Sequence record: CP052943.1
From: a plasmid
Length of the DNA stretch: 45,985 nt
Direction: 5' to 3' (one strand)
Both the position numbers and the translations under genes were made by a program. Numbering within the stretch: the stretch's first letter is position 1; every line of letters starts with the position of its first letter. The notes under the pieces were generated by a model, which worked only from the letters and a program-made list of their open reading frames with translations, had not been told where the DNA came from and made no database searches. Shown here in pieces: positions 1-45,985 of this stretch.

Positions 1-953
1 AATTACCTAAAGTTTTTTTTACAAATGAAACTTACAAAAAACTATCTTTAGAAGCAAAAGTCGCTTATTCGATTTTACGTGATCGCTTAGAATTATCCTT
101 ACAAAATGATTGGGTAGATAGTGAGGAAAATATTTATTTTATTTATACCAATGAAAATTTGATGGAAATACTAAATCTAGGTAAAAATAAAGTGGTTAAA
201 ATTAAAAAAGAATTAGAAAGTGTTAATTTATTAAGACAAAAAAGATTAGGTTTGAATAAACCTAACATGCTATATTTAATTAAACCAGAAGTTACAAAAG
301 ATGATATCTATAAAATCCAAAACGAAGAAAAGTCGAATAAATCCACTGATGACAAGGAAGTTTACAAAACAAACTTCCAGAAGTTGGCTGAACAAACTTC
401 CGGAAGTTTACAAAACAAACTTCCAGAAGTTTGTGAGACAAACTCTAATGATACTGAGTTTAGTGATACTGAGTTTAGTGATACTGAGTTTAGTGATACG
501 CATGATATGAATGATGTAAATAATATTAAGAGTACGTCCAACACTGTTCTCCATTCAAATCATTCAAATCATCAATCTCAAACATCTGATATTTTATCTA
601 AACAAGAAGAAGCACGTTATGAATTACAAGAGTTCCCTGAACATCTAGCAACGTATCTAATGAATTATTCTTTATCAGAAATTCAAATTATAAAAGGTAT
701 CATCTTAAAAGCAAAGCGTTCTTTTCATGATGAACGTGCTGATGAAATTGTTATGCCTTATACACTTGAAAATATTGAAGATGAACTTATTGATGTACTA
801 AAACGTTTTAGAATTATCCTAAAGAAAAAGAATGAATCTGTTCAATCTATGCAAAGCTATTTAATGCGCTGCATTAAATCTGAATTTGAAGAAATACATG
901 TTCTTACTAAACGTCAACAAAATATGTCTCAAAGTAATATGTTTGGTCTATAA
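1..953 (+). CDS. rep: RepA_N-family plasmid replication initiator. 5' end is cut by the window start; reading frame begins at nt 3 and continues in frame from 45934..45985 if circular
   Basis: In-frame translation from nt 3 gives LPKVFFTNETYKKLSLEAKVAYSILRDRLELSLQNDWVDSEENIYFIYTNENLMEILNLGKNKVVKIKKELESVNLLRQKRLGLNKPNMLYLIKPEV, a textbook RepA_N N-terminal domain of staphylococcal theta plasmids. No stop until 953. Confidence 0.85.
   Translation, partial: LPKVFFTNETYKKLSLEAKVAYSILRDRLELSLQNDWVDSEENIYFIYTNENLMEILNLGKNKVVKIKKELESVNLLRQKRLGLNKPNMLYLIKPEVTKDDIYKIQNEEKSNKSTDDKEVYKTNFQKLAEQTSGSLQNKLPEVCETNSNDTEFSDTEFSDTEFSDTHDMNDVNNIKSTSNTVLHSNHSNHQSQTSDILSKQEEARYELQEFPEHLATYLMNYSLSEIQIIKGIILKAKRSFHDERADEIVMPYTLENIEDELIDVLKRFRIILKKKNESVQSMQSYLMRCIKSEFEEIHVLTKRQQNMSQSNMFGL
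355..500. repeat. Iteron-like direct repeats inside rep coding sequence; candidate oriV/Rep-box region
   Basis: tttacaaaacaaacttccagaagtt occurs twice (361-385, 407-431) with a half copy between them, then gatactgagtttagt x3 (451-495). RepA_N plasmids typically place the origin within the central part of rep. Confidence 0.5.
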
Positions 954-968
954 CAAGGAGGTGTTAAA

Positions 969-1190
969 ATGGCTAAAAATACATATAACGAATCAATGTA
1001 TCAAGATTATATCGGACAGCAAGTGATTTTTTATCTATTTACTGAAAAGCGTATAATAGCTACCATCAAGGAAGAAAGACGCTTTGAATTACTTATTGAA
1101 AGAAAAGTTAAATATAAAAATTCCGGTAAAATCGAGCAAAAGAAGACCATTTTACCGAAAAGCGCAATAATTTTTGCGGATTTAAAATAA
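969..1190 (+). CDS. Hypothetical 73-aa protein
   Basis: Strong SD (aaggaggtg) 7 nt upstream of ATG; no recognisable motif. Confidence 0.5.
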   Translation: MAKNTYNESMYQDYIGQQVIFYLFTEKRIIATIKEERRFELLIERKVKYKNSGKIEQKKTILPKSAIIFADLK

Positions 1191-1287
1191 ATCACTATGT
1201 TAAGTTTTTGTAAAACGAAATAACCTGATATTGCAGTGTTTATAATGGTTTGTTAAAATTAATATGTAAGATTGAAAAGGTGGTCAG

Positions 1288-1686
1288 ATGTTTTACAATA
1301 AGCGAACGCAATCGCTATATGATTTAAACTATTATTTAGTTATAGCAACTAATCAAAAGAAATCTTATATTTCTGAAAAACAATCAACACTTTTGAAACG
1401 GCACTTTTTAAAAGTGGCAAAAACATATAGTGTTCATTTGCTTTATTGGGAATATCATGATTTTTACATAGAAATATCCTTTTCTGTAGACAAAGGACAA
1501 ACTTCTGTTTCTGACTTTGTTGCAGTTTTTAAGTCTACTTCATCGTTTAATATTAAAAAATACTTTCCAGAAATTTTAGATGAACGTATAGAAAGTAAAC
1601 CGTTTTGGAATAAAGGTTATTTCTTAAAAACACTAGGTAGCGTTAGTGAGAAAGAAAAAGATGAATGGTTAAAAAAATTGAAGTAA
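1288..1686 (+). CDS. IS200/IS605-family Y1 (HUH) transposase TnpA homolog, 132 aa, HUH motif apparently incomplete
   Basis: YYLVIATNQKKSYIS...SFSVDKGQTSVSDFVAVFKSTSS...FWNKGYFLKTLGSVS follows the IS200 TnpA layout, including the C-terminal catalytic Tyr context. The HuH position reads YHDFY (single His). Confidence 0.55.
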   Translation: MFYNKRTQSLYDLNYYLVIATNQKKSYISEKQSTLLKRHFLKVAKTYSVHLLYWEYHDFYIEISFSVDKGQTSVSDFVAVFKSTSSFNIKKYFPEILDERIESKPFWNKGYFLKTLGSVSEKEKDEWLKKLK

Positions 1687-1699
1687 AAGGTGTGTGTGA

Positions 1700-2206
1700 T
1701 TGTTGAACAAAAAACAAGGTTTAATAGCAATCATTGTTGGTTGTAGTGTGATATTAGGCGCTTGTCAAGGTGGTCATGATGATCCGTTAGCTAACAAGAA
1801 ATATAAAGTTGAAGATACGGATTATAGTATATCGTTTAACGGCAAAGATCGTGCAACGATGTCATGGACGGAAGGTGCACCAGACAACATGATTAAAGAC
1901 TCAACACCATTTAATTACGAAATTAAGAAGGATGCAGGCAAGAAATTTTTAGTGCTAGAACGAGACTCCTCAGAATTTCCAGATGGATATAAAGATGAAC
2001 TACATTTTTATGATGACCGTAGTATAGACTATGATCATAGCAAATACTATGAAGTTTATGAAATAAAAGAGAAAAATAAAGATGACATCACTTTAACTGA
2101 AAAAGATTTGCAGAAATCAATTAATGATAGGGAAATAGATAAAAAATTATTTAAACATCCTGATAAGAGTGAAGATGGAAGAGATTTAGCTCTGACTAAA
2201 CAGTAA
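1700..2206 (+). CDS. Lipoprotein (lipobox LGAC), TTG start
   Basis: N-terminus MLNKKQGLIAIIVGCSVILGAC-QGG is a classical lipoprotein signal peptide. Confidence 0.6.
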   Translation: MLNKKQGLIAIIVGCSVILGACQGGHDDPLANKKYKVEDTDYSISFNGKDRATMSWTEGAPDNMIKDSTPFNYEIKKDAGKKFLVLERDSSEFPDGYKDELHFYDDRSIDYDHSKYYEVYEIKEKNKDDITLTEKDLQKSINDREIDKKLFKHPDKSEDGRDLALTKQ

Positions 2207-2423
2207 ATATCTCTAAAAGTATTGTAAAACAATTACATTAAAGATATATTATAGATATGTAATTAAGCTTCAACCATAAAAAAGAAAAGAAGGTGTGCGA
2301 TACAGCAGTCGTGTGTAAGCTGTACGCATTAGTGCTAACCAACGTTGCAAATAGCACCTTTCACCTTCTCAAATATATATAATGATATAGACAATACTTA
2401 TTTGTCAATATTTGAGAAATCTG

Positions 2424-2460
2424 AAAGGTTACGCTTTGTGTTAGCGTAACTTTCTTTTTA
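2424..2460 (+). terminator. Rho-independent terminator-like hairpin
   Basis: aggttacgctttgtgttagcgtaacttt stem followed by a T-run. Confidence 0.5.
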
Positions 2461-2575
2461 TTTAGTAAACAAATGTGTGAAATTCTTGTATATATGCAAT
2501 ATGTTATACGACTTTTTTTGATTTTGATAATCATTAAAGGTCATCTATGATGTGCTTTTTTAATTTTAAAAATAA
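2459..2575 (+). promoter_or_regulatory. Conserved roughly 105-bp promoter/operator block (copy A) upstream of the T4SS operon
   Basis: Near-identical to 18393-18502: tttagtaaacaaaKgtgtgaa...ttgtatatatgca...tatacgac...ttttttgattt...atcattaa. Contains TTGATA-N16-TATGAT. Confidence 0.6.
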
Positions 2576-2578
2576 AGG

Positions 2579-2872
2579 ATGAGATCAATGCAACCATTAT
2601 TTAAAAAAAGTGAGATTAAGAGAGATATTGAAAATAGGGGAATGAATTTTAAGGAATGGAGCGAACAAGTAATTCAAGAAAAAAGACTTGCCATCTTAGA
2701 TAAAGCGAAACCTTACTATACAGAATGGGAACTTGAAGTTATGAATAACGCATACATTGAACTTTTAAAAGAGAAAATGAAAGAAAGTAAAAAAGCAAAA
2801 GACATTAAAGATAATCAAGATTTACAACAGGATAAAGAAAATGATTCTGACGTGAAAGGAGGTGGAATTTAA
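2579..2872 (+). CDS. Hypothetical protein, first gene of transfer operon
   Basis: ORF with SD; basic/acidic 97 aa; stop overlaps next start. Confidence 0.5.
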   Translation: MRSMQPLFKKSEIKRDIENRGMNFKEWSEQVIQEKRLAILDKAKPYYTEWELEVMNNAYIELLKEKMKESKKAKDIKDNQDLQQDKENDSDVKGGGI

Positions 2873-3189
2873 TGGAACTAATGCACGTCGTTTTGTTCAA
2901 TTATTTGCATCTTGACGGTTTACTAGATTTCATGACGCATTATTTACAAATGCATGATATTTGGACGAACTTGAGCCGTATGTTCAGAAAAATCTTGCGT
3001 GGACTTAAAACAATTGCGGTTCCCGGTGGATTTATAGGGGTTGCGATTGGTGGTCTTTATTACATCTTCGGAGGAGAACAAGGTAAGCACACAGCTAAAG
3101 TTTGGTGGTTAAGTACCTTGATTGGTGTTGCCATAGTTATGGGTGCAGATGCAATTGTTAATTGGGTTTCACATAATGCGAAATTCTAA
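2872..3189 (+). CDS. Small two-TM membrane protein (possible T4SS small subunit)
   Basis: Hydrophobic segments GGFIGVAIGGLYYIFGG and WWLSTLIGVAIVMGADAIV. Confidence 0.45.
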   Translation: MELMHVVLFNYLHLDGLLDFMTHYLQMHDIWTNLSRMFRKILRGLKTIAVPGGFIGVAIGGLYYIFGGEQGKHTAKVWWLSTLIGVAIVMGADAIVNWVSHNAKF

Positions 3190-3310
3190 CAAACAAAAAC
3201 TTTTTGCATAAAAAAAGTCCCTGCACGCTTGCAGGGGCAATATGTGAAATAATCAACGTCTTTAAAATACCATAAAAAGTATTAAATAGTAAATAAAATG
3301 AGGTGATTTT

Positions 3311-5395
3311 TTGCTTATAGGAAAGATACTAAACATCACAAATGACAAGCAACTAGACATGCTAAAGATTAAATATCAAAAAGAATACTCTTTGGAAAAG
3401 ATTGATGATTTTGTCAAAAGTATTTTATCTACTGCAAAAGCAATTAAGGATGAAGAAAATAAAGATATTAACTTTTCAATAAAGTTGATTATATTAGATA
3501 GCGAAACAAAAGCAATTAGATTTGATACAAAACCTAATGAATCTATCAACATTAATGCTAAACTCCCTGATAATACAACACTCAAATCATTATTGTTAGA
3601 AGAAATTGAATTACAAAGATATGATTTCGAAGGTAAAGATAAGAACTTTGACGAGGAAAAAGAAAAGTTTCTAAAAGACTTTGATGAAAGTTATGATGGC
3701 AAAGTTTCCAGAGAATTAGATGAAAAATCTTTTGGTAAAGTGCCTTGGTATAAGAAATTAAGCAATACCCTTTTTAAAGAAAATAAGAAAAAAGATAAAC
3801 AAATACAATATCCTCAGTCGCACGTTAGAGATGTGTTTAGAGAAGAGTCAGATGTTTCTAAAAATAAAAAAGAAGAAAATCCTATTATTTCTCAAAATAC
3901 TGAATCCGATGAAAAACTCGAAGATGAAATAAATGCAAATGAATCTAAAGAAGAATCAAACGAAGAAACAGATAACATTGAGGAATCCGAAGATACAGAA
4001 GAAACAGATAATTTAGAAGATAATAAAGGATTTAAAAATAATGAACCAGAAAGAGAATCAACACAAAATACATCTGAATCAATCAACGACAATTCCAATT
4101 TTTATCAACTTCCATTAAAAATTCCAGAATATAAAGAACAAAAACCAACCATGAGACATTCAGATGATCCCTTTGAACAAAAGCAAAATGAATATATTTA
4201 TGATCGACTTTTAAATAAAGAATCGTATAAATCCTCGTTGTATGAGGAATTAGGACATCGACTTGAATACCAATTTGTGGTTTACGTTGGTAATAAGAAG
4301 AAACACATAGATGAGATTGTTGCTTCTAATGAAATGACTCAAGAAGAGTTTGATAATCAAACTCAAGAAATAACAAATAGTATACAGCAGGATACTGAAC
4401 AACAAATAAATCAGTTTGAAACAACCCAACAAGAAAATTTAGAACAATTTACTAATCAGCAAGATAAAGATTTAAACAGATTTAAGGACAAGCAACAGGA
4501 CGATTTAAAGCAATATCAAAGTGACTTGTACAGAGATAAACAAGACTATCTAAAAAAAGTTAATGAAGAACAAGAAATGAGAATCTCTAATGAGCAAATA
4601 AGGCTTGTTGAATCTAATAATCATAGATTAAACAATATAGTCGCTCAAGAAGAACAAGAGTACGATTTTAAAATTAAAGAGGCTCTAAATGAAGATTGTA
4701 AGAAGTTGATAGATGAAATCGACGAAAAGCTTTTTGAATTCGATGATAAAACTTATCGTCAGTTGCTACATAAACGTGAGACATGGAAAGAAGAAATAAG
4801 ACAGGCTAAACAGTTAGAAATTCAAGAAGAACAAGCTAAAAATGAGAAATTAAAAATACAAAAGCATATTAAAGATCAAGAGGCTATTATAGCTCAACAA
4901 AAACAAGAAGAACAAGAAATAGAACGTATTAAAGAAGAAAAAGAGAAATTAGCTGAAAAAAATAAAGAATCTGAACTTCAATTAGAATTAGCTAGAACGA
5001 AAAATGAAAAAGAACGTTTGGCTCAGGAAGACAGACGTATTAGTGACTCTGAAAAACAAACGAGTCTCAGAGAACAAGAACTTTTTCAAGCAAAGCAGAA
5101 AAGTTCGAATTTTAATGAAGTACTAATGGCTCAAGTTATGAATAGTAACAAAAAAGAGACACCTACATCTCAACTTCCTGAACCTAGTAAAAGTTCAAAG
5201 AAAACAAATCAAACTAATACGAATGAAAGTAGCATCATGAAAACAATAGGAATATTTTTAATATCTGCTGTTGTTCTTATTGGCATTTTTTTAGGTGGTT
5301 TCTTTGCTGATCATTACTTTCATTTCTTAAACTGCTTGCCAATCACAACAAATCATCTTCAATTGATTGAGCCTCCGTTTCAATTGTTGAAATAA
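3311..5395 (+). CDS. 694-aa coiled-coil conjugation protein with C-terminal TM anchor (TTG start)
   Basis: Long E/K/Q-rich heptad-like region; C-terminal IMKTIGIFLISAVVLIGIFLGGFF TM. Confidence 0.55.
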   Translation: MLIGKILNITNDKQLDMLKIKYQKEYSLEKIDDFVKSILSTAKAIKDEENKDINFSIKLIILDSETKAIRFDTKPNESININAKLPDNTTLKSLLLEEIELQRYDFEGKDKNFDEEKEKFLKDFDESYDGKVSRELDEKSFGKVPWYKKLSNTLFKENKKKDKQIQYPQSHVRDVFREESDVSKNKKEENPIISQNTESDEKLEDEINANESKEESNEETDNIEESEDTEETDNLEDNKGFKNNEPERESTQNTSESINDNSNFYQLPLKIPEYKEQKPTMRHSDDPFEQKQNEYIYDRLLNKESYKSSLYEELGHRLEYQFVVYVGNKKKHIDEIVASNEMTQEEFDNQTQEITNSIQQDTEQQINQFETTQQENLEQFTNQQDKDLNRFKDKQQDDLKQYQSDLYRDKQDYLKKVNEEQEMRISNEQIRLVESNNHRLNNIVAQEEQEYDFKIKEALNEDCKKLIDEIDEKLFEFDDKTYRQLLHKRETWKEEIRQAKQLEIQEEQAKNEKLKIQKHIKDQEAIIAQQKQEEQEIERIKEEKEKLAEKNKESELQLELARTKNEKERLAQEDRRISDSEKQTSLREQELFQAKQKSSNFNEVLMAQVMNSNKKETPTSQLPEPSKSSKKTNQTNTNESSIMKTIGIFLISAVVLIGIFLGGFFADHYFHFLNCLPITTNHLQLIEPPFQLLK

Positions 5396-5414
5396 ATAAG
5401 AAAGGATTTTGTTA

Positions 5415-6395
5415 ATGTTATTAAATTTAATTCACTTAAATATTAAAGATGCGACACAATCAATGTATTTAAAAGATAGAGGAACGCTATATTTTACTGA
5501 TGAACAACAAGCGACCTACTTAGTGAATCAACATATTGATATAATTAAATCCATTTTGCAGAAAATCCAAACAAATCCTTATGTTGAAGTATTCATAGAA
5601 CAAAATGTCGCTAAAGAAATTAACAATAATTTATTTTTAATAGATAATATCGAGACTTTAAGAGTATATGAACCTTTTAAAGTCGATGAAAAAAGTCAAT
5701 CCTATGATGATCATGTACTAGAAGAACATATGATTCCAAAAGATAGTGACGTAAAAGAAGAATCAACTGATAAACATGAGAGAGATAATACTGAAACTCA
5801 AGAATCAAATTCAATAGAAAATACGAATGAATTAGAAGAAGCATTAGATGAAAAATCTGAAGATGAAAGTGAAATAAAAGATACAGAAAAATCTAAGGAA
5901 AATTCAGATGATAATAACTTTAAACAGTTACAACAAGAATCAAAAAGTGTTGATGAGGATGATGAGATTGAAGAAACGGCTCAACAGAATTTGTCAATTA
6001 GTCAAATATACGAAATGATTTCAAGCTTAGATAGTTACGAAAATAAAAATAACATTGAGCAAGTGGGAGAAGTTCTAAGCGAACAATTTATGATTAGAAA
6101 CGCCAACAACAATGAATACTTAACTAAAGATAAGAGAGAAAGTATTCTTAAAGGTTTACTACTCCATCTCTTTAATGAAAGACATCTTAAAGGTGTTGAA
6201 ACAGATATGACACATGCTTTCAACGAATTTAATATTAATGACATTTTAAAAGAAAAATTCAAAGACACACTTAAAGAGCAACTACATCAAATGGACTCAC
6301 AAGATATTGAGTATTTTATTTTTAATAACTTTTATCGATCAATCAAAGACCTTTCCATAAAAGAGAATGATTTGAAAATCGAAAAAAGAAATTAG
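5415..6395 (+). CDS. Acidic hypothetical protein (about 326 aa)
   Basis: SD aaagga before ATG at 5415; D/E-rich middle region. Confidence 0.5.
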   Translation: MLLNLIHLNIKDATQSMYLKDRGTLYFTDEQQATYLVNQHIDIIKSILQKIQTNPYVEVFIEQNVAKEINNNLFLIDNIETLRVYEPFKVDEKSQSYDDHVLEEHMIPKDSDVKEESTDKHERDNTETQESNSIENTNELEEALDEKSEDESEIKDTEKSKENSDDNNFKQLQQESKSVDEDDEIEETAQQNLSISQIYEMISSLDSYENKNNIEQVGEVLSEQFMIRNANNNEYLTKDKRESILKGLLLHLFNERHLKGVETDMTHAFNEFNINDILKEKFKDTLKEQLHQMDSQDIEYFIFNNFYRSIKDLSIKENDLKIEKRN

Positions 6396-6403
6396 GTGAA
6401 ACA

Positions 6404-8968
6404 ATGGAAAACCAAGTAAAAATTCATAAAGAGGTCGATAAGTCAAAACAAGAACCTCTTGATGTTACCGAAATGATTTTTGGTAATAAATTGTATTTTA
6501 CTTTAATTTGTATAGGCATTGCATTAATCACATCATTAGCTATCAATTATCTAATCAATGTGTTTTATAGTTCCTTTATTCTAAAGTCTGGAAATATTTT
6601 AGAAAAGGCACAATTTTTTCCAACAGCATTAAAACAAATAAGAAATGTTTTTATCATTAACTTTTCAATTATCTTAATTCCTTTATTACTCACAATCATT
6701 GCATTTGTATTTTTAGGAAGAAAACTTTACATGATTTATAGAAAATATCGAAAACTTGATTACGGACAATATGGAGACTCAGAATTTGTGCCTTTAAAAG
6801 AGCTAAAAAAAGAATATAAAACAGTGTTTCAACAAGAAGAACGGTACTCAGGTCAGGCAGGGTTTCCAATCACACATTTTGATAATAAATATTTAATTGA
6901 TACAGAAACGCACAATCAATTAATCGTTGGAACGTCTCGATCAGGTAAAACAGAAATGGTTGTTTTTCCAGCAATAGATATAGATTCTAGAGCTGAATAT
7001 CAGCCATCATTGGTTATTGGAGACACTAAGGGAGAACTTTATAGTGGCAGTGCTGATACTTTAATAGAGAGAGGATATGAGGTTCATAAACTTGATTTAA
7101 GTAGTCCCGATGATGGAATGAGCTATAATCCTCTAGAAATTATTAAAGAATTTTATGATAAAGGAAATGTTTCTAGAGCTGAAAAATATACCAATACATT
7201 AACAACAATGATGTTCCATGATCCAAATGCTAGAGATCCATTTTGGAATAACAGTGGGGCAAATTTAGTTAAAGCCATTATTCTTGCATTACTTGATAAG
7301 TGTTACTCAGAAAATCAACCAGAAAAAGTAACGATGTATAACGTTGCAAATATGCTAACAGAATTAGGCGGTAAGACTATTCACGAAAAAGTATTTCTTG
7401 ATGATGATAAAGAAGAAGTAGTTGAAAAAAATGCTCTAGATAGCTACTTTGAAAATTTACCACAAGGTCACATGGCTAAAAATGCATATGCACAAAGCAA
7501 TTTTGCGAAAGGTAATACACGTTCTAGTATCTTTAGTGTCGCTGCGGAAAAGTTAAATATATTTACTGAAGAAGAATTAGGTAAAATGACTTCGCATAAT
7601 GAATTGGATATGCGTAAAGTTGGTTTTAATCGAATTATTGATGTGCAGTATGATACATCGATGAAATACCTTAAAGGCAGTTATTATTTTACTGATACAG
7701 AAGGCAATTCTACTAAAAGAAAAGATATTGAACTTGATAACTTAGGAAATGTTCAAATCTTCTTTGATGAAGAAATTAAAACTGGTTATAGTCTTAATCT
7801 TGAAATATACAAACATGATGAAGTATATAGTCAATCTATTTTACACATGATGGACGTTGAAGATTCTGATAATAGTTATACAGTTTCACTTTTAGAAGAA
7901 GGCGAACAACCACACAATGTAGGAATTCATTATTCAAAAAAACCAGTAGCCATTTTCTTAGTGATACCCGATTATGATACATCTAACCATATTATTGCAA
8001 GTTACTTTATTTCTCAATTATATACGTTGCTTGCAGAAACAGCCTCATCTAAAGAAGTAACTAACTCTAAAACACAAAGACGAGTCATATTTAGACTTGA
8101 CGAATTTGGGAATCTGCCAGCTATTAATGATATGGATAATATCGTGACGGTATGTTTAGGGAGAAATATTATTTTTAATCTCTTTGTACAGTCTCTACAA
8201 CAATTACAAAATGTTTATGGGGAAAATACAGCGAAGATTATCGAGGGCAACTGTCAAAACTTAACTTATATTCTAACTTTAGATACCAATACGACAAAGA
8301 CTATTTCTGAACGGTGTGGTTATCATACGGTAACAACAAGAAATCAAACAAGTAATGACGGACAATCGTCTATATCTCGTTCAAGATCTCCAGAGAAACA
8401 ACCCCTTATAACAGAGACAGAATTACAACAAATTAAACGAGGAGATACGGTTGTCGTTCGTTCAACTGCTAGAACAAAAATTGAAAAAGGAAAGACAAGA
8501 AAAGTCCATCCACACCCTATTTATAATACTGGAAAAACAAGTATGCCGTTCCGTTATCAATTCTTGGGAAATCGTTTTGATCCTAATTTTACACCGAAAC
8601 AGGTTACACCTCCGAGACATAGAAATCTTGACCTAAAGTCGAATGTCATTGATTGGGAAACAATTGTCGATGAAAGTGTTTCTGAAAGAGAAGAAAAAGA
8701 AATCTTTGAACGTAAACACTATCTTTCAGACGTGTTAGAGCCTGAACCAATTTTCAAATTTAAAGAAATTTTAAGAAATGATTTCGACTTATCTCAACAG
8801 CAAGTTGAAGTTATTATTAATTCAAAAATTTCACAAGCAAAATTATATTTAGAAAACGGTTCAAAACATGTTGATAAAAGTCAACATTCAGAGGAAATTA
8901 GAAAATTATTTGATAATTGGATTAATTATCAAACGAAAGGAGGAGAGAACAATGAATCAGTGGGTTAA
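6404..8968 (+). CDS. Type IV coupling protein, VirD4/TraG/TcpA-like ATPase with N-terminal TM segments
   Basis: Two N-terminal TM helices, Walker A VGTSRSGKT, Walker B-like RRVIFRLDEFGNL. Confidence 0.8.
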   Translation: MENQVKIHKEVDKSKQEPLDVTEMIFGNKLYFTLICIGIALITSLAINYLINVFYSSFILKSGNILEKAQFFPTALKQIRNVFIINFSIILIPLLLTIIAFVFLGRKLYMIYRKYRKLDYGQYGDSEFVPLKELKKEYKTVFQQEERYSGQAGFPITHFDNKYLIDTETHNQLIVGTSRSGKTEMVVFPAIDIDSRAEYQPSLVIGDTKGELYSGSADTLIERGYEVHKLDLSSPDDGMSYNPLEIIKEFYDKGNVSRAEKYTNTLTTMMFHDPNARDPFWNNSGANLVKAIILALLDKCYSENQPEKVTMYNVANMLTELGGKTIHEKVFLDDDKEEVVEKNALDSYFENLPQGHMAKNAYAQSNFAKGNTRSSIFSVAAEKLNIFTEEELGKMTSHNELDMRKVGFNRIIDVQYDTSMKYLKGSYYFTDTEGNSTKRKDIELDNLGNVQIFFDEEIKTGYSLNLEIYKHDEVYSQSILHMMDVEDSDNSYTVSLLEEGEQPHNVGIHYSKKPVAIFLVIPDYDTSNHIIASYFISQLYTLLAETASSKEVTNSKTQRRVIFRLDEFGNLPAINDMDNIVTVCLGRNIIFNLFVQSLQQLQNVYGENTAKIIEGNCQNLTYILTLDTNTTKTISERCGYHTVTTRNQTSNDGQSSISRSRSPEKQPLITETELQQIKRGDTVVVRSTARTKIEKGKTRKVHPHPIYNTGKTSMPFRYQFLGNRFDPNFTPKQVTPPRHRNLDLKSNVIDWETIVDESVSEREEKEIFERKHYLSDVLEPEPIFKFKEILRNDFDLSQQQVEVIINSKISQAKLYLENGSKHVDKSQHSEEIRKLFDNWINYQTKGGENNESVG

Positions 8969-11900
8969 CTATTTGATGCTCAATGAAACAGATGCTGATA
9001 GTAAGTTAAGTAACATAAAGGAGCCTACACAACAAGAAATTGCTAAAATTCTCAGCCAAAATAGTGATTTGTTTCAAGCAACATGGTTAGGTAATTTTTT
9101 CAAAGTGATTGGTTGGTTAGTTACTTGGATATTTTATTGGATAACTCAGATGATGAGAAATACATTAGAGAATATTTTTACACTAGGTGGGTTGTTGGAT
9201 AATAAACAAGTTACTGAATTAAGTAGTACATTAACACCAGTTGCATTATCTATCATGTTGGTAACATTGGGTGCTCTTGGTTTGATGATGATGACGGGCA
9301 AGAGAATTCAAATTAGTAATGTATTCGTTAATATCATTTTAGCTGTTTGTTTTATCACCATGATACCTTATATGTTTTCAACATTAACTAACTTAACAGT
9401 TCAATTTGTTCATGATCAAAAGCATATTTCGATTGATAAAAATAAAGATAAAGAAAATAAAAAAATGGACTTGCCTTCAAAGGTTGTTAAAGCAAATGTT
9501 ATTGACCTTGCAGATTTCGCAAATAAAGACTTTCCTTCTCGTAAAAATAATGAAAATAGTAAGTTTAATCATTTAGATATTCCCACAGATTCTAAATCGA
9601 TATTTGATTCGTTTGATTATAGTGAAAAGATCAAACCCTTCTATCAAGGAGAAGACGATGACAAAATAGGTTATCATGATCGACTAAAATTAGAATCTAA
9701 ATCTAGTAAAATAAAGACTCCAAATGATTTGTTAGATGATTCTTTATTTAAGAAAATTGTTCACTATGGTCAGACTAAAACAGAGAAACAAAAAAATGAT
9801 ATTGTTCGAAATGGTGTATTTGCCTATGCACTAGATAATGATTTGGGTGGCAAGTATAAGAGTGAAAAAGACAAAGATCCAATTTATAGTCGGATGGCTC
9901 CTTCTGAAGATAGTGGGGCATTTAAATCAGGAGCAGGAATTTTAAAATTCTTTGATGAATATCCACTACGTTATCAAACGAACTTCTTAGTTTTATGGCT
10001 TTCACTTGGTGGCTTAGCTATTGTTTATCTTTTCTCAGCATTTAAGGTTGTTAAACTGATTTTTGATATTGCTTTCCAAAAAGTACTGGCGCCATTTGTC
10101 GCCGCGACTGACTTAACAACGGGTCAAAAAATGAAATCGCTTTTTAATAATATCATTCTTAACTATGCAGTTATTGGGATTATTTTTATACTCTTCCTTA
10201 TATATGAAATTTTAGTATCAACAGTAATGGGTTCAGATGCTGGATTCGGTGTAAAAGCTATCGCATTTATCGCTCTATCAATTGCATGTATAGATGGCCC
10301 TGATACAGCAAAACGTGTCTTAGGCATTGATACAGGTGTCCAAGATGGTAAAGCAGCGGCGTTAGCAACATACGGAGCTGGTAAAGGTATAGGTAAGGCT
10401 TCTACAGCAGGTGCTAAAGGGGTAAGTAACCTTTATAATTCAATGTCTGGTGGTAAAAAAGTTGATGCTCCTACAAATAATATGAGTTCATCTAACGATA
10501 GTAAATCATTTGGTGGAGGTAGTGAACTAGAGCCTACTGATATGAGTAAACATGATGTTAATGAAAATAATAGTAAAGCAGATCAATTTAGTGATGGTCA
10601 ATCAAATCAAAATAATCAAGAAAACATCGATGATATATCTTCTGAAAATCAACAAGACAATGACGATATTTTAGGAGATCAACACTATAGTGATGATGAT
10701 TCAGCTAAACAAGATGTTGATAATATTGCAGAAAATCAAGATGATTTAGAAAATGCTAACGGAGATAATAACTTAGAAAATAGAGATGAACAGCCTAGCA
10801 TTTCTGATAGTAATCATGCAGAAAATCAACTAGATAATAATGAGCATCTAGATATGAATGAAGATAATAAAGAGATGAATGACTTAGACAATGATGAACA
10901 AGCAGGAATTAATGATAGAAATGAAGAATCTAGTAATGATTTAGAAAATAACGAACAGCAAGGTATTGGCGATGAAAATGAAACAAGTAATAACTTAGAT
11001 AACACTGAACAATTAGATGTTAATGAAGATAATAAAGAAGTGACTGATTTAGACAACAATGAACAGCCGGGTATTGAAAACGACACAGAAAATTACAACA
11101 GTCCAATATCTAATGAAAATCAAGAAGCTATTTCAAATGACGGAATTACTTCAGGAGAAGATGTTCCAGATAAAGTAAGTGCTCCGTCAGAGAATAATAC
11201 AAATAATATTTCTGACAATATTAATAGTCCAAATACGAATGATATTAAGGCTACAACAGAAAATGTTTCTAGTGAAAATAATACAAATAATTTAGGTAAA
11301 GGTATCATGACTGGTACAGCACTTAGAGGACTAGGAGAAAAAGTTGGTGTACAAAGTGGAGTTAGAAACAGTGCAAATGCTCAAAATTCAAGACCGATGA
11401 AATCTTTAAGCGATATAGATAAAGGAAGACCTCAAGGTCAATCAGGTCTATCATACTCAGAAGCCAAATCAAATGCTAGAAATAATAGACCATCTACAAG
11501 TTATCCAAAATCTAACGGCTTAAATAAAACAATACCAAGTAAGGCAACTACACCGCCAAAAGCATCAGCACAAAGTTCAAATCTTAATATGACAAGCACA
11601 CCAAGTAATTCATCAGTTTCAACTTCAAATAATGGGCAAGAAAAACTTAGAGGTCGTCCATCAAGCATAAATAGTCATTCATACAATAGCTATCCAAAAG
11701 GAAATCATTTTAATAAAAACACGCCACCGACGAAACAAGTTTCATCTATGAAAAAGCCAACATCATCAATGAAAGGTACGCATGAAAAAGTAACTGTTCC
11801 TAGAACTAAATCAAGCACAATAGATACAGCAAATAGACGTTCAGGATTATCTTATTCACAAGCAAAAGCGAATGCTAACACGTTAAATAAAAAAACGCCT

Positions 11901-12050
11901 CGTGCGGAAGTAGTTCAAAGTTCAGGAAATATTAAAAGACCAAATCCTAATAGCGTAAGTAGTAGAGCTTCTCGTCCACAATATATGGCTCAAGAAGCCC
12001 CATCAATGGATAAAGCAAACGAACAGTTAGACAATAATTCAAAAAAGTAG
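8952..12050 (+). CDS. VirB6/TcpH/ConG-like polytopic membrane protein with a roughly 500-aa low-complexity Asn/Asp/Glu/Ser-rich C-terminal tail
   Basis: Start chosen at ATG 8952 after SD aaaggaggag (ORF track 8868). At least six hydrophobic helices in the first 500 aa; tandem DNNEQxGIxDxNE repeats 10560-11100. Confidence 0.65.
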   Translation: MNQWVNYLMLNETDADSKLSNIKEPTQQEIAKILSQNSDLFQATWLGNFFKVIGWLVTWIFYWITQMMRNTLENIFTLGGLLDNKQVTELSSTLTPVALSIMLVTLGALGLMMMTGKRIQISNVFVNIILAVCFITMIPYMFSTLTNLTVQFVHDQKHISIDKNKDKENKKMDLPSKVVKANVIDLADFANKDFPSRKNNENSKFNHLDIPTDSKSIFDSFDYSEKIKPFYQGEDDDKIGYHDRLKLESKSSKIKTPNDLLDDSLFKKIVHYGQTKTEKQKNDIVRNGVFAYALDNDLGGKYKSEKDKDPIYSRMAPSEDSGAFKSGAGILKFFDEYPLRYQTNFLVLWLSLGGLAIVYLFSAFKVVKLIFDIAFQKVLAPFVAATDLTTGQKMKSLFNNIILNYAVIGIIFILFLIYEILVSTVMGSDAGFGVKAIAFIALSIACIDGPDTAKRVLGIDTGVQDGKAAALATYGAGKGIGKASTAGAKGVSNLYNSMSGGKKVDAPTNNMSSSNDSKSFGGGSELEPTDMSKHDVNENNSKADQFSDGQSNQNNQENIDDISSENQQDNDDILGDQHYSDDDSAKQDVDNIAENQDDLENANGDNNLENRDEQPSISDSNHAENQLDNNEHLDMNEDNKEMNDLDNDEQAGINDRNEESSNDLENNEQQGIGDENETSNNLDNTEQLDVNEDNKEVTDLDNNEQPGIENDTENYNSPISNENQEAISNDGITSGEDVPDKVSAPSENNTNNISDNINSPNTNDIKATTENVSSENNTNNLGKGIMTGTALRGLGEKVGVQSGVRNSANAQNSRPMKSLSDIDKGRPQGQSGLSYSEAKSNARNNRPSTSYPKSNGLNKTIPSKATTPPKASAQSSNLNMTSTPSNSSVSTSNNGQEKLRGRPSSINSHSYNSYPKGNHFNKNTPPTKQVSSMKKPTSSMKGTHEKVTVPRTKSSTIDTANRRSGLSYSQAKANANTLNKKTPRAEVVQSSGNIKRPNPNSVSSRASRPQYMAQEAPSMDKANEQLDNNSKK

Positions 12051-12252
12051 GTGTAAATCATGGTTAAGAGTCAAGAAAGATTACCGTATGAACGAGCTCA
12101 GGGAAAGGTAACTATAACTTCAGATGGTAAAGAACTTGTTCATATGAAAAAACCGAATTCTAAAGCTTTGACACATCGTGATCCACCTATGAAACAAACA
12201 CCTCCAAAAGGAATAAATTAATAATAGTAATAAAAACATTTGAAAAAAGTGG

Positions 12253-12600
12253 GTGAAATTAATGGCAGATGAAAATCCTAATCAATATACAGTAACAAAA
12301 GGCGTAGACTCCACGATAAACTTTAAAGGGATTTTAAGTATTCAATCGATAATGTGGTTTGCCGGTATTGTATTTATTGGGTTTATCATAACAGACCAGC
12401 TACAAATAACTGGTCTGTTACAACTCATTATCATACTAGGTCATGTAGTGTTAGCGTTATTGCTTGTATCAACACGAGTTTCACATCCAGATAGAAGAAC
12501 TATATACGTTATTATGCATTTGCTTTTTAAAGAAGATACGCACAAGTATCAAAGTATAGACATTAATAAGTATCGTCGTTTAAGAGATAGAGATAGATGA
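12253..12600 (+). CDS. Small TcpE-like membrane protein of the transfer apparatus
   Basis: Two long hydrophobic helices (SIMWFAGIVFIGFIIT, LLQLIIILGHVVLALLLV). Confidence 0.45.
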   Translation: MKLMADENPNQYTVTKGVDSTINFKGILSIQSIMWFAGIVFIGFIITDQLQITGLLQLIIILGHVVLALLLVSTRVSHPDRRTIYVIMHLLFKEDTHKYQSIDINKYRRLRDRDR

Positions 12601-12616
12601 AAGGGGGATATGGGTT

Positions 12617-13198
12617 TTGAGTTTAATTACAGAAGAAGAATTTGAAAGATCACGTCGTAAAAAGCTCAGAAAAAAACGTAAAAGAAAACATGGTACAAAA
12701 TCAACAGCGAGTATATCTAAGGTCAAAGGTTATACAGAAGAAGATTTTTGCATTTTCGATGATGATAGATATGGAGAAGTATTTAGGAGTACAACAGCAC
12801 CAATTGATTTTATAAACCAAAATGAAAATAATAAGCACATGTCATTTCTAGCGACGCTTTATCGCATGTATGAGGGAGATATTAAACAAATTGGTTTAGC
12901 GTATCATACAAACACTACTGAGTTACAAAACAATTGGTTAGATATTAAAAACAAGGCACAGACAGATGAGCAAAGACTTTTAGCAAGAGAACAACAATTA
13001 AGATTTAAACTTATCTCTGAGTCCCAACTTAATCAAGAGTATTACTTTATTATCTATGGAGATGACGAGAAAGATTTAATTTCAAAAATTAGAAGTTTTA
13101 AAAAGGCTTCTATTGGACTTGTAGAAGAAGAACCACAGACTAAAGAGCAAAAAATTAAATTATTCACTAAATTAAATAACCAAAATACATTTATTTAA
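12617..13198 (+). CDS. Hypothetical conjugation-operon protein (193 aa, basic N-terminus)
   Basis: In-operon ORF; KKLRKKRKRKHG N-terminal basic patch. Confidence 0.45.
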   Translation: MSLITEEEFERSRRKKLRKKRKRKHGTKSTASISKVKGYTEEDFCIFDDDRYGEVFRSTTAPIDFINQNENNKHMSFLATLYRMYEGDIKQIGLAYHTNTTELQNNWLDIKNKAQTDEQRLLAREQQLRFKLISESQLNQEYYFIIYGDDEKDLISKIRSFKKASIGLVEEEPQTKEQKIKLFTKLNNQNTFI

Positions 13199-13214
13199 GG
13201 AGTGAAAAATTGGA

Positions 13215-13523
13215 ATGTCAAAAACATCAAAAAGAAAGGCAAAAACAATCAATATTAATTTAACTGAGAAAGAATATGAGAAAGTTAAACATTTTGCAGA
13301 ACTTCGGAATATGAATCCTACTAGCTATGCAAGACTTGTTGCTTTAGGTAATCGAATTAAACCGACAGTCATTGAGAAAACATATAGTTCAAGTGATGTC
13401 GTTCAACAACTCAAGCAAGACAATGAGGAACTTAAAACGGACATCGAGGCATTACAAAATGAGAATAATGATTTAAAAAGAAAAATTAGCTATTCGAAAG
13501 AAGGACAGCCAAGCACGATGTAA
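13215..13523 (+). CDS. Ribbon-helix-helix DNA-binding protein with coiled-coil tail
   Basis: KTININLTEKEYEKVKHFAELRNMNPTSYARLVALG fits the RHH beta-alpha-alpha pattern. Confidence 0.5.
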   Translation: MSKTSKRKAKTININLTEKEYEKVKHFAELRNMNPTSYARLVALGNRIKPTVIEKTYSSSDVVQQLKQDNEELKTDIEALQNENNDLKRKISYSKEGQPSTM

Positions 13524-13550
13524 CAGCAATTAACCATAAAAGTATGAAAG

Positions 13551-15524
13551 GTGTGTGTTCCCTTAATGGGATTATTATCAAGATTTAAAAAAGATGCAGA
13601 ACCTATTTTGGAAGAAGACTTTGTAGATGACGGGTACGATATGGAAAGTATTAGTCTTTCACAGCCACAAGGTGGATTACAGTTTAAGGAAAGAAACATG
13701 GTAGGTGGAGATGGTTATACAACATGTTTAACTATTTATGATATTCCCTCAAAACTCAATGACAACTGGTTAGATCCAATCGTGAATAGAGAAGGTGTGA
13801 TTTCTATTGTCGATATTGGCGAAGAAGATAGACATCGTACTATAAAAAAATTGCAGCGTTCAATGGGCGAACAATATACACGAGTAATTGATCCCAACGC
13901 TCAAACGCTTTCTAAAATTGAAGCTCGAAATTCTTACTCAACACTTCACTCAATGCTAGAAAAAATAAATTTACATGGAGAAACTATTAAACGTTTTAAC
14001 GTTCGTTTATATATATCTAAAGATACCGAAGAAGAATTAGAGGAAGAGGTAGCATCGATAAGAAAAGATCTAGAAGCTAAGGGTTATAAGGCACAGCTAA
14101 TGCAGTTTGAAACTAAAGATAATTATCTATCTATGTTCTTATCATTAAAACAGCAACAAGAAAATTTAAGTAATTATCGTCGAGGCATTCCTATGGAAGC
14201 TGGTATTCTTGGTGGGTCATATTACTTCAATCATGAACAAATCATTGATGAGCGTGGCGCTTATTATGGCCAAACGCTCACACAAGGTTCTGTTATTTTA
14301 GACTTCTTTAAACATGATGCAATCAGAACTTATTATAATACGGTTATTTTTGGAAAAATGGGTTCCGGTAAATCTACGCTACTTAAGATGATTGAAGAAG
14401 AACAGTACGCACGAGGTAATTTTATTAGAGGCTTTGATAAAGCAAGAGAATTTGGCGCTATTTTAGAAAGACAAGGTGGACATATTATTGCTTTGGACGG
14501 TACAGATGGACGTATTAATTTTTTACAAATATATCCTACAGCCAGCCGTAAGAATGAAAAAGGGGAACATGTTGTTTCTGAGGTTGGTTCATTCAAACAA
14601 CATATTTCTAAATTAAAAATGCAATTTAGTCTAATGAATAACGAATTAACTGATACAGAACTTAAAGAAATCTCAAGTGTTATTTATGACTTTTATATAG
14701 AAAAAGGAATATATGATCCTGATAAAGGCGAAAATCAAAATATCGTTAATTTAAAAAATGAGGATTATCCTGTTTTAAGTGAACTTTATGATTATATTGA
14801 CACGTACATCAAAAATGCGAAAAGAACTGACATTACATCTGAAAAAATTCGCTCATTTGAACGTATTCTGACGACTGTTAAAGAAATGGTAACTGAATAC
14901 GGAGAAATTTTCGATGGGCATACAACGATTAAAGATATGGAAAATGAGCAAGTGGTATTCTTCGACATCGAAGGATTAACCTCTTTATCAAAAGAGGTAC
15001 AAGACACAATGTTATTTACAGCTTTACAATTAATATGGTCTCAAGCGTTAAATCAAGGACGTAAGTACAAAACGATGATTGAAAATGGAGAAATTGATGA
15101 GGTTGACGCTAAGAGGTTTATGTTTTTCATTGATGAGTGTCAAAACATTATCAATGCTAATAATCTACAAGTTGTAGAATTTGTTGTTAAGTTCCAAAAA
15201 GAGATGCGTAAATTCTTAGCTGGTATTATTTTTGCTACACAGTCTCCTAAAGAAATACTTCCAGAGAGTAACGATCAAATTGTAGTAAGTAAATTGAAAC
15301 AAATATTTGCATTAACACAGTACAAATTTTTATTTAACCTTGATTCATCAGAAATTGAACAAATGAAACGAGTACTTGGAGATATTTTGACAGAGTCAGA
15401 GTATCGTATGATTCCGAAGTTTAAAAGGGGTCGAACGTTATTAAGTATTCAAGGTTTAAGTAATACTATTTTCAATGTTCATCCAACTAGACAACAACTA
15501 GATCGATTCAAGGGTGGTCTATAA
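13551..15524 (+). CDS. VirB4/TcpF/ConE-like T4SS ATPase
   Basis: Walker A VIFGKMGSGKST; Walker B MFFIDECQN; about 650 aa. Start uncertain (GTG 13551 or ATG 13566). Confidence 0.8.
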   Translation: MCVPLMGLLSRFKKDAEPILEEDFVDDGYDMESISLSQPQGGLQFKERNMVGGDGYTTCLTIYDIPSKLNDNWLDPIVNREGVISIVDIGEEDRHRTIKKLQRSMGEQYTRVIDPNAQTLSKIEARNSYSTLHSMLEKINLHGETIKRFNVRLYISKDTEEELEEEVASIRKDLEAKGYKAQLMQFETKDNYLSMFLSLKQQQENLSNYRRGIPMEAGILGGSYYFNHEQIIDERGAYYGQTLTQGSVILDFFKHDAIRTYYNTVIFGKMGSGKSTLLKMIEEEQYARGNFIRGFDKAREFGAILERQGGHIIALDGTDGRINFLQIYPTASRKNEKGEHVVSEVGSFKQHISKLKMQFSLMNNELTDTELKEISSVIYDFYIEKGIYDPDKGENQNIVNLKNEDYPVLSELYDYIDTYIKNAKRTDITSEKIRSFERILTTVKEMVTEYGEIFDGHTTIKDMENEQVVFFDIEGLTSLSKEVQDTMLFTALQLIWSQALNQGRKYKTMIENGEIDEVDAKRFMFFIDECQNIINANNLQVVEFVVKFQKEMRKFLAGIIFATQSPKEILPESNDQIVVSKLKQIFALTQYKFLFNLDSSEIEQMKRVLGDILTESEYRMIPKFKRGRTLLSIQGLSNTIFNVHPTRQQLDRFKGGL

Positions 15525-16633
15525 TGAATAAATTAAAACGCTACCTTAACTGGAAAATAATAGGATGGATTGTTAGTTTATTAGGTGCGTTTTGGACGTT
15601 TATTATTGGTGCACTATTATTAATTTTATTAATAGTTGTTGTTTTATTAGGTCTCAATGATTCTGGGCAAAAATCTGGAGGTTGTGACGTTAGTGGCTCC
15701 AGCGTTTCAAGTGATGTTTCTGAAAAAGGTAAAAAAATGTATGAACAAAATGCTAAAGGGGGAGAACTAGAAGGGAAAGTCGATAGTGCTATTAAGATAG
15801 CTAAGGAAGAAAAAGTACCCCCTTCACTTTTCTTAGCAATTATGGCGAGTGAGTCAGGATGGGGTAAATCAGCTAATGCAACGAATCAGCATAACCCTTT
15901 ATCTATTATGGGAAGTGGCCCTCTTAAACACTATGGAACAATTGAAGAAGGGATGAAAGCAGGAGCTAAAAATCTCTACGATTTATACATCTCAGAGGGC
16001 TTAGACACTCCAGCAAAGATTCAGCCAAAATATGCGCCCAATGGGGCTAGCAATGATCCAACAGATTTAAATAGTAATTGGAAAAAATCTGTTGAAAGTA
16101 TTCAAAAGCAGTTATCTGATGGCTCTAAATCCAGCAGTAAAGATGACTCAAATGGTGCTCCTTCTGTTGACTGTTCATCTTCATCATCAACAGTTTCAGG
16201 TGGAGGTACACTTAAAGCATTGTCAAAATTTAAAGGAAGTTTACCAACTCCTAAAAACAAAAGTAACGCAATGCAACCAGCAAGTGGTAATCTTTATACG
16301 AATTTAGAATGTACATGGTACGTCTATAATAGACGTAAAGAATTAGGAATTCCAATTTCTACATTCTGGTATGATGCTGGTATGTGGGCAAATGCTTCAA
16401 AAAAAGATGGCTATAAAGTTGGTAAAAAGCCAGTACGTGGTGCTTGTGTAACATGGCCTATTCAAGGTGGTATGCCTCATGGTCACGTGGCATTCGTAGA
16501 AGGAGTTTCTAAAGATGGTAAAAAAATTCATATAAGTGAGTATAATTGGCCACCTAAGATTCATAGATATGGAGAACGAACAATAAAGGTTGAACCTCAA
16601 ATGACATTTATTTATGACAAGAAAAAGAAATAA
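15524..16633 (+). CDS. Bifunctional cell-wall hydrolase (CwlT/TcpG-like): N-terminal lysozyme/lytic-transglycosylase-like domain plus C-terminal CHAP amidase/peptidase
   Basis: N-terminal TM; LFLAIMASESGWGKS muramidase-like motif; CHAP Cys (ECTWYVYNRR) and His (HGHVAFVEG). Confidence 0.75.
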   Translation: MNKLKRYLNWKIIGWIVSLLGAFWTFIIGALLLILLIVVVLLGLNDSGQKSGGCDVSGSSVSSDVSEKGKKMYEQNAKGGELEGKVDSAIKIAKEEKVPPSLFLAIMASESGWGKSANATNQHNPLSIMGSGPLKHYGTIEEGMKAGAKNLYDLYISEGLDTPAKIQPKYAPNGASNDPTDLNSNWKKSVESIQKQLSDGSKSSSKDDSNGAPSVDCSSSSSTVSGGGTLKALSKFKGSLPTPKNKSNAMQPASGNLYTNLECTWYVYNRRKELGIPISTFWYDAGMWANASKKDGYKVGKKPVRGACVTWPIQGGMPHGHVAFVEGVSKDGKKIHISEYNWPPKIHRYGERTIKVEPQMTFIYDKKKK

Positions 16634-16645
16634 AGGAGTATTCTA

Positions 16646-17341
16646 ATGAGAAATAAAAAACTTTTAGGTTTGTTGTTAATCATTGTTGCAATTGGTATGG
16701 GTTTCGTAGTTTATTTTATTGTTAAAGATCAGTGGAGTGGAGATGATAAAAAAGAATCGCAGCTTCCAACACATGAGAGTAAGAAGTCTAATGATGAAGA
16801 TGATAAAAAAATTGAGAAATCAAAAAAAGAGATTGATAGTATGAATGATAAATCGAACGAGGAAAAGAAAAAATCAGATGAAGATGACGTAGAACAAGGG
16901 TCAAATAGTAATAAAGAAGATAGCCATAATCTTGATAAACGTACTGAATTCTTTATAGATAATATGTTTACTAATCTCAACCAAGAGAACTATAACCGAA
17001 TTAAAAATAGATTGAGCACAATTTGTACACCGCATTTTATGAATAAATACTTTAAAGATAAAGATAGCCAATACAATTTTTATATGGATGTAAATATTTC
17101 AGGATTTGAGACTTATGAATCTAGAAAGCCACAAACAAATGGCAAAACAATTTTTGCAACGTTTGAGAGATCCACAAGTCCCGCACATTCAGGTAATAAT
17201 AACAGTATTAAACCGTCTCATGAACAAATGACAGTAGCAGTTATTTATAAAAAAGTAAATGGCAAAATGTTAGTTAATGACTTTAAGATTCAAAGTAACG
17301 AAGACTTAGATAGTTCAGATGACTCTGATGATATGGACTAG
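16646..17341 (+). CDS. Membrane-anchored hypothetical conjugation protein
   Basis: N-terminal TM LLGLLLIIVAIGMGFVVYFIV, acidic linker. Confidence 0.45.
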   Translation: MRNKKLLGLLLIIVAIGMGFVVYFIVKDQWSGDDKKESQLPTHESKKSNDEDDKKIEKSKKEIDSMNDKSNEEKKKSDEDDVEQGSNSNKEDSHNLDKRTEFFIDNMFTNLNQENYNRIKNRLSTICTPHFMNKYFKDKDSQYNFYMDVNISGFETYESRKPQTNGKTIFATFERSTSPAHSGNNNSIKPSHEQMTVAVIYKKVNGKMLVNDFKIQSNEDLDSSDDSDDMD

Positions 17342-17364
17342 AAAATAAAGAAAGAGAAAGTGAG

Positions 17365-18216
17365 GTGGGAGTCATGGCAAAAGTTAAAGGATTTTTTAAA
17401 AAAGCATATAGATTGTTTAAAAATAATAAGAAGGCGTCATACCTTAGCCTTCTTGCTATTCCTCTTGTTTTGTATTTTGGCGTATATCTATATTCCTTAA
17501 CGCAAAATCATACTTACAAGTTATCGAAAGAGGATATGGAAGAAGGAGCATCATTTGATGATTTTAACTTGGTAGTGCAAGATCAGAAATACAACCCTAA
17601 AAACGGAACCTATGTAATTAAAGTTAGGGCTGATACAGATAATGATGAAAAGGTAGTATTAGATAGCAATAATTTAAGTGTTAAAGCAATTACAAACAAA
17701 GATCGAAAATCATATCAACCTAATGTTTATCACACATTAAATGACTATTTTGTTGTTGAAATAGAAGATATACCGAAGGATTACGGCTCATTAAAGTTAC
17801 ATTTTAATTATAAAGATTCAAAAAATGGCGACGATGATTCTAATAGATCAGGTGATTTATATGTATCAGCAGTTGGTAAAAATATTGATAAGAATTTAAC
17901 TCCTCAGTCCAAAAAAACTTATTATAGAGATAGTTATATTTATTTAAAAAATCGTTTAGAAAAAGAAATTGAAGATAAAAAGCGTGACATCACATACAAT
18001 AAAGAAAATATCCAGAGTATAAAAAAAGAAAACAAAAAGCTTGATGCAAATGATCCGATACTTAGCAAGAAAGAGCAAAGACAAACTCAATCAACGATAG
18101 ATGATAATAATTCTTCTATTGAATCTTCAAAAGAAAATATCAGTCATGATAAAAAAGCAATTAAAGAAAAACAAAAGAACAAGGAAAATGTAGAAAAAGT
18201 AATAAATGATTTGTAA
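17365..18216 (+). CDS. Membrane-anchored hypothetical conjugation protein with coiled-coil C-terminus
   Basis: N-terminal TM (LSLLAIPLVLYFGVYLYSL). ATG at 17374 with SD gaggtggg is the likelier start. Confidence 0.45.
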   Translation: MGVMAKVKGFFKKAYRLFKNNKKASYLSLLAIPLVLYFGVYLYSLTQNHTYKLSKEDMEEGASFDDFNLVVQDQKYNPKNGTYVIKVRADTDNDEKVVLDSNNLSVKAITNKDRKSYQPNVYHTLNDYFVVEIEDIPKDYGSLKLHFNYKDSKNGDDDSNRSGDLYVSAVGKNIDKNLTPQSKKTYYRDSYIYLKNRLEKEIEDKKRDITYNKENIQSIKKENKKLDANDPILSKKEQRQTQSTIDDNNSSIESSKENISHDKKAIKEKQKNKENVEKVINDL

Positions 18217-18339
18217 AAAATAATGAAAGGAGGGATGTATAATGATAAACTACAATTGTGTCAAATCAAAAAACAGGAGCAACTCAATTAAGAATTGCTC
18301 CCTCTGTAGCGTCAATATTGGTGTGTGAAGCCAATATGA

Positions 18340-18378
18340 CAAGAGATAACGAGATGTGTGAGTAACGTTATCTCTTTT
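18340..18378 (+). terminator. Terminator-like hairpin ending the T4SS operon
   Basis: agagataacgagatgtgtgagtaacgttatctct followed by tttt. Confidence 0.5.
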
Positions 18379-18392
18379 CAACCATAAAAGTA

Positions 18393-18510
18393 TTATTTAG
18401 TAAACAAAGGTGTGAATCCTTTGTATATATGCACATATGCTATACGACGTTTTTTGATTTAGACAATCATTAATAAGTCATATATGATGTGCTCTTTTAA
18501 TAATACTATC
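18393..18510 (+). promoter_or_regulatory. Conserved promoter/operator block (copy B) upstream of adhesin gene
   Basis: Roughly 105 bp near-identical to 2459-2565; TAGACA-N17-TATGAT. Confidence 0.6.
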
Positions 18511-18610
18511 TATTTTCTTATAAGTAAACAGAAAAATTGGTTGTTACATGTGCACTACTCACACAATGCCAAAAGGGAAACAAAAAATTATTAGAAAGTG
18601 GGTAAAAATT

Positions 18611-21600
18611 ATGAAAAGCAATAACGTTGGTTCTAAAATTTGTATGACAGGATTATCAACAGCATTATTATTGTCAACACTTGGATTAGGAGAGATTGAT
18701 ACAGCACATGCAAAAGATCAAAAGAACGATTCTTCAAGTTCAAAAACGCAAAAGCAAGCTAATGAAAAGACATCACAAAATTCATCAGTTGATGACTCGG
18801 ATTTAAAAAAAGCAGTACAAAACGCAAAAGATGCAGGTATAGATGTCAAAGAAGGAAACATCCAGCATCATAAAGTTACTGACAAAAGTATAGACAAAAC
18901 AAAAAAAGAAATACAAGCAGACTATGAAAAGCAAATAAAAGATTTAGAAAAAGCTACTAAGAAATATAAAGCCGATCAAGAATCTTATGAGAAAGAAGTT
19001 AAAGAAGTCAAAGCATATAACGATAAACAACTTAAAGACTATCAAGATAAAGTGAAAAAACAAAAGTCTTCTGTAGATAGTGCCAAAAAAAATCCAGCAC
19101 AACCTAAGTATAGTGCTAATCTGAGAGGGGAAAAAGGTCATTCTTATACAAAATCAGGTTCTTGGCATAATTTAAAGTCTAAAACAATTGATAATGATAT
19201 TCACGTTAGCTCATCTGGAGATGTCAAATCATTTAAAGATCTTCAAAATGGTAATTTTGCTATTCATGCTTACTCTGATAAAAAAAGGAAGTTGTCTAAT
19301 GATAAAATTGTTCAAAAAGTATCATGGGGCAATGTTAAGCCAAAAGGAAAAACTGTTGTTAAGGGAGACAGAGTAACTAAAGATTTGCATAATAAAGTAC
19401 CAAGTTATAAAAATCCTGCGTATGATACATCAGGGAAAAATAATAAATTTGGTAAAACTACTCAACTTCACTCAGTAAAAGCTGGTAATTGGGTAACAAT
19501 TCCTAATGCTGTTAAATTAGCTAATGGAAAAGCAAAAGATTTACAAGTGAAATTTAGTAAGTCTGGTACTAAACTTAAATATGGTGGGGATTACGTTACT
19601 TTCTGGAATGAAGGTGGCTCAATTAACTATTATGATGGATCTGCTGATGTTAACCAAACACCACCTAAAGATAAAATCACAGCATCATATAAAGTAGGAG
19701 ACGGAAAAGAAAAATATTTATGGACGGGTGCTACTTTTGATATTGATGGTGGTCAAGAATTAACAATGGAAGATAACAATTCAGCTATTGTAGCGATGGG
19801 TGGAGGACTCAAAGCTGATAGCGATAAAGTTAACAAAGTATCAAGTTCTAAATATTTAGGTAGTACATGGGGCAAAAATAAAGGAGCAAACTTATTAGAC
19901 GGTACTTCATCTGTACCTGATGGTACAGCAATTTTTGCCAAATATGCTGATGTAATTAGTCATTCTGTTAATAATACAGGTGTTAAAGGTTCAACATTAG
20001 TTGCTAATGGAGACTTTGGTATGCACGTAACAACAAGTATTGCTAAATACCCTACATTAAAAAAAGAACCTAAAAAACCAACACCACCTAAAGTTAATTA
20101 TAACTTCCATGATATGAGTATTAATCCAACTACAAAAAAATCAGTAAGTAAAAAAGATGTTGGTTATGATAAAGATTATAACTATACATTAGATTATCAA
20201 TTACCAGTTATTAAGAAAGATAAAAAAGATGATGCATCTCAAGATCAATCAAAAGATGCAAAAGACACTAACCTTGAAAATCCTAAAGATGAAATTAATG
20301 GTAAATACAAAAATGACTATCAAACATTTACACTAGGCGATGATTTACCAGATGAATTAAATCTTCAAAAAGATAAAATTAAAGTAACCGATGATAAAGG
20401 TAAAGATGTTACTAAGCAGGGTAAACTTGATGTTGATGAAAAACATCAATCATTTAGATGGACGCCTAAAAACCCAGAAGAATTTTCAGCGCAGAAACTT
20501 AAAGTTAACGTTGTCTCTCAAGTTAATGGAAAAGCAGACTTGAAAAAGTGGAAAAAAGACAATGATACATTTGAAATACCCAACACTGGATATTTAGAAT
20601 TAGATCATAAGAAAATTCCAACAAATAAAGTACCAGTATTTGTGAAGAAAAAAGTAAACAGCGATATCAAAAAGCACATCTTAGAAGATGGAAATCTTAA
20701 AGAGCATAATAAATCTAAAAAAGGAAATGACATCAATTATCAACTTGATTACACGTTAGGAAACGATAAAGACTATAAAAAAGTAACTATTAAAGATGAT
20801 TTAGAGGATGTTGAAGATATTAAAGGCGTTAAAGTTTATTTACCAAAAAATCAAAAGTCATCGCTATCTAAGAAAGAGCGTGAAGATATTGATAAAGCAT
20901 TGAAAAATGCTCATACAAAACAAGATGAATTTAAACCTGATTCTTCATCATCAAACAAAAATGAACAAAAACGTAATGATAACATCAAAGATAATGACGA
21001 TGAACAAAACATTAATATCGACCTTATTAAGAACAACATTGATAAATTGAAAAAAGATAAAGACGGAGAAATTGATGTTGCATCTCTACTTAAAATAACA
21101 GACCAAAAAGCTAAAGACATCGCAAAAGATATTCATATTGACGATAATATTGAATATGACAAGTCTCATCATATTAAGCCGGGAACTTATAAAATTAATA
21201 TTAAAGGCAATAATAAAAAAGACGGCATTGATAAAACGGTTAATTTAAAAGTTGATGACAAAGGTAATATTGAACTGTTACCAAAGGATGGTAAACAAAG
21301 TGACGATAAAAAAGCCAAAGAAGATAGCAATACAACAAAAAATCAAAAATCACAAAAAGATGATAAATCTACAAAATCAACTCAAGAGTCAGAACGTAAA
21401 AACCAAAATAATCAAACTGACATAGACTCTAATAATAGCCATAAGTCAAATACAAAAGACAGTAAAGGACAAGATGGCGATTTAGATATAACAAAATTAG
21501 GGAATTTAAAAGTCGATAATAAAAAAGAAAGCTTCGAATGGAGTCCTAAAGATGCAAGTTTACTTAAAGGGAAAAAGGTTAAAGTTCTTTTAAATTCTAA

Positions 21601-21934
21601 ATTTAAAGATGATGTTGATTACAAAAACTTTGCTAAAGGGGATAAATATATCATTCCTAATACATCAGAAATTCAATATGATAATAAAACGGATAAATCA
21701 AATAAAGTAGATACTGAAATTCCTAAAGAAAAAGAGCCTACAAAATCTAATACTGTTGCACCTCCTAAAAAAGAAGAACCTAAAAAACCAGCACCTCAAC
21801 CTAAGAAAGAGGAATCAAAAAAAGATTTACCAATGACAGGTACAGAAAAATCTGTTGCTGGTGTAATTATTGGTGCTGTACTTATTGGTCTTGCTGGTGT
21901 GTCTACTTACTTATATAGAAGAAAACGCTCTTAA
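18611..21934 (+). CDS. LPxTG-anchored surface adhesin (1107 aa), candidate mating-pair/aggregation protein
   Basis: Signal peptide MKSNNVGSKICMTGLSTALLLSTLGLGEIDTAHA; C-terminal LPMTG (21827-21841) plus hydrophobic helix plus RRKRS; Pro/Lys-rich wall-spanning repeats. Confidence 0.8.
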   Translation: MKSNNVGSKICMTGLSTALLLSTLGLGEIDTAHAKDQKNDSSSSKTQKQANEKTSQNSSVDDSDLKKAVQNAKDAGIDVKEGNIQHHKVTDKSIDKTKKEIQADYEKQIKDLEKATKKYKADQESYEKEVKEVKAYNDKQLKDYQDKVKKQKSSVDSAKKNPAQPKYSANLRGEKGHSYTKSGSWHNLKSKTIDNDIHVSSSGDVKSFKDLQNGNFAIHAYSDKKRKLSNDKIVQKVSWGNVKPKGKTVVKGDRVTKDLHNKVPSYKNPAYDTSGKNNKFGKTTQLHSVKAGNWVTIPNAVKLANGKAKDLQVKFSKSGTKLKYGGDYVTFWNEGGSINYYDGSADVNQTPPKDKITASYKVGDGKEKYLWTGATFDIDGGQELTMEDNNSAIVAMGGGLKADSDKVNKVSSSKYLGSTWGKNKGANLLDGTSSVPDGTAIFAKYADVISHSVNNTGVKGSTLVANGDFGMHVTTSIAKYPTLKKEPKKPTPPKVNYNFHDMSINPTTKKSVSKKDVGYDKDYNYTLDYQLPVIKKDKKDDASQDQSKDAKDTNLENPKDEINGKYKNDYQTFTLGDDLPDELNLQKDKIKVTDDKGKDVTKQGKLDVDEKHQSFRWTPKNPEEFSAQKLKVNVVSQVNGKADLKKWKKDNDTFEIPNTGYLELDHKKIPTNKVPVFVKKKVNSDIKKHILEDGNLKEHNKSKKGNDINYQLDYTLGNDKDYKKVTIKDDLEDVEDIKGVKVYLPKNQKSSLSKKEREDIDKALKNAHTKQDEFKPDSSSSNKNEQKRNDNIKDNDDEQNINIDLIKNNIDKLKKDKDGEIDVASLLKITDQKAKDIAKDIHIDDNIEYDKSHHIKPGTYKINIKGNNKKDGIDKTVNLKVDDKGNIELLPKDGKQSDDKKAKEDSNTTKNQKSQKDDKSTKSTQESERKNQNNQTDIDSNNSHKSNTKDSKGQDGDLDITKLGNLKVDNKKESFEWSPKDASLLKGKKVKVLLNSKFKDDVDYKNFAKGDKYIIPNTSEIQYDNKTDKSNKVDTEIPKEKEPTKSNTVAPPKKEEPKKPAPQPKKEESKKDLPMTGTEKSVAGVIIGAVLIGLAGVSTYLYRRKRS

Positions 21935-21948
21935 GGTTAAGTGAATTA

Positions 21949-21981
21949 GTTAACGGCACTTTTGGGTGTCGTTAACTTTTT
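21949..21981 (+). terminator. Rho-independent terminator after adhesin gene
   Basis: gttaacggcac ttttgg gtgtcgttaac tttt. Confidence 0.55.
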
Positions 21982-22015
21982 ACTCAATATATAAAATTAA
22001 TTAGGGGGAGATAGA

Positions 22016-22312
22016 ATGGCTGTTGATAATCTTATTCCAACAGACTATAGAAAGTTAGTTCTAACTGCAACTCAGTATAAAGATCCAATGATGAATTATT
22101 TAACTGAAGACTTAGAAAGACGTGATAAATTACTTTTTATTATGGTGCATCATGAGAAAAGTCTTACAGAAATTATAAACTCAGAAGATAAAAATTTGGA
22201 AGATGCGCAATTTTGTATCAAACAGCTAGTTAGTAACATTAGTAATTTATATGTTCTGTCAGAAGTGCAAGATATGGATAGAAAGTATCAAAAGGGAGAG
22301 ATTGAATATTGA
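22016..22312 (+). CDS. Hypothetical 98-aa protein, co-operonic with CHAP protein
   Basis: 4-nt overlap with downstream gene. Confidence 0.45.
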
Positions 22313-22932
22313 GAAAGTGGTTAGTTGTACTTATTATTGCTTTTACAGTCGTTGCTGGATTGCCGTCTAATGCTAATGCTAAAACGACGTACACAGCAGA
22401 TAAACACGTACAAAATATTGCTACCGATCATAGTCAAATCAATAAAAATACAGAAAAACAATTAAATGCTAAACGAGTTCAAACATTTTTAGCAACACAA
22501 GATAATATCAATTTTATTAATGATACACTACAAGGGCGTGGCTGGGACTTTGATAATTTTGCAGGCTACCAGTGTTTTGATTTAGTTAATGTCTATTGGT
22601 ATCACTTATATGGTCATGGACTCAATGGAATGTATGCTAAAGATATACCGTTCCAAAATGATTTTACTAATGAGGCGAGCGTACATCAGAATACACCATC
22701 TTTTAAGGCATATCCCGGTGACGTAGTTGTTTTTGGTAATTCTTATGGAAAGGGAATGGGACACGTTGCTATAGTTACTAATGGTAATGTGGACGGCAAT
22801 TGGAATAAATTCGAAAGTCTTGATCAAAATTGGAATCATGGAGGAATTAACAAAACAGAGAAAGCACACAAAGTTGTTCATAACTATGATACAAGATCAG
22901 GACAAATGTATTTCATCAGATCTTTTAGATAA
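22309..22932 (+). CDS. Secreted CHAP-domain peptidoglycan hydrolase (SsaA-like)
   Basis: Signal peptide ...SNANA; CHAP Cys in GYQCFDLV and His in MGHVAIVT. Confidence 0.7.
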
Positions 22933-23208
22933 CTAGAATTCAAAAAAAGAATTTTCTAAAGTAATAAAAAGTACATTTACCCCCAGCTTATAACAAAAGT
23001 TGGGGGTATTAATTCTTAACTATTGAGCATACTAAGCACATCATTATACGCTCGCTTATATTCTGCTTTGGATGGATTAACTTCTGCTTTGAAGTGATAA
23101 AACGCTAAAAGCCCGTGATATTCCTCTGTTGTAAGGTTGTTTGGAATATTAAGATTTGATTAAAAGCATTTAACTTAAATCAAATGAGTAAAGGAACGTT
23201 CTTTTACT

Positions 23209-23236
23209 TTGACAATTGTCCTGTTTCGTGATAATT
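23209..23236 (+). promoter_or_regulatory. Promoter of antisense sRNA (TTGACA-N15/16-GATAAT, TG-extended)
   Basis: ttgacaattgtcctgtttcgtgataat. Confidence 0.5.
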
Positions 23237-23242
23237 TATTAT

Positions 23243-23305
23243 TAAATAACTAATGAAAACATGGGAAAACCCTCCAACCGTCGCCTCGGTATAGGAGGGT
23301 TTTTT
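23243..23305 (+). ncRNA. Candidate roughly 63-nt antitoxin sRNA (RNA II-like) of a type I TA. Contains aactaatgaaaacatgg, complementary to the toxin start region, and ends in the bidirectional terminator 23266-23305
   Basis: Promoter upstream, terminator aaaaccctcc...ggagggtttttt downstream; 19-nt identity with toxin TIR locus (23395-23413). Confidence 0.5.
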
Positions 23306-23315
23306 GTGTCATCTC

Positions 23316-23411
23316 TTAGCTATTGTGCTTGTTCTTAAGATGTACGATGTACATCATTATAAGGTCGCCTAGCACGTTAGCTATAAGTGTACCTATAACT
23401 AATGAAAACAT
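23316..23411 (-). CDS. Type I toxin-like 31-aa hydrophobic peptide (Fst/par-like architecture)
   Basis: aaggaggtga SD, 7-nt spacer, ATG; MFSLVIGTLIANVLGDLIMMYIVHLKNKHNS (TM helix plus basic tail). Convergent with the sRNA and sharing its terminator. Confidence 0.55.
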   Translation of the reverse strand: MFSLVIGTLIANVLGDLIMMYIVHLKNKHNS

Positions 23412-23577
23412 GGTCTCACCTCCTTAACATGTCAAAAAAATGTTAGAGGCACGATGACACAACCATTTATTATATCATATGTATAATATAACAAAAGGAC
23501 AAAGAAATTAAATTGACGTATTTTTTGAGTGAAAAAAAGGACTTACAATGTAAGTCCTTTTCATTAGTTTATAAGTT

Positions 23578-24018
23578 TTATGAAATCTGATCCTGAGCAG
23601 TGCCTCTATCAAGATATTCATAACTATAATTTTTACCATTAAAAATGACGTGTCCTTGATACTTTTTATCTAAATCGTGTGCTTTATCTTCTGTAAATAC
23701 CCAATCGATACAATTCACTACAAAAAATTCTTCTGATGGATTAATAGAATATATTTCTTTTTTGAGCGTTTTCTCCATTTTTTTACTATAGACTTTAATC
23801 TTAAAGTTATAAGGAGTTTCACTTTGGTTTGGAAAAATATTTAGTGTATAGTGAGACGTGTTTCTTTTTTCAGTAAATAAAAACTTAGGATTCAAGGACT
23901 TGTTTACATACTTAATCTCATCTGATTTTGTATACTTATATTTGTATTTAAAAAATAAATAACAGCCTAGTAGGGATGCAATAACAACAAACAAAATAAC
24001 GTCGATTAATAATTTCAT
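23578..24018 (-). CDS. Membrane-anchored hypothetical protein (146 aa)
   Basis: N-terminal TM LIDVILFVVIASLLGCYLFF. Confidence 0.45.
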   Translation of the reverse strand: MKLLIDVILFVVIASLLGCYLFFKYKYKYTKSDEIKYVNKSLNPKFLFTEKRNTSHYTLNIFPNQSETPYNFKIKVYSKKMEKTLKKEIYSINPSEEFFVVNCIDWVFTEDKAHDLDKKYQGHVIFNGKNYSYEYLDRGTAQDQIS

Positions 24019-24116
24019 TCTAATAGTTTCATCCTTTCTTTAAAAAGTTATTTTTAGACGCTGAGAGACGCATTGAGTTGCATCGAAAGCGTACTTTGCT
24101 TTATCGTTGTTTTACA

Positions 24117-26567
24117 TTACATCTCTAAATCATTTTCAGTGTCTTTAGTTATGGATTGTCTTCCAGACGTAAATGATTTTTTTCGTTTCTTTTGAATATT
24201 GTCTACATCTTCTTTCTCACTTTGTTCAGCTTTTACTGGTTGTTCATGCTCAATCTGAACTTCCTTTGTTTGAGTCTTTTTTTTGTTATGATCAACTATT
24301 TTTAAGTAATCATTCCAGTCTTTACCCTCACTTGGTAAATTAGATTGAAACACAACATCTTTTTGACTTTGGAACTGAAACTTAACATCTTGTGTCATTC
24401 TTGAAACAAATTCTTTACCATGTTTATCATTATCAACGCAAAGATAAATGTTATCAGGCTCTTTATTATATTTTTTAACAAAGTGATGTACTTGATGGTA
24501 TGCGTTTGTTTCTTTTAATCCAGACATAGAAGCATAAGCGTTTTTTTCTTCTGGGTGGAGTGAAGCATAGCTCATTGCATCTATGGGTGCTTCAAAAATC
24601 AGTAAGTTATCTGGTTCAGTCTTAGAAGTTGTAAAATTAAAACCGAAATTACCATGATTTGTTTCTATTTTTTTGAATGGTTTTTCTGATGTGCCTCGTA
24701 AGTCTTGACCTACAACATTATTATCAGAATCTTTCCATAGGAACGCAACATTATTATGGCTGTCTTGTTTAATGAGGCCTTGCTCTCTTAAATCATCAAC
24801 TAGATTTGAATTTATTTTTCTCTCCTCTACTAAATAGTTATATGCTTTAAATTCATCAGATTTTTTCACATAATTACTTTCATCATATTTAAACTCTGGC
24901 TTTTCTTTTTCGATTTTGATGGATTTATCTAAAGTACCAAAATCATCTGAATTAAGAAGCTCTACGGCATCGTTAAAGTCTTCTTTATAGAGATCTCCAG
25001 CTAGTTCAGGATTTTGAATAAATTGAATTGGGCTACCACTCCAATTTTTCTCTCCTCTACGAGAGTTCCAAAAGAAAGCATTATCTTTTGGTTTAATCAT
25101 TAGAGAGTCATGTTCAACTCCTTTATAAAAACTGCCTGTACGTTCAAAGCTTTGTCCAGCAAATGAGGCAACTTCTAATATTGATTTTTCTTCTGCTATT
25201 TTTATTTTATCTTCCATACTTTTAGCAGTTGATTTTTCAGTAGTAAACTCCAGTTTGTCTTTATAATTATCTTGTTTTAAGCTCATTACAGCATCGGGAT
25301 AACGCATTCCATTATTTACTAAAAAGCGTATTGGATCGCCACCTTGCTTTTTGGAAGTATCATAGTAGATATTTTTTTCAGAATTAACATAGATATTAGG
25401 GTTTGCCTCATCTTTATAATACTTACCATTTTTTTGAACAATTTCATGCCCATTTTGATTAAGTACATCAATAATACTTTTGTTTCTTGCTATTTGCTTA
25501 TCTTCTTTAGTAAGTTTTATGAATTGTTTCTTATCTTCTTTTTTTGATAAAGCTGCGTCTTTGTTTTCTCGTTCGTGGGTTGTGTCTTTTTCTTCTATCT
25601 CAAATGTTTCTGTCTTTTGCAATTCTTCTAAATGCTCAAAATCAATGTGTTGATTAATTTGATTTATGAAACTTCTAGAGATATTTGTTACACGATTAAT
25701 GGTGTTCTTTGTGTCTTTTAAATCTCTCATATTATGAGAGTAATCAGAAATATATTTTATTGATGACTCACTGGGTTCTATACCATAATGTTTACTTACA
25801 ATATAAGCGACCATCTCAGCTTCAGTCTCTTTTTCTTGTCTTGTTAAATTATCTGATGCTTTATGGTGCAAAGCGTGAGTCAATTCGTGAATATACGTGT
25901 GATTTTTTTCTTCGGGTTCTAATCCTTGTCTAAGTCCTATAATATTTTCATTATCTCTTGTTTGAATATTTACACCTTTTTCAGCACCACCAATACTATT
26001 ATTTTGATAGGTATTGTTAGTGTAGTTATCAACTGTTTTTATGTTGTTATCTTCTGCAAAGCTTTGCAGCGCTTTAAAAACATGTTCCGTTGCATTGGGA
26101 GAAGATGTATATAACTTTTCTCTTCTATTAGGATAATACTCTGGAAGATCGTCAGCTTTTGCGTTTGTTTGTGTTACATCAAATACGGTTACAGGCTTAT
26201 AACCATACACCTTATCGATAGCTTTTATCTCATTATTTTTTACTTTTTCTTGAATAGATTCATCAACTTTGTTTAAGGGGAGGAGTTTCCCATCGACATT
26301 TACATGTTTTTTGAATTTAGGAGAAAGTATTTTGATTCCTTTTTCTCCACGCATAACGTGAAACCCTTTATTTTTAAAATGATTATAACTACCTACATAT
26401 TTAGCCGATGGATATTGTGATTGTATTAGTAATAAATTTCGATATGAATAGCTTGGGCATTTTGCAACAAAATTAAGATATTCTTGTACTTTTTCAGGAT
26501 TATCTTTAAATTCTTTCACACGTTCCACAAGAGAGTTAATTAATTCTTTATCCATAAGGAAACACAC
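24117..26567 (-). CDS. ArdC-like ssDNA-binding N-domain plus zincin (HExxH) metalloprotease plus TOPRIM/primase-like C-domain fusion (LtrC/TraC-like)
   Basis: HELTHALHH zincin motif mid-protein; C-terminal EAPIDAMSYASL and CVDNDKHGKEF (TOPRIM acidic motifs); distal gene of relaxase operon. Confidence 0.6.
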   Translation of the reverse strand: MCFLMDKELINSLVERVKEFKDNPEKVQEYLNFVAKCPSYSYRNLLLIQSQYPSAKYVGSYNHFKNKGFHVMRGEKGIKILSPKFKKHVNVDGKLLPLNKVDESIQEKVKNNEIKAIDKVYGYKPVTVFDVTQTNAKADDLPEYYPNRREKLYTSSPNATEHVFKALQSFAEDNNIKTVDNYTNNTYQNNSIGGAEKGVNIQTRDNENIIGLRQGLEPEEKNHTYIHELTHALHHKASDNLTRQEKETEAEMVAYIVSKHYGIEPSESSIKYISDYSHNMRDLKDTKNTINRVTNISRSFINQINQHIDFEHLEELQKTETFEIEEKDTTHERENKDAALSKKEDKKQFIKLTKEDKQIARNKSIIDVLNQNGHEIVQKNGKYYKDEANPNIYVNSEKNIYYDTSKKQGGDPIRFLVNNGMRYPDAVMSLKQDNYKDKLEFTTEKSTAKSMEDKIKIAEEKSILEVASFAGQSFERTGSFYKGVEHDSLMIKPKDNAFFWNSRRGEKNWSGSPIQFIQNPELAGDLYKEDFNDAVELLNSDDFGTLDKSIKIEKEKPEFKYDESNYVKKSDEFKAYNYLVEERKINSNLVDDLREQGLIKQDSHNNVAFLWKDSDNNVVGQDLRGTSEKPFKKIETNHGNFGFNFTTSKTEPDNLLIFEAPIDAMSYASLHPEEKNAYASMSGLKETNAYHQVHHFVKKYNKEPDNIYLCVDNDKHGKEFVSRMTQDVKFQFQSQKDVVFQSNLPSEGKDWNDYLKIVDHNKKKTQTKEVQIEHEQPVKAEQSEKEDVDNIQKKRKKSFTSGRQSITKDTENDLEM

Positions 26568-26591
26568 CTTTCAATACTTTTATGATTTAGT

Positions 26592-26933
26592 TTACTTATC
26601 TACCTTTGAGATACTTTCTTCATCTTTTATAGATGGCTTTCTAGGATTCTTCATAAATTCTTTATTAATGATATATGTCTCGCCAAACTCGGTATTTTCA
26701 ATATCTTCTAACATATCTTCTGTGAATTCTGATAATAAATAATCATTAGATACAAGATTTTTGAACACAAGTTCTTTTTTGGACTTATCTTTGAATATCA
26801 ATTCGTAAAAGTCCTCTAAACTCGTTTCTGCTTCTTCGTTTATAATTGGGTCTAATTCATTTTCATAATTTAATTTTCTCATTTTTAAATCCTTCCTTTT
26901 AACTAAAATAATTTTTAATATCTTCAGGAGCAT
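26592..26933 (-). CDS. Acidic hypothetical protein (113 aa), translationally coupled to sortase gene
   Basis: Overlaps sortase stop by 35 nt. Confidence 0.4.
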   Translation of the reverse strand: MLLKILKIILVKRKDLKMRKLNYENELDPIINEEAETSLEDFYELIFKDKSKKELVFKNLVSNDYLLSEFTEDMLEDIENTEFGETYIINKEFMKNPRKPSIKDEESISKVDK

Positions 26934-27798
26934 TGGATATTTTCATAGAATGTACCAATTCTCCTCTAATCATTAATCTCTGTCTTGCTTGTAAATCTTG
27001 ACACGTGATTAATGTAATAATGTGATTACCTTGACTATTTTCTACTACTTGGCCTGCGTGCTTGTTTAAAATCTTTCTCTCCGTCGTTTTGTACTGATAT
27101 ACATGAGAACCATCACAAGTAAAGATGTAGTCGCCAATTTGGACTCTATGCAAGGGAGAGAACAAAAGGTTAGGTGCTTCTACATAGTGACCAGCTAAAG
27201 CATAATTGCCTTGTCCCATCTTTTGATTTGGTTTCATAGTACCAGCTCCAACCCAAAGGTTTTGATCAGAAACTCCCTCTAAAATAGGTAAATTTAATTT
27301 GACGTTAGGAATAACAATGCGTCCTCTTAAATAGTTTTTGTTTAAGTGAGCTTTTCTCATATCTGATGCTTTTATAGGTCTAACATTAGAGTAATCATAG
27401 ACAATTCCTTGATCATCCTTTAAAGGTATACTACCATCATTTAATGCTTTAGTTATCTGCTCATGTGTATAATTTGATGTAGAAGAAGCTGAGCCTTTTT
27501 TTAAAACTTTATTTGTTAGATTATTTCGGAGATAGTCTCCTTTTTCTGTATCATCTCGTGGTCTGTTCCCCAAAAGTTTATCCAATTTTTCATTATTCCT
27601 TTTCATTTTATCATTCGGTATGTGAGCTACTTCTTTATTAACATGATGGCTAATCATAGGGGATATAATATGTTCAAAGATAGGATTGATAAATAACAGT
27701 AATACTCCGACAATAAAAGTTAGAGTAATAACTATTTTTATTATTCGTTTCATAATCTTATCTTGTCTGTACTTCTTTCTCTCATCTAAAATACTCAC
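26899..27798 (-). CDS. Sortase (SrtA-like, TLxTC), plasmid-encoded
   Basis: N-terminal TM; catalytic His (ALAGHY) and Cys in HIITLITCQD; conserved Arg downstream. Confidence 0.75.
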   Translation of the reverse strand: MSILDERKKYRQDKIMKRIIKIVITLTFIVGVLLLFINPIFEHIISPMISHHVNKEVAHIPNDKMKRNNEKLDKLLGNRPRDDTEKGDYLRNNLTNKVLKKGSASSTSNYTHEQITKALNDGSIPLKDDQGIVYDYSNVRPIKASDMRKAHLNKNYLRGRIVIPNVKLNLPILEGVSDQNLWVGAGTMKPNQKMGQGNYALAGHYVEAPNLLFSPLHRVQIGDYIFTCDGSHVYQYKTTERKILNKHAGQVVENSQGNHIITLITCQDLQARQRLMIRGELVHSMKISNAPEDIKNYFS

Positions 27799-27803
27799 TT
27801 TAT

Positions 27804-28307
27804 TTACCCCCCAATACCCATAGATAATAAAATTAGTAGTCCATTAAACATCGTGTGTACCAACATAGGATATATGATTCTCTGTGTTTTGTATGTTAAG
27901 TAGCACAAGAGCAAGCCACTTATGATATATGGAATAATAAATCCTGAATGCGCAAGTCCAAATAGAAAAGAACTTATCAAAGCAAAGATGGCTGGATAAT
28001 GGTATTTTTTTAAAAACAATTGAAAAAATAATTTTCTAAATATTAATTCCTCTGTTATAGGCGCTACAACAATCCCCGTAATTAGAAGAAGTGGATTATC
28101 AAAATACTTCATTGTTCTTGAACTCAAAGCACTTGGCTTATATAGACCTGTTTTATCTGCTAAAAAACCAATAGAAATTTGAGTAATAAACATTAGAATT
28201 AGAATAGCTAATGACAATAAAAGCTTTTTCCAGAATTTAAACGATGGAGAGGGGGCTTTTTTTAACTCATTGATCCATTTCCAATTTGGTAAGTGAATAC
28301 TAGCCAT
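27804..28307 (-). CDS. CPBP-family (CAAX protease/Abi) intramembrane metalloprotease
   Basis: Motifs ITEELIFRKLF and FGLAHS within multi-TM protein. Confidence 0.7.
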   Translation of the reverse strand: MASIHLPNWKWINELKKAPSPSFKFWKKLLLSLAILILMFITQISIGFLADKTGLYKPSALSSRTMKYFDNPLLLITGIVVAPITEELIFRKLFFQLFLKKYHYPAIFALISSFLFGLAHSGFIIPYIISGLLLCYLTYKTQRIIYPMLVHTMFNGLLILLSMGIGG

Positions 28308-30486
28308 TTGAATTCTCTCCTTTCGGATTATTATTAGCGAAATCGAAAACCACTTTGTTATTGTCGATTTTTAAACAGGCTTCAAAAGACTTGTTATTTC
28401 TTGATTTAAAGCCTTTGAGTTTTGAGGTTTTTTGATAATTTACTAATTCTTTAATTTCACGATCTCGTAGTTTTCTATGAGACATTTCACTCCAAATGAC
28501 AAAGTCGCAAGAACTAGAACTACAAGGATAAAAAATTTTGCCCTTTTTGGTTTTACGTTTAACGATTTTTCCTTGTTTACAAACAGGGCATTTACCAAAA
28601 TCATCAGTCACTTTTTCTACATCTGAACTAGATATATTATTGTCAATGTATGACGGTAATTGATTAGAAAAATCTACAATAAATTCTTTTATCTTTTCTA
28701 TAAAAGTTTCTCTTTTCATTGATTGTTGAGATATAGACTTTAAATTCTTTTCCCAGTCTGCTGTCATTTTTACGCTAGAAATATCTGTGCCATCTAAAGC
28801 TTGACATAAGAAAGTTCCTTTATCCGTCATATATAGTTTGTTTTTGCTAACTTTCAAATATTCTTTTGAAATTAGAGAAGCAACAATTTGACTTCGAGTT
28901 GCTGGTGTACCTATACCATCTGATAAGTTGGTTTTATCTTCATCTTCATCAACAAGTTTTCCGCAATTTTCCATTAAACCACCTTCGCCTCCTAATGATG
29001 CTTCTGTTAAATGTTTAGGAGGTGTCGTTTCTTTCTTTTCAATTTGTAAAACTAAAGGTGTTTCATCTGTAAATTTCCAACCTTTAGTATAAGAAGGTAA
29101 TAATTTGTTATCTTCTTTCTCGCTTGATATAACTTCTTTCCAACCTGATTGAATAACAGTTTGTCCTCTAGTAGTAAATTCGAGGTCTTGAACACTTACA
29201 TTCACGTTTGTTTGTTTATATTCATAGTCTCCAGCAAACATGCCTAGCGTATGTTCTAAAATTGATTGATAGATATTTTGTTGCTCTGTTGAAAAAGATT
29301 CGAAATCTTGTTTTGATGGTATGGTTTTAGTAACGATAATGGCGTAATGTTCTAATACTTTTTCGTCATTGACATATTTATTTCTAGGTTGGTTATTTTT
29401 AATTTCAAATGGCTTATCAAGTAGCTTTTTATAAGACTGTAGATTATCACTTAAGTAGCTAAATTCAGCTTGTGTAATATAATTACAATCTGTTCTTGGA
29501 TAAGACACGTAACCTTTATCATAAAGTGATTGAACCACTGATAGAGTACGCTTTAAGCTATATCCCCATTTACGATTAGCTAGATTTTGAATACCACCTA
29601 ATTTTAATAAAGAGGGGGACGATTTTGTTTTAATCTTTGATTGTATATCTTCAATGGTGCCTTCTTGGTTATCATCTATTTTTATATTTCTTTCACTTAA
29701 ATATGCTAAGGCGTCTTCTTTAGATGGAAATTTATGTTTATCCTTGTCTTTGAATGTTACTTGGTTCACTCTGTCATAAGCACTCAATGTGTAGTAATTT
29801 TCTTTTTTAAAATTCTTGATAGCTTTTTCTCTCTCATAAACCATAAATAGAGTTGGTGTTTGGACACGTCCTACCGTATATAGGCCAGTTATACCTTTAT
29901 TTCTTAATAGTAAGGTGAGTTGTACTGTAAAGTTAAAACCTATTAGATTATCTGCGATTGCTCTTGCATCAGCTTCTAAGTATAGAGGAAATGTTTCTTT
30001 ACTTGCTTTTAGATTTTGAAAATAATTTTTTAGTTCCTGTGGTTCTTGAGTATTAGCCCACAAACGTTTTATAGGAATATTATTATTTTTTACATGAGGA
30101 ATAAAATTCAATATACTATATGCGATATTTTCTCCTTCTCGTTCAGGATCAGTTGCAATAATAATTGAATCTCTTGTTTCAGTGAGGTTCTTCTCAACTA
30201 ACTTCTTAATGGCATAAAATTGAGAAGAAGTATAAGGTAGTACTTTTCTTTTCATTTTAGAGGGTAAAAATGGATAGTCAGATAAATTCCATTTCTCATA
30301 TTTCTTATCGTATTCTTTAAAGTCACATAAACCTACTAAATGACCTTTAGCCCAAGTAACGATGGTATAATCATTTAGAATAGGGCTAAATCCTTCGATA
30401 CAATCATGTTGATTTTTGCTAACTTCTAATGCTTTTGCATACTTCTTACCTTGATTAGGCTTTTCAGCTAAAACTAAAGTAGTCAT
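28300..30486 (-). CDS. topB: DNA topoisomerase III (type IA) with C-terminal zinc ribbons
   Basis: TOPRIM N-terminus LVLAEKPNQ, active-site Tyr GYVSYPRTD, C-terminal CPVCKQG...CSSSSCDF. Confidence 0.8.
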   Translation of the reverse strand: MTTLVLAEKPNQGKKYAKALEVSKNQHDCIEGFSPILNDYTIVTWAKGHLVGLCDFKEYDKKYEKWNLSDYPFLPSKMKRKVLPYTSSQFYAIKKLVEKNLTETRDSIIIATDPEREGENIAYSILNFIPHVKNNNIPIKRLWANTQEPQELKNYFQNLKASKETFPLYLEADARAIADNLIGFNFTVQLTLLLRNKGITGLYTVGRVQTPTLFMVYEREKAIKNFKKENYYTLSAYDRVNQVTFKDKDKHKFPSKEDALAYLSERNIKIDDNQEGTIEDIQSKIKTKSSPSLLKLGGIQNLANRKWGYSLKRTLSVVQSLYDKGYVSYPRTDCNYITQAEFSYLSDNLQSYKKLLDKPFEIKNNQPRNKYVNDEKVLEHYAIIVTKTIPSKQDFESFSTEQQNIYQSILEHTLGMFAGDYEYKQTNVNVSVQDLEFTTRGQTVIQSGWKEVISSEKEDNKLLPSYTKGWKFTDETPLVLQIEKKETTPPKHLTEASLGGEGGLMENCGKLVDEDEDKTNLSDGIGTPATRSQIVASLISKEYLKVSKNKLYMTDKGTFLCQALDGTDISSVKMTADWEKNLKSISQQSMKRETFIEKIKEFIVDFSNQLPSYIDNNISSSDVEKVTDDFGKCPVCKQGKIVKRKTKKGKIFYPCSSSSCDFVIWSEMSHRKLRDREIKELVNYQKTSKLKGFKSRNNKSFEACLKIDNNKVVFDFANNNPKGENSNG

Positions 30487-30512
30487 AAATTTAATTCACA
30501 CCTTTTTGTTTT

Positions 30513-31862
30513 TTAAATACTCATATGGTCTTCTTGCTCTTTAAGATTTCTCTCAATATTTCTTTCCAGTTTTTGACGCTCTATATCATGGATATAGTTA
30601 TTTCTTTTTCTTGCTGTATTTCTAGATAACTGATATAGACTTTGTCGAATTCCTGTTATCGCTTGCTTGAAATTTCTCACACTTTTTTGACGCTCGCGAT
30701 TGTTCGTTTGCTTTATATTCTTATTATACGGTTTTTCTCTTGGTTGTTGAAGTTTTCCTTTTTTCTCTTGTTTTTCCTTTTCTTTTGTTTTTAGTTCTTT
30801 TAGGAAAGCATTACCCACATCACTTTTTAATCGATCTTTTTTATTCTTTTTATAATCATTATATTTTGAATTCTCTCCATAAAGTCTCTTATAGTTACTT
30901 GCTTGTTGATCTAAGATTTCATCTACTCTTTTCTCACTTTCACTATAAAATTGTGAAACATAATTATCAATATATTGATCAATTTCAGATTGAATGGGTT
31001 TAATCTTTTTAGAATTATATGACCATGTTTCGTTTAGTGGAGGTAATTTTTCAACTAAATCATCTAAGTCTTTTTTTTGTTTTAAAATTGATTTAATAGA
31101 GTAAGAATGATACTTTCTGTTTTTTATTTTCTCTTTGACGTTATCTTTCATCTCTTTTTTTAATTCATCAAATTCTTTCAATAGTCCAATATCTTGGTTA
31201 ATTGAGTTAGCAAAAGTACTTTTCATATTTCTAATTGTTTTAGAAGTTCTTTTACCTTTATATTGTCCTTTGAATTTTCCTTCTTTTATAGTTGTTCGTG
31301 TGTTTTTTTCTTCGGAAGTAGCTATATGGATATGAATATTGTCAGTATCATAATGAATATTCGCGCACCAAAATGTATGATTTTTATCCATTTTATTATC
31401 TTTAATCATTTGATTAATCATTCGACGAGTGGCTTTTTTTATTTTTGGTTCGTCTAATTTATCTAATGATTCATTAAATAAATGATTATCTTTAAGAAAT
31501 TGATTATCGAAAGATACAACATCTTGATACATGACATGATTCTTTTTATTTGCTTCTTGAAACTTATCTTTTAATCTGTTCATCTCTTTTTCTTCGATGA
31601 ATTCATGTTCAGAATTAAAGCTCATAGTTGTTCTTTTTTTTACATTTTCTTTATTATATCCTTGTTTCTTTTTTAATTTATCTACTGACATATAATCAAG
31701 ATACTTATCAAAAAGATTGTTTTCTATATCTGGTTTTTTAACATTTTTTTTATTCTTTTCTGTGCTAATATAGTTGATAAATTTCTTATAACTTTCTCCC
31801 TTTGAACTACCAACTTTAAAATCAGAAATTAAATTAATAGCCGGACTAGTTTTTTCGCTCAT
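30513..31862 (-). CDS. HUH relaxase (MOBQ/MOBP-like) with 3-His motif
   Basis: HYDTDNIHIHIA (HxDx..HxH), N-terminal Tyr-containing region; basic C-terminus. Confidence 0.7.
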   Translation of the reverse strand: MSEKTSPAINLISDFKVGSSKGESYKKFINYISTEKNKKNVKKPDIENNLFDKYLDYMSVDKLKKKQGYNKENVKKRTTMSFNSEHEFIEEKEMNRLKDKFQEANKKNHVMYQDVVSFDNQFLKDNHLFNESLDKLDEPKIKKATRRMINQMIKDNKMDKNHTFWCANIHYDTDNIHIHIATSEEKNTRTTIKEGKFKGQYKGKRTSKTIRNMKSTFANSINQDIGLLKEFDELKKEMKDNVKEKIKNRKYHSYSIKSILKQKKDLDDLVEKLPPLNETWSYNSKKIKPIQSEIDQYIDNYVSQFYSESEKRVDEILDQQASNYKRLYGENSKYNDYKKNKKDRLKSDVGNAFLKELKTKEKEKQEKKGKLQQPREKPYNKNIKQTNNRERQKSVRNFKQAITGIRQSLYQLSRNTARKRNNYIHDIERQKLERNIERNLKEQEDHMSI

Positions 31863-31873
31863 TTAAATCACAC

Positions 31874-32257
31874 CTAAAATTCTCTTTTATTTGCAAGATA
31901 ATGTTTAGATCTATTAACAGCTGATTGATAGTGATCATTAATATGATTTCTTAAATCTTTCATGCTAGCAGTTGTAACAGCTTTTTCTTCCGAAATGTCA
32001 GCTAACATATGTAAAGCAACTAAAATATTGAAATCAGCCCCGTTTAATTTTTTCTTTATATAGCTAAGATCATCGATGATTTTTTGATGATTTTCATCTT
32101 CTTTATTTTCATTATTTTTGTTTTCATTTTTGATATAGTAGTCAATTAAAAAGCCAATACTTGAAGATAAAGTTGATTTATTAGTATCTCTTTGAATCAT
32201 CTTTAACTTATCATCATAAAGTTGATTTAAGTAGAAACTTCTTTTGATTTTTCTCAT
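31874..32257 (-). CDS. MobC-like RHH relaxosome accessory protein
   Basis: KRSFYLNQLYDDKLKMIQRDTNKSTLSSSIGFLIDYY matches the MobC RHH pattern. Confidence 0.55.
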   Translation of the reverse strand: MRKIKRSFYLNQLYDDKLKMIQRDTNKSTLSSSIGFLIDYYIKNENKNNENKEDENHQKIIDDLSYIKKKLNGADFNILVALHMLADISEEKAVTTASMKDLRNHINDHYQSAVNRSKHYLANKREF

Positions 32258-32258
32258 T

Positions 32259-32537
32259 TTATTCCTCCTCTATAGCTTGAAAAATATTTTGCTGATACTC
32301 TAATAGTTCAATCATATATGTTTGGTTTTTCATGACTTCAAGTAATATTTCTTTTAAATCTGAGTTAAAATTAATACTCATTTCATTTTCTAATTTCTTA
32401 GAATAATAGTCTTTAATTATATCTATATAAAGATCATTGACTGAAAGATTTTTATTTTTTGCTTCAGCCTGAACTTGATCATCTAGGATGACAGGCAAGT
32501 TATTTAGAGTTCGTCTTTTCATTCCATTTTCATTCAA
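32259..32537 (-). CDS. Ribbon-helix-helix DNA-binding protein, first gene of relaxase operon
   Basis: RRTLNNLPVILDDQVQAEAKNKNLSVNDLYIDIIKDY. Confidence 0.5.
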   Translation of the reverse strand: MNENGMKRRTLNNLPVILDDQVQAEAKNKNLSVNDLYIDIIKDYYSKKLENEMSINFNSDLKEILLEVMKNQTYMIELLEYQQNIFQAIEEE

Positions 32538-32640
32538 AAATCATTCCACCTCTTATTTGATAGAGCGTTTAAATTCAAAAAACTTTTCTATCTTAATTTT
32601 TTCTTTATTAAACAGTTTAGATTAATAACAGTCAGTTTAA

Positions 32641-32880
32641 TGAGCTGCGTAGCTCTGTTATGTATACCAAATGGAGACAAAATAAACTTAATTTGTATAC
32701 CGAATGGATACCTTTTTATGTCTCTATTCGGTATACATTTACGGATTTTAGGGGTTTTTTAGTCTCTATTTGGTATATATTATGTTATTAAATCTATTAT
32801 TTATACGCACATATAGTAATCCAATTTGACACTGTCAAATTAATGTTTTCAACAAAAAGTCTACCTAATGGAGACTTTTT
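32641..32880. promoter_or_regulatory. Candidate oriT/operator: four copies of 17-bp GTATACCRAATRGAGAC (two direct, two inverted), a fifth degenerate copy in a hairpin, and a perfect 7/1/7 palindrome
   Basis: 32662-32678 and 32695-32711 (+), 32720-32736 and 32762-32778 (inverted); tttgacactgtcaaa 32825-32839; aaaaagtctacctaatggagacttttt 32854-32880; hairpin gagctgcgtagctc 32642-32655. Confidence 0.5.
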
Positions 32881-33009
32881 GTGCAGATTACTCTTATGCT
32901 CTTTAAATTGGTATAGTTTCATTATACACTATCAGATTTAAGTATTCAAACATGTGCATCCCTTTGATGGATTACATATATCCATTTATTTTTAGTTAAT
33001 AACACAAAA

Positions 33010-33052
33010 AAGTAGTCGTCCGATTTTTTCAAACAACTACTTTTTAACTAGA
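33010..33052. terminator. Bidirectional terminator hairpin after the 134-aa gene
   Basis: aaaaagtagtcgtccgattttttcaaacaactacttttt. Confidence 0.5.
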
Positions 33053-33111
33053 AATTTTAAATTTAAATTACTCATGCCATTCATCTATTAGTTCATTTAA
33101 TCTATCGTCAA

Positions 33112-33516
33112 TTAATCATTGTTCCATTCTTCATATAATTCCTCGTAATCTTTATCGACAAAAACTAAATCATCAAAATTCAGATGAGATGTTACTTTAG
33201 TTACTTCATTTAAATCTTCAAATTTTTCAATTGTTATATTACTAAAAGTTCCAATTTTATCTGTATGATTTATTTTATATTTAAAACTTACTTCTTGAAT
33301 CATTTGTAATTGTTCAAGGTCTAAAATCACTTCAACTTCAATTTTTTCTTCATCACCTAATGTAGTATAAGCTAACGGAGTTCTTAAATTTTTATCAAAA
33401 ATTTCTTCGTTTATTTCAAATTTTTCTTCAAATTCTCTTGTTCTATAGTCCTTTATATTTTCGCAAATTAATAGATAATTCATGATAAAATCTGTCGTAT
33501 TGTTTACTTTTTCCAT
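33112..33516 (-). CDS. Small, strongly acidic cytoplasmic protein (134 aa), cargo of repeat copy 1
   Basis: SD ggagg plus 9 nt plus ATG embedded in the repeat; D/E-rich (ends EELYEEWNND). Confidence 0.6.
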   Translation of the reverse strand: MEKVNNTTDFIMNYLLICENIKDYRTREFEEKFEINEEIFDKNLRTPLAYTTLGDEEKIEVEVILDLEQLQMIQEVSFKYKINHTDKIGTFSNITIEKFEDLNEVTKVTSHLNFDDLVFVDKDYEELYEEWNND

Positions 33517-33518
33517 TA

Positions 33519-33780
33519 AAAAATACCTCCAATTTTTTATTATTTAATTTATTTTTGCTGTGTTGCAAAGCCACTGCAACAAGTCGTTATGAATGATTAC
33601 AAGGATAAAAGCTATAAATTTTTCGACTGGCTTTCAAGCCACTAAGGAAAAATTTTGCGCCTTGTAATCATGAATAGACTTGTTAAAAGCATCATCAAAG
33701 ATGATGCGTGTGAGCGTGCCAACACAAAAAAATAAATAATAAAAATTTATAATAAAAAGGAAAGTGATACCTCACTTTCC
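33519..33780 (-). repeat. Structured leader repeat, copy 1 (terminator hairpin, AT-rich tract, nested inverted repeats, SD)
   Basis: ggaaagtgatacctcactttcc 33759-33780; 12-bp long-range IR atgattacaagg/ccttgtaatcat (33593-33604/33660-33671); tgttgcaaagccactgcaaca 33561-33581; gcatcatcaaagatgatgc 33689-33707. Confidence 0.75.
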
Positions 33781-33935
33781 TACAGTGTTATATTAATTTC
33801 AGTAATATAAATGATCTATTTGATTAGATCATTTATTCATTTTTCAACTTAAATAAATGACAGTTTATTTGAGTTGACTTTATTATTATATTTAGACAAT
33901 TGATAAAACCCCCGTTTATTTAGGGGGCTAATTTC

Positions 33936-34598
33936 TTATTTAACTATTTCTATTCTTTTATTTAAACATTCATTTTCGCAATTGTATTGGTCAAGTAGTT
34001 GTTCTAAAACAATTAATTCTAATACTCCATTATCTAAAGCATTTTTTTGTTTTTTCAATTCACTTAAATAATCTAATTTCCATTCAATTAGTTCTGCTCC
34101 TGTATAATTAGCTCTAATAAATTCTGTTTCTTCTATTAATAAATTTATGATGAAATCTTCAATTTCATGTGGTTTTAATTCAACTAATTTAGTTGCTTGT
34201 TCATCTTTATAAAATTCTAGCTTTAACTTCTGAAAATTAGTTTGATAATTTTTGAAACCATACTTACTAATATAACGATTGATTAATGCTTCATCTGATG
34301 GGTCAATCTCAATTGTATTAACTTCATAATGATTAGGTGTTAAGTCATTATATATATTAAGAAATTGCTTTAAATTTGATAAATCAACTTGTGGTTTTTG
34401 CAATATTTCATAAAGTTTTATCAATTCGTCATAATGATACTCCAATTGTTCATCAATTGTATAATGCTTATCTATTTCATCTTTTAATGAGACAAAAAGT
34501 TCTTTCATAGCATCAAATAATTCATCTTCTAAATAATTACCAAAAATATCAACTTCATCAATTGTAATAACATTTAATTCTACTAATTGTTCAGTCAC
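33936..34598 (-). CDS. Acidic cytoplasmic protein (about 220 aa), cargo of repeat copy 2; GTG start at 34598
   Basis: SD cctcc (34606-34610, minus-sense ggagg), 8-nt spacer, GTG; ORF track extends to 34613 but that codon lies upstream of the SD. Confidence 0.55.
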   Translation of the reverse strand: MTEQLVELNVITIDEVDIFGNYLEDELFDAMKELFVSLKDEIDKHYTIDEQLEYHYDELIKLYEILQKPQVDLSNLKQFLNIYNDLTPNHYEVNTIEIDPSDEALINRYISKYGFKNYQTNFQKLKLEFYKDEQATKLVELKPHEIEDFIINLLIEETEFIRANYTGAELIEWKLDYLSELKKQKNALDNGVLELIVLEQLLDQYNCENECLNKRIEIVK

Positions 34599-34600
34599 TT

Positions 34601-34861
34601 TAAATACCTCCACTTTTTTTATTATTTAATTTATTTTTGCTGTGTTGCAAAGCCACTGCAACAAGTCGTTATGAATGATTACAAGGATAAAAGCTATAAA
34701 TTTTTCGACTGGCTTTCAAGCCACTAAGGAAAAATTTTGCGCCTTGTAATCATGAATAGACTTGTTAAAAGCATCATCAAAGATGATGCGTGTGAGCGTG
34801 CCAACACAAAAAAATAAATAATAAAAATTCATAATAAAAGGAAAGTGATACCTCACTTTCC
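34601..34861 (-). repeat. Structured leader repeat, copy 2, near-identical to copy 1
   Basis: Same IRs; terminator hairpin 34840-34861; extra perfect hairpin aaggtgctaatgaagattcattagcacctt 34898-34927 just outside. Confidence 0.75.
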
Positions 34862-35452
34862 ATCATTTTCGTTCGTATTTTCCTATAGAAAATACACAAG
34901 GTGCTAATGAAGATTCATTAGCACCTTGCCATTAAAATACTGATTTATTTTATTTCTGTCTTTATCAGGTAAGATTTGCACAATTTGAATGAATTCTGAT
35001 TGATTATTCTTATCCTTTAATGGTTTAAAAGTTATATTACTCATATACACGTGATAGTTTAAATGCTATCAAATTTCATCTTCCTTTCTCATAGAAAATA
35101 CTGATATTTACACTCGCTCATATTCTCTTGTTTTTCTTCTCTAATTAGGGAGTATTCTAGAAAAACACTTACACTAGCTAATAAAATATTCAATGATTTT
35201 AACAATATAATACTTTTTCTTCTCATTTGAATTCTCCTTGTTAAATGATATAATAAAATCAAATTGAAGGAGGAGTTAGGGCTCCTCCTTACTGAACTAG
35301 TCTACTAATTCAGTAATTAAAGTTATTATTGCTCTTAATAAGTTAATTAAGCTTATTAGGAGCTTTTTTGTTGATTCTTTCAATGTGGAGCCAACCTCCT
35401 TCAAATTAATCTCTCACTACCCAGCCAACCACCACATAGTGAGAATGGCATC

Positions 35453-35714
35453 ACCTCCTTTTCTTTTTTTATTATTTATTTAATTTTTTCTGTGTTGCAA
35501 AGCCACTGCAACAAGTCGTTATGATTGATTACAAGGATAAAAGCTATAAAATTTTTCGACTGGCTTACAAGCCATAAAGAAAAAATTTATGCGCCTTGTA
35601 ATCATGAATAGACTTGTTAAAAGCATCATCAAAGATGATGCGTGTGAGCGTGCTAACACAAAAAAATAAATAATAAAATTTCATAATAAAAAGGAAAGTG
35701 ATACTTCACTTTCC
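35453..35714 (-). repeat. Structured leader repeat, copy 3 (diverged; no intact downstream cargo gene)
   Basis: Point differences including in the terminator stem and one arm of the long IR; downstream only micro-ORFs. Confidence 0.65.
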
Positions 35715-35925
35715 TTCATTTTCATTCGTATTTTCATTTAGAAAATACACAAGGTGCTAATAATGAAAATTCATTAGCACCTTGCCATTAAAGTATTAAT
35801 TAAACTTCTTTACTTGAATTAAATTATTATATGTATTAGATTGATAACGTTAAAGACAAAGCATCTGATGTTGTTGACAAGTTTAAAAAGTAAAATCTTA
35901 AGCCACTCATATAGAGTGGCTTTTC

Positions 35926-36324
35926 TTATTCAATATCTTTTATATTTTTCATGGGTATTTCCATGGTCTCGTTCCCATCTTCGTTACTAATAATAATAAC
36001 TTGATTGAGTGTATCTACCGTTTTAATGTAAGCCTCATGCTGGTAATAATAACCTTGCTTCCAATAAGTCACAATTGCTTTTTCTTTAAAGAATTTTTTC
36101 CAGTTTACTTTTTCATTTAGAACATTAAGTTGATCGTCTAAAATCGTAGGACGTTCTGTTTTATTTTGATCTTCCATATATTGTTCTATTTGTTGATATT
36201 GCTCAGGAATTGTCTTAAAAGCTAGCCACTTAACAAACCCTCTGCCTTCAGGAACATTAGAATCTAAATACTCTCTAGGAATCTTACGATAATCCGTTTC
36301 ATCCTTATATTGTTTAGGAATCAT
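35926..36324 (-). CDS. YolD-like (UmuD-analogue family) protein, tentative
   Basis: ATG at 36324 with SD gagg 9 nt upstream; size and KWLAFKTIPEQ...VTYWKQGYYYQHEAYIKTVD...IIISNEDG resemble the YolD-like family from memory. Confidence 0.35.
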   Translation of the reverse strand: MIPKQYKDETDYRKIPREYLDSNVPEGRGFVKWLAFKTIPEQYQQIEQYMEDQNKTERPTILDDQLNVLNEKVNWKKFFKEKAIVTYWKQGYYYQHEAYIKTVDTLNQVIIISNEDGNETMEIPMKNIKDIE

Positions 36325-36426
36325 ATACAAACACCTCAACCATATAATAGAACGTACGTTCGTATATGTAAACCCTCTCCTTCATATAAAATGGCTTTCA
36401 AAATTTTGAATGTGTTTTACTCAATT

Positions 36427-36456
36427 TTGACGTACGTTAATAGCGTACGGTATAAT
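36427..36456 (+). promoter_or_regulatory. Promoter of TA operon (TTGACG-N18-TATAAT) overlapping cgtacg palindromic operators
   Basis: ttgacgtacgttaatagcgtacggtataat; a further cgtacg at 36349. Confidence 0.5.
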
Positions 36457-36489
36457 ATATATATATAACAAATAAAGGGGGGTCTTTGA

Positions 36490-36747
36490 ATGAAAAGTAA
36501 AACACCAACAGAAGCTCGTAAAGATTTTTATCAGTTATTAAAACGTGTGAATAATGACCATGAACCAGTATATATTGAAGGCAAATATGATGAGAGTAAT
36601 GCTGTTATTATAGGCATGGAAGATTGGCGTAGCATTAATGAAACGATATATCTTGAGGCTACAGGCACAATGGACAAAGTTAGAGAACGTGAGCATGACA
36701 ACAGTGGTTATACAAACATAGATGATATTGATTGGGCTAGACTTTAA
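36490..36747 (+). CDS. axe: Phd/YefM-family antitoxin (Axe-like)
   Basis: 85 aa, ARKDFYQLLKRVNNDHEPVYIEG typical YefM N-terminus; overlaps toxin start. Confidence 0.75.
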   Translation: MKSKTPTEARKDFYQLLKRVNNDHEPVYIEGKYDESNAVIIGMEDWRSINETIYLEATGTMDKVREREHDNSGYTNIDDIDWARL

Positions 36748-37013
36748 TGGCTAAATATAAAATCAACATAAAGAATTCAGCAAAGACAGATTTAAAGAAG
36801 ATAAAACGTTCTCACTTACAAGAGCAATTTTTGAAAATCGTAGAAATACTAAAATATGATCCATATCAACAAAGTCAATCCTTTGAAAAATTGCACCCTA
36901 AACATTTAGGACGATACTCAAGACGTATCAATCATCAACATAGAGTTGTCTATACAATTGATGAGGAAAATAAAGAAGTATTAATATTAGCAGCTTGGTC
37001 TCATTATGAATGA
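36747..37013 (+). CDS. txe: YoeB/Txe-family toxin (mRNA interferase)
   Basis: 88 aa; KLHPKHLGRYSRRINHQHRVVYTIDEENKEVLILAAWSHY matches the YoeB C-terminal catalytic region. Confidence 0.75.
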   Translation: MAKYKINIKNSAKTDLKKIKRSHLQEQFLKIVEILKYDPYQQSQSFEKLHPKHLGRYSRRINHQHRVVYTIDEENKEVLILAAWSHYE

Positions 37014-37029
37014 AAAGGAGGACTCGTTA

Positions 37030-37200
37030 ATGAAAATTAATGATGAACTCATTGAAAATTTATTGAAAGATAAATCAGGATTGCATCAAGAAAATACGAA
37101 AAACCTAACAAAAACGCTTGTTGAAAAATATAAAGATCCAAATACATCTCAAAAAACAAAAAAAGAAATTAGAGAGCTTTTTCGACGACTATATAAGTAA
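37030..37200 (+). CDS. Small hypothetical protein (57 aa)
   Basis: SD aaaaggagga then ATG 37030. Confidence 0.4.
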   Translation: MKINDELIENLLKDKSGLHQENTKNLTKTLVEKYKDPNTSQKTKKEIRELFRRLYK

Positions 37201-37332
37201 CGGGGAGAATAACTATAATAATTAGAAAAAGTTTGATTCTTTAATAAATCAACATTATGTGAAAAACGAACGAAAAGTCAGAAATAAATATTAGTATACT
37301 GATTAAATAAAAATAGATAAGGAGTGTGTAAT

Positions 37333-37521
37333 ATGAATACATTGAATACAGTATTGTTGCTAATAGGTTTATTTATTTTAACACCCTCAATGATGTATTT
37401 ATTTATTTATCATGTAGTTAATGCGACCGTTTCTTATCAAAAGTACAAAACTAAAACGAGTGTTTTTACAAATATAGAGGATGTAAAAAGATTAAATATA
37501 ATGTGCCTCAAAATTTATTAA
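37333..37521 (+). CDS. Small membrane peptide (62 aa)
   Basis: SD aaggagtg plus ATG 37333; TM VLLLIGLFILTPSMMYLFIY. Confidence 0.4.
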   Translation: MNTLNTVLLLIGLFILTPSMMYLFIYHVVNATVSYQKYKTKTSVFTNIEDVKRLNIMCLKIY

Positions 37522-37700
37522 AATCACAAGAAAGTCTAATAGAATATAAAGCGTTTGCTCACATGGGAGTTGCTTTTGGCTTACTTGTAATTGCTATTCC
37601 CTTACTATATATATGGTTAGAATTTTTAAAAGATTTCTTACCAACTTTAACTCAATAATTTTACGATATCAAAAACGAATGATTATAATTCAATGGAGTT

Positions 37701-37928
37701 TTGGTTATGAAAAGTAATAATAATTTAATTTTTAATATTATAGGTGTATTAGCTACATATTTTTACATTATTACGTTTAATATAGTTATATTATGGTTTT
37801 TATTATACTTGTTTAATAATCACTTTAAAGGTATTGAAATGTTTTTTTCTATTTTGTTAACTGCTATTACATTGATAGTAGCGATTGGTATGAACAAAAT
37901 ATTCTATAGAATTAACATAAAACATTAA
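37701..37928 (+). CDS. Small two-TM membrane protein (75 aa)
   Basis: Two hydrophobic helices; no recognisable motif. Confidence 0.4.
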   Translation: MVMKSNNNLIFNIIGVLATYFYIITFNIVILWFLLYLFNNHFKGIEMFFSILLTAITLIVAIGMNKIFYRINIKH

Positions 37929-37986
37929 TAAACTAAATGTAGTGCTAGTGGTTTAATATTTTCAAAATTAAAAAGGAGCTAATATT

Positions 37987-38379
37987 ATGAACTTAAAAAG
38001 ATACAAATATATAAGAAATAAGTTATTAGAGTTAATGAAAATAGATTTTGATAATTTAAAGCATAATTTCCCTAGATTAAATGAGGATAAAGTTGCTAAT
38101 AAGGTATATCGTAGAAATTCATCTCTTAATAAGATAATAAGCACCTATAAAAAGTATGAAGTATTCATTCCTCACGAAACACTAGTTCCTACAGCCATTC
38201 CATTATTTTTTAAAAGAGAAATGACTAATCCTGACTTGGAAAAAGTTGTGCAGGCTCGACGTTATATAGAAAAATACGCAGAATTGAATATGGAATTAGA
38301 ATTTTTGTCTAAAGATGAAGTTAAAAGACTTTTTGAAGAATTTACTAAAGAAAATGTGAAAAAAATGATAATAGATTAA
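37987..38379 (+). CDS. Hypothetical protein (130 aa)
   Basis: SD aaaaggagc plus ATG. Confidence 0.4.
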   Translation: MNLKRYKYIRNKLLELMKIDFDNLKHNFPRLNEDKVANKVYRRNSSLNKIISTYKKYEVFIPHETLVPTAIPLFFKREMTNPDLEKVVQARRYIEKYAELNMELEFLSKDEVKRLFEEFTKENVKKMIID

Positions 38380-38428
38380 TTATAAAGAAATATATATTTA
38401 GTGAAGAAGTACACACTAAGAAAAACCT

Positions 38429-39067
38429 ATGGAAATAAGCAAGATTCAAAATATCTGTATGAAAAGGGAGCGAAAATTTAATAATGAATTTTATATCAGA
38501 AAGGCGAAATTGATAATGACTAAAAATTATAGTTATATACCTAACAAAGAAAATTTATTTATTCTTCTTAAATCAGAATACGAAAATATAATAAGGCAAT
38601 TAAAACAAAATAAAGAAGTTCATTCTTTTGATAGAATAATTAAGGGAGCATTAGATGGTGTATGTTTAAATTTATTCTTAGATAATCATTATTGTAAATC
38701 AGAGGATATTTGTAGTGAGGCAGGGGAAAAAGAGTATAAAGAAGTAAAAGAAATAATATGTGAACGACTTGGTATAGACTCTAAACTTATTAGTTCTTCT
38801 GTTATGTGTTTTTCTATTTTTTTAAAAAAAGAATTTCAAAAAATAATTAATACTGTCAATAAATCGATCATACCCCAAAAAGTTATTAATACTTTTGAAT
38901 TGTTAATGTTAAAAACCGTATTTATTAAATTGGAATATATACAATTAGAAAAGTGTTCTTATCTATACTTTTTAGATGACGATTTAGAAATTATCTCAAA
39001 AAATACTATACCTACATCATATGCTAAACACATAACTGATATATACAACAATAAAGATTGGTTGTAA
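38429..39067 (+). CDS. Hypothetical protein (212 aa; start uncertain)
   Basis: Longest ORF; Cys-containing, no recognisable motif. Confidence 0.35.
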   Translation: MEISKIQNICMKRERKFNNEFYIRKAKLIMTKNYSYIPNKENLFILLKSEYENIIRQLKQNKEVHSFDRIIKGALDGVCLNLFLDNHYCKSEDICSEAGEKEYKEVKEIICERLGIDSKLISSSVMCFSIFLKKEFQKIINTVNKSIIPQKVINTFELLMLKTVFIKLEYIQLEKCSYLYFLDDDLEIISKNTIPTSYAKHITDIYNNKDWL

Positions 39068-39184
39068 TAAAAACGAACGTTTTTGAAACAGATAGGTAGC
39101 TAAGTAATAATGAATCTTTGTTTCATCGATTTTATCTCACATAAATTCATAAAAATAAAGCATTTTAAGACAACTTCTATTTTT

Positions 39185-39260
39185 TTTACTTACAAGTATC
39201 ATATCTTGTATTATTAACAAAATCTTATTTTATCTTTACTTCATGAGATATGATACAGTA
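39185..39260. promoter_or_regulatory. res-like site upstream of resolvase
   Basis: Palindrome tacaag tatcatat cttgta (39191-39210) and related tgagatatgataca (39244-39257). Confidence 0.45.
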
Positions 39261-39303
39261 ATAGTGAAACAAATAACAAAATTTAATAAAGCGTGGTGTA
39301 CAA

Positions 39304-39852
39304 ATGGCTAAAATTGGTTACGCTCGTGTTTCAACACAAGATCAAAGTTTAGATAGCCAAATCGATACTTTAAAAAACTTTGGCTGTTCAAAAATATTTA
39401 AAGAAAAAGTGAGTGGTCGAAAAACGAAAAGATCAGAGTTAGACAAATGTCTAGAGTATTTACGTGAAGGAGATACATTAGTTGTTTATAAACTTGATCG
39501 TTTAGGTCGAACAACAAAACAGTTAATAGAATTGGCTCAATGGTTAGAAAACAATAACATCGAATTACAGATTATTGATATGAATATCAATACTAAGGAT
39601 GCAATGGGAAAAATGTTTTTTACTATGATGAGTGCTTTTGCAGAACTCGAAGCCAATCTTTTAAGCGAACGTACTAAAAAGGGGCTTGCTTCTGCAAGAG
39701 CTAGAGGGCGCGTCGGTGGGCGTCCACCGATGCCTGATCATAAAAAAAGAGAAATTAAGTTCCTATATGATGAACAAAAAATGACTGGTGAACAAATAGC
39801 CGAAGCTACTGGCGTAAGTAGATCAACCGTATATCGTGTGGTTAAAAATTAA
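39304..39852 (+). CDS. Serine recombinase/resolvase (Sin/Bin/Res family)
   Basis: MAKIGYARVSTQDQSLDSQ catalytic Ser motif, C-terminal HTH GVSRSTVYRV. Confidence 0.85.
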   Translation: MAKIGYARVSTQDQSLDSQIDTLKNFGCSKIFKEKVSGRKTKRSELDKCLEYLREGDTLVVYKLDRLGRTTKQLIELAQWLENNNIELQIIDMNINTKDAMGKMFFTMMSAFAELEANLLSERTKKGLASARARGRVGGRPPMPDHKKREIKFLYDEQKMTGEQIAEATGVSRSTVYRVVKN

Positions 39853-39864
39853 AAGTATTGAAAG

Positions 39865-40647
39865 GTGTGTTTCCTGATGAATAAAAATTATTCATTAATA
39901 AAACGTCTTATTGTTCTTATATCAAGTGTACTCCTTTTTTATATTTTTATACATGCAAAATTTTTAGTTGATAGTATTAATGATATAACAAGCGACATTA
40001 TTTTAATTCTCATCGTTGCTGTATTTTATATGATATTTCTTAAATACGTGAAGAAACAAAATTTAATTACAGAAAAGTATATAAACACTGAAAACGGCAA
40101 CTGGCATTGGAAATTAACACTAATTTTTTTAGGACTTTTAGCTAATATATCTTTAGATTCTTACTTCAACTCAAATACTGAAAATCAAAAACTTGTAGAA
40201 AAGCAAAATACACACATAGATATTTCTACACAATTCGTTCACGATTGTCTTAATGCGGGTATTATTGAAGAAATATGCTTTAGAGGTCTTATATTCATTT
40301 TTATTTTTAGTATCTTTAATTACTTTTTTAATGAGAGAAAGTATCAAAATGATTGGCTGAGTATAACAATCTTCATATTAATTTCTTCCTTTATATTTGG
40401 AATGTTTCATGTAGTCTACAGTGGCGACTGGAATAACATAAGTGTATATATCATTAGTGGCTTTATATTCAGTTTATTATTAATTCTATCAAAAGATATA
40501 AAAGCATGTATAATATACCATATACTCACAAATACTTTTCCTATTCTTTACAATAACGACTTAGAATATATAAAAACACTAATAATAGCAGGTTTATTAC
40601 TAGTTTCTATTGCTTATGTATTAAGAAATATTAGAAAGATAATTTAA
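39865..40647 (+). CDS. CPBP-family (CAAX protease/Abi) intramembrane metalloprotease, second copy
   Basis: EEICFRGL and FGMFHV motifs, multi-TM. Confidence 0.65.
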   Translation: MCFLMNKNYSLIKRLIVLISSVLLFYIFIHAKFLVDSINDITSDIILILIVAVFYMIFLKYVKKQNLITEKYINTENGNWHWKLTLIFLGLLANISLDSYFNSNTENQKLVEKQNTHIDISTQFVHDCLNAGIIEEICFRGLIFIFIFSIFNYFFNERKYQNDWLSITIFILISSFIFGMFHVVYSGDWNNISVYIISGFIFSLLLILSKDIKACIIYHILTNTFPILYNNDLEYIKTLIIAGLLLVSIAYVLRNIRKII

Positions 40648-40680
40648 TAAAATTAAAAATAGCCCTTCAAAGTTAAAGGA

Positions 40681-41127
40681 CTAAATATAATCTTTTAAAT
40701 ATTTGTAGATAGACTTTGTAATATTTTTGATTTTTTTTAAGCAAACACCAATGAAAGTCATGATTGCAAATACAATAGTAATATGTACAAAAGAGACATT
40801 TAATAAAATCATGAACGAAATCATAATAAGTGGACCTATGATAATAGCATAGACTATAAGCACTGTTAAGATTATTCTTAACAAAAAGTCAGCTTTTGAG
40901 GAATTAAAGGAATCTAATATAACTGAAATTATAAATGCAAGAAATAAATCAATTCCTAACGTATAAAAATAGAAACGTAATGGATTAAGGATATCGGTTT
41001 CAGCAAATTTTTTATATAATGCCCCGAGTATTTGGCTAATCGTTCCTAATAAAGAATTTGTAAACCAAAATATTAATAGTATACATATGAATATAAAAAG
41101 AAATTGAACTATATTTTTCCATTTCAT
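40681..41127 (-). CDS. Four-TM membrane protein of unknown function, downstream of the PBP gene
   Basis: Hydrophobic profile. Confidence 0.45.
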   Translation of the reverse strand: MKWKNIVQFLFIFICILLIFWFTNSLLGTISQILGALYKKFAETDILNPLRFYFYTLGIDLFLAFIISVILDSFNSSKADFLLRIILTVLIVYAIIIGPLIMISFMILLNVSFVHITIVFAIMTFIGVCLKKIKNITKSIYKYLKDYI

Positions 41128-41218
41128 AAAATCAACTCCTTAACCTATATAACTATACTCAGTAAGAAAATGACGAGAACAACGTTAGTAAATGACGAAT
41201 CTCTATTCTATATCATAT

Positions 41219-42487
41219 TTATTTCCCTCTTTTCTTCACTATGAATAGAAATATACAAACTACAATAAAGACGATGCAGACGAACTTAAAAAAATTCTTT
41301 ATACCGTTAATAAAAGGGTGATGGGTATTACTACTCTTCATCTTATCCACATTAACATGTGGGTAATGACTCCCCTTTATAAATTTTCTTGGGTAAGATA
41401 CATAAACTTGATTATCTTTATTGACTTTGAGGGACCATTTATCCTTGTTCTTTGGAACGGTATCGTATAGATCTTTACTCACTGTTATTTCTTTGCCATC
41501 AATTTTATGTGTCCCTTTACTCATCACTTTTGTGTACGTATATTCTTTTCTTAAATCCTCTATCATGTGATTCGCAATCTGATTTCTCACATGCTTCGCT
41601 TGTTCACTCGGATAGGGTTTAACATCCAATATTGTGGCATTTAATCTCAAATGATCTTGATTATTCGTAAGGGCTATACTATACCCCTCATCACTCGTTC
41701 CTGTTTTTAATCCGTCAGTTCCTAAATATTCTTCGGGCTCTCCCTTTAACGATAAATTAGTGGTTTCGAAGTCTTGATTATACTGTTTACCATGCGTTAA
41801 CTTTGTATAATTTATAACCTCTGGGTGTTTTTTTAATAAACTATGTATCAACAAACTAATATCTTGAGATGTTGTTTTTGTCTTTGTCTCATCTTTATAT
41901 TTTTTAGGTTCGTAAGGTTTTAACAAATCATTAGATGCACCAGAGGGATTGGTAAAGTGGGTATGATTCATGCCTAACTTTTTTGCCTTTTCATTCATAC
42001 GATCTGTAAATTTTGAAGTTGAACCATCTATTTTTTCTCCTAATATTAATGTCGCTGGATTACTAGAAGCTAGTGAGACTTGTTTCATTATTTCATCTAT
42101 AGTATAGGTTTGTCCTTTTTTTAATTTAACCGTTGATAAATTAGGTAAGGTAGACATCTTTTCATAATCTGATGTTATTTTTATTTTTTGATCTTTACTA
42201 ATCTTTCCATTATTTAAAGCATCGAATGTTAAATAGAGAGTCATCAATTTCGTAATTGATGCTGGATCTGATGACGTTTCTCCACGATAATCATAAAGTA
42301 CTTGTCCGTTTTCATCGGTAATTGTCATTGCTTTAGGTTCATATTGTGAGCTTAAATTTAAACCTTGCTCATTTACATTTTGTATAGGGGATTGATGAAC
42401 ATCAGTTGCTTGAGCTATAGGACTCCCCATAATCAAAGTTGTTGCAATAAGACTTGTAGTTATGAATCCTAAACTAAATTTTTTCAT
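41219..42487 (-). CDS. PBP4-like low-molecular-weight penicillin-binding protein (S11-type transpeptidase/carboxypeptidase), plasmid paralog
   Basis: Signal peptide; SxxK (SITK), SxN (SSN), KTG (LKTGTSD); C-terminal TM anchor; clear colinearity with S. aureus PBP4 from memory. Confidence 0.75.
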   Translation of the reverse strand: MKKFSLGFITTSLIATTLIMGSPIAQATDVHQSPIQNVNEQGLNLSSQYEPKAMTITDENGQVLYDYRGETSSDPASITKLMTLYLTFDALNNGKISKDQKIKITSDYEKMSTLPNLSTVKLKKGQTYTIDEIMKQVSLASSNPATLILGEKIDGSTSKFTDRMNEKAKKLGMNHTHFTNPSGASNDLLKPYEPKKYKDETKTKTTSQDISLLIHSLLKKHPEVINYTKLTHGKQYNQDFETTNLSLKGEPEEYLGTDGLKTGTSDEGYSIALTNNQDHLRLNATILDVKPYPSEQAKHVRNQIANHMIEDLRKEYTYTKVMSKGTHKIDGKEITVSKDLYDTVPKNKDKWSLKVNKDNQVYVSYPRKFIKGSHYPHVNVDKMKSSNTHHPFINGIKNFFKFVCIVFIVVCIFLFIVKKRGK

Positions 42488-42551
42488 TCTTAAATTCTCC
42501 TCTTGTCTAAAATGTATTTTGAAATTTACTATTCAATTCTGCTGGCAATAA

Positions 42552-42589
42552 ATACACATACACATGTGTACTTACATGTGTATGTGTAT
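42552..42589. repeat. Perfect 16/6/16 palindrome ATACACATACACATGT gtactt ACATGTGTATGTGTAT
   Basis: Read directly; lies in the 263-bp gap between the PBP4-like start and the TnpB-like stop. Confidence 0.8.
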
Positions 42590-42750
42590 ACTCATATTTA
42601 TTCATGATTAAAAACACAATCGAAACAATGAGACATTCTAATCATATCATATGATGAATAATAGATTCCTTAGCGTCTATAAAAGTAGAACGCCCACTTA
42701 AATGAATTAGACATACAAATAATTATCTCAATTCTTTTAGAATAGTTTTT

Positions 42751-43476
42751 CTACTTTTTACCGGTTACATTATTCTCCCAAAATCTTTGAGCAATGTTGT
42801 ATGACGCTACAACGTTGTCGTTTGAGTTTTCATAGCCACAAGATTGACAATGAAAACGATTGTTTCTTGTCCTATTTTTCGTATTTTTATGGTTACATCT
42901 AGGACAAATTAAAGATGTAAACTGTTCATCTATTAGAACAATATCATCATAATCTTCAATTGCTTTATATAAACACTTATGTGTCATCGCAAAAACTTTT
43001 CCATAGATTGAGTCTCGTTCGTTAATACTACTTCCTTTACCTATAATAAAGACACGTGGATGAGGATATAATTCTAATAATTCTTTTATAACACTATTAA
43101 TATGCTTTTTTAATCCTTTTAAGAACTTCCTTTCAATTTTTCCTGCATCCATGTTTCTATCTGTTAAACGATTTTCATATTTAGTGATGATTCTTGAAAC
43201 TTCTTTACTCTGGTCTGTGTATATTTTTTTCATAGATAAATCGGATGCGCTTAGAAATTCGCTAGTTCCTATATCAATTCCCACAATTGTCGCCCAATAG
43301 TCGAAATAAAAATGATATAATTTAAGTGCGGTGGACAGTTTCACTTCTTTGATATAACTTATATCTTGTCTTAAACGTGATATTGTCTTTTGGTCGAGTC
43401 CAATATCACGTAGCTGTTCATCGCTTCCATGATTAATGACAAATTTTACCTTGTCATAATGTTTTTGTAGTAACAT
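42751..43476 (-). CDS. Miniature TnpB/OrfB-like protein (241 aa): RuvC-I GIDIG, TSxxCxxC zinc ribbon, RuvC-III-like DNVVASYNIA
   Basis: IVGIDIGTSE; FTSLICPRCNHKN...FHCQSCGYEN; NDNVVASYNIAQR. N-terminal region far too short for canonical TnpB WED/REC. Confidence 0.5.
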   Translation of the reverse strand: MLLQKHYDKVKFVINHGSDEQLRDIGLDQKTISRLRQDISYIKEVKLSTALKLYHFYFDYWATIVGIDIGTSEFLSASDLSMKKIYTDQSKEVSRIITKYENRLTDRNMDAGKIERKFLKGLKKHINSVIKELLELYPHPRVFIIGKGSSINERDSIYGKVFAMTHKCLYKAIEDYDDIVLIDEQFTSLICPRCNHKNTKNRTRNNRFHCQSCGYENSNDNVVASYNIAQRFWENNVTGKK

Positions 43477-43507
43477 CTAAACAACTCTCTTTCTTTTTAT
43501 GAAGTTT

Positions 43508-43738
43508 TTATCTTTGATTTCTATTTCTCACACTATATTTATGTTGATTATTAATAGCGTCTTTGATATTTCCATATAGCACACTCACGAAATTAATAAT
43601 TCCGTCTTGTAAACGATCACTGAATTTGCGTATTGTCAATACTGTCTTAATTAATATCCAACTAAATACGTACCATATTACTCTAATAATACTTACACCA
43701 ATAACCCCAACCAGAAACCCTATAATGATTGCTAACAT
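43508..43738 (-). CDS. Small two-TM membrane protein
   Basis: MLAIIIGFLVGVIGVSIIRVIWYVFSWILI; SD ggggtg. Confidence 0.35.
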   Translation of the reverse strand: MLAIIIGFLVGVIGVSIIRVIWYVFSWILIKTVLTIRKFSDRLQDGIINFVSVLYGNIKDAINNQHKYSVRNRNQR

Positions 43739-44230
43739 GTCAATACACCCCATTTCCTAACATATTTAATTTATTTTGCATCATAGAATATCATATATAC
43801 TCATTTGCTTTTCCAAAATATTGACACTCTTAATATTTGTAATATCTTCATTTCTTTGTACACTTTTATTTTCAATTTGCCACAATTTAATTGTATTCAT
43901 ATCTTTATACGGCTTCCCTAATACATCTTCTAAAAACCATTTAATATACTCTTTCAATTTAATTCCTCCAATTATACTCTTTTTTAAAAGTAGCTTATCT
44001 GAATTTGCTCATCATCTTGTTGTTGATAATAATTAATGTATATTCTTTCAACCTCATCCTTTGTCTGAGTAAATAAAGAATTACATTCTTCTTTACTCAA
44101 ACCATACATAACATCGATCATTGAGATCATGTTTGCTTTACTCATAAACAACCTCCTATATACCATCTACATTGTAGACGATTAATAATAGTTTTTCTTC
44201 TCTGCATAATTAGTGTAACATTTCTCATTC

Positions 44231-44280
44231 TCTACGTCTACATTACAGACGAAATATACTACATCTATAATATAGACGAA
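44231..44280. repeat. par-flanking repeat cluster (distal side): cgtctacattacagacgaa plus catctataatatagacgaa
   Basis: Same two motifs recur, inverted, at 45424-45541. Confidence 0.7.
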
Positions 44281-44304
44281 AAGAGTTTAGAAAGCCAATT
44301 TAAA

Positions 44305-44592
44305 TTAGCTTTCCTGCCCTTTTAATTCTTTATTTAAATATTTCTCATAGCGATCAGAATGATTGCTTTTAGCATAACTTTCAATGACTTCATCTAGCAT
44401 ATCGTAAGAGCTTGTTCTGTTTTCATCAGCTAAATCATTAAGTAACGCTCTCGTGTTTTTTTTTATAGCAACCGTTGTTCTATCTTTATAATAATCTGAT
44501 GCTCTTTTTTTTTCATTTTCAATTTTAGTATTTTTGGATTTATTTAATTGTTGTTGTATATTATGAAATTTATCAAACTTTTCTTTACTCAT
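44305..44592 (-). CDS. Small RHH centromere-binding partition protein (ParG/ParR-like)
   Basis: 95 aa, TTVAIKKNTRALLNDLA RHH-like; immediately downstream of parA. Confidence 0.55.
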   Translation of the reverse strand: MSKEKFDKFHNIQQQLNKSKNTKIENEKKRASDYYKDRTTVAIKKNTRALLNDLADENRTSSYDMLDEVIESYAKSNHSDRYEKYLNKELKGQES

Positions 44593-44603
44593 TAATCACA
44601 CCT

Positions 44604-45398
44604 CTATTCAGCTTCTAAAAATTTCTTAAAACTCTTCTGGTATTGATTATAAAATTCAATATGTTCTTTACGTTGATTTTCTTTTAGTTTCATTAAATGA
44701 TCTACTGATGTGCGTTTTACTGTAGCTCTAATAAATAATTCTTTTTCTTTAAAAGAAGTTAAATAATTATCAAATTCTTCCAACTCTTGAACAAATCTTC
44801 TAGAGCTTTCCGTATTATGCTTAATACGATTTCCTACTAGGTATAATTCAGCCGTTACATAAGATTTCATTGATATTGGATCAATAATCTCTTTAACACA
44901 TTGAGAATAACGTTCTAACGTATTACCTTTCGTTTCGTCATTATTTGCACCCGGCACATCTGGACTTATAATTTTATCACTGACAGCTACAGCGTTTCGA
45001 GTTGCTGTTCTGAAATCTGGATGTGTATCAATAATAATATAATCATACTGAGATATATTTAGATTATCTTTTAAATTCATAGTAACCCAAGTTAACAATT
45101 TAGTATCTGTGTTAGGTTGACTTATCACCCAATCTTCGGTTCTATCTAAGTAATAATCTCCAGTTATTAAGTCTATATTTTTTCGAACATTTTTAATTTC
45201 AACTTTTTCTCCAGTATATATTCCTTTTACTGTATTTTGTTGCTTATCACAATCAAATAATTGAGATATACTACATTGGTGGTCTTGATCTATAACTAAT
45301 ACATAATTATCTCTTTCTGAGAGGTATGTAGCAAAATTATATGCAATTGATGTTTTACCAACACCACCTTTTGTAGATACAAAAGAATATATTTCCAT
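44604..45398 (-). CDS. parA: ParA/Soj-family partition ATPase (type Ib)
   Basis: Deviant Walker A STKGGVGKTS; 264 aa. Confidence 0.85.
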   Translation of the reverse strand: MEIYSFVSTKGGVGKTSIAYNFATYLSERDNYVLVIDQDHQCSISQLFDCDKQQNTVKGIYTGEKVEIKNVRKNIDLITGDYYLDRTEDWVISQPNTDTKLLTWVTMNLKDNLNISQYDYIIIDTHPDFRTATRNAVAVSDKIISPDVPGANNDETKGNTLERYSQCVKEIIDPISMKSYVTAELYLVGNRIKHNTESSRRFVQELEEFDNYLTSFKEKELFIRATVKRTSVDHLMKLKENQRKEHIEFYNQYQKSFKKFLEAE

Positions 45399-45423
45399 TA
45401 TAAAGCCTCCTTTCTATTTATTT

Positions 45424-45541
45424 CATCTATAATATAGACGAATATTTATACTTTCACTTTATCATAGTCAAAAGAAATAGTCTACTTTATTCGTCTATAT
45501 TATAGATGTATTCCAATATATTCGTCTGTAATGTAGACGAA
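45424..45541. repeat. par-proximal repeat cluster / candidate centromere (parC-like) and divergent rep-par control region
   Basis: catctataatatagacgaa 45424-45442, its inverse 45490-45508, ttcgtctgtaatgtagacgaa 45521-45541. Confidence 0.65.
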
Positions 45542-45933
45542 TATAGTTAGATATGATATTATATGAACATAAAGGATAAAGGGAAATAGTAATTCTAGTT
45601 ACTTTATTACCTTAAATTTTATTTTTTTTATCAATGTTTTGTGCTAAAGTGAATGTATAAACTTAAAAAGACAACTGCGGTAACAGTTGTCCTTAAAATT
45701 AATTTATAGCTACAAAAGAAAAAAGCAAAGAAGCTATAATTTATTAGCTAAGAGCTAATAAGTAAAAAAACTATAATCTTTAAGCTAAGTTTTTTGTCGT
45801 CATATTTTAGTTGTACTTGTATTATAATTGTTATTTTTAATATTCGCAAGTACGATTTACGACTTTTTACTATCAAAAAGGTTATATAGCTTCTTTCTCT
45901 AATTGTTATAAACTTTATGAAAGGGGCTTTTTT

Positions 45934-45985
45934 ATGCCGATTAAATATTTCAAAAAGAAAGAACAGTATCAAGAACGTTTCTATC
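45934..45985 (+). CDS. rep: 5' end of rep (MPIKYFKKKEQYQERFY...) running off the window end and in frame with 1..953
   Basis: SD gaaagggg plus ATG 45934. 17 codons plus 1 nt; with the first 2 nt of the window this completes codon CAA and joins the LPKVFF frame. Confidence 0.7.
   Translation, partial: MPIKYFKKKEQYQERFY

Follow-up and report, generated by a model that had tools for sequence, protein, structure and literature searches.

The window analysed here is a complete 46-kb Staphylococcus epidermidis plasmid of the conjugative type (45,985 nt, CP052943.1). The cassette under study spans about 300 bp of it (~23180-23490) and consists of a minus-strand gene for a 31-aa peptide and a convergent gene for an sRNA of ~62 nt. 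The features, with transcript ends and RNA structures as predictions, are:

23209-23214 and 23229-23237, plus strand: sRNA promoter recognized from the sequence, TTGACA followed by a 17-nt spacer and the extended -10 element TG-a-TAATTT
23244-23305, plus strand: predicted antitoxin sRNA of ~62 nt, with putative ends
23246-23264, plus strand: copy 1 of an exact 19-nt repeat, the sRNA seed ATAACTAATGAAAACATGG
23266-23303, extending to 23305 with the T-run, both strands: bidirectional terminator hairpin AAAACCCTCC...GGAGGGTTTT (inverted repeat I7)
23304-23313, minus strand: 3' arm of the mRNA 5'-end helix, GAUGACACAA, located after the stop codon and before the terminator
23316-23411, minus strand: toxin ORF, with the 31-aa translation MFSLVIGTLIANVLGDLIMMYIVHLKNKHNS
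23395-23413, minus strand: copy 2 of the exact 19-nt repeat, the mRNA target CCAUGUUUUCAUUAGUUAU
23425..23416, minus strand: Shine-Dalgarno sequence AAGGAGGTGA, invariant across variants
23419-23449, minus strand: Shine-Dalgarno stem-loop, in which the anti-Shine-Dalgarno segment CCUCUAACAU pairs with AUGUUA-AG-GAGG in the centroid and 5'-fragment folds
23453-23462, minus strand: UUGUGUCAUC, the 5' arm of the mRNA 5'-end helix, lying 1-3 nt away from where the mRNA is predicted to begin
23469..23477, minus strand: toxin promoter, extended -10 element TG-a-TATAAT
23558-23569, minus strand: third, 12-nt occurrence of the seed sequence, AACUAAUGAAAA, located within the 3' UTR of an upstream 146-aa gene

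The 31-aa ORF with a strong Shine-Dalgarno sequence had been singled out by the first-pass annotation of this DNA, and both elements are present on the minus strand. Our comparison set comprises eight intact loci from plasmids and metagenomes, which represent five or six sequence variants. In this set the length of 31 aa is retained in all eight loci, and pN/pS for diverged peptide pairs is 0.07-0.30, pointing to purifying selection; values so far below 1, together with the invariant length, imply that the ORF is not a chance occurrence. AlphaFold models the peptide as a single helix over residues 2-30 (pLDDT 91), the GRAVY score over residues 1-25 is 1.84, and the chain ends in the C-terminal tail KNKHNS. 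We infer toxicity of the peptide from its size, hydrophobicity and context alone. The earlier description of the module as unannotated holds for the feature tables of related plasmid records, in which the cassette region is blank, but not for the protein database, as the exact peptide is present in GenBank as a hypothetical protein, with one record naming it CrcB/FEX. We tested this name by looking for an above-cut-off match across the ~120-aa four-helix CrcB protein; the matches obtained span a single helix and score 14.5-15.4 bits, where the cut-offs are 101-119, and we regard the name as a misannotation. An antisense 34-aa ORF on the plus strand (23323-23427) is devoid of a Shine-Dalgarno sequence, is interrupted by an internal stop in the related plasmid L002 and was discarded as a gene.

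The extended -10 element of the toxin promoter recurs as TGATA(T/G/A)AAT in all intact variants. Its -35 element is weak (TTGTCC-like, at 23502..23497 on the minus strand), and on this side a promoter scan picked up an overlapping TTGTCC-17-TATGAT. The toxin mRNA is predicted to extend from ~23464 to ~23262, a length of ~200 nt, both ends being putative. The convergent promoter that had been proposed for the sRNA (TTGACA...TGATAAT, with the latter motif at 23229-23235) is borne out at the consensus level by its geometry, which recurs in nearly all variants as TT(G/T)ACA, 17 nt, TGnTAnnnT and then (G)AAATAAC 6-7 nt on; a simple consensus promoter scan did not flag it. The predicted sRNA folds into an unpaired tail (nt 1-20) followed by a hairpin (-22.5 kcal/mol, z = -4.2), and the same fold with a free tail is found in six of six variant sRNAs (z = -4.0 to -5.4). 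This hairpin with its T-run is the intrinsic terminator that had been noted earlier. It forms in both RNAs, which overlap there by ~40 nt, and its stems in other variants show compensatory changes (GAACCCAGCAG, GACCCTAGTAG, GACCCCAGCAG). On the toxin strand it is followed by a short U-tract (UUUUCC), which renders the efficiency of termination in that direction uncertain. Inspection of the apical terminator loops revealed no clean YUNR U-turn, the window having AGGCGA/UCGCCU and the others UUGC/CUGCAA types. A CCCUCC stretch resembling an anti-Shine-Dalgarno sequence in the terminator arm of the window was considered as a second contact and rejected, as other variants lack it.

The 19-nt repeat that the first-pass annotation had placed in both RNAs was recovered as two exact copies; allowing up to 3 mismatches, these are the 2 matches in 46 kb, as against 0.07 expected. 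The complementarity between the two RNAs begins 2 nt 5' of the AUG and ends at the second base of codon 6, and in each of the variant sRNAs the seed is placed exactly within the 5' tail that the fold leaves unpaired. The intermolecular helix of 20 bp, compared across 7 distinct sequences, is paired in 98.6% of cells, and both sides have changed in 8 of its 20 pairs. None of 500 shuffles matched the real duplex on any measure, and pairing does not exceed 54% in registers slid relative to the real one. Wherever the two repeat copies differ, the RNA duplex has a U:G or G:U wobble. Gene conversion could explain part of the co-change of the repeats, but the wobble-only pattern argues for selection at the RNA level, a pattern drawn from only about 4 independent events. 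Prediction of the duplex, which had been suggested as a check, yielded -26.9 to -30.3 kcal/mol for cognate tail-mRNA pairs; the window type combined with other variants yielded about -7 to -14 kcal/mol, against a shuffle background of -8 to -9. By these predictions, divergence of the seeds insulates the window type from the rest. The first reading also reported a truncated duplicate of the start of the toxin gene; this does exist, but it is none other than copy 1 of the repeat as read from the minus strand. A mini-ORF of 6 codons at this copy is unconserved in other variants and its apparent Shine-Dalgarno sequence, GGAGGG, is an arm of the terminator; we did not retain it as a gene.

The toxin mRNA is predicted to be strongly structured (fold z = -5.45). 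Its 5' end is engaged in a long-range helix formed by a 10-nt perfect inverted repeat (I8), paired in both the MFE and the centroid structures, with a probability of being unpaired of 0.03-0.05 for the 5' arm; all variants retain this helix, and changes in it are limited to U-A to U-G. The TAACAT/ATGTTA stem previously seen beside the Shine-Dalgarno sequence is likewise present, and extends through CCTC/GAGG so that the Shine-Dalgarno sequence itself is included. A hairpin of this kind is predicted in all variants, and in five of them the Shine-Dalgarno sequence has a probability of being unpaired of 0.09-0.31; the bases of this hairpin are invariant, so that it offers no covariation signal. 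An alternative predicted pairing joins the same anti-Shine-Dalgarno segment with toxin codons 5-9.

Several observations point to the cassette as a self-contained unit: it is missing as a block from the sister plasmid L005, its identity between the window and L002 is 76-86% within flanks that are 95-100% identical, and its flanking contexts vary between occurrences. The same plasmid also encodes YefM/YoeB. Rfam searches at gathering thresholds gave no matches in the whole window, and a permissive scan of the locus produced nothing close to threshold, the listed matches being terminator-driven noise. The cassette was not found in viral contigs and phage genomes, and scans of species-representative genomes with a peptide pattern and with a pattern for the conserved 5' UTR DNA both came back empty.

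Natural derivatives with a deleted or truncated toxin gene are common and viable, and include a repeat-mediated deletion. In remnant loci it is consistently the sRNA gene that is retained and the 5' half of the toxin gene that has been lost. Orphan sRNA genes are widespread, all with the window-type seed, and in one strain such an orphan on pSE1 is accompanied by the module-less backbone pSE2. The 12-nt seed has 3 matches in the window as against 0.08 expected, and in a modelled read-through transcript its third copy pairs with toxin codons 2-8. This copy is also found in module-less plasmids and displays no covariation in L002-type plasmids; that it is a part of the module is uncertain.

The first reading had labelled the peptide Fst-like, and this label did not survive the family tests. 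Searches against NCBIfam NF033608 (2 peptide variants) and Pfam PF13955 (5 variants) at E <= 10 gave zero matches, whereas the positive controls Fst, PepA1 and PepA2 scored 34.7-58.3 bits against NF033608, which has a cut-off of 26. A comparison of the peptide with Fst/PepA1/PepA2 using hhalign gave a probability of 9%, and BLASTP against PepA2 gave no alignment; based on these two results we dropped a remote homology to Fst. A search of PDB chains, including the solved structures of type I toxins, gave 0 matches, phmmer against 1.84 billion representative proteins recovered the query alone, the 31-aa string was not found in literature text, and Pfam, NCBIfam, PADLOC and PHROGs yielded only low-scoring one-helix matches (CrcB, Syndecan and unknown phrogs). 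The peptide has neither Trp nor Cys, and residue 24 at the boundary of helix and tail, where the Fst family has a conserved Trp, is occupied by His in the window peptide and by Tyr in the other variants; pAD1 Fst itself has Val at this position, hence absence of the Trp does not by itself exclude membership. Fst/Ldr members carry a P/D/S/TxxxG motif within the transmembrane helix, and in every staphylococcal member a Cys comes next. An [S/T]xxxG motif at residues 3-7 is present in all variants of the cassette peptide, and lies at the N-terminal edge of the helix with a Thr rather than a Cys following it. Gly15 of the window peptide is Ser in every other variant. The peptide also has a length of ~30 aa, one predicted hydrophobic transmembrane helix and a C-terminal tail that is polar or charged, all of which are generic to most type I toxins. 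The controls pass the family models where the peptide fails, and by sequence comparison the peptide matches no known toxin family.

Based on these observations we propose that the locus is a candidate new family of type I toxin-antitoxin systems with par/Lpt-like regulation and no Fst homologue, for which toxicity and transcripts are predicted. Quite probably it is a par-like cassette in which the sRNA masks the start of the peptide gene and loss of the plasmid would lead to post-segregational killing. In mechanistic terms, an extended -10 promoter would produce a minus-strand mRNA of ~200 nt that is stable yet poorly translated, with its 5' end locked in the 10-bp helix and its Shine-Dalgarno sequence buried in the local hairpin. 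A stronger convergent promoter would supply the ~62-nt sRNA, composed of a free tail of ~20 nt and the terminator hairpin. The tail would then pair at the toxin start, possibly nucleated by the complementary terminator hairpins, and thereby block ribosome loading. Upon loss of the plasmid the sRNA would not be replenished, the peptide would be made, and damage to the membrane would follow. In this scheme the sequence anatomy, the selection on the coding region, the covariation of the duplex and the conservation of structure are observed, whereas the transcription start sites, 3' ends, relative half-lives of the two RNAs, toxicity and plasmid-stabilizing role are those that we infer; an addiction role on a conjugative plasmid is plausible.

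That the peptide is instead a benign or regulatory membrane peptide tuned by antisense RNA, and neither a toxin nor part of an addiction module, strikes us as unlikely. It shows no homology to any known toxin, and the common deletions and truncations of its gene indicate that the gene is dispensable, as this alternative would have it. However, layered repression at the 5' end, the Shine-Dalgarno sequence and the start codon, the last by an sRNA from a stronger promoter, is the signature of a harmful product, and the locus matches par feature for feature. Moreover, remnants which keep the sRNA and lose the 5' half of the toxin gene are what one would expect if the peptide were toxic and the sRNA protective. 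An equally low probability attaches to a functional type I system whose main role is competition or exclusion between plasmids, or abortive infection against phages, shaped by an arms race. The divergence hot spot that the module forms in an otherwise near-identical backbone would fit such a role, as would the insulation of the window-type seed combined with the wide occurrence of orphan sRNAs that carry it, the pairing of the pSE1 orphan with module-less pSE2 in one strain, and the prior presence of YefM/YoeB on the plasmid. Nevertheless, this evidence is correlative and comes in part from one strain, the phage and viral collections contain no match and the context is not phage-related; the regulatory mechanism would in any case be the same, the difference being confined to the biological role.

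A third alternative would treat the 19-nt repeat as the scar of a duplication or a tract of gene conversion that plays no part in trans, any antisense control being exerted solely through the 3' overlap in the style of SprG/SprF or TxpA/RatA, or the ORF as fortuitous or a fragment of CrcB. The overlap of ~40 nt at the terminator is real, nearby direct repeats can be homogenized through gene conversion, and one source does label the peptide CrcB/FEX. Yet co-variation at 8 of 20 pairs, with differences between copies confined to those compatible with wobble, and the position of the seed exactly in the sRNA tail and exactly over the start codon are at odds with a scar; similarly, pN/pS well under 1, an invariant 31 aa and CrcB matches far under the cut-off speak against a chance ORF or fragment. 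We therefore regard this alternative as highly improbable. On a more speculative note, there is a small but appreciable chance that the cassette is one allele of a series of toxin-antitoxin modules diversifying in specificity, which plasmids of coagulase-negative staphylococci use against one another, with seeds and targets co-evolving into insulated specificity groups, orphan sRNAs serving in anti-addiction and the third seed copy as a fail-safe. If so, an orphan sRNA would permit a cell to shed, or to resist killing by, a plasmid of the window type, and the third copy would fold onto the first toxin codons in read-through transcripts.

Under the preferred reading of a par-like addiction cassette, the locus would appear conceptually unsurprising to a specialist. 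It is, nonetheless, invisible to Pfam, NCBIfam, PADLOC, PHROGs and Rfam, and if confirmed it would add a new family of peptide toxins to the staphylococci. The natural seed and target variants, the repeat-mediated toxin deletion and the orphan antitoxins would in that case furnish material for the study of specificity, anti-addiction and the stability of ~46-kb conjugative plasmids of skin staphylococci.

Among known type I systems, hok/sok of R1 and AapA1/IsoA1 of H. pylori keep the toxin mRNA inert by long-range pairing with its 5' end, as predicted here. In those systems activation of the mRNA depends on 3' processing and the overlap with the antitoxin is in cis, at the 5' region; to our knowledge neither has a common terminator or a direct-repeat logic. 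The cassette is closer to par of pAD1 from Enterococcus faecalis (RNA I/Fst and RNA II), with which it has in common convergent promoters with a shared bidirectional terminator, direct repeats that make the 5' regions of the RNAs complementary across the toxin translation start, a ~30-aa single-helix peptide and a conjugative plasmid as host. In par, too, the toxin mRNA has a helix at its extreme 5' end and a hairpin sequestering the Shine-Dalgarno sequence, the latter being one of two predicted pairings in the cassette. In size, the toxin mRNA of ~200 nt compares with ~230 nt in par, and the sRNA of ~62 nt with ~40 nt (PMC7472228). The pAD1-like pairing in trans put forward in the first-pass annotation is supported by covariation and structure; its DRa/DRb arrangement is not, since par has DRa and DRb and the cassette one contiguous repeat of 19-20 nt. 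Translation would also start at AUG rather than the GUG of par, the terminator loops are without a clear YUNR U-turn, and the peptide is not a detectable member of Fst/Ldr. All five of the conserved RNA features listed for par-like loci have a counterpart in the cassette, in its sequence or as a predicted fold; the YUNR motif, at which a kissing complex is nucleated, is not shared by all homologues (PMC7472228).

Within the genus, SprA1AS and SprA2AS of Staphylococcus aureus are encoded in cis and overlap their toxin mRNAs at the 3' end only, while a non-overlapping 5' domain binds the toxin ribosome-binding site and start in trans and blocks ribosome loading; the paralogous SprA1 and SprA2 systems do not cross-regulate (PMC6393315), an insulation paralleled by the diverged seeds of the cassette. 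Unlike our peptide, PepA1 and PepA2 are Fst-family members with a PxxxGC/SxxxGC motif, and they are encoded on the chromosome or a pathogenicity island, whereas the 5' complementarity of the cassette is a perfect 19-20-nt repeat and is found on a plasmid. The Lpt system from plasmids of Lactobacillus rhamnosus/paracasei was discovered via sequence homology to Fst and is marked by an APxxxG motif (PMC8309996); this motif is absent from the cassette peptide, and the host genus is another. Lpt possesses a single contiguous repeat of 24 nt covering the toxin start codon, a predicted 5' upstream helix, a stem-loop containing the Shine-Dalgarno sequence and an antitoxin promoter stronger than that of the toxin (PMC5608710). 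In this single-repeat layout, as well as in its plasmid location, Lpt resembles the cassette, its layout being closer to that of the cassette than is the DRa/DRb arrangement of par.

The elements that the first-pass annotation had claimed for this locus, a gene for a 31-aa peptide and a predicted convergent sRNA gene of roughly 60 nt with a common terminator, are all present in the sequence; they are listed here with the flanking genes and a further copy of the seed:

23209-23214: TTGACA, -35 element of the sRNA promoter
23229-23235: TGATAAT of the sRNA promoter
23246-23264 and 23395-23413: exact 19-nt direct repeat, copy 1 in the sRNA (seed) and copy 2 over the toxin start (target)
23266-23305: hairpin terminator
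23316-23411, minus strand: 31-aa ORF, with SD AAGGAGGTGA
22309-22932, plus strand: CHAP-domain gene, flanking the cassette on one side
23578-24018, minus strand: 146-aa gene with no assigned function, flanking it on the other
23558-23569, minus strand: inverted 12-nt third copy of the seed, reading AACUAAUGAAAA on the toxin strand, within the 3' UTR of the 146-aa gene upstream

The 19-nt repeat has exactly two matches in the 46 kb with three mismatches allowed, against 0.07 expected from shuffles. The geometry of the sRNA promoter is the same in nearly all variants of the module despite differing sequence, with a -35 TT(G/T)ACA, a 17-nt spacer, TGnTAnnnT and 6-7 nt to (G)AAATAAC. Directly adjoining its -35 element is a 22-nt near-perfect palindrome (AGTAAAGGAACGTTCTTTTACT, 23187-23208), which lies within the cassette, is kept in the related locus L002 (NZ_CP121500) and is missing from a module-less plasmid; possible roles are as an operator or as a hairpin stopping minus-strand read-through.

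Searches recovered the module segment only from staphylococcal plasmids (12-14 PLSDB records and 15 metagenome contigs); phage genomes, viral contigs and the set of species-representative genomes gave no match. Related loci sort into four classes, namely intact, block-absent, repeat-to-repeat deletion and remnant. The eight intact loci represent five or six sequence variants (window type; L002/L011; L007; L008/L009; L010/L019). As about 300 bp (roughly 23180-23490) are missing as one block from a sister plasmid (L005), the limits of the cassette are defined. The window and L002 share 95-100% identity in the flanks and only 76-86% in the transcribed module, indicating a divergent cassette within a conserved backbone. 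The drop in identity falls exactly on the transcribed part (23240-23450), with both promoters nearly identical, a pattern which suggests allelic cassette exchange or faster divergence of the interacting RNAs. The metagenomic variants occur in other contexts, with genes for a CPBP protease, a membrane protein and an LPXTG protein as neighbors, and their flanks resemble plasmids of S. hominis and S. epidermidis.

The 5' tail of each variant's sRNA was joined to its own translation initiation region and the pairs were counted. The resulting 20-bp intermolecular helix shows standard pairs in 98.6% of cells, with 8 of the 20 pairs changed on both sides, and none of 500 shuffles reached the observed value on any of five measures; in a slid register pairing falls to 25-54%. 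Differences between the repeat copies within a locus, about four independent events, are all U:G or G:U wobbles in the RNA duplex. Judged by these substitution patterns, the sRNA-mRNA pairing is under selection. Cognate duplexes reach -26.9 to -30.3 kcal/mol, and the window type against any other variant about -7 to -14 kcal/mol, with a shuffle background of -8 to -9; predicted duplex energies point to partial cross-reactivity among the L002, L007 and L010 types. Every sRNA variant is predicted to fold into a hairpin preceded by a free 5' tail of 20-23 nt (z = -4.0 to -5.4), and hence the seed lies exactly in the accessible part.

The predicted toxin mRNA of about 200 nt folds far better than shuffles (z = -5.45). 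Its 5' end (23453-23462) forms a perfect 10-bp helix with the segment from stop codon to terminator (23304-23313), starting 1-3 nt from the 5' end predicted by a conserved extended -10 (TGATAnAAT). This helix is kept in all variants, where changes are restricted to U-A to U-G, and is practically always paired in the ensemble (P(unpaired) 0.03-0.05). The SD is mostly paired in the predicted fold (P(unpaired) 0.09-0.31) with an upstream anti-SD, CCUCUAAC, for which pairing with codons 5-9 is the predicted alternative; because the SD and anti-SD bases are invariant, covariation cannot separate the two folds. The terminator stems vary between variants by compensatory changes.

The third seed copy adjoins a terminator hairpin (23535-23561); the window has three matches to the 12-nt seed, where 0.08 are expected. 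When a read-through transcript is modelled, this copy pairs with toxin codons 2-8 over about 17 bp, in the MFE as well as the centroid structure. It also occurs in module-less plasmids, and L002-type plasmids have it in identical form though the toxin codons differ there, with no co-variation. The copy may be a fail-safe, a relic or a chance match.

One natural derivative, L004 (NZ_CP093174), has a deletion of 149 nt (equivalent to 23265-23413) exactly between the 19-nt repeats. Toxin ORF and terminator are gone, and what remains is the sRNA promoter and seed, joined to antisense sequence of the toxin leader; the regulatory repeats thus double as a built-in route to toxin loss. The remnant loci have lost or replaced the 5' half of the toxin gene but retain the terminator and the sRNA gene, including its promoter (L003 on pSE1, NZ_CP066375; NZ_CP043848; L006 on S. 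saccharolyticus p13T0028; L020; L021; and seven metagenome contigs, L012-L018). All orphan antitoxin loci have the window-type seed, for which pairing with the window toxin mRNA is predicted at -23 to -27 kcal/mol. Strain PH1-28 has both pSE1, with its orphan window-type sRNA, and pSE2, whose 45-kb backbone is the same but lacks the module. The module family offers attractive natural material in its variants of differing specificity and its orphan antitoxins.

With repA running across both ends of the sequence, the window makes up one entire circular plasmid. It is near-identical to Staphylococcus epidermidis plasmids of about 46 kb, e.g. pSTA491, which encode a MobP2 relaxase, a VirD4-like coupling protein, an ATPase, CHAP hydrolases, topoisomerase IA, a sortase and an LPXTG protein, a gene set indicative of a conjugative-type backbone. 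An ArdC/DUF3991/Toprim gene lies beyond the 146-aa gene. At 23147/23148 the window alone, compared with pSTA491 and the other relatives, has lost 112 nt, and with them the start of a 56-aa hypothetical gene on the minus strand (WP_002502786.1) and the region upstream of that gene, just past the sRNA promoter. Further small genes and ORFs are:

36490-37011: YefM/YoeB type II toxin-antitoxin pair, 93-99% identical to that of pSTA491
35297-35383, minus strand; 35089-35226, minus strand; 37333-37521, plus strand: other small hydrophobic ORFs with good SDs

With YefM/YoeB the plasmid would have at least two stacked maintenance modules. The other small hydrophobic ORFs gave no NCBIfam match; among them is a 28-aa ORF, MKESTKKLLISLINLLRAIITLITELVD, with a GC-rich hairpin, AAGGAGGAGCCCTAACTCCTCCTT, after it. 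The annotation of pSTA491 also lists a 31-aa 'putative holin-like toxin', which is absent from the window.

The peptide ORF is exactly 31 residues long in 8/8 intact loci, with 15 invariant positions among the intact variants and pN/pS of 0.07-0.30 for well-diverged pairs, which holds without the codons overlapping the sRNA target. Residues 1-25 are strongly hydrophobic (GRAVY 1.84), the tail is K/N/H-rich, and AlphaFold predicts a single helix over residues 2-30 (pLDDT 91). By these coding signatures the ORF is a real gene. An antisense 34-aa ORF was rejected as a gene, being interrupted in L002 and without an SD.

The kinship with Fst proposed by the first-pass annotation is wrong or unsupported, as no available test places the peptide in Fst/Ldr. 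It has no match to NF033608 or PF13955 at E <= 10; the positive controls Fst, PepA1 and PepA2, validated by their own family matches, scored 35-58 bits against the NF033608 cut-off of 26. Comparison with these Fst-family controls by hhalign gave 9% probability, and BLASTP against PepA2 no alignment. The peptide is without Trp and Cys, and has an [S/T]xxxG motif, but at residues 3-7. A phmmer search of 1.84 billion representative proteins recovered solely the peptide itself, a PDB sequence search returned no matches, Rfam had no family matching the locus, and a literature search found the peptide sequence in none of the papers covered. In GenBank the exact peptide is labeled 'hypothetical' and once 'CrcB/FEX', the latter a misannotation because CrcB matches score about 15 bits against cut-offs above 100. 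The predicted RNA architecture is par-like, but no available test makes the peptide a member of Fst/Ldr; the locus represents an undescribed family of putative toxins under predicted, fully par/Lpt-like RNA control. This result is solid, of use for annotation and conceptually unsurprising.

In S. aureus SprA2/SprA2AS a 3'-overlapping antitoxin acts in trans via its non-overlapping 5' domain, blocking ribosome loading, without cross-talk between paralogues (PMC6393315). From this and the Lpt precedent, together with the par-like anatomy, we infer the mechanism of the module; transcript ends, half-lives, toxicity and a stabilising effect are likewise inferred. The toxin mRNA would be stable, with its translation damped. 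The sRNA would be transcribed from a stronger promoter, pair over the toxin AUG and block initiation, and the toxin would be made only once sRNA supply stops, e.g. after plasmid loss. The mechanism read by the first-pass annotation is supported. The anatomy reproduces all five features which Weaver describes as conserved in par-like loci, i.e. convergent promoters, a bidirectional terminator, direct repeats, and sequestration of the 5' end and of the SD, the last as a predicted fold (PMC7472228), and the single contiguous repeat across the start codon is like that of the Lactobacillus Lpt locus (PMC5608710).

What the first reader, a model, noticed from the sequence alone, without database searches (positions are those of the whole stretch)
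33100..35800. Triplicated roughly 260-bp highly structured leader cassettes driving small acidic proteins, next to the oriT candidate and transcribed toward it: candidate ssDNA-promoter (Frpo/ssi-like) anti-defence or establishment island
Three tandem units (33519-33780, 34601-34861, 35453-35714) share more than 95% identity. In the direction of transcription (minus strand) each unit has: a rho-independent terminator hairpin (ggaaagtgaggtatcactttcc plus T-run); an A/T tract; a long-range 12-bp inverted repeat (atgattacaagg / ccttgtaatcat) enclosing a small hairpin (ggctttcaagcc); two further perfect hairpins (gcatcatc-aaa-gatgatgc and tgttgca-aagccac-tgcaaca); then a GGAGG SD and start codon. 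Copies 1 and 2 drive unrelated, strongly acidic, motif-less proteins of 134 aa and about 220 aa. Copy 3 is slightly decayed, including a mismatch in its terminator stem, and has lost an intact cargo gene. The array starts about 300 bp from the 17-bp repeat array I interpret as oriT, and every cargo gene is transcribed toward that oriT. That is the orientation expected for leading-region genes expressed from the incoming single strand: the transferred strand enters 5' first and serves as template, so RNAP moves toward nic. Established knowledge: in F, ColIb and many other plasmids, leading-region ssb/psiB/ardA-type genes are driven by Frpo-type ssDNA hairpin promoters, and leading regions are enriched for acidic DNA-mimic anti-restriction and anti-CRISPR proteins. 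A repeated 250-nt multi-hairpin element used as a portable leader for unrelated acidic proteins on a staphylococcal-type plasmid is, to my knowledge, not a described element class. The YolD-like gene (35926-36324, UmuD/PsiB-like SOS theme) and Axe-Txe lie just beyond it, also fitting an establishment region.
Basis: partly seen in the sequence, partly recalled or inferred. Interest (0 to 1): 0.85.

Follow-up and report, generated by a model that had tools for sequence, protein, structure and literature searches.

The report
Candidate single-strand promoters on staphylococcal plasmid
A roughly 290-base cassette (a terminator plus a long conserved hairpin) sits three times next to this staphylococcal plasmid's transfer origin, each copy directly in front of a small gene, and it is oriented as expected for a promoter that fires only while the incoming plasmid is still single-stranded, which has so far been shown only in E. 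coli-type plasmids.

Summary
Three cassettes (33521-33806, 34590-34893, 35450-35744; gene sense is the minus strand) each hold a terminator hairpin, one long imperfect hairpin of about 195 nt (not four separate ones) and a GGAGG plus start codon 10-15 nt further on. The same element occurs in about 95 Staphylococcus plasmid records, 1-7 copies each, in two distant relaxase lineages. It is absent from Rfam, from phages and from the papers I searched. Thirty-six copies support the fold: 98.5% of cells pair and 12 pairs show compensatory changes. In all 18 sequences that carry the exact pWBG749-type oriT core, the cassettes lie on the strand opposite the nearest core, so the inferred transferred strand is the template for the cargo genes. 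No conserved double-strand sigma-A promoter lies between the terminator and the SD. The transferred-strand arm carries TTG(T/C)(A/C)(A/T)-16 nt-TA(A/T)AAG with invariant spacing. First-gene products are mostly acidic orphans (median pI 4.4). Best reading, at about 0.5: a Gram-positive counterpart of Frpo/ssi single-strand promoters, not homologous to them. Promoter activity, the nicked strand and cargo function are all untested. A transcribed RNA leader or an EGeRS1-like mechanism remains possible.

The parts
32893..32903 (+). oriT core CTTATGCTCTT (pWBG749-type; contains the inferred nic site). It fixes the + strand as the inferred transferred strand, which enters 5'->3' towards higher coordinates.
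   Evidence: The only exact match in the window. Core sequence and nic delimitation come from O'Brien 2015, PMC4652767.
32660..32878 (+). oriT repeat array (17-bp direct and inverted repeats) ending in the hairpin AAAGTCT...AGACTTT (32856-32878), 14 nt 5' of the core on the + strand.
   Evidence: On the nicked strand the inverted repeat lies 5' of nic, as found experimentally for pLS20 (PMC5313138).
33521..33806 (-). Cassette copy 1 (terminator + long hairpin + A-rich tail up to the SD).
   Evidence: nhmmer 258 bits.
33759..33780 (-). Copy 1 terminator-like stem-loop GGAAAGTGAGGTATCACTTTCC followed by TTTTTATT.
   Evidence: The stem shows compensatory changes across copies (helix 1).
33547..33740 (.). 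Copy 1 long imperfect hairpin (three-way junction). It is predicted on either strand and is more stable on the + (transferred) strand.
33689..33707 (.). Copy 1 side hairpin GCATCATC-TTT-GATGATGC at the junction.
   Evidence: Two compensatory pairs (CG/UA 21:15, CG/AU 25:11).
33662..33689 (+). Copy 1 candidate single-strand promoter on the 3' arm of the + strand hairpin: TTGTAA (33662-33667), 16 nt, TAAAAG (33684-33689). The -10-like hexamer lies at the junction and is mostly unpaired. Predicted, not shown.
33526..33530 (-). GGAGG Shine-Dalgarno of cargo 1 (start codon ATG at 33516-33514).
33112..33516 (-). Cargo 1: 134-aa acidic orphan protein (pI 4.3), family A.
34590..34893 (-). Cassette copy 2: terminator 34840-34861, long hairpin about 34629-34822, side hairpin 34771-34789, candidate TTGTAA 34744-34749 and TAAAAG 34766-34771 on the + strand.
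33936..34598 (-). Cargo 2: 220-aa acidic orphan protein (pI 4.4), family B. Its GTG start is 8 nt after GGAGG.
35450..35744 (-). Cassette copy 3: terminator 35693-35714, long hairpin about 35479-35674, side hairpin 35623-35641, candidate TTGTAA 35596-35601 and TAAAAG 35618-35623 on the + strand.
35089..35440 (-). Module driven by copy 3: a conserved short leader; a 28-aa peptide MKESTKKLLISLINLLRAIITLITELVD (35297-35383); a strong hairpin (35267-35290); and a 45-aa peptide MRRKSIILLKSLNILLA... (35089-35226).
   Evidence: Conserved in five plasmids; hairpin.
34896..34929 (-). 5' extension shared by copies 2 and 3 (second copy at 35749-35785): a 15-bp-stem hairpin plus a small TATTTTC/GAAAATA hairpin upstream of the terminator.
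   Evidence: (D2, D6, I7).

Best explanation
Each cassette is a self-contained, insulated expression unit for plasmid 'establishment' genes, and its promoter exists only in single-stranded DNA. Proposed steps:
1. During conjugation the relaxase nicks the + strand in the oriT core (32893-32903). That strand enters the recipient 5' first, so the three cassettes are among the first 3 kb to arrive (inferred).
2. On this strand each ~195-nt element folds into a long hairpin with a three-way junction (predicted; the fold is supported by covariation).
3. Host RNA polymerase with sigma-A recognises the duplex stem. The candidate site is TTGTAA-16 nt-TAAAAG on the 3' arm, with the -10-like part pre-melted at the junction.
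4. Polymerase transcribes the 5' arm as template and runs out of the hairpin, through the A-rich tail and GGAGG, into the cargo gene, moving towards oriT (inferred).
5. The terminator hairpin at the head of the next cassette ends the transcript.
6. Once the complementary strand is made the hairpin is gone. The double-strand version has TGCAGT in place of the -10, so the genes fall silent (inferred).
The short RNAs may also prime complementary-strand synthesis, as proposed for F Frpo. The cargo (small acidic orphan proteins and tiny hydrophobic peptides) would act during establishment, plausibly against host defences, but that part is unsupported by any homology.
For: 1. The family is real and its structure is conserved. 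About 95 Staphylococcus plasmid records carry it, at 186 places (92 records with a second query). In 36 distinct copies, 98.5% of cells pair, 12 of 59 pairs have compensatory changes and 111 cells have changes on both sides. Slid-partner controls give 0-8 such cells, and 0 of 500 shuffles reach the observed value.
2. Position is precise. In the copies where an SD and start were found, the element ends 10-15 nt before GGAGG/AGGAG plus a start codon.
3. The orientation rule holds. In 18 of 18 sequences with the exact oriT core, the cassettes lie on the strand opposite the nearest core. This is true both where the core abuts the cargo and is inverted relative to the relaxase (window type) and where about 10 kb of relaxase-to-primase operon lies between them (pWBG749 type). 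The two relaxases are only about 30% identical.
4. The nicked strand is inferred from the inverted repeat lying 5' of the core, as published for pWBG749 and found biochemically for pLS20.
5. No conserved double-strand sigma-A promoter lies between terminator and SD; the best sense-strand candidates average at most 7.7 of 12 matches and their hexamers vary. A conserved terminator immediately upstream should block read-through.
6. The transferred-strand arm carries the best conserved promoter-like motif (mean 8.7 of 12), with exactly 16-nt spacing in 35 of 35 copies. The equivalent spacing on the other arm varies, and its '-10' is TGCAGT.
7. The transferred strand folds more stably than the sense strand in 35 of 36 copies (mean 4.2 kcal/mol, DNA parameters). 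F plasmid Frpo1 and Frpo2 show the same direction of asymmetry.
8. The anatomy parallels validated single-strand promoters: several homologous copies in the leading region, each a long hairpin ahead of early genes (PMC9849209; PMC12672017).
9. Twenty-four of 27 distinct first-gene products have pI below 5 (median 4.4). ORFs of at least 120 aa in the window (29, taken mechanically from all six frames as a crude background) have a median of 8.9.
Against: - No transcription data exist; every step after folding is inferred.
- The stem does not rebuild canonical boxes. The candidate -10, TA(A/T)AAG, lacks the highly conserved final T, and the -35 matches 3-5 of 6 positions.
- The nicked strand of pWBG749-type oriT has not been determined biochemically.
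- Wobble-pair evidence is ambiguous. The sense-strand fold has G-U pairs at two well-populated positions (31/36 and 16/36) that would be A-C mismatches on the transferred strand. The transferred-strand fold has its own set of wobble pairs.
- The copies fall into only a few lineages, so '18 of 18' and '35 of 36' amount to about 2-5 independent observations.
- pWBG731 carries a second cluster of three copies in the opposite orientation, in an IS257-bounded cointegrated segment.
- In pWBG749-type plasmids the cassettes are about 10 kb from nic.
- In Bacillus pLS20 the analogous EGeRS1 repeats precede establishment genes although the transferred strand is reported to be non-template. There the more stable strand is the non-transferred one. 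So structured repeats can serve establishment genes by another mechanism, and strand asymmetry is not diagnostic on its own.
- The hairpin (-44 to -58 kcal/mol) is weaker than the Gram-negative examples (-110 to -125).
Confidence: 0.5

Rival explanations
1. Transcribed RNA leader or insulator. The cassette acts in the mRNA: the terminator stops read-through, and the long hairpin in the 5' UTR (or between cistrons) controls processing (for example by RNase III), stability or translation. Transcription comes from ordinary, possibly weak or regulated, double-strand promoters.
For: - The element always has the same orientation as the downstream gene and ends just before the SD.
- The RNA fold is very stable (-84 kcal/mol, z = -8.8).
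- The sense-strand fold contains G-U pairs at two well-populated positions.
- One cluster in pWBG731 has the orientation that is 'wrong' for a single-strand promoter.
- In the window, a sigma-70-like site TTAACG-16-TATAAT lies upstream of copy 3 (35853-35826).
Against: - No conserved promoter lies between the conserved terminator and the hairpin, and any promoter upstream of the terminator would be terminated.
- The SD is not sequestered by the fold.
- The antisense (transferred) strand folds better than the sense strand in 33 of 36 copies even with RNA parameters.
- This model does not explain why orientation tracks the oriT core rather than the relaxase operon.
- The promoter upstream of copy 3 is not part of the repeat. 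In related plasmids such as L017 a divergent CsbD gene occupies that side; I did not check those plasmids for the promoter.
Confidence: 0.2
2. EGeRS-like or operator model. The cassette is the cis site of a still-unknown regulatory mechanism for establishment genes, as proposed for pLS20 EGeRS1. One version is a plasmid-encoded repressor or anti-terminator that binds the conserved arms (zygotic induction, as with pKM101 ArdK/ArdR or p576 Reg576), so that expression starts only after double-strand conversion.
For: - The phenomenology matches EGeRS1: several copies, immediately upstream of the RBS, highly structured, no evident sigma-A promoter, and a block to read-through.
- Long sequence blocks are invariant even where unpaired, which suggests protein recognition.
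- The plasmids encode several small RHH/HTH proteins.
Against: - There is no sequence homology to EGeRS1.
- Covariation in the side hairpin, which lies on one arm only, shows that intrastrand pairing is selected, not just dimer half-sites.
- No regulator gene is consistently linked to the cassettes, and small non-conjugative plasmids carry cassettes without one.
- A repressor model still needs a double-strand promoter, and none was found.
Confidence: 0.12
3. Priming site only. The hairpins are single-strand origins (sso/ssi) on the transferred strand, where host RNA polymerase or the plasmid DUF3991-TOPRIM primase makes primers for complementary-strand synthesis. Their position before genes is incidental.
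For: - The orientation relative to oriT is what a single-strand origin requires.
- RNA-polymerase-primed sso hairpins of 160-250 nt are well known on staphylococcal rolling-circle plasmids (PMC5703833).
- All the conjugative hosts examined encode a DUF3991/TOPRIM protein.
- F Frpo was first found as a priming signal.
Against: - The RSB motif common to the ssoA, U, T and W types is absent from the cassettes, and no blastn match to small rolling-circle plasmids appeared.
- The model does not explain the fixed distance to an SD and start codon at the copies where these were found, the built-in terminator, or up to seven copies in 6 kb.
Confidence: 0.1
4. Selfish miniature repeat (MITE-like) that spread within plasmids and has no role for the host plasmid.
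For: Multi-copy, palindromic, with similar copies within a plasmid.
Against: - No target-site duplications or terminal inverted repeats were looked for.
- Insertion is always at the same place relative to an SD and start codon, and always in one orientation.
- Only four exact-pattern matches turned up in 185,579 representative genomes, all on plasmid-like or contaminant contigs; none in phages.
- Internal covariation shows selection on the fold.
Confidence: 0.03

Closest known systems
Frpo/ssi single-strand DNA promoters of IncF/IncI plasmids (F Frpo1/2; ColIb-P9 ssi1-3; pESBL classes 1-3)
   Same: Several homologous copies in the leading region. Each is a long imperfect hairpin directly ahead of early 'establishment' genes, and the transferred strand is the template. 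The transferred strand folds better than its complement. A toxin-like small gene lies between copies (flmAB in F; small hydrophobic peptides here).
   Different: No sequence similarity. The staphylococcal element is shorter and much weaker (about 195 nt, -44 to -58 kcal/mol, against about 330-480 nt and -110 to -125). It is AT-rich, has a built-in upstream terminator, and has a three-way junction instead of a stem that rebuilds canonical -35/-10 boxes. The host is a Firmicute. Activity is untested.
EGeRS1 of Bacillus pLS20-family plasmids (Val-Calvo et al. 2021, PMC8708921)
   Same: Gram-positive conjugative plasmids; 4-5 similar copies; each immediately upstream of the RBS of a putative establishment operon; many inverted repeats; no sigma-A promoter found; blocks read-through from upstream (shown for EGeRS1, predicted here from the terminator); variable orphan cargo.
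   Different: No homology (nhmmer finds nothing at E <= 10). EGeRS1 is 420-750 bp and GC-rich (51% against 38% for the plasmid), whereas this element is about 290 bp and 32-34% GC. In pLS20 the transferred strand is reported to be the non-template strand, so its authors rejected a single-strand promoter. Here the inferred transferred strand is the template.
Single-strand origins (ssoA/palA, ssoU) of staphylococcal rolling-circle plasmids
   Same: A hairpin of 160-250 nt that works only in one orientation on the displaced or transferred strand and is recognised by host RNA polymerase in Firmicutes. This is precedent that Gram-positive RNA polymerase can use single-stranded hairpins.
   Different: The RSB motif is absent. 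The element is not on rolling-circle plasmids, is multi-copy, and is coupled to an SD and a gene.
Conserved >400-bp upstream regions of pKM101 establishment units (ArdK/ArdR) and p576 EGeRS2/Reg576
   Same: Repeated regulatory DNA marks an establishment regulon made of several small operons.
   Different: Those contain ordinary promoters repressed by a plasmid protein. No promoter or linked repressor is evident here.

Membership tests
Frpo/ssi-type single-strand DNA promoter (functional class) | Lies in the leading region, close to the 5' end of the transferred strand | tested here: met
   The window cassettes begin about 620 nt 3' of the core on the + strand. In other window-type plasmids the distance is 0.6-3.1 kb; in pWBG749-type plasmids about 10 kb. 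Which strand is nicked is inferred, not measured.
Frpo/ssi-type single-strand DNA promoter (functional class) | The transferred strand is the template strand of the downstream genes | tested here: met
   18 of 18 core-carrying sequences. One extra cluster in pWBG731 is opposite, and L025 has a second core in the opposite orientation.
Frpo/ssi-type single-strand DNA promoter (functional class) | Long, unusually stable imperfect hairpin in the single strand | tested here: met
   z = -9.9. The transferred strand is more stable in 35 of 36 copies.
Frpo/ssi-type single-strand DNA promoter (functional class) | The stem rebuilds -35 and -10 boxes that are absent or defective in double-stranded DNA | tested here: inconclusive
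   TTG(T/C)(A/C)(A/T)-16-TA(A/T)AAG on the non-template-like arm, with invariant spacing, against TGCAGT on the double-strand sense strand. The -10 lacks the final T. My consensus scan also failed to flag boxes in F Frpo itself.
Frpo/ssi-type single-strand DNA promoter (functional class) | RNA polymerase initiates on the single-stranded but not the double-stranded form; expression in recipients is early and transient | not testable with these tools
   Needs in vitro transcription, or 5'-RACE/RNA-seq after mating.
Frpo/ssi sequence family (class 1) | Sequence homology to F Frpo or ColIb ssi | tested here: not met
   nhmmer with the cassette profile against the F leading region finds nothing at E <= 10. 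blastn of Frpo1/2 against the window finds only chance 11-18-mers.
EGeRS1 (pLS20 family) | More than 60% nucleotide identity to pLS20 EGeRS1 | tested here: not met
   No nhmmer hit in pLS20 36-65.8 kb, which holds all five EGeRS1 copies.
EGeRS1 (pLS20 family) | Several copies, each directly upstream of the RBS of an establishment operon | tested here: met
EGeRS1 (pLS20 family) | No constitutive promoter; blocks read-through in the native orientation | not testable with these tools
   Only predicted: a conserved terminator and no conserved sigma-A motif.
sso (ssoA/U/T/W) single-strand origins | Conserved RSB sequence (e.g. TTTATGCCGAGAAAA) | tested here: not met
   With up to 3 mismatches there are 4 hits in the window, none inside a cassette, against 3.65 expected by chance. 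The motif is taken from PMC6395029.
sso (ssoA/U/T/W) single-strand origins | CS-6 (TAGCGT/A) in the apical loop | not tested
   By eye on the alignment only, no search was run: the window's apical region reads TAGCTT on the sense strand, and other lineages read TAGTGC or TATTGC at that place, so no conserved CS-6 is apparent.
Any Rfam RNA family | Covariance-model match | tested here: not met
   No hit at gathering score in the whole window. At E <= 1 the only hit is a sub-threshold SpF39 match (29 bits against a 60-bit threshold).
pWBG749-family oriT (context) | Core CTTATGCTCTT preceded by inverted repeats, next to RHH accessory and MobP2 relaxase genes | tested here: met
   Here the oriT is inverted relative to the relaxase genes when compared with pWBG749.

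The most novel reading that the evidence does not exclude
The cassette is the first single-strand DNA promoter class of Gram-positive conjugative plasmids. On the incoming strand a three-way-junction hairpin presents a duplex -35 and a pre-melted -10 to staphylococcal RNA polymerase, and drives a burst of expression that ends when the complementary strand is made. Because the cassette is portable and easy to recognise, it marks the whole 'establishment regulon' of staphylococcal plasmids: at least ten orphan families of small acidic proteins and tiny hydrophobic peptides, which would then be prime candidates for new anti-restriction, anti-CRISPR or anti-SOS functions.
Probability: 0.45. Interest if true: 0.8.

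Novelty: new variant of a known kind. Interest (0 to 1): 0.68.

Why it matters
Early, transient expression from the incoming single strand is how F- and I-type plasmids switch on anti-defence genes before the host can react. This has been shown only in enterobacterial plasmids. For Gram-positive plasmids the one studied analogue (pLS20 EGeRS1) has no known mechanism.

pWBG749-family plasmids and their oriT mimics mobilise a large share of staphylococcal resistance plasmids. A recognisable cassette that marks their early genes would do three things:
1. Make the question 'do Gram-positive plasmids use single-strand promoters?' directly testable with a 290-bp element.
2. Supply a list of candidate anti-defence proteins in S. 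aureus and S. epidermidis, found by position alone.
3. Offer a target for blocking plasmid establishment.

If instead it is an RNA leader, it is still an undescribed, widespread cis-regulatory element of clinically important plasmids.

Tried and rejected
1. Rfam, at gathering score and at E <= 1: nothing relevant.
2. Phage collection, blastn: no match.
3. Exact-pattern scan of one genome per species: four stretches, on two staphylococcal contigs plus contigs labelled Pseudoroseomonas and Actinoplanes that are probably contaminants. This says little beyond 'confined to staphylococcal plasmids'.
4. Cargo function. Pfam and PHROGs gave no credible family. Homologues are found only on staphylococcal plasmids. 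The AlphaFold model of the 134-aa protein is unusable (pLDDT 45). The 220-aa model is mediocre (pLDDT 64.6) and Foldseek against the PDB gives nothing below E = 0.46. So the 'DNA mimic / Ard / Acr' idea could be neither supported nor excluded; only the acidity is shown.
5. Wobble-pair asymmetry (G-T against A-C) as a way to tell which strand folds: each strand's best fold has its own wobble pairs, so the test is inconclusive.
6. Strand stability asymmetry favours the transferred strand, and F Frpo behaves the same way. However, pLS20 EGeRS1 shows a larger asymmetry towards the strand reported NOT to be transferred. I therefore treat this only as weak support.
7. Canonical promoter search on both strands: none conserved on the sense strand.
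8. Looking for analogous repeats in other MobP2 plasmids. The Macrococcus plasmid has none. For pHTbeta only the annotation was inspected: all genes are co-oriented with the relaxase. The repeat scan of that locus failed in my script and was not redone.
9. ssoA/ssoU membership: the RSB motif is absent.

Full report
**The observation**

The window holds three direct copies of a cassette whose gene-sense strand is the minus strand. The repeat finder gives 33533-33762, 34615-34844 and 35467-35696. A profile built from many copies gives envelopes of 33521-33806, 34590-34893 and 35450-35744. Copies 1 and 2 are 98-99% identical. Copy 3 is about 94% identical with a few indels.

Read in the gene sense, each copy holds the following, in order:
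- a terminator-like stem-loop, GGAAAGTGA(G/A)GTATCACTTTCC, plus a T-run (33759-33780, 34840-34861, 35693-35714);
- an A/T tract;
- a highly structured stretch of about 195 nt;
- an A-rich tail;
- GGAGG and a start codon.

Copies 2 and 3 share about 100 further bases upstream, including a hairpin with a 15-bp stem.

**The fold**

The structured stretch is not a string of separate hairpins. It folds as one long imperfect hairpin with a three-way junction. As single-stranded DNA the energy is -58.3 kcal/mol for the + strand and -56.9 for the minus strand, against -24 +/- 3.5 for shuffles (z about -9.5). As RNA it is -84.4 kcal/mol (z = -8.8).

**Distribution**

blastn against 72,556 plasmid records finds the element in 95 records at 186 places. 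Ninety-four are labelled Staphylococcus (S. epidermidis, aureus, haemolyticus, capitis, saprophyticus, xylosus, saccharolyticus). One is labelled Klebsiella and is probably mislabelled. Fifty are typed conjugative. Copy number runs from 1 to 7 (92 records with a second query). The hosts include pWBG749 itself.

There is no match in 50,697 phage records. No Rfam family matches. A strict pattern scan of one genome per species found four stretches only. Full-text searches found no paper on a staphylococcal single-strand promoter or on this repeat.

**What the window is**

The window is an S. epidermidis-type conjugative plasmid (nearest records about 45-48 kb). It has a 449-aa MobP2 relaxase (30513-31862, minus strand) and two small accessory genes (31874-32537, minus strand). 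A repeat-rich oriT follows.

The relaxase is only about 30% identical to pWBG749 SmpP. Even so, the 11-nt oriT core that O'Brien et al. defined for pWBG749 and its relatives (CTTATGCTCTT; the nic was delimited to CCTTATGCTCTTACGG; PMC4652767) occurs exactly once in the window, at 32893-32903 on the + strand. It lies 14 nt 3' of a hairpin (32856-32878) and of the 17-bp repeat array.

**Polarity of transfer (inferred)**

By established knowledge of MOBP, MOBQ and MOBF origins, the inverted repeat lies 5' of nic on the nicked strand. The biochemical mapping of the pLS20 nick fits the same rule (PMC5313138). On that basis the + strand is the transferred strand. It enters 5' first towards higher coordinates. 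The three cassettes would then be within the first 3 kb to enter, and the transferred strand would be the template for all their genes.

This polarity is an inference. No one has mapped the nicked strand for this oriT family.

**The orientation rule across plasmids**

I fetched further plasmids and contigs and located cores and cassettes with the same script. In all 18 sequences that hold an exact core and at least one cassette, the cassettes lie on the strand opposite the nearest core. The 18 are the window, L002, L003 pNY5A, L004 pWBG749, L007, L009, L010, L011, L013, L014, pWBG731, L016, L017, L018 and L024-L027.

Two architectures are involved:
- Window-type plasmids. The core is inverted relative to the relaxase genes and directly abuts the cargo block, at 0.6-3.1 kb.
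- pWBG749-type plasmids. The core is on the coding strand of the relaxase. About 10 kb of smpO-relaxase-topoisomerase-primase operon follows, and then the cargo block runs convergently.

So the orientation follows the core, not the relaxase operon.

Exceptions: a second cluster of three copies in pWBG731 has the opposite orientation, inside an IS257-bounded cointegrated segment. L025 carries a second core in the opposite orientation.

The sequences fall into only a few lineages, so this amounts to about two to three independent observations, not 18.

**Is the fold selected?**

Yes. An alignment of 36 distinct copies (A4) gives an RNAalifold consensus of 59 pairs in eight helices. Of all cells, 98.5% form standard pairs. 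Twelve pairs have changes on both sides, in 111 cells. Sliding the partner columns by 1-3 positions gives 0-8 such cells, and 0 of 500 column shuffles reach the observed value.

Compensatory pairs occur in the terminator stem, in the side hairpin (GCA(T/C)(C/A)ATC...GAT(G/T)(A/G)TGC), in both long-range stems and in the apical hairpin.

**Which strand folds?**

The evidence leans to the transferred strand but is not decisive.
- The transferred strand is more stable than the sense strand in 35 of 36 copies with DNA parameters (mean 4.2 kcal/mol) and in 33 of 36 with RNA parameters.
- The consensus fold energy is also lower for the transferred strand: -23.5 against -18.4 (DNA parameters), and -50.3 against -42.1 (RNA parameters).
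- As a positive control, F plasmid Frpo1 and Frpo2 show the same direction: -125.0 against -113.9, and -119.1 against -111.6.
- Against this, each strand's best fold has its own wobble pairs.
- pLS20 EGeRS1 shows an even larger asymmetry, 26-32 kcal/mol, towards the strand reported not to be transferred. Asymmetry alone therefore cannot settle the question.

**Promoters**

Between the conserved terminator and the SD I found no conserved sigma-A promoter on the sense strand. The best candidates average at most 7.7 of 12 matches and their hexamers vary.

The best conserved candidate lies on the 3' arm of the transferred-strand hairpin. In a hairpin promoter that transcribes towards the gene, this arm plays the non-template strand. 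The motif is TTG(T/C)(A/C)(A/T), 16 nt, TA(A/T)AAG. Its mean score is 8.7 of 12, and the spacing is exactly 16 nt in 35 of 35 copies, even though the spacer sequence differs between lineages.
- The -35-like hexamer sits in the perfectly paired 12-bp stem.
- The -10-like hexamer sits at the three-way junction, mostly unpaired, and is followed at once by the covarying side hairpin.
- On the other arm the equivalent spacing varies (18-20 nt), and the double-strand '-10' reads TGCAGT, which lacks the key A at the second position.

This suggests a concrete model. The junction mimics an open complex, and transcription starts near GCAACACAG, giving an unstructured leader of about 45 nt. The weaknesses are real: the -10 lacks the usual final T, and the model is inference only.

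**Cargo**

The first ORFs behind the cassettes fall into recurrent families:
- family A, 121-134 aa, which includes the window's 134-aa protein;
- family B, 218-232 aa, which includes the window's 220-aa protein;
- a 65-aa family, an A-plus-65-aa fusion, and several others;
- tiny hydrophobic peptides.

Twenty-four of 27 distinct products have pI below 5 (median 4.4). ORFs of at least 120 aa in the window (29, taken mechanically from all six frames as a crude background) have a median of 8.9.

None matches Pfam or PHROGs credibly. Homologues are confined to staphylococcal plasmids. The structure models are poor to mediocre, and Foldseek finds nothing.

Copy 3 is not decayed. The sequence behind it, a 28-aa peptide, a strong hairpin and a 45-aa peptide are conserved in five plasmids.

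**Comparison with what is known**

The nearest functional class is the Frpo/ssi single-strand promoters.
- Three classes were confirmed by 5'-RACE in pESBL, and the two new ones are conserved in F (PMC12672017).
- The survey of leading regions by Samuel et al. found no Frpo-like sequence in its Gram-positive example (PMC11541004).

The staphylococcal cassette shares location, orientation, multi-copy nature and hairpin form with this class. It has no sequence similarity to it, is shorter and weaker, and has a different junction architecture and a built-in terminator.

The nearest Gram-positive analogue is EGeRS1 of pLS20-family plasmids. These are repeated structured elements ahead of establishment operons, with no promoter activity on double-stranded DNA and a block to read-through. 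Their authors rejected a single-strand promoter because the transferred strand is non-template (PMC8708921). There is no homology to the staphylococcal element.

Single-strand origins of rolling-circle plasmids show that Firmicute RNA polymerase can use single-stranded hairpins (PMC5703833). Their RSB motif is absent here.

**Verdict**

I put about 0.5 on the single-strand promoter mechanism (possibly with priming as well), 0.2 on a transcribed RNA leader or insulator, 0.12 on an EGeRS-like or operator mechanism, 0.1 on a priming-only site, and the remainder on a selfish repeat or something not considered.

It is best filed as a new variant of a known kind: functionally Frpo-like, but a member of neither the Frpo, EGeRS1 nor sso sequence families.

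Noticed in passing
window 35089-35440 (minus strand); also L010 42055-42475, L014 3590-4010, L016 29625-30045, L017 17350-17770: Behind copy 3 lies a conserved small-peptide module: a 28-aa amphipathic peptide M(K/R)E(S/N)TKKLLISLINLLRAIITLITELVD, a very strong hairpin (35267-35290), then a 45-aa peptide MRRKSIILLKSLNILLA.... In pWBG749 one cassette drives a 29-aa hydrophobic peptide. These look like type I toxin-like or membrane peptides. In F the hok-like flmAB lies between the two Frpo copies and is thought to guard against recombination between them (PMC9849209).
   Followed up: partly
L023 (pLS20, NC_015148 36000-65774): 8007-8428, 9762-10393, 12992-13740, 15910-16530, 17844-18468: In all five EGeRS1 copies of pLS20, the strand complementary to the establishment-gene mRNA folds 26-32 kcal/mol more stably as single-stranded DNA than the sense strand. 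Yet the literature reports that the sense strand is the one transferred. [quoted passage not shown]
   Followed up: partly
window 30513-32903 compared with L004 (pWBG749) 26665-28160: The same 11-nt oriT core serves two relaxases that are only about 30% identical, and the oriT is inverted relative to the relaxase genes in the window-type plasmids. The window-type relaxase would therefore enter last (as in pLS20 and F), and the pWBG749-type relaxase first.
   Followed up: partly
L012 23582-25650 (pWBG731 record 48581-50649): A second cluster of three cassettes, nearly identical to those of S. haemolyticus pNY5A, sits in an IS257-bounded segment in the orientation opposite to the rule. This looks like a recent cointegrate and would make a natural test case for whether orientation matters.
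   Followed up: no
window 35926-36324; L004 11780-12196; L010 40503-40901; L011 13513-13926; L014 2498-2896; L016 28595-28993; L017 18404-18802; L024 11243-11641: A YolD-like gene lies within a few kb of the cassette block in nearly every plasmid examined, in either orientation. pLS20 also has one near its establishment region (L023 19871-20203).
   Followed up: no
L005 (contig labelled Pseudoroseomonas/Teichococcus aestuarii), L007 (contig labelled Actinoplanes sp.), NZ_CP031260.1 (labelled Klebsiella quasipneumoniae): Public records assigned to unrelated genera carry near-identical staphylococcal plasmid sequence, including the cassettes and cargo. They are probably contamination or mislabelling.
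   Followed up: no
window 34896-34929 and 35749-35785 (minus strand): Copies 2 and 3 share an extra upstream hairpin with a 15-bp stem, plus a small TATTTTC/GAAAATA hairpin. At least the terminator-proximal part of this extension is also present in window-type copies on other plasmids. In copy 2 it overlaps the end of a 48-aa ORF (34904-35050). Its role is unknown.
   Followed up: no
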